Source: Helicobacteraceae bacterium
Lineage (GTDB): Bacteria; Campylobacterota; Campylobacteria; Campylobacterales; Sulfurimonadaceae
Length of the DNA: 34,407 nt
Reading direction: 5' to 3'
Assembly: GCA_027081565.1 (NCBI GenBank)
Contig: JALWKG010000351.1
Location: 1 to 34,407 of the forward strand
The notes beneath the pieces are model-generated. The model did no database searches, had not been told where the DNA came from, and saw only the letters and a list, made by a program, of their open reading frames with translations. Below, in pieces: positions 1 to 34,407 of the stretch (positions are counted from its first letter, which is position 1; each line of letters opens with the position of its first letter). The translations under genes and the position numbers were made by a program.

Positions 1-1
1 A

Positions 2-199
2 GGCTCCTATGGCTTTATGCTCACCAGTGAAGATGCTAAACCTTATTACATTATTGACAAAGAGCAAAAGGCCGGTGTTTCCCAATACCAATACGCCGAC
101 ATCACGGCCCGAGCCACAGGTTTCGCTGTTACCATCAGCGACGATCACGGTGGTACAGTAGATGTCTACCAGCTTATCTATATAAAACCCTGTCACTAA
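2..199 (+). CDS. 3' end of a gene truncated by the window edge; C-terminal domain paralogous to the two downstream Sel1-repeat lipoproteins
   Basis: The frame is open from base 2 (GSYGFMLTSEDAKPYYII...ARATG...VYQLIYIKPCH*). It aligns by eye with the C-termini GFMVYGDNEQHYYMI...RARSTG...LYQFKDLKVC and YIIYGDDGGDYFVL...RAKG...IYQFTYLKEC. Confidence 0.75.
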   Translation, partial: GSYGFMLTSEDAKPYYIIDKEQKAGVSQYQYADITARATGFAVTISDDHGGTVDVYQLIYIKPCH

Positions 200-214
200 A
201 CCAAGGAAGACTTT

Positions 215-1795
215 ATGAACCTACGTTATGCACTGCTGTTACCAACACTCCTTCTTTTTACTGCCTGTAGCGCCCCAAAGCCAGTGCCTCACGAAAAGCT
301 TAAAGAGTACCAGACGCTTAAAGAAGCTTGTGAGACAAACCCGCCACTGATCTTAGCCAAAGAGTGTCAAGGCTTTACAAAGGACCTCCAGCGTGAAGAT
401 GCCCTGTTGACTGAGATGCGTGAGATCCGTGGTGAGGAGCAAAAAGAGCCGCACTATATCTCTCTTGCGGACAAAGAGTCCCTACTCTCTTTAAAGATCC
501 ATGCAGACAAGACCCTGCTAGCACAAAAATGTCAAAGTGAGATGCCTGATATTGTCAAAGAAGATGACATCAACGGTGCCGCTTTTTGTCTGCTCTTTTC
601 AGACAACCATATTACTGAAGATGAGTACATCTACCTTAAAAAGTTTTCTCCGCGTTTTGACAAAAACCCACAACTGCTTGACTACGAGCACCGTTACGCA
701 CAAGAGAAACTCACAGAAGGTCTTAAAGCACTAAGCAGTGGAGACAAACGCAGTGCCCTGACAGCCTTTAAACTTGCAGCCAACGCGAACAGTCCGGAAG
801 GCACCTTTTTAGTTGCACTTGTTTATGAAGAAAAGCAGCTTAAAAAAGCGATCACCTGGCATAAAAAAGCTATCACTCTAGGTGTTGACCTTTCTGAGGT
901 ACATTTGGCTCGACTCTACCTCCGTATCAAGTTACCTAAAAGAGCCCGTGAATGGTATCTTAAAGCAGCCAAACAGAAAAATGCCCTCGCCCAGTACCGT
1001 CTCTTTAAAATCGACAGTAAATCCAGTAGTAAAAAGTTACAAGACGATGCTCATAAATGGTTGGAACGTTCTGCTAAAAACAACTACCCTCAAGCCCAGT
1101 TTGTTTATGGTCTGCAATTAATGAAACAAAAGCAAAAAGAGCAGGCCCTGTTGTGGTTGAACAGAGCCTATGACAACGGCATCAGTGCCAGTGATTTTTT
1201 CTTAGGAAAACTCTATTACGAAGAGGGACGTTATGAAGAGGCTTTTAGAAAACTCATCTTGGCTACTGACAATGGCACAGCCAACTATCTGCTTGCTAAA
1301 ATGAATGAAGCGGGTCTCGGTGTTGAAAAGAACAGTGTTCTGGCCTACCGCTACTATAAACGTGCCCATGAACTTAACCACGGAAATCATATAGCAGATC
1401 TTAAGCGTCTTCAAAAACATTTGACTAAAAAAGAGCGCATCGCGGCCAAGTATATTGGTAAAAAAGAGAAGCAACGCCGAAAAGAGATCGCTAAAGCCTG
1501 TGGTAACATGGCCAACAGTAAAAACATCGCCAAAGAGGATAAAGTCGTGCATATTATTGGTGTTGCGGCCAAACCTGTCGGCGATGCAAACGGGTTTATG
1601 GTCTATGGAGACAATGAGCAACACTACTATATGATCGCTCCGGATATTGCTAAAAAAATAGACAGTTACTACTCTGTAAATTTCCGAGCAAGATCAACAG
1701 GTCACCCTGTACTCATCAGCAGTGACGCAGGGACATTACAGACTCTGTACCAATTTAAAGACCTTAAAGTCTGTTCTAAAAAATTAAGACGTTAG
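215..1795 (+). CDS. Sel1-like (SLR/TPR) repeat lipoprotein
   Basis: AAGGAAG RBS; lipobox-like LFTAC (Cys18); repeated SLR motifs (WYLKAAKQKNALAQYRL, WLERSAKNNYPQAQFVYG, ANYLLAKMNEAGLGVEKNSVLAYRYYKRA). Confidence 0.85.
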   Translation: MNLRYALLLPTLLLFTACSAPKPVPHEKLKEYQTLKEACETNPPLILAKECQGFTKDLQREDALLTEMREIRGEEQKEPHYISLADKESLLSLKIHADKTLLAQKCQSEMPDIVKEDDINGAAFCLLFSDNHITEDEYIYLKKFSPRFDKNPQLLDYEHRYAQEKLTEGLKALSSGDKRSALTAFKLAANANSPEGTFLVALVYEEKQLKKAITWHKKAITLGVDLSEVHLARLYLRIKLPKRAREWYLKAAKQKNALAQYRLFKIDSKSSSKKLQDDAHKWLERSAKNNYPQAQFVYGLQLMKQKQKEQALLWLNRAYDNGISASDFFLGKLYYEEGRYEEAFRKLILATDNGTANYLLAKMNEAGLGVEKNSVLAYRYYKRAHELNHGNHIADLKRLQKHLTKKERIAAKYIGKKEKQRRKEIAKACGNMANSKNIAKEDKVVHIIGVAAKPVGDANGFMVYGDNEQHYYMIAPDIAKKIDSYYSVNFRARSTGHPVLISSDAGTLQTLYQFKDLKVCSKKLRR

Positions 1796-1947
1796 TTATT
1801 GTCAGAGTTTTTGTAATACCACCATTGATAGGTATCTTCTGAAGAAACCTTTAGTAAAAACAGTGTATTCTTCAAATATCAAAAACCTCTGAAAAGATCC
1901 GGAATTCTGATCCATTCAGAGAATATAATAATCATAAAAGGGAAAAA

Positions 1948-3501
1948 ATGCGTTTATATCTACTGGGGTTGATACCCCTTATATTTTTGCTAGGCTGCGG
2001 TGCATCACCAGATGCCACCTTGGCACCTAAATTAAGCCAATACACTACAGCAGCACAACAGTGTAGTGACTTTTTGGATGGCAAGGCCGAACTTACCAAC
2101 ACCATTGAAAAAGAGTGTGATGAGTTTCTTGATCGCTTAGAGACTGCCAACGAAACTGCCAAAAAACTCAACAGCAAAAAACTCAAAAAAGGAGCATACC
2201 AGCAAACTAAACTTGAGTATGCCCGCCAAAGGAACAAGGTCAAGTCTGTATACGCACAACTTTCTCGTTCTATCAAAAAAGCGACACTTCAAACCATTAA
2301 AGATGATGATGTTGAGAAGTTTAAAAGAGGAATTGCCTTTCCAGGAAACAAGTTTATCACCCCCTATTACAAATACATGAGAAGTAAAGCACCTCTTTTT
2401 GATAAAAATAAACAGTATCTTGATTTCCAAAAAAAGATGGGAAAAAAGCTTGCCATAAAAGGGCAACAACTTTTGCAACAAGGCAAAGAGAAAAAAGCTT
2501 TAGAGTACTTTATCAAAGCAGCCAAAATGGGCAATGCACAAGCAGCAAGATCTGCCGGGATCCTTTATGAAAAAAGCGACAAAGAGCTTGCCTTAAAGTG
2601 GCACCAGCAAGCTGCTGATGGTGGTATCAAAGCCTCTTATTTAAACCTTGGTCGTCTGAACGAAGATCTTGGAGAAAAAGAGACTGCGTTGAAGTGGTAC
2701 CTGAAAGCTGCTGCACTTAACGATCCTAAGGCACAGTATCAACTCTATCTTTTCCATCTAAAAAGTAATAAAGATGAAGCTATAGGGTGGTTAAACAAGG
2801 CTGCAACCAACGGTTATGCACCTGCGCAGTACCATTATGCCCGTGTCTTGATCGACGAAGGAAAAACCGACAAAGCTATCGACCTTCTGCACCAAGCTTC
2901 TCAGAAGAACTACACCAAAGCCTCAGACTATCTTGGTCAGTACTACTATGACCTAAAACTCTATAAACGTGCATTTACCCTTTTGTCTCAGTCCAAAAGT
3001 GCTGATGCATTTTACCTTTTAGCCAAGATGTTTGAAGAGGGTGCTGGTACCAAGCAAGATTACAATCAGGCTTTTAGCTACTATGGACGGGCAGCTTCTT
3101 TAGGTAAAAGAGAGGCCAAGGCCGACATGAAACGTGTCAATGCCCTCTTAAGCAAGGTACAACAAGAACGTGCAGCAGAGCAGCAACGCCAATATGTCGA
3201 AAAAATGGCTGCAATGGTCAAAGAGTGTGGAGAGATCCCAACTGCTGAAAATGTCAAAAAAAAGAAACTCTTGATTCACCTTACAGGAACCACTTCTCAG
3301 CCTATTGATGGCAGGAACTATATTATTTATGGAGATGATGGTGGAGATTACTTTGTACTTAACGCCAAAGGTATTCGCCCGGATGCTAAAGTCGATATCT
3401 CTGTTCGTGCCAAAGGTTCTACAGCAGCTATTGAGAGCGGTGGCGATGAGGAGTCTGATATCTATCAGTTCACTTACCTCAAGGAGTGTGTGGTAGAGTA
3501 G
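1948..3501 (+). CDS. Sel1-like (SLR/TPR) repeat lipoprotein
   Basis: Lipobox LLGC (Cys17); SLR motifs (YFIKAAKMGNAQAARSAG, WYLKAAALNDPKAQYQL, AFYLLAKMFEEGAGTKQDYNQAFSYYGRAASLG); same architecture as the upstream gene. Confidence 0.87.
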   Translation: MRLYLLGLIPLIFLLGCGASPDATLAPKLSQYTTAAQQCSDFLDGKAELTNTIEKECDEFLDRLETANETAKKLNSKKLKKGAYQQTKLEYARQRNKVKSVYAQLSRSIKKATLQTIKDDDVEKFKRGIAFPGNKFITPYYKYMRSKAPLFDKNKQYLDFQKKMGKKLAIKGQQLLQQGKEKKALEYFIKAAKMGNAQAARSAGILYEKSDKELALKWHQQAADGGIKASYLNLGRLNEDLGEKETALKWYLKAAALNDPKAQYQLYLFHLKSNKDEAIGWLNKAATNGYAPAQYHYARVLIDEGKTDKAIDLLHQASQKNYTKASDYLGQYYYDLKLYKRAFTLLSQSKSADAFYLLAKMFEEGAGTKQDYNQAFSYYGRAASLGKREAKADMKRVNALLSKVQQERAAEQQRQYVEKMAAMVKECGEIPTAENVKKKKLLIHLTGTTSQPIDGRNYIIYGDDGGDYFVLNAKGIRPDAKVDISVRAKGSTAAIESGGDEESDIYQFTYLKECVVE

Positions 3502-3574
3502 TCTCTACCGTAACACCACCATAAAGCATCCTTCTTCCTACAGGTCTCTATGAGACCTACTCTTACATATAATT

Positions 3575-3583
3575 TGTTATAAT
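3575..3583 (+). promoter_or_regulatory. Extended -10 promoter element for serS
   Basis: TGTTATAAT, a perfect TGnTATAAT, about 70 nt before the serS ATG. Confidence 0.65.
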
Positions 3584-3653
3584 TCGGCCACTATTTTGAA
3601 CGCTGTTTAAATACCGTATAGTACACAAGGCGTTCAACACATCAAGGAACATT

Positions 3654-4901
3654 ATGATCGATCTTAAACTGCTTCAAAAAGAGTTTGACCATGTCAGCGC
3701 ACAGCTCCAACGTAAAGGTGTCACTGCCGAGACTATGGCGGGTATAAAAGAGAAAAATGAAGCACTTAAAAAAGCTAAAGCTGCTTTTGAAAGTGCCCAG
3801 GCAGACCAAAATGCTATGAGTAAACTTTTTGGTGTTTACAAGCGTGAGGGTAAAGATATTGCAGAACTCAAGGCAAAGGTTGATGCGAACAAGATCTTAG
3901 TCGCTCAACTCCAAGAGGCACAACGTCAGGCAGAAGAGGCTTTGACCTCTCTTGTAATGGCGGTACCAAACATTCCGGATGCCAGTGTTCCCGATGGTAA
4001 AGACGAAGAGGACAATGTCGAGATCAAAAAGGTGTTACGTCCTAAAGATTTCTCTTATACGCCTAAAGAGCACTGGGAGCTGGCTGAGACTACAGGTTGG
4101 ATCGACTTCGAACGTGGTGTCAAAATAGCAAAAAGCCGTTTTTCTGTTGCCTTTGACATGGGCGCACGTATAGAACGTGCACTCATCAACTTTATGCTCG
4201 ACTTCAACCGTGAACGCGGCTTTATGGAGGTCTCTGTACCCCAACTTGTCAACCGCAAAGCACTAGAGGGTACAGGACAGCTTCCTAAGTTTGAAGATGA
4301 CCTTTATGTTACTACTGATGGTATGTATCTTATCCCAACAGCAGAAGTCCCGCTGACAAACCTCTACCAAGATGAGATCATCCCTGAAAAAGAGCTCCCT
4401 ATCAAGATGACAGGTTACACCTCATGTTTTAGAAAAGAGGCCGGTGCTGCAGGGCGTGATACTCGTGGTATCATCCGCCAACATCAATTTCATAAGGTGG
4501 AACTTGTAACAATAGCCAAGCCAAACGAGAGTGATGCGATCTTTGAAGAGATGGTAAGCTGTGCTTCAGACCTGCTGACAGCCTTAGAACTTCCACATCG
4601 CCTTGTAAAGCTCTGTACAGGAGACCTGGGTTTCAGCGCAGCGTACACCGTTGACCTGGAAGTATGGTTACCGGGACAAAACACCTACCGAGAGATCTCT
4701 TCTGTCAGTAACACCAGAGACTTCCAGGCGAGACGTGCCAAAATACGTTCTAAAATCGAGAAGAAGAACACACTGCTTCATACACTCAACGGTTCATCAT
4801 TAGCCGTTGGTCGTACTATCGTTGCTATTATGGAAAACTACCAAAATGAAGATGGAACGGTAAACATTCCTGAGGTACTTAAACCTTATTTGGGGATGTA
4901 A
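3654..4901 (+). CDS. serS: Serine--tRNA ligase
   Basis: MIDLKLL start, N-terminal coiled coil, [51 protein letters not shown]. Confidence 0.99.
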
Positions 4902-4918
4902 TTCCATCTTTTACACAT

Positions 4919-4972
4919 TAGAGTACAAAGTAGAGATCTTTTAAAATAAAAGGTTATCAACTTTGTACTCTA
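4919..4972. repeat. 54-bp imperfect palindrome downstream of serS (terminator-like hairpin or MITE-like element)
   Basis: Perfect 13-bp inverted repeat TAGAGTACAAAGT (4919-4931) / ACTTTGTACTCTA (4960-4972); the interior is also largely self-complementary. Confidence 0.6.
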
Positions 4973-5298
4973 GCTATCAAATAGTTACTACTTTTTAATT
5001 TACCCTTCCTTTTTTAAATCAGACCATCTTCTTACAATATGTACACTAACGCTCTTAAAACTAAGACAACAAGACATCTTGCTCCTTACATATTACAGTT
5101 TTATTTATACATTAATTTTAATTATACAATTGATACAAAAAGTAACATAATGAATTATATATAATTAGTATTATTTGATTAATAACATCATAAGTCTCTA
5201 AAAGTTAAATTATCAGAACAAAATAATAAAAAATTATATATCTAGAGATTAGAAATATAAGAAATTATTTTGATATTAAATTTTCTTGGAGCAACTAT

Positions 5299-5706
5299 AT
5301 GGCACAACTTTTTACAGACGCATGGATCAACGAGTTAAAAGAGGCATGGAACAACGACCCAGAGGTTTCTAACAAACTGGCAGACATCGAGTTCAGCTCA
5401 ACAATTACTTGTGGTTATAAAGGGGAAGAGACACCTTCATGTGTATTTGTCGTAGATAAAGGTGTAGCAGTATCTGCCGGTACTTATAATGGTGAGACAC
5501 CAGACTGGGATATGAGAGCATCTAAAGATGACTGGATGAAATGGGTGGAAAAGCCATTAGGTATGACAGGAATGGGTATTGCATTTACAACTGGAAAACT
5601 CAAGTTTCCTACAGGAGATTTTAAAGCGATGATCAAGACACCTGCTATGGCAGGACCGTTTATTAAAAGTTTTTCACTGATGAACAAAATCGGTGCAGAG
5701 GCGTAA
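5299..5706 (+). CDS. SCP2 (sterol carrier protein-2 fold) single-domain protein
   Basis: LFTDAWINELKEAWNND start, PDWDMRAS...W, AFTTGKLKFPTGDFKAMIK motifs typical of SCP2-domain proteins; GGAG RBS. Confidence 0.8.
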   Translation: MAQLFTDAWINELKEAWNNDPEVSNKLADIEFSSTITCGYKGEETPSCVFVVDKGVAVSAGTYNGETPDWDMRASKDDWMKWVEKPLGMTGMGIAFTTGKLKFPTGDFKAMIKTPAMAGPFIKSFSLMNKIGAEA

Positions 5707-5721
5707 GTTTCTACCCTCTTT

Positions 5722-5750
5722 GCTAGAGAGTTCCTCTCTAGTCTTCTCTT
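5722..5750 (+). terminator. Rho-independent terminator after the SCP2 gene
   Basis: CTAGAGAG-TTC-CTCTCTAG hairpin followed by pyrimidine-rich TCTTCTCTT. Confidence 0.6.
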
Positions 5751-5802
5751 CTACACTTTAACTTACTTTTTATATCTTAACGACACAACGGGCAGGAGTT
5801 CC

Positions 5803-6525
5803 CTATTTCAAAAGTTTAGATCGTTTGTATAGATGTATTAATGAAAGTATCGGCCCATAGATGATATAGAGGACAAAGAAAGTTGCAAAGCCTTCTACCG
5901 GATAAATGAAGATGATCATTGCCACAGCAACGATAGCTACAAAAGTACGACGCATATGTTTTTTGTCCATGTCCACTTTTTTAAAGCTCGGATAACGGAT
6001 ATTACTCACCATCAAAACTGCAACAACCAAAGCACTCAGTAAGATCACAAGCTTGTAGTCTGCTAAAAAGCTATACTCTTCAAAAAGCAGTACCAAGACT
6101 GAGATAAACACTGCAGCAGTAGGGATAGGTACCCCTATAAATACTGAGGGTTCACTCTCTCCTGTCATCACATTAAAACGGGCCAAACGGATCCCGCCAA
6201 AGATAACAAAAAGAGCACTGCTCATAATTCCAAAACGTCCAAAGTCCACACCCGCATACAGGTAGATCAACATAGCAGGTGCCACACCAAACGCAACAAT
6301 ATCAGCCAAAGAGTCAAACTCTACACCAAACTGACTGCAGGTATTGGTCATACGTGCCACACGGCCATCTAAACCGTCAAATATAAGTGAAAGAAGTACC
6401 ATCCACGCCGCTAAGACAAAGTTCCCCTCTACCGAGGAAATAATGCTGTAAATACCTGTAAATATACTTGAAGCTGTAAAGAAATTAGGAAGCAGATAGG
6501 CCAGTTGGTTGGGTTGTTTACGCAT
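5803..6525 (-). CDS. pssA: CDP-diacylglycerol--serine O-phosphatidyltransferase
   Basis: LPNFFT; CDP-alcohol phosphotransferase motif DGLDGRVAR...G.EFDSLADIVAFGVAPA; RLARFN; FIGVPIP. Confidence 0.96.
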   Translation of the reverse strand: MRKQPNQLAYLLPNFFTASSIFTGIYSIISSVEGNFVLAAWMVLLSLIFDGLDGRVARMTNTCSQFGVEFDSLADIVAFGVAPAMLIYLYAGVDFGRFGIMSSALFVIFGGIRLARFNVMTGESEPSVFIGVPIPTAAVFISVLVLLFEEYSFLADYKLVILLSALVVAVLMVSNIRYPSFKKVDMDKKHMRRTFVAIVAVAMIIFIYPVEGFATFFVLYIIYGPILSLIHLYKRSKLLK

Positions 6526-7163
6526 TACGAAAAGTAACCGATCAGTGTTTCACCCGCACGTACCTTTTGACCGACCTTGATCGCAACACGAGACTCCGGT
6601 GGCAGTGCGATCATGGTCTCACCTTTCACCATCAGACCATAACGTGAACCTTGAAGTACTTCGCGATCTTCATGCAGATAGTTTTTGATACCAACAGAGG
6701 CAAGGTGCAGCGTATGTAGAACAACAACCTGCTCTTCACCCGTTCCAAAAAGAACCAGACTTTTTTCATTTAAACGTTCCGCTAAAGGAGAAGTAACACT
6801 TAAACGTGCACCAGAGACGACCGTAGACTCCTGTACTTTACAAGCAAAGGGAACACGTAAGATCGAGGTGTCAAGAAAACTGCTTTTAACCGTGATGTTG
6901 TAACGCACATTACCTTCTTCATCTTCAGAGGTCTCTATGCTTTTTACTGTACCGTCACAAACACTGACAATACTTTTTTCTTGGACATGAGGAAGTACCC
7001 GTTCAGGATTACGATAGACCCATAGTGTTAACAAAAACAGTACAGAAGCAACAAACGTTAGCAGATCAGCATCTATGATCATCATAAAAGTCACTAAGGC
7101 AGCTGTTGCCGCAATACACTTCAGACCATCTTTAGCAATTATAAATGTATCGTTACGCATCAT
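6525..7163 (-). CDS. Phosphatidylserine decarboxylase-related membrane protein, probably catalytically degenerate
   Basis: N-terminal TM segments, YRNPER, IVSVCDGTV, RLNEK and C-terminal KVGQKVRAGETLIG match short Psd proteins, but the FGS self-cleavage motif reads KGE. Lies between ftsH and pssA. Confidence 0.8.
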   Translation of the reverse strand: MMRNDTFIIAKDGLKCIAATAALVTFMMIIDADLLTFVASVLFLLTLWVYRNPERVLPHVQEKSIVSVCDGTVKSIETSEDEEGNVRYNITVKSSFLDTSILRVPFACKVQESTVVSGARLSVTSPLAERLNEKSLVLFGTGEEQVVVLHTLHLASVGIKNYLHEDREVLQGSRYGLMVKGETMIALPPESRVAIKVGQKVRAGETLIGYFS

Positions 7164-9148
7164 GACTCTTTTTCATCACTGTTGTCCATATTTTTTTGGT
7201 CTTGAGACATATCTTCAGCGATGATACGTTCGTCTTCAGGTGACTCTGGTTGCTCTACCTTGGACTCTATACCATTTTCAGCTTCAAAGTCTGTGATCAC
7301 TTTACGAACCACATCACCATCTATGTTCTCTGTTTTATAAAGCTCTTTAACCATGTTTTCAATGGCATCACGGTACTCTTCAAGACGTGCCACAACAGCA
7401 ATATAATGTGTTTCAAGTGTTGCTTTGATATGTTGATCCATATCTTCTGCCATCTTCTCAGAGTATTCACGAGGTTGACCACCCATACCGCCGCCAAGGA
7501 AAGATTGGCGCTGCTTTTCAAGGACCATCAGACCGGCAATATCACTCATACCATAGACTTGTACCATAGACTTTATGATGTCAGTCGCACGCTCCAGGTC
7601 ATTACTTGCACCGGTAGAGATCTCACCTATGAAGACCTGCTCTGCCGCACGCCCACCAAGAAGAACATCAACTTCAGCAAGTAACTCATGCTTCTGCGCC
7701 AAATACTTGTTCTCTTCTGGTGTGTTAAGCGTGTAACCAAGTGCCGCAAGACCACGCGGGACAATAGAAACCTTAGAGACCTTTTTCGCTCCCTTAGTCG
7801 TCTCTGCCATCAAGGCATGCCCACACTCATGGTACGCAACAATACGCTGCTCTTTTTTGTTGATACGACGGTTTTTCTTACTAAGACCGGCAATAGCACG
7901 TTCAACTGACTCTTGTAGGTCAGCCTGTGTTACCGTCTTTTGACTTTTACGTCCGGCAAGAAGTGCAGCTTCATTAATGATGTTTGCCAAGTCTGCACCA
8001 GCCAAACCAGCAGTCAAACGGGCGATCTCTTCGAGCTTCACATCTGCATCCATCTTCACACCACGAACATGTACTTTCAAGATAGCGATACGTCCTTCAA
8101 AGTCAGGTTTGTCTACCAGTACCTGACGGTCAAAACGACCCGGTCTCATCAGTGCAGGATCCAGAACTTCAGGACGGTTGGTCGCGGCCAAGATAATGAT
8201 CGGAGTGTCGGTACCAAAACCATCCATCTCTGCCAAAAGTTGGTTGAGTGTCTGCTCACGTTCGTCATTACCACCCATCATACCGCCAGCGGCACGACTT
8301 TTACCAATAGCATCGATCTCATCAATAAAAATAATAGAAGGGGCATCTTTTTTAGCCTGCTCAAACAGGTCGCGTACACGTGCTGCACCCACACCCACAA
8401 ACATCTCAATAAAACTTGAACCAGAGACCGAAAAGAAAGGAACATCTGCCTCACCGGCGACTGCCTTTGCTAAAAGTGTCTTACCTGTACCTGGACTACC
8501 TACCAGCATCACACCCTTGGGGATCTTCGCTCCGAGTTCCACATAACGTGCAGGATACTTCAAGAAGTCAACAATTTCCTGAACCTCTTCTTTAGCCTCT
8601 TCGCCACCTGCAACATCATCAAACTTCGTCGTAGGTTTTTCAGAGTTGACCAATTTTTTAGAACTCCCCATACCCAGGACACCACCGCCCATACCCTTTT
8701 GCATACGACCCGCAAAAAACATCCAGATAGCGATGATGATCAAAAATGGAAATAACCATCCAAACATCTCAGTAAACCAGTTGCTTTCAGAGAAACCACT
8801 ATAGTCAATACCTTCTTTGTCTAGAAGAGGTACAAGCGTAGTATCATTAGCGACTAAGCGTGTTGTATACATCGTACCATCACCCTTAGCTCGGATGTAG
8901 CTTTGTCCAATGTCCACTTTTTGAACCGACTTGCTTTTGATAAGTTCTTTGAGCTCGGAGTAACTCACCTCTTTATGCTTGATGGCATTGTTTTGTCCAC
9001 CAAACTGTTGACCAATAGCCCCACCATTTTCACCGATAAGTGACTTAAAGATCAAGATGACTACTACCGAAAAGATAGCAAAGGTGATCAGCGGATTTTT
9101 GTTAAAAAAATTATCGTTTTTATTGTCGTTGTTATTATTTTGACTCAT
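7160..9148 (-). CDS. ftsH: ATP-dependent zinc metalloprotease FtsH
   Basis: Two TM segments, Walker A GSPGTGKT, Walker [37 protein letters not shown] zinc motif. Confidence 0.99.
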
Positions 9149-9985
9149 TTAGTTGTTTTCCTTTTTTGCTACAACAAGTGTGATCCACTCATCGCGTTGA
9201 ATACGTTTGACGACCTTGCAGTCTACATATGCTTTTAGAACTTTATCTTCATATTTGTCTAAAATTCCTGAAAGTACCAAGGTACCCTTTTCTTTAAGCA
9301 AGCGTTTTAAGTCACTTGCGATGAAGACAAGGACATCGGCTACGATGTTGGCGATCACCACATCATATGTCTCTTGTGTTCCCGGGGCAGAACCTTCCCA
9401 TACCGAGCGAAAGGTCACACCGTTCATCTCAGCATTTTCTAAAGTATTTCCTACAGAGACAGGGTCAGTATCACAGGCATCGACTACAGCGCCCATTTTA
9501 GCTGCAGCAATTGCCAAGATACCACTGCCACAACCAATGTCCGCTACACTATCACCACTTTTGACCTCACTGGCTATCGCTTCCAAACATGCCGCCGTTG
9601 TAGGGTGGTGTCCTGTTCCAAAAGCCAAAGCCGGGTCAAGTTCGATGTTCAACATCCCCTCTTTGGGCGCATCCCATGTAGGGTGAATGTAAAAAGGTGC
9701 GATCTCTATCGGTGTAATGCTCTCTTGATAGGTCTTCACCCAGTCCGCATTTTTCTCTTTACTCAGTTCTATCTCGACATCAATAGGCTTTTGTAGTGCT
9801 TGTTCCAGAGCCTCTTTAAACTGCTCAACACCCCAAGAGATAGTCTCAAGTTCCTCTTCACTACGGATAATAAAACTGCCATCACGCTCTTCAAAACCTA
9901 CGGGAAGTGTGTCCACCAAGAAGTCAGCAAACAGCTCTTCGTAAGCTGAAGGAGTGATCTTTAACTGATGATAATACTCTTGCAT
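9149..9985 (-). CDS. prmA: 50S ribosomal protein L11 methyltransferase
   Basis: LDPALAFGTGHHPTT, DIGCGSGILAI, VIANI, LVLSGIL. Confidence 0.97.
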   Translation of the reverse strand: MQEYYHQLKITPSAYEELFADFLVDTLPVGFEERDGSFIIRSEEELETISWGVEQFKEALEQALQKPIDVEIELSKEKNADWVKTYQESITPIEIAPFYIHPTWDAPKEGMLNIELDPALAFGTGHHPTTAACLEAIASEVKSGDSVADIGCGSGILAIAAAKMGAVVDACDTDPVSVGNTLENAEMNGVTFRSVWEGSAPGTQETYDVVIANIVADVLVFIASDLKRLLKEKGTLVLSGILDKYEDKVLKAYVDCKVVKRIQRDEWITLVVAKKENN

Positions 9986-10696
9986 CTACTTCACCTCTTT
10001 CAAGGCTTTTTCAAGGTCAAGCGTACCTTCATAGTAGGCCTTACCTACGATGATGCCTTCTATCTCACCCGTTGCAGCAAGCGCGTCGATCTCACTACGC
10101 TCTTTAAGACCACCACTGGCAATAGTCGGAACACCCGAAGCACGAGCAATGTCCAGAGTGAACTCTACATTCACACCTGTCAGCATTCCATCACGTCCTA
10201 CATCCGTACAGATGATCGCTTCAACACCAGCAGCAGCAAACTCTTTGGCAAGATCCGTTGCTTTCATAGAGCTCACTTCACCCCAACCTTCAACGGCTAC
10301 ATAACCATCAATAGCATCAATACCTACAACAACAGGATACTTCGCTGCCATGTCGCGTACAAATTGTGGATCTTTCACTGCAATAGAGCCTAAGATAACA
10401 CGGTCTATACCCAGCTCCAAATACTGTTTTATGGTCGCTTCATCACGAATACCACCACCCAGTTCAAGTTTTACTTTAGAGCTTGCACGGATCTCTTTAA
10501 TAACGTCATGGTTTACCGGTTCACCGGCAAATGCACCGTTAAGATCGACCAAGTGTACCCACTCAGCCCCCATCTCTTCAAAGATCTTTACCTGAGCGAC
10601 TGGGCTTTCATTATAGATCTTTGCACTCTCCATCAACCCTTTTGAGAGGCGTACTGCTTTGCCGTCTTTAAGATCGATCGCAGGAAATAGTGTCAT
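9986..10696 (-). CDS. hisA: ProFAR isomerase (histidine biosynthesis)
   Basis: [44 protein letters not shown]. Confidence 0.98.
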
Positions 10697-10705
10697 ATGT
10701 TGTCC

Positions 10706-11317
10706 TTATAAAGTTGTAAAATTTTCTAATATCTGGAGCCCGTTTTTATGGCTCTTTTCTGGGTGAGGCTGTATCCCCATAACATTGTCGTTGGCCACTG
10801 CACTGGTAAAGCTGTAGCCATACTCTGTACGACCTATGGTGTTCTCAGGGTCTTCACATACCGCGTGGAAAGAGTGTACAAAATACAAATAGTGCTCATC
10901 ATCCAGGTTTTTGAAAAGCACATGCTCTTTAGTGAACATTCGGTTCCAACCCATGTGAGGGACTTTAAGCGGGTGAGAAAAACGGTTCACATCAAACGCT
11001 TGTACATGTCCCTTAATGAGGCCAAGACCTTCGCTCTCGCCAAATTCTTGGCTCGACTCAAAAAGCAGTTGCATCCCAAGACAGATCCCTAACATCGGGT
11101 CTCCCCCTTTAGCGTATGCCTTTATCGCCTCATCCATGTTACGCTCTTTTAAATGCTCCATCGCATCACCAAAGGCACCAACACCAGGTAAGATCAGTTT
11201 GTCATATGTATGAAACTTGTCGGGATCAGACTCGACTGCAGCATTGACGCCCAAAAGCTTCAACGCATTTTTTACAGAGGCCAAGTTACCCATGTTATAA
11301 TCAACAATACCTATCAT
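10706..11317 (-). CDS. hisH: Imidazole glycerol phosphate synthase glutaminase subunit
   Basis: DYNMGNL, LPGVGAF, GICLGMQ, PHMGWN, YFVHS, QPHPEKS. Confidence 0.98.
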   Translation of the reverse strand: MIGIVDYNMGNLASVKNALKLLGVNAAVESDPDKFHTYDKLILPGVGAFGDAMEHLKERNMDEAIKAYAKGGDPMLGICLGMQLLFESSQEFGESEGLGLIKGHVQAFDVNRFSHPLKVPHMGWNRMFTKEHVLFKNLDDEHYLYFVHSFHAVCEDPENTIGRTEYGYSFTSAVANDNVMGIQPHPEKSHKNGLQILENFTTL

Positions 11318-12225
11318 TCTTCAACACTCTTTCCTGTTAATTTTATGTAAATCGCTAACGAGATCATCAGCAGTGAGACCCCAGCAATAATGTAGATGGC
11401 CATGATCAGTTTGTCAGGTTCGGTCATCGCGAACTTAAAGACCAGCATCAAGGCCTCAATAGAGAGGGCAATGATGATGGAACCCAAAAAGCGTACCATC
11501 GTCTTATGTGGGTCCGAAGCGCTATGATTCTCTGTATGCTTACCCAGCACCTCTTCTTCAAAGAGGGTCTTCACCAGATCAAAAATGGCCAATGAAAGGG
11601 TTAGAAGGATCGTCGCATTAAAGATACTTTTGACCTCAATATTTTGAATATTAAAGCCCTGTTCAAAAAAATAGGCAGTACCTTTCAAAAACAGCAGAAG
11701 TGCGACCATCGCTAGAACCAAGGTAAATGCTGCATATCCATAACGAAATACCCGACCCGAGATAGACTTCATCGCCATTGGGTGTGCGATCTTAAGGACA
11801 GCAGTCAACGGCATATCTAAACATGCTACGTACTGTATCTCCCCTGCACTGTTAAAAATAGGCTTGGAAGCGGTAATAGTCAACTCTTGGGTGATCAACG
11901 AAGGGTAAGGATCAGTGATCGTACAACGTTTCTCTTTCATCGCACGGTAGTAATAAGCACGGTTTGAACGGCGCTGACCTATACACGTATCGGTATGACT
12001 TCCATCAGGCAAATAAGTAGGTGTGATCTGTTCACCCTTGGCATTTAAGACATAAACACCTTCGCATGAGGGAAGATCTCCCATGATCTTGCGAAGACGG
12101 TCCGTCACTGCTTTTTCAGAGATCTCAGGAAGATTATTAGGGAGATTTTTAGAAAAAAGGTAGCAAAAATAGGCCCGCGCCTGTGTACGACTCTCACCAT
12201 AGTGTTGTATGTCACGTGTTAACAT
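11314..12225 (-). CDS. PDC/Cache-like sensor domain plus 4-TM membrane protein (PglG/WlaM-like)
   Basis: RSNRAYYYRA...ITDPYPSL.....IT.SKPI Cache-like motif followed by four TM helices (LAIFDLVKTLFEEEV, SIIIALSIEALMLVFK). Its position upstream of prmA-ftsH matches C. jejuni pglG as I recall it. Confidence 0.7.
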   Translation of the reverse strand: MLTRDIQHYGESRTQARAYFCYLFSKNLPNNLPEISEKAVTDRLRKIMGDLPSCEGVYVLNAKGEQITPTYLPDGSHTDTCIGQRRSNRAYYYRAMKEKRCTITDPYPSLITQELTITASKPIFNSAGEIQYVACLDMPLTAVLKIAHPMAMKSISGRVFRYGYAAFTLVLAMVALLLFLKGTAYFFEQGFNIQNIEVKSIFNATILLTLSLAIFDLVKTLFEEEVLGKHTENHSASDPHKTMVRFLGSIIIALSIEALMLVFKFAMTEPDKLIMAIYIIAGVSLLMISLAIYIKLTGKSVEE

Positions 12226-12328
12226 CCCTACTCCTCTTCAATTATAATTACGCGATTATATCTAAGTGTTGATTAATGCTCAGAAGTGCATGAGTTATTG
12301 CTCTTTTTCCTGCCTCTAACCATCCTTT

Positions 12329-12337
12329 TGCTATAGT
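12329..12337 (+). promoter_or_regulatory. Extended -10 element directly before waaC
   Basis: TGCTATAGT ends 7 nt before the ATG at 12345; no Shine-Dalgarno in between. Confidence 0.5.
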
Positions 12338-12344
12338 CTCATTT

Positions 12345-13358
12345 ATGAATACTCAGCCGCAACGTATTGCTATTGTCAAACTCACTGCCTTAGGCGATAT
12401 TATCAATGGTACTGTTGTTGTACAACTTATCAAAAAGCACTATCCTGACGCTGAAATAGAGTGGTTTTGTGAAGAGGCTTTTGCCGGTATCTTAGAGGGG
12501 CATCCTGGGCTTAAAAAGGTTCACGAAGTCCCTATAAAACGGATCAAAAAAGAGAAAGACCTCATACTTTTAAAAGAGACTGTAACTACCCTTAAGTCCT
12601 CTGGACCTTTTGATATGATCATTGATATGCAGGGGCTTATAAAGTCAGCGGTAGTTGCACGTTTTATAGGTAAAAGCGTCCACGGTTTTGACAAGGGTTC
12701 TGCACGAGAGTCTCTTGCTTCACTGCTCTATAAAACCCACTCCAACATCCCTTACACAAACAATGTCATCAAGCGCAATATTGACGTCGTAGCCGATGCA
12801 TTAGACTTTCAAGTAAGCGACCAAGAGATCTTAGAAAAAAAGCCATGTTTTAAGCAACAACCCAAGCCAAATTTCCTTCAAGAAGCTAAACCAAACATTG
12901 CTATGGTCATCGGTGCTTCATGGCCTTCAAAAGAGTACCCCAAAGAGAAGTTTGTTGAACTCTGTTTTGCCTTGGAAGAGGCAGAGTGTCTTCTTATATG
13001 GGGAAGTGCTCGTGAAAAAGAGATGGCAGAGTTTATCGCAGAACGTACGTCCAATGCCACTGTCACTCCAAAACTCTCTCTAAAAGAGCTCACAGCCACC
13101 ATAGAACATTGTGATCTCACCATTGGCAATGATACTGGTCCCACCCATATCGCCTGGGCGATGAACCGCCCCTCTATTACACTTTTTGGACCCACAAACA
13201 CCCGAATGATCTACGAGACACCTATAAACCTGGCCTGTGAATCCAACTCACCTGTTGATATCAGCCACATCAATAAACAGGATTTTTCTATACAAGAGAT
13301 ATCTGTCGAAAGTATTGCCACAAAAGCAAAAAAGCTTTTAAAGCAAAAAGCGTACTAA
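12345..13358 (+). CDS. waaC: Lipopolysaccharide heptosyltransferase I (GT9)
   Basis: IAIVKLTALGDII, DMQGLIKSA, GFDKGSARE, IGNDTGPTHIAWA, LFGPT. Confidence 0.92.
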   Translation: MNTQPQRIAIVKLTALGDIINGTVVVQLIKKHYPDAEIEWFCEEAFAGILEGHPGLKKVHEVPIKRIKKEKDLILLKETVTTLKSSGPFDMIIDMQGLIKSAVVARFIGKSVHGFDKGSARESLASLLYKTHSNIPYTNNVIKRNIDVVADALDFQVSDQEILEKKPCFKQQPKPNFLQEAKPNIAMVIGASWPSKEYPKEKFVELCFALEEAECLLIWGSAREKEMAEFIAERTSNATVTPKLSLKELTATIEHCDLTIGNDTGPTHIAWAMNRPSITLFGPTNTRMIYETPINLACESNSPVDISHINKQDFSIQEISVESIATKAKKLLKQKAY

Positions 13359-14033
13359 AATATAGAGACCACCCATCATAAGTGGTTGATGAAGCAGATA
13401 GATGACTAGGGCATGACGTCCTAAAAATGCTACTTTGTCAGTCACGACATTAGAGACCATCCCCCAACAAAACCATTTTCTATAGCCTATATATATCCCA
13501 ATATAGACAACACCCAACCATGGAAAAAGGTGACCTATGTCCTGTGTTACAGGGGGTAAAGAGAGAAATTCTGCACTCAGATCATATAGCCAGTCCATGT
13601 TAACATTACAACAGAAGTACACGCCAATGATCACTAAGCCCAAGCCCAAAGCAACTCGGGGAACACGCACAAATGCCAACGCAAAAATAGAACTCACAAA
13701 GATCAGGTGAATAATTCCAAAATAGATCCACGCACTTGGGTAAATAAAGTAAGAGACCACACTAATAAGCAGCGCAGCTATAAAAAGTTTAAAAAGTCTC
13801 ATAAGGTTTTTAGGAAAATTCAAACTCTTTTCATTAACAATATAGAGACTGATCCCTACACTCATCATAAACAAAAAGATGATGAAGTCTCTAAAATACT
13901 TCCAAAAAGCTCCATGATAGATGTCTATCTCTATCAGCCGGTAATAGTTAAGATCAAAGCTAAGATGAAAGATCACCATTAAAATAATAGCCATACCCCG
14001 TATAAAGTCTAATTCCAGGTAACGTTTATGCAA
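13338..14033 (-). CDS. DUF1624 / HGSNAT-like membrane acyltransferase-family protein
   Basis: RYLELDFIRGMAIILMVIFH, YFGIIH, LFPW, LGRHALVIYLLHQP; TTG start after AGGA. Confidence 0.85.
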   Translation of the reverse strand: MHKRYLELDFIRGMAIILMVIFHLSFDLNYYRLIEIDIYHGAFWKYFRDFIIFLFMMSVGISLYIVNEKSLNFPKNLMRLFKLFIAALLISVVSYFIYPSAWIYFGIIHLIFVSSIFALAFVRVPRVALGLGLVIIGVYFCCNVNMDWLYDLSAEFLSLPPVTQDIGHLFPWLGVVYIGIYIGYRKWFCWGMVSNVVTDKVAFLGRHALVIYLLHQPLMMGGLYILVRFLL

Positions 14034-14110
14034 GAAGTGTCCTATTGTAGATTGGGTAGATTATATAACGTAAAAGATTATGGCGAATAGTGTCAAAAAA
14101 AGAGATAAAT

Positions 14111-14489
14111 TGGTGGAGGCGTCGGGTGTCGAACCCGAGTCCAAAAATAGCTAGGAAATGGCGTCTACATGTTTAGAAACATTGTTTAGTTTAATCAGCG
14201 TTCACACAATGTGCAAAGCTACCGCTGACGAGCCTCAAAGGTTCATTTTGCGCTGAGACAGACGCAAAATATATCTGCATAGGGGTTATACTTCGAATCC
14301 TGCATATCCAGAGTCAACAGGTGAAGCAGCCCTCCGACCAAAGCCGGGGTTAAAAACTTAAGCTACTGCTAAAGCTGGGCGGTAATTTGTGTTGTTTGCA
14401 TTTAAGCAAGGTGAGCCGCGTAACGGAAATGCTCAGTCCGACATGCAACCAGATCCCGAAACTACTCCTGTCGAAGCCAAGTCGCCCCC
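14111..14489 (-). ncRNA. ssrA: Transfer-messenger RNA; tag peptide ANNTNYRPALAVA* (14399-14358)
   Basis: Minus strand starts GGGGGCGACTTGGCTTCGAC and ends GGGTTCGACACCCGACGCCTCCACCA. The acceptor stem has the G3-U pair and CCA end. The resume codon GCA follows TAAAT and opens an Ala-rich tag. Confidence 0.97.
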
Positions 14490-14523
14490 GAATCTTGTTA
14501 GGTGTTACAAATTACATAAGAGT

Positions 14524-14532
14524 ATTATAACA
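14524..14532 (-). promoter_or_regulatory. Extended -10 promoter for ssrA
   Basis: Minus strand TGTTATAAT about 35 nt upstream of the mature tmRNA 5' end. Confidence 0.7.
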
Positions 14533-14548
14533 TAGCCCTTGTTACTTT

Positions 14549-15481
14549 TTAGTAGAAGGTCAACATAAACCCATAATCACGGTCTTGAAAACGTACCGGT
14601 TCTACTTGATCACTAGAGTAACCGAACTGCGAAAGGTCTTGATAACGATCGAAAGTACTAAATTCTAAGGTCACGTTTAGGTCAAAAGTGTTACTTAAAC
14701 TACTAGCAACATTACCCATAGGGTCTAAAAGGAAATAACTAAAACTACCCAAGCCTTTAGAACCCCAGATAACACCTTGGTTTTTATCTAACATACCTTC
14801 TAATGTATGTAGCCCCTCACCTAAAAATGATCCTAAAAGTGGCGTTACAATAAGGTCTTGTATGGAAGGGATCTCAGCAAATGCCTCATAGCCATACTCC
14901 CAAAAAAATGTTGACATGACAGTTGAGAAGAGTGCAGACTCGAAGATATTCATACCATCATTTCGCGCCATAGTATAGTAAACTGCTCCAGATATAGGGT
15001 GACCAATATAATTGATAGCCCAATCATCTACATCCCATACCGGTTTAGTAGTCACATGCTCCTGCCAACGTTCACCTAAAGATTTTTTTTGTAACTCTTC
15101 TAAGTCCCAGTTTGAGACACTCTCAGGTAAAACCACTAAAATACCAATAGCACTTATCAATACAACTTGTGTATAAGCAGCATCTTCAACTAACGCTCTT
15201 GTCTCTGCTGACATCTGCTCGTTGACATTAATCTTACGCGCAACATAGTCAACATTCAGAGTAGAATCATAAAGATAAACTTTTGTGTATAACAAAGAGG
15301 TCATCCAGTGTTCATAAAGTTTTTGGTTAAGATCCACTTTAGTGTATAAACTGTTATTTTGATCTAACTTAAAAGGCATGACATTGGGAGAGGGAAGTTG
15401 GTGAAGTTTCTCATAAAGAGAAGGCGTTGCCCAAAGCGATGACGCCAAGGTTATAAATAGTATGGAAAACCTAAAGTGCAT
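14549..15481 (-). CDS. DUF3943-domain exported/outer-membrane protein
   Basis: Signal peptide; WDVDDWAINYIGHPISGAVYYTMARNDG, WEYGYEAFAEIPSIQDLIVTPLLGS; C-terminal YGFMLTFY. Confidence 0.8.
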   Translation of the reverse strand: MHFRFSILFITLASSLWATPSLYEKLHQLPSPNVMPFKLDQNNSLYTKVDLNQKLYEHWMTSLLYTKVYLYDSTLNVDYVARKINVNEQMSAETRALVEDAAYTQVVLISAIGILVVLPESVSNWDLEELQKKSLGERWQEHVTTKPVWDVDDWAINYIGHPISGAVYYTMARNDGMNIFESALFSTVMSTFFWEYGYEAFAEIPSIQDLIVTPLLGSFLGEGLHTLEGMLDKNQGVIWGSKGLGSFSYFLLDPMGNVASSLSNTFDLNVTLEFSTFDRYQDLSQFGYSSDQVEPVRFQDRDYGFMLTFY

Positions 15482-15490
15482 CTATGGTGA

Positions 15491-16231
15491 TTAGTCGTTG
15501 ATCTTCTGCTTGATCTCACTTGCTATAGAACAACATCGCTCGATCTTCTGCTGATAGCTTAGACCTTCTTCTAATAGGACATTGACAAAGGCAGAACCTA
15601 CAATAACGCCATCAGCACCTTTGACTTTCTCTTTTGCTGTCTTTTCGTTAACACCAAAACCAACATAGACCGGAGTCTCTGTATGAGACTTTATAGAAGT
15701 GATAATAGGCTGAAGGTCTTCACTTTTACCACTTCCTGTGATTCCTGCATATGCCACAAGGTAGATGAACTTTTTAGCGTGTTCTACCACTTCCTTGACC
15801 CGTGCATCACCGTCGGTTGGGGCGACAAATGTGATATTGCTGACGCTGTTAACATCAAAAACATCTCTATAAGCACCCGCCTCCTCATGAGGCAGGTCAG
15901 GAATGATCATACCACTCACACCGATCTCTTTTGCTTTTTGGAGCAGTGCTTCCATACCGTACTGATAAAAAGGATTAAAGTAACCCATCCACAGAGTGTC
16001 GACCTTAGGTGCGATCTCTGCTGAAACATCTAAGACATCACTAAAACGCAGTCCTTTTTCCAGTGCAAGAAAGTTTGCTTTTTCGATCACAGGACCATCA
16101 GCGACAGGGTCTGAAAAAGGGACACCAAGTTCTAAAGAGTCTACCCCATTTTCACCCAAGGCCAAGGCGAGATCGACAGTAAATGATTTTTCCGGAAAAC
16201 CGGTAGTAATATACGCAACAAGATGTTTCAA
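15491..16231 (-). CDS. trpA: Tryptophan synthase alpha chain (start placed at TTG 16231 behind GGAG; the ORF track starts at 16249)
   Basis: LELGVPFSDPVADGPVI, IIPDLP, GITG, VGFGV, ADGVIVGSA. Confidence 0.97.
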   Translation of the reverse strand: MKHLVAYITTGFPEKSFTVDLALALGENGVDSLELGVPFSDPVADGPVIEKANFLALEKGLRFSDVLDVSAEIAPKVDTLWMGYFNPFYQYGMEALLQKAKEIGVSGMIIPDLPHEEAGAYRDVFDVNSVSNITFVAPTDGDARVKEVVEHAKKFIYLVAYAGITGSGKSEDLQPIITSIKSHTETPVYVGFGVNEKTAKEKVKGADGVIVGSAFVNVLLEEGLSYQQKIERCCSIASEIKQKIND

Positions 16232-16280
16232 ACTGACTCCAAAGGGCATATATATAATATAGATGCAATATTTAATCGAA

Positions 16281-16303
16281 ATTGTACCACTTTAGGATAA
16301 AAT
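16281..16303. promoter_or_regulatory. Back-to-back -10 elements for trpA (minus) and panB (plus)
   Basis: Minus-strand TGGTACAAT (16289-16281) and plus-strand TAAAAT (16298-16303). Confidence 0.45.
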
Positions 16304-16396
16304 CACGTTAATTACATAGAAGTAGCTCTAAAAACTCAAGCAAATCATTAGATTGGGTTCTATAAGGTCTACTTCTTCCAACAGAAGAATTTATTA

Positions 16397-17188
16397 ATGC
16401 AAAAAAAACTTTCTATAACTAAAATACAAAAAGCAAAAGGTGAACGTCCTCTTACGATGATCACTGCTTATGATGCACTTTTTGCCAAACTGTTTGACCC
16501 TACTGCTGACATGATCTTGGTCGGTGACAGTCTCAACATGAGTTTTGGGGGTAGACCAGACACCTTGAGTGCTACACTCGAACAGATGATCTACCACACA
16601 CAAGCAGTCTGTAATGGTGCTGAAAACTCGTTTATAATCGCAGACATGCCTTTTGGTACATACCCTACTTCTGAAAAAGCTTTACAAAATGCAACACGCT
16701 TTTTTCAAGAGACCAACGCAGATGCAGTCAAAATAGAAGGTGGTGAAGAAAAAGCAGAGACCATTAAATATCTCGTACAAAATGGGATCGCTGTTTGTGG
16801 CCATATTGGCCTTTTACCTCAGTCTGTTCGTGGGGAGGGTGGCTACAAGGTTAAAGGAAAAAACGATGCTGAGGCAGCACAGCTTATCGCAGATGCTAAA
16901 GCTGTTGAAGCGGCCGGTGCCTTTTGTATAGTCATAGAGGGGGTCAAAGCAGAGGTTGCCACAGCGGTCGCTGAAGCTGTTGAAGTGCCTGTTATTGGAA
17001 TTGGTGCAGGAAATGGTGTAGATGGTCAAGTCCTTGTCTTTTCAGACATGTTAGGACTTTTTGAAGCCTTTACCCCTAAATTTGTCAAAAAGTACCTTGA
17101 TGGAGCAACACTCGTAACAGAAGCGGTAACACGCTACAAAGAAGAGGTGGAGTCACGTGTTTTTCCAGATGAGATCCACACCTATTAA
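16397..17188 (+). CDS. panB: 3-methyl-2-oxobutanoate hydroxymethyltransferase
   Basis: MITAYD, ILVGDSL, ADMPF, AVKIEGG, GHIGLLPQ, IGIGAG...DGQVLV. Confidence 0.98.
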   Translation: MQKKLSITKIQKAKGERPLTMITAYDALFAKLFDPTADMILVGDSLNMSFGGRPDTLSATLEQMIYHTQAVCNGAENSFIIADMPFGTYPTSEKALQNATRFFQETNADAVKIEGGEEKAETIKYLVQNGIAVCGHIGLLPQSVRGEGGYKVKGKNDAEAAQLIADAKAVEAAGAFCIVIEGVKAEVATAVAEAVEVPVIGIGAGNGVDGQVLVFSDMLGLFEAFTPKFVKKYLDGATLVTEAVTRYKEEVESRVFPDEIHTY

Positions 17189-17203
17189 GATGAAGCGACA
17201 CTA

Positions 17204-18220
17204 ATGGAACGCATGGTCGAAATAGAGCAGTTTGAAACAGAAGAGCTTACTGAAAGTACCCTACGCCCAGATGCCTGGAACGAGTATATCGGTCAAGAAC
17301 AGATCAAAAAGAACCTCGGTGTTTTTATAGAGGCTTCCAAAATGCGAGATGAGGCACTCGACCACACTCTCTTTTACGGTCCTCCCGGTCTTGGAAAAAC
17401 AACTTTAGCACTTATTATTGCCAACGAAATGAATGCCAACATCAAGGTCACTGCAGCACCTATGATCGAGAAAAGCGGTGACTTGGCAGCTATCATGACC
17501 AACCTTGACGAAGGAGACATCCTCTTTATCGATGAGATCCACCGTCTCTCTCCGGCTGTTGAAGAGATCTTATACTCTGCCATGGAAGACTTTCGTCTTG
17601 ACATCATCATCGGTAGCGGTCCTGCTGCACAAACGGTGAAGATCGACCTGCCCCGTTTTACCCTCATCGGGGCAACCACCCGAGCAGGAATGCTTTCCAA
17701 CCCACTTCGTGACCGTTTTGGTATGAGTTTTCGAATGAACTTCTACTCCCCTCAGGAGTTGGCTAAGATCATCGTACAAGCCTCCAACAAACTGGACAAA
17801 GAGATCGCTGATGAAGCCTCTTTAGAGATTGCCAAACGTTCTCGTGGTACACCACGTATCGCCTTAAGACTCTTACGCCGTGTTCGAGACTTCTCTGATG
17901 TTGCAAAAGAGCCCTCTATTTTACATGAACGCACCAACTTTGCTTTAGAACAGTTGGGCATTAACAGCCATGGTTTTGATGAAATGGACATCCGCCTTTT
18001 GGAGTATCTGATGCAGGCTAAAGGTCGTCCTATGGGCCTCAGTACTATTGCCGCGGCACTAAGTGAAGATGAAGGAACGGTGGAAGATGTCTTAGAACCA
18101 TATCTCTTGGCCAATGGTTATCTTGAACGTACTGCACGGGGACGTGTTGCCACGCAAAAGAGTTATGAGGTCTTAAAATTTAAAGGTCATAACCTTGAAC
18201 AATCACTTTTTAATGACTAA
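17204..18220 (+). CDS. ruvB: Holliday junction branch migration helicase RuvB
   Basis: LRP...[47 protein letters not shown]. Confidence 0.99.
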
Positions 18221-18229
18221 GGTATAAAG

Positions 18230-19273
18230 ATGGCACAACTCAAACCACAGTACATCATACTCACCCTTTTAGCATTTTCTCTCTACTGGATGTACCTACT
18301 CTATCAACCTTTTTTACTCTCTATTATGATCGCCTCATTGCTTGCAATCTCTACAGTTGGTGTACAGAGACGTTTGGAAGAGAAGACCAGCTCAGTTTTG
18401 CTCTCAGCTATCATCTCTACTATGGCATTGGCCCTGCTCTTCTTTGCACCTTTAGGCTATTTCTTGACAGCATTCACCTTAAAACTCTCCACTATAGATA
18501 TTGCCAGTGTGCAGCATCTCTACGTCAAACTCAATGAATGGGCCCATCATCTGCCAAGTTATCTCTCATTTTTACAGCCTTATGCGCAAGAGAGTCTCAA
18601 GGAATTAGAGGTTAACGACCTCACCACTACTATTTTTAACCTCGCAGGCCAAATCGGTAAATACAGTGCCAACTTCCTCAAGACCGCGATGCTAATTATT
18701 ATTTTTTACTTCTTCTCCCTCTACTATGGTAAAACGATCTTTGATTATCTTAAACGTGTAGTGCAACTGCCCCAACAAGATGCGACCCTGCTTAGTTTTG
18801 AGCTCTCATCTATGATGAGTGTAGTTTTCTATTCTATCTTGACTACTGCTATTTTTGAAGGGGCACTTTTTGGGATTGCTGTAGCGTTTATGGGTTATAA
18901 CGGTCTACTCTTTGGAATACTTTACGGTTTTGCATCACTGCTTCCCGTAGTCGGCGGCGCACTAATGTGGATCCCTTTTATGGTCTTTGAACTTTCCCTG
19001 GGACATACAGGCAGTGCCATTTTTATCGCGCTTTACTCCATTATCGTCATCTCTATAATCGCAGACACAATCATCAAACCTATCATCATCAAAGAGATCA
19101 ACCTCCGCATCGTCAACTCAGAAGGTCAAAAAAACGAACTTCTCATCTTCTTCGCTATCGTAGCAGGACTCGGAGCCTTTGGTTTTTGGGGAATGATACT
19201 AGGACCAGCTATCACCGCATTTTTCTTAGCACTTTTGAAGTTGATAGAGCAGCATCAGAGATTACATCAGTAG
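18230..19273 (+). CDS. AI-2E (UPF0118/PerM) family transporter
   Basis: Multi-TM protein; SLLPVVGGALMWIP, ADTIIKP, GLGAFGFWGMILGP. Confidence 0.9.
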   Translation: MAQLKPQYIILTLLAFSLYWMYLLYQPFLLSIMIASLLAISTVGVQRRLEEKTSSVLLSAIISTMALALLFFAPLGYFLTAFTLKLSTIDIASVQHLYVKLNEWAHHLPSYLSFLQPYAQESLKELEVNDLTTTIFNLAGQIGKYSANFLKTAMLIIIFYFFSLYYGKTIFDYLKRVVQLPQQDATLLSFELSSMMSVVFYSILTTAIFEGALFGIAVAFMGYNGLLFGILYGFASLLPVVGGALMWIPFMVFELSLGHTGSAIFIALYSIIVISIIADTIIKPIIIKEINLRIVNSEGQKNELLIFFAIVAGLGAFGFWGMILGPAITAFFLALLKLIEQHQRLHQ

Positions 19274-19410
19274 AATTAAGAATGATGACACAATCATCTT
19301 AAGAGCAAAAGCTTTTGTACGATACAAGATTTAGTCCCGTCATGCATCTTTCAAAAGGTTGGAAATTTTTCAAAAGTCTAGATGTGGTGTAAGTTGTACT
19401 GGATATGAAC

Positions 19411-19466
19411 CTGATAGCGCACTGCTGTGCGTGGAGAGGTGAACTCCAGTGCAAATTGCGCTGCAG
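19411..19466. repeat. GC-rich interrupted hairpin immediately after the lgt stop codon
   Basis: CTGATAGCGCA...TGCGCTGCAG outer stem and TGGAG-AGGTGAA-CTCCA inner stem. Confidence 0.5.
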
Positions 19467-20291
19467 CTAGGCTTTTGAAAGTTTGTTGTTGAAGTAGAAC
19501 CAGAGAACCACTGCTACAGCCATCATTACCGCGCTCAAACTCTGCCCCATTGTCAACCATCCGCCAAACAAAAATCCCAACTGAGAGTCAGGTTGTCTCC
19601 AGAATTCTGCTATAAAGCGCATCATTCCATAAACAAAACCATAAACTAAAATAAGTTCACCGTTAAAACGTTTGTACTTACGATAAGCAAAGATCACTAA
19701 AAAGACCACAAGACCCTCAAGCAGTGCTTCATACAGCTGTGAGGGATGACGCAGTACACCATCTACATAGATACCCCAAGGCATGTCGGTAGCACGTCCT
19801 ACCAACTCCTGGTTCAAAAAGTTACCAATACGTCCAAATATATATCCTACAGGAACGGCAAGCGCCACAACATCCATAATAACACCGAAAGAGACCTCTT
19901 TATGACGTTTGTGATAGTACAGAGAACCTAAAAACCAACCGATGACGGCACCATGATAACTCATACCACGTATACCTACAAACTCTCCCTCCTCGTTGAA
20001 AGGGTTGAAGATCTGCCATGGGTGGCTTAAGTAATAGCCCGTATGAGAGTCATAAAAGAGGATGTAACCCAGACGTGCACCCAAGATAATACCGATCTCG
20101 ATATAGATAAAGTAGTCATCCAGCTGTTTCTGCGCTATAGGCAGTTTGTCTCGGCTCACAATGTTTTTTGCGATATAGAGTGCACTTATAAGTGCCAAAA
20201 CATACATCATCCCATACCAATGTAGCGGAAAGGAGAAGACAGTAAAGGCTATGGGGTTAAAGTGTTCGTATATATGGTTCCAGTAATACAT
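19467..20291 (-). CDS. lgt: Prolipoprotein diacylglyceryl transferase
   Basis: HWYGMMY, LGARLGY, GMSYHG, GRIGNFLNQELVGR, RHPSQLYE, RFIAEFWRQPD. Confidence 0.98.
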   Translation of the reverse strand: MYYWNHIYEHFNPIAFTVFSFPLHWYGMMYVLALISALYIAKNIVSRDKLPIAQKQLDDYFIYIEIGIILGARLGYILFYDSHTGYYLSHPWQIFNPFNEEGEFVGIRGMSYHGAVIGWFLGSLYYHKRHKEVSFGVIMDVVALAVPVGYIFGRIGNFLNQELVGRATDMPWGIYVDGVLRHPSQLYEALLEGLVVFLVIFAYRKYKRFNGELILVYGFVYGMMRFIAEFWRQPDSQLGFLFGGWLTMGQSLSAVMMAVAVVLWFYFNNKLSKA

Positions 20292-20299
20292 GGTGATCC

Positions 20300-20635
20300 T
20301 TAAAAGGTGATGACTTTCCAGTCATTTTGCAGTGCATGAGTGAGACGTTCACCCGTGTGTTCTGGTGTAATACCCACTCTTTTTAGTTTTTCAGTGACAC
20401 CATAGTCATCACTACAAACCACACAAACAGAGGTTTCTACACCACTTTCCTGGACGGTTTTAAGCATGGTCTGCAGTTCACTGTTCTCTGCTAAGACTCT
20501 AGCAGAAGGTCCCCAGACCATAAGATGGGCCTCATCCCAATAACCTCGGGGTAAAATGACACTTCCATAAAGCAAGATCATCTTTTTTGCCACTTCGACC
20601 TCTTCTGTCGACCAGACGATCAACAAACGGTTCAA
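20300..20635 (-). CDS. DsrE/DsrF-like protein
   Basis: LLIVWST, YWDEAHLMVWGPSA, GVETSVCVVCSDDYGV (CxxC) match the DsrE-fold pattern. Confidence 0.75.
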   Translation of the reverse strand: MNRLLIVWSTEEVEVAKKMILLYGSVILPRGYWDEAHLMVWGPSARVLAENSELQTMLKTVQESGVETSVCVVCSDDYGVTEKLKRVGITPEHTGERLTHALQNDWKVITF

Positions 20636-20856
20636 TGCCCACCTTTTTGCGCTTGATACAGTTCACAGGCTTTGATATGCTTTTCGCTTAGGGCTGGAAA
20701 GTAGTTACAGATGGCCTGATAGTCCATCTCATCTTCCAACATTCCCAATATATCAGTTACAGCGATCTTTGTCTCACGAATATAGGCTTTTTCAAACCCC
20801 GTTCGTGAGACCACTTCGATCAACGCATTTATATCTTCATTCATCAGCGCACTCAT
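20632..20856 (-). CDS. DUF433-domain small protein
   Basis: KAYIRETKIAVTDILGML...I...FPALSEKHIKAC..Y matches the DUF433 pattern (G.P.IRGTRI.V..IL..L......I...YP.L...DI.A). Confidence 0.7.
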   Translation of the reverse strand: MSALMNEDINALIEVVSRTGFEKAYIRETKIAVTDILGMLEDEMDYQAICNYFPALSEKHIKACELYQAQKGGH

Positions 20857-22151
20857 TTCTCTTGTAAGACCTCAGCTATGAGCTCTATAGGATTTTTAAA
20901 GATCGTCTCTTCATTACCGGACTGATACAGTGAATCATTGATCTGCATACGACAAGCAGAACACTCAGCAGAGACCACTTGTGCCCCAGTCTGCTTGATC
21001 ATAGCAGCCTTAGGGACACCTGCAGCCTTAGCAAAATGGTACTTCTCTGTCTGCATCGTCACCCCACCAAAACCACAACAGGCATTAGGATCACTCATCT
21101 CAGTCAGTGCATAGTTTTGTTTGATCAATTTACGAGGCTCTTCGTGAATCCCTTGCATCTTTCTTGCGTGACAAGGATCATGGTAGGTCACAGTTAAGTC
21201 ACTACGACCTTTTGAAGCCAAAAGGTGTTCAAGGTGGGTATGGTTCTCTAACCACTCAGTCGCCATAAATATCTTGTCTCTCAACTTAATGGCACGTGCT
21301 TTCCACTCCGGCTGATCATGAAAGTAGTGCTCATAATCTATCTTGATCATTGCCGAGCAGGTTGCTTCAGGAATGATAATGGCTTCAACATCATCTATAA
21401 AACTCTCAAAGTACTCAATGTTTTTCTTTGCATTATGGTCAACCGTATTAAAGTCACCTGTAAAGTAAGCCGGAGCACTACAACAGAGCTGCTTTTTAGG
21501 GATGAAAGCATCGATCTCAAGTGCTTCGAGAATACTCAAAAGACCTTTACCGATCTCTGTATAGTTGTAGTTTGCAAGACAACCAATAAAGATGGCCACT
21601 TTACGTTTACCCCCATTAGAGATGTTTTCAGGGTTGGCATTTAAAAAAGAGGTCTTACCCATACTTGGAAGCATACGGTCTTTTTTAATGATCGGCAGGC
21701 TAAAACGTGGTTCCATTGAGTTTTGCTCTGCTTTGATCTTGAAACCACAGGTCTGAAAGACATAACCGAGTTTAAAAAGTACATCCATCGTAAAACGGTG
21801 GCGCAGCAGATAGAAAAAAGCACGTTTGAAAAAAGCGATACCAAACTTGTCTGCAATGTCAGCACGTACCTGTTCAATGATCATGTCTGTAGGAAGAGAC
21901 TTTGGACAGATGTCCACACAGTTAGTACATAAAAAACAGCTTTCAAAGATATCTTTAGCCGTTTTGTCCAACTCAAGTTGACCATTTTGGTAAGCTCCCA
22001 ACAGGTCAATAAAACCACGCGGAGAAGTGACCTCGTCAGCATTAACATTGTGAATGGTACAAACGGGGATACACATACCACACTTGATACACTCATCACT
22101 GATCTCTGTATAGTTAAAGATATCTTCCGGACGTTTTTGCATGCTGCTCAT
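20853..22151 (-). CDS. (Fe-S)-binding oxidoreductase subunit, GlcF/GlpC-like
   Basis: Two 4Fe-4S motifs (CIKCGMCIPVC, CFLCTNCVDIC) and two CCG domains (CCSAP; YHDPCH...CCGFGG...CSAC); abuts hemN. Confidence 0.9.
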   Translation of the reverse strand: MSSMQKRPEDIFNYTEISDECIKCGMCIPVCTIHNVNADEVTSPRGFIDLLGAYQNGQLELDKTAKDIFESCFLCTNCVDICPKSLPTDMIIEQVRADIADKFGIAFFKRAFFYLLRHRFTMDVLFKLGYVFQTCGFKIKAEQNSMEPRFSLPIIKKDRMLPSMGKTSFLNANPENISNGGKRKVAIFIGCLANYNYTEIGKGLLSILEALEIDAFIPKKQLCCSAPAYFTGDFNTVDHNAKKNIEYFESFIDDVEAIIIPEATCSAMIKIDYEHYFHDQPEWKARAIKLRDKIFMATEWLENHTHLEHLLASKGRSDLTVTYHDPCHARKMQGIHEEPRKLIKQNYALTEMSDPNACCGFGGVTMQTEKYHFAKAAGVPKAAMIKQTGAQVVSAECSACRMQINDSLYQSGNEETIFKNPIELIAEVLQEK

Positions 22152-23519
22152 CTATACCGTCTTGCTAAAGGTCTTTTTTGAACCGGCATGCTGTTTCATG
22201 TAGGCGTCAAAGACCATCGCGATATTACGGATAAGCAAAGTTCCCGTCTCAGAACAGGTAATGTGGTTCATATCCATCACTACCAGACCTTCTTCGATAA
22301 AAGGCTGAAGTCCCGGAAGGTCTTCTTTAAAGTAGGTGTTGAAATCTACATCGAACTCTTCGTTGAAGCGCTTGATGTCCATCTTAAAGTTACTCATAAG
22401 CTCCATGATGACATGCTGACGGATCATGTCATCTTCATTTAACATCACACCACGTTCAAACGGCAGTTTACCCGCTTCGATAGCTGCTTCGTACTCTTTC
22501 ATATCTTTAAAGTTCTGCGCGTAGTAGTCTACACCCTCACCAATGGAGGTCAGGCCACCGCCCACCAGATCAGCACCGCCTTTAGTGGTATAGCCCTGGA
22601 AGTTACGGTGAAGTTCACCCTTCTCTATAGCCTTAAAAAGCTCATCTTCAGGCTTTGCAAAGTGGTCCATACCGATCATCTTGTAACCATTTTCAGTCAG
22701 ATAGTCTATAGTGTACTGCATGATCTGCAGTTTTTCATCTGGCAGTGGCAATGTGGTCTCATCGATCTTACGCATGGTCTTTTTTAACCAAGGCACGTGT
22801 GCATAATTGAAAACGGCAAAACGGTCAGGGTTCAGAGTCAACGCAAGACGAAGTGTCTCTTTAAAGGTCTCTAAGGTCTGGTAAGGAAGTCCATAGATAA
22901 GGTCAACATTAACCGAGACCATATTGTATTTACGAGCAAGGTCCATTGCTGTTTTTGTGACATCGTAAGGTTGTACACGATGCACTGCGACCTGAACCTT
23001 TTCATTAAAGTCCTGAATACCAAAGCTTACACGGTTGAAGCCCTGCTCACTCATCACCTTCATCTGATCTTCATTGATGTGACGCGGATCGATCTCACAT
23101 GAGATCTCAGCATCAGCACTGAAGTTTTTAAAGTGAGACTTGATCATTTTGATGATCTCTTCAAGTTGCTCTGCTGTAAAGAAAGTTGGTGTACCCCCAC
23201 CAAAGTGCATCTGAATAACTTCTCGAGAAGTATCAACATGTTTGATCAAGATGTCAAGTTCACGCTTTAGGTAATCCATATAACGCAGCATCTTGTCCTC
23301 TTTGGAGGTAAAGACAACATTACAGCCGCAGAAGTAACAAGCGTTACGGCAAAATGGCAGGTGGAAGTAGAGTGAGAGTGGACGCGATGGATCTTGTGCT
23401 TCGAGTTTGTTGATGTAAGCATCGTAGGTAAAAGTGTCTTTAAACTCTAAGGCCGTCGGGTACGAAGTGTAACGTGGTCCAGGCTTGGAATATTTTATAT
23501 ATTTTGCAAAATCTAACAT
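22152..23519 (-). CDS. hemN: Oxygen-independent coproporphyrinogen III oxidase
   Basis: GPRYTSYPTA, radical-SAM HLPFCRNACYFCGC, HFGGGTP, IGMDHFA, RNFQGYTT, FSKTV. Confidence 0.98.
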   Translation of the reverse strand: MLDFAKYIKYSKPGPRYTSYPTALEFKDTFTYDAYINKLEAQDPSRPLSLYFHLPFCRNACYFCGCNVVFTSKEDKMLRYMDYLKRELDILIKHVDTSREVIQMHFGGGTPTFFTAEQLEEIIKMIKSHFKNFSADAEISCEIDPRHINEDQMKVMSEQGFNRVSFGIQDFNEKVQVAVHRVQPYDVTKTAMDLARKYNMVSVNVDLIYGLPYQTLETFKETLRLALTLNPDRFAVFNYAHVPWLKKTMRKIDETTLPLPDEKLQIMQYTIDYLTENGYKMIGMDHFAKPEDELFKAIEKGELHRNFQGYTTKGGADLVGGGLTSIGEGVDYYAQNFKDMKEYEAAIEAGKLPFERGVMLNEDDMIRQHVIMELMSNFKMDIKRFNEEFDVDFNTYFKEDLPGLQPFIEEGLVVMDMNHITCSETGTLLIRNIAMVFDAYMKQHAGSKKTFSKTV

Positions 23520-23604
23520 AAGCGTCCTAACGGTGGGAAGAGTTCCCTAATATTAATACGCGATTATGCCTTTGAAGTGTTGAAAAAGGGGTTAAAGCCT
23601 CTGT

Positions 23605-24066
23605 TTACCTATTATAAAACAGCTCTATGCACTTTTTAAAGTCACTGCAGCGTACACAACGCACAAAACGGCGCTGCTCTTTAGGCAGTGTGTAGCTCGC
23701 TCCATTTCCAAAGTCTACAACCCAGGCATGGGGCGCGTTCCAGGCATAGGTACTCGCCGTCCAGTAGGTGGCATTTTTTTTGTAGTAGACAAAACCTTTT
23801 TGGATCTTTCTGCCTGTTGGACGACTATTATCAATAATAGTTGCCATCTCACTCTCACTCGGCAACCACCAGTCATCAAAACCCGCATAGTCAAGCGACT
23901 CGCAGTTCTCTTTGGCCTCATTCCATGTCAGGATAACCCCACGGTTTTCAGCCACGTCTTGCCACATAAAAGCGGTCTTGGGGTCAGTTAAGGTCCGTGC
24001 ATTGAGATCTGTAAGCAGTACCAGAAGTACTAAAACAGTCCAAGGCAACGCTCTAAAACTTAGCAC
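23605..24066 (-). CDS. DUF1566 (Lcl C-terminal-like) exported protein
   Basis: Signal-like N-terminus; TDPKTAFMWQ, TWNEAKENC, GFDDWWLPS..E, YWTAS, AWVVDF..G, FVRCVR. Overlaps the receptor stop codon; exact start uncertain. Confidence 0.85.
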   Translation of the reverse strand: MLSFRALPWTVLVLLVLLTDLNARTLTDPKTAFMWQDVAENRGVILTWNEAKENCESLDYAGFDDWWLPSESEMATIIDNSRPTGRKIQKGFVYYKKNATYWTASTYAWNAPHAWVVDFGNGASYTLPKEQRRFVRCVRCSDFKKCIELFYNR

Positions 24067-27000
24067 TTATAGATGCCGAATATGAACGGCCAGTTTTATA
24101 CTTTAAGGTCACATTGTCACCCTGCTTCCAAAGTGTCTCATCGTTGAGTATGTTTTTGATCTTAAAGGTAAAAGCCATCTTGCTGTTCAGTGCATCGACC
24201 TTAAACTGCTCGATCCATGTAAAGTCCAACAGGTTTGGCGGTACTTCATAATCATCTAAAGCGTAGACCACTGTCCCATTTTTCAAAGCAACACGCATAA
24301 GACGCTCAGACATTTTGTTAAACGAGAGGTTCAAGGTTCTGTCTTCACTCTCTTCATAACTCAATGAGAGGTTAAGAACCTGTGGTGAAAGCCCCTGCAG
24401 TCCACGATTTTGTGTGACATACTTGCTCTTTTGCTCCTCTGATAGTTGCACTTGGGACGCAATGTAAGTGTAGTTTCCAGAGAAGACCATGTGGTAAAAA
24501 AAGCTGTGTAAAAAGCCCAAATTTTTATACCAACCTATCTCTATACCCGCCAGGTCTGCCGACTTCGAGTTCTCAAACGAGTAGCGCGGCAGGGTTCCTG
24601 TTGTAAACTCCTGAGTATCTTCTATGGGGTTGGCCATATGTTTGTAAAATGTCGAGAAGTTGACACTGTCTGTTGGCGAAAAGAAGAAGTCATAACGCAG
24701 ATCCACACTCTGCACATCCGTCTCAATCAGGTCCGGATTACCAGAGACCTTGGCTAAAAAAACAGGGTGTATAAACTCAGCATCCACAAACTCTCTAAAG
24801 TCCGGGTAAACAAAGGTCTCACCATAAGCAAACTTTAGCTGGTTGGCATCATTGATAGCATACTTGGCACCAATACTTGGCAGAAACTTCTGAAAAGCCA
24901 GGGTGTTGGTCTCAGTGGTTACGATGTTGCGCTCAACTGCATACTGGTCCACACTCTGACTCAAGTCCACATAACGACCACCATAAGTGATATCAACACC
25001 CTCTAGTGGCTTTAAAAGACCCTTTAGATAGAGGGCATTTCTGCTTAATGAAGCATCAAACTGATCTTTTGGCTTAGAGGTGACATCATAGGTAAGATCG
25101 GTTCCATTTCCATAGTTCAAGATATCGTTCATAGAACCTGTACTGATCGCAGGGTCAGTGATCTTGCTCTGAACCGTCAACTCCAGACGTCTACCCTCAC
25201 GCTCTTTAAGCTCTGAGACCAGACCGAGTTCAATATAATCTTCATCACTGAAAAAAGAGATCATCGAACGATTTTTCAGCGTCAGGTTGAAAAGATCGTC
25301 CTTTGTCGTTCTGCTGTTATAAGTCAGACGAGACTGTCGTGCCTGAAACTCGTAAGGCTTGGAAGCATCCAGACGGGTATAGTCATAGTAGATGTCATTA
25401 GGCACATACTCACTGGCTGTTGCATACTCAAAACCTACATCAAAACGGTTTTTAACACCAAGGTCATAATCAACACCTCCATAAAACTGGTTTGTCCACA
25501 ACTCACGCTCTTGCCACTCAAAATAGTTTTGTAACTCATCTGAGTTGTTCTCTCCAAAGGTACCTGAGACCGAACGGGTCTGGTCGAGTGTGTTTAGAAC
25601 ATATAACATGGTGTAACCCATGTCAAGATTACGATACTTATAATTTAGGTTCAAAAGCCCGCCATGTTGGTAGTTTGTCTTAAACTGGTCTGTCACCGCA
25701 GTGTTGTCAGGCGTGCTCTCTTGAACACCATCTTTTGATGTCAGGTAGTCATGAGAGGTATAACTAACAAGCTTGGACTCTTTTTTATAACCATAAGAGC
25801 CCAAAACACTCACTTTATGATCATTATTGATCGTCCAGCTTTTAGAGACTTCCAACTGTGCCTCACCACCCATGGGGACTTTCTCTGCATAATTGTTGGC
25901 GTCACGCTCTTGCAACATCGACTGCATCTGTTGTGGTGTCTCTTTGAGTGAAGGTTTTCTCTCACCAATCACAACATCCTGTGAAGCAACAAAGGCCTCG
26001 TTAAAAGGTCTGTACGAGCTGTCATACCCGGTCCAGTCACTGGGAGCACCCTTATAACTGTAGACTTCATCTCCATACGAGTCATGGGCATTGAGTCCCA
26101 GTTTCAGTTTGACATAGTCCTCATCGGAGCTCTTTTTGGTACGGATGTTGACATAACCACCACCAAAGGCACCCGTAATATCCGGGGTAAAACTCTTTTG
26201 TACCTGAAGAGTGCCTATAACACCACTAGGGAACATGTCCAACGGGACCGTTCTTTTTGTCGGGTTTGGAGAGGGCAGAGACATGCCATTGAGCTCTGTA
26301 GCCGAGTAGCGATCACCCAGTCCACGAACATAGATATATTTTCCACCCATAATAGTCACACCTGCAACACGTTTGAGTGCACTCGCAGCATTGGAGTCAC
26401 CCTGTTTGGACATCTGCTCAGCACCAATAATACTTGCAATAGAGTCACTGTTACGCTCTTCTGCCATCACTGCAGCTACACTACCCTCGACCTGAGGGGC
26501 AAGTACCACAAACTCTTCGAGTTCCATTGCTGCCGGTGTCAACTCAACAGACTTCATCACTGTCTCATCTTTGAGGACATTGACCTTTATGGTCTGCGCA
26601 CTAAAACTGCTATGGATGATAGAGAGGGTCTGCTCTCCTACCGGAGCTTCGATAATGACATGGCCCTGCTTGTCACTTTTGACATCAACATTCAAGCCTT
26701 TGACAAAGACACGTGCCCCCTCTATCGCCGCATCGTTTTCGGCTGAACGCAGGGTAAGTTGTACAAAACCTTCTGCAGCGATCGCTTTAGTGACATTGTG
26801 CTCTACACTGGCACTTTTAGGTGCCTCTTCATCTTCAAAAGCAAGGGTATTGTCTTCTTTTAACATGATGATAAGTTGGGACTCTTTGCCTTTTTTGATC
26901 ACAAAGTTTTTTCGAACGAAAGCCTGAGGTTTCCCTGCACTTTTGGTCACTACCTGCATCTGGTAACTTCCAACCGGTAAGACCGTATAGAGCGCACCAT

Positions 27001-27196
27001 CGCTGTCGGTCTGAAACTCTGCGTGTTTGTTGTATGAACCGGGGTTGTCTATACGTACTGCATCACTCTTTTTAAAGATGATGACTTTTTGTTGGGCTAA
27101 AGGCTTGCCCTCTTTCATGATGATCAGTGAAAACTCACCGGTGTCGATCGCTAACAATGACGTTGCAAAAGCGATTAGTAGCAGTAAGGTTCTCAC
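24053..27196 (-). CDS. TonB-dependent receptor with long N-terminal extension (carboxypeptidase-regulatory-like domains)
   Basis: Signal peptide; LEEFVV TonB-box-like segment; plug motif YVRGLGDRY...LNG..LPSPNP..R.VPLDMFP...VQKSFTPD..G.FGGG.VNI; GNPDL, KNILN; terminal Phe (ISAKF); GTG start after GGGAG. Confidence 0.93.
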   Translation of the reverse strand: MRTLLLLIAFATSLLAIDTGEFSLIIMKEGKPLAQQKVIIFKKSDAVRIDNPGSYNKHAEFQTDSDGALYTVLPVGSYQMQVVTKSAGKPQAFVRKNFVIKKGKESQLIIMLKEDNTLAFEDEEAPKSASVEHNVTKAIAAEGFVQLTLRSAENDAAIEGARVFVKGLNVDVKSDKQGHVIIEAPVGEQTLSIIHSSFSAQTIKVNVLKDETVMKSVELTPAAMELEEFVVLAPQVEGSVAAVMAEERNSDSIASIIGAEQMSKQGDSNAASALKRVAGVTIMGGKYIYVRGLGDRYSATELNGMSLPSPNPTKRTVPLDMFPSGVIGTLQVQKSFTPDITGAFGGGYVNIRTKKSSDEDYVKLKLGLNAHDSYGDEVYSYKGAPSDWTGYDSSYRPFNEAFVASQDVVIGERKPSLKETPQQMQSMLQERDANNYAEKVPMGGEAQLEVSKSWTINNDHKVSVLGSYGYKKESKLVSYTSHDYLTSKDGVQESTPDNTAVTDQFKTNYQHGGLLNLNYKYRNLDMGYTMLYVLNTLDQTRSVSGTFGENNSDELQNYFEWQERELWTNQFYGGVDYDLGVKNRFDVGFEYATASEYVPNDIYYDYTRLDASKPYEFQARQSRLTYNSRTTKDDLFNLTLKNRSMISFFSDEDYIELGLVSELKEREGRRLELTVQSKITDPAISTGSMNDILNYGNGTDLTYDVTSKPKDQFDASLSRNALYLKGLLKPLEGVDITYGGRYVDLSQSVDQYAVERNIVTTETNTLAFQKFLPSIGAKYAINDANQLKFAYGETFVYPDFREFVDAEFIHPVFLAKVSGNPDLIETDVQSVDLRYDFFFSPTDSVNFSTFYKHMANPIEDTQEFTTGTLPRYSFENSKSADLAGIEIGWYKNLGFLHSFFYHMVFSGNYTYIASQVQLSEEQKSKYVTQNRGLQGLSPQVLNLSLSYEESEDRTLNLSFNKMSERLMRVALKNGTVVYALDDYEVPPNLLDFTWIEQFKVDALNSKMAFTFKIKNILNDETLWKQGDNVTLKYKTGRSYSASISAKF

Positions 27197-28338
27197 AGTT
27201 CACACTCCCATATATTGTTTTGGCATTTTTCCATGTTTTTACGTAACTCGGTCGCCTTCTCAAACAGGTCTGGACGGCTCAAGGCTTGAAGTTCACGTTC
27301 ACTCTTTTCAAAATCCGAGGTCATATAGTAGGCATAAGCCAATGCATAACGGATGTTTTCATCTTCCAGCAGTCCTGAACGCTTCAAGGCACTCGCTGTT
27401 GCGACCACTCTCTCATACTCCCCAAACTCCAGATAAATAGCAATACGCTGTTTGTACTTCTCTTTGGTGTCGGTCAGCTGTGCATTTTTGTAAAGTGCAA
27501 GGGTAAACTCTCTCGCACGTCGCAGCATCTCTGCCGCCTCTTTTGTGTACTTGGGATCTTCTATAGAAGCCTCATCAAAAAGGTTCGCTGCGGCATGGAT
27601 CATCTCCTGATCCAGGTAGAGGTGGGCCAACATCACTGTCATCTCAGCACTTTCTGGAAACTGTAGGTTCCCGGTCTCTGCCAGCTTGGTCGCTTTAAGT
27701 GTCGCTCCGCTTTTACGAAGGGCACCGACAAAAGAGAGATAGGTCTTGGCATTGGGTTTTTCATGGGCCAAGTAAACCTCAGCATCTTCTAAAGCACTCT
27801 GGTAAAGTTCCAAGGCTATGAAGTAGTTAAAACGCTGCTTGTAGGCAGGGTAGTACTCTGGAAATTTTTGGTTGATCAAGGCCAGTGTCTCTAAGGCCAT
27901 ACTCTGTTTGTCCAGCTTCCAGTAAGACTCCGCTTTAAGTGCCAAAAGCTGTGGTTTGGCGGTTGAGAGTTCACCTGCTTTCTCCAAGGCATCGATGGTC
28001 CCCTGGTAGTCACGGAGCTTGAAATTGTTCTGTGCAATATAGAGGTAGATACTTGCATCTGTCTGCCCTGCTTCTATCGCCTTGTGAAACTGCTCGTTCG
28101 CCACCTTGAAAAGCTGCTGTTTAGTAAAGATAAGCCCTTTTAGGGTGTAGAACATCACAAAGTCGAACTCCTCTTTAGTGGTGTCTGCTTCGTTGAGTGT
28201 CTCTGCCGCACGAGCGTAGTGACCATCTTTCATCAAGAGTGCTGCGAGCGCCACGTGGTCGATCTCATCACTGCTTTTTTTCTCTGCTGCAAAGAGGCTT
28301 AGTTGTAAAAGTGTCAATAGTATAAAAAATATTTTCAT
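27193..28338 (-). CDS. Exported TPR-repeat protein of the TonB cassette (start placed at ATG 28338; the ORF track starts at 28362)
   Basis: Signal peptide MKIFFILLTLLQLSLFA; helical TPR-like repeats; follows tonB. Confidence 0.8.
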   Translation of the reverse strand: MKIFFILLTLLQLSLFAAEKKSSDEIDHVALAALLMKDGHYARAAETLNEADTTKEEFDFVMFYTLKGLIFTKQQLFKVANEQFHKAIEAGQTDASIYLYIAQNNFKLRDYQGTIDALEKAGELSTAKPQLLALKAESYWKLDKQSMALETLALINQKFPEYYPAYKQRFNYFIALELYQSALEDAEVYLAHEKPNAKTYLSFVGALRKSGATLKATKLAETGNLQFPESAEMTVMLAHLYLDQEMIHAAANLFDEASIEDPKYTKEAAEMLRRAREFTLALYKNAQLTDTKEKYKQRIAIYLEFGEYERVVATASALKRSGLLEDENIRYALAYAYYMTSDFEKSERELQALSRPDLFEKATELRKNMEKCQNNIWECEL

Positions 28339-28348
28339 TATGCTTCTC

Positions 28349-28984
28349 TTATTGGAGATCAAATCTGATCTTCTGTTTGGCCCAGACTTTGACGTTTTGA
28401 CCCTTGTACTGTGCCGGGGTAAAGACCCAACTTCTCACACCTGCTTTTGCCACATCATCAAATACACCCGCAGGTTCTGACTGAAGGACTTTGACCTTCT
28501 CGACCTGACCACTTTTGTTGATGAGTAAGTTCATCAAAACAAAGCCTGTTACACCATTTTTACGTGCTGACTTTGGGTACTCCATAGCGGAACGCTGCGC
28601 CGGTTTGGGCTTAACATCGACCGAGTCGCCTGTCATCACCACATCTTTGCCCACATCACCCAGCAAGTTATCGTCCATCCCCATGTCGTCACTTGCAAAA
28701 GCATCCAGACCCGTGTCGATACCACTTAGAGACGAGCTCATGTTGGGTGTCGGCGCGGAACGTCTCTTTTGCGCTTTTTTGCGCTTTGGCTTCGGTTTTG
28801 GCTTCGGTTTTGGCTTGGGCTTGACCATCTTCTGGATCTCGAAGTTGGCACTGCTCGCCTTTTTCTTGGTCTCATGCACTCCGCCCGCCTCATTCATCAT
28901 GATGACGGTGCCAAAGACAAAGACCACACCAAAGATCATCCAGAGAAAAGACTTGATGTAGAGGCTCAGTGTTGGTTTACGCAC
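28349..28984 (-). CDS. tonB: Energy transducer TonB
   Basis: N-terminal TM, (KP)n tract, YPKSARKNGVTGFV...INKSGQV...SEP...FD..A...VRSW.F.PA. Confidence 0.93.
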   Translation of the reverse strand: MRKPTLSLYIKSFLWMIFGVVFVFGTVIMMNEAGGVHETKKKASSANFEIQKMVKPKPKPKPKPKPKRKKAQKRRSAPTPNMSSSLSGIDTGLDAFASDDMGMDDNLLGDVGKDVVMTGDSVDVKPKPAQRSAMEYPKSARKNGVTGFVLMNLLINKSGQVEKVKVLQSEPAGVFDDVAKAGVRSWVFTPAQYKGQNVKVWAKQKIRFDLQ

Positions 28985-28985
28985 C

Positions 28986-29390
28986 CTAGCCGACCTCTTT
29001 TTTAGTCGCTACCGCAACATCACTCGCACCCGAAAGACGACACTGATCGACCACATCTATGAGTTTGTCCACAGAGATGGTGTCATCCGTGATGACCAGT
29101 ACCGACTTCTCAGTCGCAGCACGCAGCATCTCACGAAGTTTTCCCTGGATCGCCCAGGTCTTTACCGGCTGACCATCTACATAGGTCTCACCGGTGTTGT
29201 CGATGTAGACACGGATCACCTTCGAAGATGTACGAGAAGCAGAAGATGCTCCTGGACGTTCAAGGTCGAGTTTCATATCTTTGGTAAAGGTCGAACTCAC
29301 CATAAAAAAGATCAACAATATAAACACCATGTCGATCAGTGGTGACATATCGACATCGCTGACATGCTCTTTTTTTCTTCTAAACTTCAT
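28986..29390 (-). CDS. exbD: Biopolymer transporter ExbD (start placed at ATG 29390)
   Basis: DMSPLIDMVFILLIFFMVSSTF with the essential TM Asp; AAGGA RBS before 29390. Confidence 0.93.
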   Translation of the reverse strand: MKFRRKKEHVSDVDMSPLIDMVFILLIFFMVSSTFTKDMKLDLERPGASSASRTSSKVIRVYIDNTGETYVDGQPVKTWAIQGKLREMLRAATEKSVLVITDDTISVDKLIDVVDQCRLSGASDVAVATKKEVG

Positions 29391-29997
29391 GATCTTCCTT
29401 TGTCTCTTTGACACATAATATATCTTTGATCTGTTCCAACTCTAACTCCATCACATGGCTTCTACGATCGAGCAGACGTCCGATGATGACTCCGGGGACC
29501 GCTACGACCAGACCCAGTTGCGTGGTGAAAAGTGCCTGAGAGATACCCCCTGCGATACCCCCACTCTGAGAGAAGAGTGAGGCTGATGCCAGAGAGTCAA
29601 AAGTCTCTATCATCCCCACTACTGTTCCCAAAAGTCCGATAAGCGGTGCAATAGCCACGAGGGTCATCACCATCTTGGAGTATTTTCTGATCGCCACTTC
29701 ATACTCATAGAACTTGTCATCGATAAGCTTACGCGCCATCTTGCTGCGACCAAACTCGTTGACGATTGCCATAGCATCCTGGATGGCACTGTCGATCAGA
29801 CCCGCTACCTTGGTACGTTTATGTTCGTCATACTTTCTGATGAGCGTACGCACACTCTTTTTCGAGCCACGCTTGAGGGTATGGAACCGAAACCCCAGTC
29901 CAAACCACAAAAACATCGCAGCGAAAAAGAGCGGCCACATCACAAAGCCGCCGCTGTGCATGTACTCCAGAAAGCCTTCTATATAGACGCCTATCAT
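29380..29997 (-). CDS. exbB: MotA/TolQ/ExbB proton channel protein
   Basis: GGFVMWPL, APLIGLLGTVVGMIETF, AGGISQALFTTQLGLVVAVP. Confidence 0.92.
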   Translation of the reverse strand: MIGVYIEGFLEYMHSGGFVMWPLFFAAMFLWFGLGFRFHTLKRGSKKSVRTLIRKYDEHKRTKVAGLIDSAIQDAMAIVNEFGRSKMARKLIDDKFYEYEVAIRKYSKMVMTLVAIAPLIGLLGTVVGMIETFDSLASASLFSQSGGIAGGISQALFTTQLGLVVAVPGVIIGRLLDRRSHVMELELEQIKDILCVKETKEDHEV

Positions 29998-31310
29998 TAT
30001 TTGGTCTTGTTGTACTCGTTAATGACGTGAAGTGCTGAGTGCTCCATCGCATCTTTAATCTTCTCTGCCCAGGCGCTTAACATGTTTCCGACAAGCAACA
30101 TCGGGATGGCGACGATAAGACCCAGCTCCGTTGTCACAAGTGCGATAGAGATACCCCCTGAAAGCAGTTTCGGATCACCCGTACCAAACTCCGTGATGAT
30201 GTCAAAAGTCGCGATCATTCCCGTTACCGTTCCAAGTAGTCCTAGAAGAGGCGCCACGGCAGCGATCACCATGATGGCAGAACCAAAACGGTCTAGTCTG
30301 CTGCTCTCATGCATGATCGACTCCATGACCACATCTTCAACATGCTCACGTTCTGCATCGAGGTTACGTACAGTTGCTTTAAGTACACGCGCCGTTGCCC
30401 CTTTTTTATCTTTCAAAAAGGCAAGCGTTTTCTCTTGTCCACCCTCTTTAAGTTGAACAATGGTTGCTTTGGCCAGAGGTCCAGTTGCAGAACCGGCACC
30501 CATTAAGAAGATGGATCTCAAAAGTGCCAGTAGCAGACCAAAAAGACCAAGACCGATGATCACCCAACCAATGATCCCACCTGAGTCGATGACCGAGTAG
30601 ATCGTCTTCTCTGTTTTATCTTCGATCTCTTTGATGCTGTTTTCAAAAATAAATATGTGTAAAGTCTCTGGCATCTTGCCCTCAGCTAAAGCTTTTGCTG
30701 TTTCAACTGCTGCTGGCTCATCATAAAGTTTGAACTTGTTCTCGCCTGCCGGGACCAAAGCACCTGCATTTTGACCATCTACACCAAAACGTGCGATGTT
30801 TCCGACTTTGACCACCGTACCCAGTTTCTCTGTTCCATCGTTAAGATAAAAAGGTGCCTTGGTCACTTCAATGGTGGAAAGTCTTTGAATCAATGCATTA
30901 GAGGTGCTGAAGATCGTTTTTAAAGCTTCCTGATAATGATCTTTATCAGCTTCAATATTGATACCGTAAGGCTTGAGTGAAGAGTGCGCCTGCAGCACTA
31001 CCGCTTCGACCATAGAGACATCATCACTGACGTTTTGTGCGTTTTGCTGCGCGACATAAAGTGCATCGTTAAGACGCTCGCTCTGTGCCTGACGTGCAAG
31101 TACCTTGTTCTGAAGTGCAATAAGTTCAGACCTGGTCGCTTTGAGCTTTTGGGCATTTTCAGACTTCACACGCTCCAAACGGCTGGTCAACATCTTCTTT
31201 TGTGCCTTCATAAAAGCAAACTCTTTGGCGTATGCACGCTCCAGTTGTGTATCCGTCGCTCCAAAAAGTGTTGCAGAAAGCAGCATTAAAGCGAGTAGTA
31301 ACTTTTTCAT
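29997..31310 (-). CDS. ttpC: TtpC-like large ExbB-family protein (periplasmic coiled coil plus C-terminal MotA/ExbB channel)
   Basis: Signal peptide, long coiled coil, GGIIGWVII, APLLGLLGTVTGMIATFDIITEFGTGDPKLLSGGISIALVTTELGL; 437 aa; lies between DUF3450 and exbB. Confidence 0.8.
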   Translation of the reverse strand: MKKLLLALMLLSATLFGATDTQLERAYAKEFAFMKAQKKMLTSRLERVKSENAQKLKATRSELIALQNKVLARQAQSERLNDALYVAQQNAQNVSDDVSMVEAVVLQAHSSLKPYGINIEADKDHYQEALKTIFSTSNALIQRLSTIEVTKAPFYLNDGTEKLGTVVKVGNIARFGVDGQNAGALVPAGENKFKLYDEPAAVETAKALAEGKMPETLHIFIFENSIKEIEDKTEKTIYSVIDSGGIIGWVIIGLGLFGLLLALLRSIFLMGAGSATGPLAKATIVQLKEGGQEKTLAFLKDKKGATARVLKATVRNLDAEREHVEDVVMESIMHESSRLDRFGSAIMVIAAVAPLLGLLGTVTGMIATFDIITEFGTGDPKLLSGGISIALVTTELGLIVAIPMLLVGNMLSAWAEKIKDAMEHSALHVINEYNKTK

Positions 31311-32068
31311 TATTTCACCTCCGTAACAACAAGAGCATTAGGCAGTGTGAAGTACCCTGTTCTGATCTGCTTTTTAAAGGCATCGAAGATCGAAGCGATC
31401 TGAACCTTTTCATCTTTGGAAAGGACCTCTTTGTAGTTCCAGCCATTGTCATCTTTGACCACATAACCCATCTCGTCGTTAGGTGTCTTGAAGAACATCA
31501 TCATCGTTCCCACACGCGCCACTTCAGCAAGGCGGTCTTGACCATTAAGGTTGATGGTCTGCTTGAAGATGCCGTTCTCTTTACTCATGCGGATCGCGTC
31601 ACCGTAAGCGTTCCATGTCAGCGCCAGACCTTTTTGTGCGGTCACCTCATCGTTTTGAACCTGCTTTTGGATGCGGTGAATATCAGCGATACGGTCTTCT
31701 GTTTTAAAAGGGATCTGTCTCTGAATGGTTTTTTCAAGTGTCGCCAGAGCTTCAAGTACGATCGGCTTCAGACCGACAGAGTTCTTACCCGCCTCTTTCA
31801 CCTCTTTTTTGACCTTGGCCATCTCTACCTGCAGCTGTTTGATGCGCAACTCTTCTCTGGCGATAATAGACTCAAGATCGTTTTTCTGCATACGAAGTGA
31901 TTTCATCTCACCTTTGTAGCTGTCTTTTTCGTCAGCGATAGCGCTGTCAAGCTGCTCGACCTCGGCACGTAACTTCATCAACGATTCCGCCATGTTGTCA
32001 CTGCTCGCCATCAAAGACGTACCCGCGATCAACACACTCAAAGCAATATTTCGTATTTTTGTAGACAT
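31310..32068 (-). CDS. DUF3450-family exported coiled-coil protein (TonB-system accessory)
   Basis: Signal peptide, coiled coil, IPFKTEDRI, RVG..MMFF, W......, TLP; first gene of the ttpC-exbB-exbD-tonB cassette. Confidence 0.8.
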   Translation of the reverse strand: MSTKIRNIALSVLIAGTSLMASSDNMAESLMKLRAEVEQLDSAIADEKDSYKGEMKSLRMQKNDLESIIAREELRIKQLQVEMAKVKKEVKEAGKNSVGLKPIVLEALATLEKTIQRQIPFKTEDRIADIHRIQKQVQNDEVTAQKGLALTWNAYGDAIRMSKENGIFKQTINLNGQDRLAEVARVGTMMMFFKTPNDEMGYVVKDDNGWNYKEVLSKDEKVQIASIFDAFKKQIRTGYFTLPNALVVTEVK

Positions 32069-32119
32069 GGATTCCCCATCAGCCTCTCAAGTGAGAGGCC
32101 TATAATTTAAGATGGTGAA

Positions 32120-32176
32120 ATAATAGAGTCGAGGGGTTACGCATACGTTACTTATGTGTAACATTTTGGTTACACA
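32120..32176 (-). promoter_or_regulatory. Candidate OmpR/PhoB-family (Pho-box-like) operator array and -10 element of the TonB operon
   Basis: GTTAC at 32136, GTTAC at 32147, GTAAC at 32158 and GTTAC at 32169 give an exact 11-bp period. A minus-strand TATTAT (32125-32120) lies 10 nt past the last repeat. Confidence 0.6.
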
Positions 32177-32456
32177 AAGAGTTTTCAGCGTGTAAAGATA
32201 GGTGTAAAGCCCTAATACAGGCTTCTGTTATGGTTTCGCAATGGTTACAAAGATTATTCAAAACGCTCTACTTACAATTCGGAAAGATAAAACTAACAAC
32301 ACCACGGACATTTACAACAAATCAGGAAAACAAAAACAGGATGATTATCTTCAAAGTAAAGTGTAAATTGCCTCAGTTGAAAGTGCTTGAACCATTATGG
32401 ATAAAAAGAAGATAGATGAAGTGGTAAAATTGTTTTTAAAGTAACAAGGAGACAAC

Positions 32457-33305
32457 TTACTCTATATTTGTAACCGCTAACTTCTCATTTTTATCTGTCC
32501 ACTTTGAGCCCTGTTTCTTTCGCATAAATGTTTCTACCTTTCGTGTCCAAAAGACATTTTTCATCATTGTGTATATGTTTTTTGGTTTTCTAGGTAGTGC
32601 GCGAAGAGCCATAGAGTAACCCATCTCTTCATACTCTATATAGTGCCACCACCCTGGCGGGATGTAAAGAACGTCACCATGGTGCAAGGTGGTCTCGTAG
32701 CCATTTAGATGTTTTAATGCAGGATACTTCTCATAATCTGGCACCCTATAGTCTATGTCATAAAGGCTGGAGAAGGAGTAAGGCACATGGTACATAAAAG
32801 GGGTTTGGTCAGGGGCAAAGAGCATCACTTTTTTCTTGCCCCCAAAATGGCACAAAAAGATGTCAGCACAGTCTATGTCAAAATGCATCTGTACCTTAGC
32901 ACCTTTTCCACCAAAAAACATGGTGGGGAGTTTTTTAAAGAACTTAAGGCCTATCTCTGGAAATTCAAAGTCATGTTGTAACTCAGGGATCTCTTTTAAA
33001 ATCTCAAAAAAGAACATCCGAAGGTCATTTTCTCCTGAGCGAAGTAAGTCAAAATACTTCTTGATCTTCATGCTAGTCTGCTCACCATAAAGCATTGTTT
33101 TGTCACGTGAGGAGTTGGTTCCATAGAGTTTGACCTCTTTTTCTCCCGCCAAACGCTCAAAATACTCAAGAGACCACAACTTCGTCGCACGCCAACCTTG
33201 AGTAATATCTTTCATCACTACAGGAAGTTCATCTCGTTTGTAGTTTTTCATAAAAGTCTCTTGCGTTGTCTTCTCTAGTACGTCAACGGCAGTTAAAGAA
33301 ATCAT
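32457..33305 (-). CDS. Cupin-like/JmjC-domain Fe(II)/2-oxoglutarate dioxygenase
   Basis: PVVMKD...W.A.KLWS.EYF, MHFD (HxD), GKKKVMLF, LHHGDVLYIPPGWWH (distal His); AGGAGAG RBS. Confidence 0.9.
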   Translation of the reverse strand: MISLTAVDVLEKTTQETFMKNYKRDELPVVMKDITQGWRATKLWSLEYFERLAGEKEVKLYGTNSSRDKTMLYGEQTSMKIKKYFDLLRSGENDLRMFFFEILKEIPELQHDFEFPEIGLKFFKKLPTMFFGGKGAKVQMHFDIDCADIFLCHFGGKKKVMLFAPDQTPFMYHVPYSFSSLYDIDYRVPDYEKYPALKHLNGYETTLHHGDVLYIPPGWWHYIEYEEMGYSMALRALPRKPKNIYTMMKNVFWTRKVETFMRKKQGSKWTDKNEKLAVTNIE

Positions 33306-33324
33306 ACACTCTCCTGAAGGTGGT

Positions 33325-33333
33325 ATTATAGCA
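33325..33333 (-). promoter_or_regulatory. Extended -10 promoter for the JmjC gene
   Basis: Minus-strand TGCTATAAT 19 nt before the ATG, with the RBS in between. Confidence 0.65.
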
Positions 33334-33451
33334 CCATATACGTTTTGCTATAAACTCCTTCTCAAGGAGACCAAGAGTTACTTGGATTAAAGGATGAATT
33401 TCAAGAGTGTCAAAGCAGCGCTTTCAGGCAACTGCTCAGTTTAAAAAGTGA

Positions 33452-34405
33452 TTAGAACAGTGTTAAGATGTCTGCTGCACCGCTACCTGATGCTGTTGCT
33501 GGCGCTGGATCAGAAGTTACGTTTGTAAAAGAGATATCACGGAACTGTGCCGGTGTAAATGCGGTTTTAGTTTTAAAAGTCACATCACCTGCTGCGAATT
33601 TGATCGTGCCATCTACAAACTTAGGTGCTGTTGTATCATCTTTGATATAGATACCACCATCGTCTGTTCCCGCCTCTTTAACGATACTGAAGTTTGTGAT
33701 CGTTGGTGATGTCATAGGTGTATCTCCACCGCTAGAGATCTCAAAACCTGAGTGTGCACCGGCAGAGGTCATGTTAACAGTGATGTCTGTTGCCGTACCT
33801 ACATAACCGTAGTCAAGGTCAAAACCATCATCATTACAGTTTGTCATTTCGATACGTGACACATTAACTGTTCCACCCCAGATCTCAACACAATCGTCAG
33901 AAGAGTTAATAACTTCTACATCTTCTATAACTGTACCAGAACCAACACCTGCAAGGGAAAGACCATTGATCTCAAGGTCCGTAGAGACCTGCTTTCCGGA
34001 ATTCAAGATCTTAACGTGTTTGATCACACCACTGTTATCAGCAGCATTTGTTCCGCCAAATGCGAAGTCATCATCAGACTCATCCACTTCGTAGTGTACA
34101 TCTGTATGGTTTGTTGGTGCATTTCCAAGAAGAGTAAGTCCACCCCACTGAGCGATCTCACCTTTACTCTGGTCATCTTTAGCGATGTCTGAAGTAAAGA
34201 TAATCGGTTCTGCTGCAGTTCCCTCAGCCATGATCTTAGAACCTTTGGTAACAACGATGTAGTTTGCACCCTCTTTACCATAAACTGTAGTGCCCGCTTC
34301 GACCGTCAATGTTGCACCATCTTTGATCTTGACAAGACCATCGATCTCCCACTGTGTTCCCTTAGTCAATGTTACGTCAGAAGTACAATCCCCACTAAGT
34401 ACTGT
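33452..34405 (-). CDS. Acidic parallel beta-helix surface/exported protein, 5'-truncated by the window edge
   Basis: The frame is open to the edge (TVLSGDCTSDVTLTKG...). Motifs: GATLTVEAGTTV, GSKIMAEGTAAEPIIFTS, QWGGL.LLGNA, FGG.NAADNSG, EINGLSLAGVGSGT, DDCVEIWGGTVN, DDGFDLD.GY.G. Confidence 0.85.
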   Translation of the reverse strand, partial: TVLSGDCTSDVTLTKGTQWEIDGLVKIKDGATLTVEAGTTVYGKEGANYIVVTKGSKIMAEGTAAEPIIFTSDIAKDDQSKGEIAQWGGLTLLGNAPTNHTDVHYEVDESDDDFAFGGTNAADNSGVIKHVKILNSGKQVSTDLEINGLSLAGVGSGTVIEDVEVINSSDDCVEIWGGTVNVSRIEMTNCNDDGFDLDYGYVGTATDITVNMTSAGAHSGFEISSGGDTPMTSPTITNFSIVKEAGTDDGGIYIKDDTTAPKFVDGTIKFAAGDVTFKTKTAFTPAQFRDISFTNVTSDPAPATASGSGAADILTLF

Positions 34406-34407
34406 CC

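What the first reader, a model, noticed from the sequence alone, without database searches (positions are those of the whole stretch)
23605..34405. Candidate phosphate-starvation outer-membrane scavenging system: beta-helix surface protein + TtpC-type TonB motor + dedicated receptor + DUF1566
Seen: eight overlapping or near-abutting minus-strand genes (DUF3450, ttpC-like, exbB, exbD, tonB, TPR, 1047-aa receptor, DUF1566) sit behind a phased repeat array, with a co-oriented acidic beta-helix gene upstream. Known: DUF3450-ttpC-exbB-exbD-tonB-TPR is the layout of the Vibrio TonB2/TonB3 systems. As I recall, proteins with the GSKI.A.GT...PIIFTS / WGG / DNSG / DD.E.GG motifs resemble Caulobacter ElpS, a phosphate-starvation lipoprotein encoded next to a TonB-dependent receptor. 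Inference: this is a self-contained, non-iron import machine, possibly for organophosphate, nucleic-acid or mineral phosphorus. I do not know of such a system being characterised in Campylobacterota.
Basis: partly seen in the sequence, partly recalled or inferred. Interest (0 to 1): 0.8.

Follow-up and report, generated by a model that had tools for sequence, protein, structure and literature searches.

The report
Phosphate-starvation importer with swappable lid-receptor pair
This is a self-powered outer-membrane import system of a known but unsolved kind, likely switched on by phosphate starvation, whose surface lipoprotein is predicted to cap the channel and appears to have been exchanged together with that channel between related bacteria while the motor genes between them stayed put.

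Summary
The eight-gene TtpB-TtpC-ExbB-ExbD-TonB-TPR-receptor-DUF1566 operon is real. The phased array is an 11-bp repeat (TGTAAC-N6-GTTACA). It has 5 exact copies in the genome (0.15 expected): three at this locus, one before pstS, one before phoU-phoBR; pit has a one-mismatch copy. The lipoprotein is homologous to a Caulobacter protein in the ElpS position (E 1e-37), so the core is the ElpS/FII/BT4056 lipoprotein-plus-receptor pair, already shown to be phosphate-induced in other phyla. Earlier notes of this scan found the same system on other DNA. Added here: across 20 cassettes lipoprotein identity tracks the receptor (partial r 0.75), not the motor between them (-0.08), and a lipoprotein-on-barrel model scores 0.68 against 0.01 for the best control. 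The substrate is unknown. No PhoX, PhoA, PhoD, phytase-like or 5'-nucleotidase gene was found in this 90%-complete genome. No expression data were available.

The parts
33452..34405 (-). ElpS/FII/BT4056-type right-handed beta-helix lipoprotein, predicted lid of the receptor; 3' 317 codons only, start and lipobox on contig C197 (L001 3-365 minus)
32457..33305 (-). Cupin_8/JmjC gene, likely a passenger inserted into a variable slot; has its own extended -10-like site at 33325-33354
32228..32249 (-). two weaker 11-bp repeat units (upstream Pho-box-like site)
32131..32174 (-). four 11-bp phased repeat units including the exact TGTAAC-N6-GTTACA box at 32157-32174; inferred Pho box
31310..32068 (-). 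DUF3450 (TtpB-like)
   Evidence: (TtpB2 is DUF3450)
29997..31310 (-). TtpC-like: long N-terminal region plus C-terminal MotA/TolQ/ExbB domain
29380..29997 (-). ExbB
28986..29414 (-). ExbD (most relatives are 134 aa, so the true start is likely 8 codons later)
28349..28984 (-). TonB
27193..28362 (-). TPR protein (TtpD-like)
24053..27196 (-). TonB-dependent receptor, 1047 aa: CarboxypepD_reg-like N-terminal domain, plug, barrel
23605..24066 (-). Lcl_C/DUF1566 protein, accessory (12 of the 20 loci; rare outside the family)

Best explanation
The locus encodes an outer-membrane receptor, a surface beta-helix lipoprotein predicted to sit on it as a lid, and a six-protein TtpB/TtpC/ExbB/ExbD/TonB/TtpD-type motor, all likely switched on by PhoB-type regulators under phosphate starvation to import a probably phosphorus-bearing anion. 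Steps: (1) Under low phosphate, PhoB and/or the neighbouring PhoB paralogue would bind the 11-bp repeats before the lipoprotein gene and before the motor-receptor operon. The shared motif is shown; binding and induction are inferred. (2) The lipoprotein would dock on the receptor's outer loops (predicted), with its conserved Asp/Glu stack near the barrel mouth. That stack would hold divalent cations that bridge an anionic, phosphate-bearing substrate (inferred by analogy to other beta-helix proteins). (3) The private motor would pull the plug, passing substrate to the periplasm for PstSCAB/PiT (established TonB mechanism, inferred here). (4) Lid and barrel are the matched specificity pair and are exchanged together between lineages, while the motor follows the host. 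The sequence pattern is shown; the selective cause is inferred.
For: Regulation. The motif was drawn from the three sites at this locus. The two other exact copies in 2.26 Mb lie before pstS and phoU-phoB-phoR, and a one-mismatch copy lies before pit (5 exact copies, 0.15 expected; other spacer lengths 0-2). The box has at most 1 mismatch upstream of DUF3450 in 18 of 35 loci, against 0 of 35 upstream of ttpC, 0 of 29 upstream of the receptor and 2 of 1500 random windows. All 11 genus genomes searched carry 2-5 exact copies, with 0 in the reversed control. The divergent regulator is 63% identical to PhoB and has the same predicted recognition-helix stretch. Neighbourhood. pst, phoU, pit, phoB, phoX or phytase-like/choice-of-anchor-I genes flank the cassette in G024, G021, G020, G004, G009, G259, G303, G279, G309 and G324. 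Family. Profile match to the Caulobacter sp. BE264 lipoprotein that precedes receptor-gspD-gspE-gspF: 99.95%, E 1e-37. 72 of 75 named distant loci hold a homologue of this receptor. Homologues are phosphate-induced (PMC2996285; PMC8115612). Pairing. Partial Mantel r is 0.75 for receptor-lipoprotein given the motor (p 0.0002) and -0.08 for motor-lipoprotein given the receptor, over 20 cassettes. The receptor and lipoprotein trees share their main clades and differ from the motor tree. Complex score 0.68, best of 3 controls 0.01; the mark was reached by 116 of 157 solved and 2 of 215 mismatched pairs; contacts agree at least 88%; partner pLDDT at least 87.
Against: There are no expression, binding or transport data for this organism. 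No PhoX, PhoA, PhoD, phytase-like, choice-of-anchor-I or 5'-nucleotidase match was found in G000 (89.8% complete). G010 and G011 (99-100% complete, cassette present) also gave no PhoX, PhoA or choice-of-anchor-I match, which weakens a simple import-then-dephosphorylate model. The exact box is not universal: 12 of 35 DUF3450 upstream regions have 3 or more mismatches. Deleting elpS left phosphatase activity unchanged, and its receptor gene was reported as constitutive (PMC2996285). Standalone beta-helix paralogues without receptor or motor exist (G230, G151, G075, G060), and G089 and G103 have lipoprotein plus motor but no adjacent receptor. Structural matches are generic beta-helices (best Z 21.9, 11% identity) and give no substrate. 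The genomes are kin, so counts and the Mantel p overstate independence.
Confidence: 0.62

Rival explanations
1. Same Pho-controlled lid-receptor-motor machine, but the cargo is a metal or metal-mineral complex (Ca, Mg, Fe, or phosphate bound to them), for example to supply phosphatase cofactors or to strip phosphate from mineral surfaces.
For: The conserved surface is acidic: D192 79/79, D193 78/79, D196 79/79, E222 79/79, with no Lys, Arg, His or Tyr reaching 85%. ElpS overproduction raised phosphatase activity although ElpS had none itself (PMC2996285 passages). Several carriers gave no match to the phosphatase families searched.
Against: Several divergent lid-barrel types exchanged as pairs suit chemically varied organic substrates better than one ion. 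Genomes with no PhoX match would have little use for a cofactor-supply system.
Confidence: 0.15
2. The lipoprotein is itself an enzyme: an Asp/Glu-only beta-helix hydrolase that cuts a phosphate-bearing polymer at the barrel mouth, with the products imported by the receptor.
For: The best fold matches are polysaccharide-cleaving beta-helices. Stacked acids on successive coils resemble cation sites of PL9/PsAly-type lyases (PMC6627557, PMC6796002 passages; by spacing only, no residue-level superposition was made). A phytase-like gene sits between lipoprotein and motor in G004 and G009.
Against: There is no invariant basic residue of the kind lyases use. Refolded or immunoprecipitated ElpS showed no activity on pNPP (PMC2996285). 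The fold matches are 8-15% identical and generic.
Confidence: 0.13
3. The system is not an importer but a phosphate-starvation surface apparatus (adhesion, sensing or export) that uses the motor for force.
For: The function of Vibrio TonB3, a six-protein motor with its own receptor, is unknown and not iron-related (PMC6957404, PMC10734418 passages). ElpS is released to the medium through a T2SS-dependent step. Lcl_C weakly matches adhesin models.
Against: The receptor has an intact plug and barrel, and the lipoprotein is predicted to dock on the barrel like a lid, as proposed for BT4056 (bioRxiv 2023.03.17.533168).
Confidence: 0.06
4. An ordinary iron- or cobalamin-uptake TonB2 system.
For: Vibrio TonB2 has the same six-gene layout and transports siderophores (PMC6957404). 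Some database names for receptor homologues say 'involved in Fe transport' (automatic names).
Against: The promoter motif is shared with pstS, phoU and pit. No solved receptor matched the barrel by sequence; the only two profile hits, one of them RagA, cover the N-terminal domain. Flavobacterium homologues were induced by phosphate depletion only (PMC8115612).
Confidence: 0.04

Closest known systems
ElpS (CC0170) with receptor CC0171, Caulobacter crescentus (PMC2996285: abstract, part 1 of 6 and passages seen)
   Same: Lipoprotein plus TonB-dependent receptor, phosphate-starvation link. Both proteins are homologous to the syntenic pair in Caulobacter sp. BE264 (lipoprotein E 1e-37 by profile, receptor E 4e-45).
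   Different: No T2SS cluster seen between or directly after the two genes here. Instead a private six-protein motor separates them and an orphan PhoB paralogue lies upstream. CC0170 itself was not fetched; the BE264 protein is a proxy.
FII (Fjoh_0546) with TBDT Fjoh_0545, PUSIV, Flavobacterium johnsoniae (PMC8115612: passages and part of Table 1 seen)
   Same: Pectin-lyase-fold lipoprotein beside a receptor with Plug and CarboxypepD_reg-like domains, next to phoB, induced by phosphate depletion.
   Different: Adjacent genes, no dedicated motor described. The Fjoh sequences were not compared directly; the link runs through the paper's stated homology to ElpS.
BT4056 putative lid with BT4055, Bacteroides thetaiotaomicron (bioRxiv 10.1101/2023.03.17.533168: passages seen)
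   Same: Proposed lid role; pair conserved in 621 genera; homologous to Fjoh_0546 and ElpS according to the paper.
   Different: That model had few high-confidence contacts, whereas here the model passes with 88-110 contacts. No paired exchange across an intervening motor was seen in the passages read.
TonB2/TonB3 systems (TtpB-TtpC-ExbB-ExbD-TonB-TtpD) of Vibrio vulnificus and Teredinibacter (PMC6957404, PMC10734418: passages seen)
   Same: Same six genes in the same order; like TonB3, it carries its own receptor and shows no sign of iron control.
   Different: The receptor is downstream, not first. It sits behind Pho-type boxes. It is a divergent DUF3450 subtype (E 1e-29, against 1e-69 to 1e-76 for another type in four relatives). 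Orthology to Vibrio TonB3 was not tested.

Membership tests
ElpS/FII/BT4056 lipoprotein-receptor pair | Lipoprotein homologous to ElpS | tested here: met
   hhalign 99.95%, E 1e-37, 35% identity over 240 columns to the Caulobacter sp. BE264 protein in the ElpS position; a proxy, not CC0170 itself
ElpS/FII/BT4056 lipoprotein-receptor pair | N-terminal lipoprotein signal | tested here: met
   C197 start reads hydrophobic stretch then TG-C (read by eye); similar starts in most relatives
ElpS/FII/BT4056 lipoprotein-receptor pair | Right-handed beta-helix (pectin-lyase-like) fold | tested here: met
   AlphaFold2 pLDDT 96.7; all 50 listed matches are beta-helix proteins, best Z 21.9, rmsd 3.4 over 260 residues
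ElpS/FII/BT4056 lipoprotein-receptor pair | Linked cognate TonB-dependent receptor of the same subfamily | tested here: met
   the window receptor matches the neighbouring receptor in 72 of 75 distant loci and in the Caulobacter locus; here it is linked across the motor genes rather than adjacent
ElpS/FII/BT4056 lipoprotein-receptor pair | Induced by phosphate starvation | not testable with these tools
   no RNA holder listed; only the promoter motif supports it
ElpS locus in the strict Caulobacter sense | T2SS gene cluster directly after the receptor | tested here: not met
   DUF1566, hemN and an Fe-S protein gene follow the receptor
TonB2/TonB3 six-protein motor | ttpB(DUF3450)-ttpC-exbB-exbD-tonB-ttpD(TPR) in this order | tested here: met
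TonB2 (iron-transporting) | Fur control and siderophore transport | tested here: inconclusive
   best match to a recalled E. coli Fur consensus has 7-8 mismatches of 19, but the whole genome has no site better than 4 mismatches, so the test is weak
Pho regulon | 11-bp direct-repeat box shared with pstS and phoBR promoters | tested here: met
   box architecture as described in PMC4415409
Pho regulon | PhoB binding and PhoB-dependent expression | not testable with these tools
   needs EMSA or ChIP and mutants
PL9/PL31-like beta-helix lyases | Cation site plus invariant basic catalytic residue | tested here: inconclusive
   acidic stack conserved, no Lys/Arg/His/Tyr at 85%; no residue-level superposition available; no sequence match to PDB

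The most novel reading that the evidence does not exclude
The lid and barrel form an interchangeable specificity module with at least four divergent types. Campylobacterota swap it as a matched pair by recombination on both sides of a retained motor, each type capturing a different phosphorus compound through a cation-bridged acidic groove. Natural variants would then let cognate versus non-cognate pairings reveal the unknown substrates of the ElpS family, and possibly the purpose of TonB3-type motors.
Probability: 0.35. Interest if true: 0.75.

Novelty: new variant of a known kind. Interest (0 to 1): 0.5.

Why it matters
The ElpS/FII/BT4056 pair is reported in hundreds of genera and is among the most abundant phosphate-starvation exoproteins of Flavobacterium, yet its cargo is unknown. 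This locus offers a compact, self-powered version with a definable operator, a confident lid-barrel model that names residues to mutate, and natural allele pairs on a nearly constant motor. That makes the substrate question directly testable. It also gives a non-iron role for a TtpBCD-type motor, whose TonB3 form has no known function, and a candidate Pho box for this family of Campylobacterota.

Tried and rejected
Repeat finders did not report the array, because its units are short and degenerate; it was found by eye and by pattern scans. PDB sequence searches: nothing for the receptor alone, only two N-terminal-domain hits with its profile, nothing meaningful for the lipoprotein. Foldseek gave only weak generic beta-helix matches. 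The protein Atlas gave no answer for the lipoprotein. No RNA holder was listed; this is no evidence on expression. The Fur-box scan was uninformative. JmjC as a system component was rejected: it is absent from all other fetched loci, found in 2 of 16 genus genomes with this query, and sits at an unrelated place in G001. DUF1566 as a core part was rejected as patchy. A recalled likeness to the PL9 calcium site could not be tested at residue level. G309 was dropped from the trees and from the final Mantel test because its lipoprotein is partial and fused (21 rows, r 0.76; 20 rows). Loci lacking any one of the eight proteins at near full length were also left out of that test. PMC12505986 and PMC2536512 (passages) gave nothing specific. 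Look-ups of earlier findings by place and by 'swap' words returned nothing.
Full report
Observation. The window is the whole of contig C351 of a 2.26-Mb, 89.8% complete assembly. Named homologues of its proteins come from Campylobacterota; the closest named receptors are labelled Sulfurimonas sp. and Thiovulaceae (68-70% identity). The eight genes are present and tightly coupled. The beta-helix ORF runs off the contig; contig C197 overlaps the window end and supplies a start with a lipoprotein-type signal, plus a divergent OmpR-family regulator.

The repeat array is a likely Pho box. Upstream of DUF3450 there are four units 11 bp apart (32174 to 32141) and two more at 32249 and 32238. I took the pattern TGTAAC-N6-GTTACA from this site and the two sites on C197, then scanned the genome. 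It has 5 exact copies (0.15 expected from hexamer frequencies; spacers 0-15 other than 6 gave 0-2). The two copies not used to define it lie before pstS and before phoU-phoB-phoR. Of 6 one-mismatch sites, 4 are inside ORFs, one lies before pit and one before an unrelated gene. In relatives the best match has at most 1 mismatch upstream of DUF3450 in 18 of 35 loci (at most 2 in 23) and upstream of the lipoprotein in 8 of 31 (at most 2 in 16). Controls: 0 of 35 for ttpC, 0 of 29 for the receptor, 2 of 1500 random windows. All 11 genus genomes carry 2-5 exact copies with none in the reversed control; across the family only 33 of 151 genomes have an exact copy, and distant loci show degenerate direct repeats. 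An 11-nt repeat is the described Pho-box architecture (PMC4415409, passages). The divergent regulator is 63% identical to the PhoB beside phoU and phoR and shares its predicted recognition-helix stretch, so both would read the same box (inference).

Neighbourhood. DUF3450 passes its cut-off in 24 of 61 genomes and the lipoprotein profile matches in 24 of 301 genomes of the order. Of 20 loci fetched, 12 show the lipoprotein gene and 16 the receptor. In 5 more the contig ends there and the lipoprotein's 5' part lies on another contig behind the same regulator; G030 has it 10 kb away beside the receptor. G023 and G017 show none. Of 20 loci (13 genomes) carry the motor and 11 the receptor; others are standalone paralogues. 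Phosphate genes flank the cassette in ten genomes. JmjC occurs in no other fetched locus and in 2 of 16 genus genomes, at an unrelated place in G001, so it is likely a passenger.

Family. The lipoprotein has more than 5000 homologues, and all 120 listed carry PF28492, a family not in the local Pfam copy. It folds as a right-handed beta-helix (pLDDT 96.7) with only generic structural matches. A profile of 77 homologues matches the Caulobacter sp. BE264 lipoprotein that precedes receptor-gspD-gspE-gspF, the ElpS arrangement, at 99.95%, E 1e-37. CC0170 itself was not fetched. Of 75 named loci (ranked by similarity to a Sphingomonas member, so biased to Alphaproteobacteria), 72 contain a homologue of the window's receptor and none matched TtpC at E 1e-10. 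A Pseudoalteromonas replicon has motor, lipoprotein and receptor together. In print: ElpS is made under phosphate starvation and has no phosphatase activity itself (PMC2996285). Fjoh_0546 and Fjoh_0545 lie in a phoBR cluster and are induced by phosphate depletion (PMC8115612). BT4056 is proposed as a lid and pairs with its transporter in 621 genera (bioRxiv 2023.03.17.533168). I saw passages of these papers, not their supplements; the ElpS supplements are .doc files, bioRxiv supplements are closed, and I did not open Fig. S7 of the Flavobacterium paper, any of which may bear on family membership. Searches listed no title or abstract start describing this system in Campylobacterota; the library lacks most subscription papers.

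Paired exchange of lid and receptor. Over 20 complete cassettes, lipoprotein identity follows receptor identity after removing the motor signal (partial r 0.75, p 0.0002), but not motor identity after removing the receptor (r -0.08), although the six motor genes lie between them in 19 of the 20 (21 rows gave 0.76). The lipoprotein's nearest neighbour equals the receptor's in 15 of 20 cases and the motor's in 6. Examples as motor/receptor/lipoprotein identity: G000-G001 92/31/37, G024-G251 72/33/33, G285-G120 95/59/51, and G000-G020 49/63/64. The receptor and lipoprotein trees share well-supported clades that cut across the motor tree (the motor tree is FastTree only, and no formal incongruence test was run). 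DNA breakpoints agree. G015 is 93.6% identical to C197 up to the first codons of the lipoprotein and then has a 41%-identical allele. G285 and G120 share the receptor's first 200 residues at 90-98% but diverge in the barrel. An alternative route to the same pattern is whole-cassette import followed by homogenisation of the motor; either way lid and barrel stay matched.

Predicted complex. Barrel residues 352-1047 with lipoprotein residues 1-300 scored 0.68, best of three controls 0.01. The mark was reached by 116 of 157 solved and 2 of 215 mismatched pairs (these counts hold only roughly with my own alignments); runs agree in at least 88% of contacts and partner pLDDT is at least 87. This supports binding but does not show it, and the plug was left out for size. 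Interface residues 141-144, 169, 176, 191 and 199 flank the conserved acids E145, D170, D171, E174, D192, D193, D196 and D198, which suggests that this face looks toward the barrel mouth (inference; I had no coordinates). In 79 non-Campylobacterota homologues D192, D196 and E222 are invariant and D193 nearly so. D170, D171 and E174 were demanded by the search pattern for 75 of the rows, so their conservation there is circular. No basic residue reaches 85%. Cation binding on this face is typical of beta-helix lyases (PMC6796002, PMC6627557, passages), so a cation-bridged anion site is the simplest reading.

Against. There are no expression or transport data. G000 gave no match to PhoX, PhoA, PhoD, phytase-like, choice-of-anchor-I or 5'-nucleotidase families; three partial PF01663 hits and five metallophosphoesterases exist. 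PhoX matched 8 of 15 genus relatives but not the near-complete carriers G010 and G011. The cargo could therefore be inorganic, metal-bound or polymeric phosphate, or a metal. The Fur test was weak.

Verdict. It works like the ElpS/FII/BT4056 lid-receptor pair, meets the tested sequence criteria of that family through a Caulobacter proxy, and is powered by a TonB2/TonB3-type motor. Earlier unverified notes of this scan reported the same system in other genomes, including a sulfur oxidiser; one of them gave me the BT4056 lead. What is added here is the paired lid-receptor exchange around a retained motor and a well-scoring complex model. New variant of a known kind; interest 0.5.

Noticed in passing
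L001 640-1314 (+) (G000:C197): Orphan OmpR-type regulator, 63% identical to the PhoB on C19, with the same predicted recognition-helix stretch; divergent from the lipoprotein gene, two exact boxes in between; 83-96% conserved in the genus.
   Followed up: partly
L162 2436-3701, L164, L165, L166, L167, L168, L169: A second, about 423-aa beta-helix paralogue lies beyond the hybrid histidine kinase in these seven genus loci (also seen in G010). It was not found in the G000 assembly, whose contig ends within the kinase.
   Followed up: partly
L040 13500-16568; L041 2-2077; L165 9611-10392: In G004 and G009 a phytase-like plus choice-of-anchor-I protein occupies the slot between lipoprotein and motor where G000 has JmjC.
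   Followed up: partly
L171 3365-8961 and L037 5890-10774 (G030:C106): Lipoprotein and receptor are adjacent and the motor lies about 10 kb away; receptor and motor each have an exact box.
   Followed up: partly
L158 1051-2406 (G309): The C-terminal half of the beta-helix is in frame with DUF3450; a real fusion or an assembly error.
   Followed up: no
L149 and L150 (G089:C25): The lipoprotein-motor region appears twice in inverted orientation, without a detected TPR or receptor, followed by a caspase-domain plus Lcl_C protein; may be an assembly artefact.
   Followed up: no
L058-L061 (G028, G017, G051, G036): A second DUF3450 motor type with much stronger Pfam scores; in G036 it is divergent from a PhoX-like gene.
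   Followed up: no
L063 2072-12941 (Pseudoalteromonas sp. CF6-2): The same parts in a gammaproteobacterium, in the order motor, lipoprotein, receptor, with a similar 11-bp repeat before the lipoprotein; the motor is only distantly related to the window's.
   Followed up: partly
L182 104-1180 (-) (G000:C202): Metallophosphoesterase with a twin-arginine-like N-terminus, a candidate periplasmic phosphoesterase; no box with at most 1 mismatch on that contig.
   Followed up: no
window 215-3501: Two tandem Sel1/TPR repeat proteins (526 and 517 aa) before serS.
   Followed up: no
window 13338-15481: An HGSNAT_cat protein and a DUF3943 protein among housekeeping genes.
   Followed up: no
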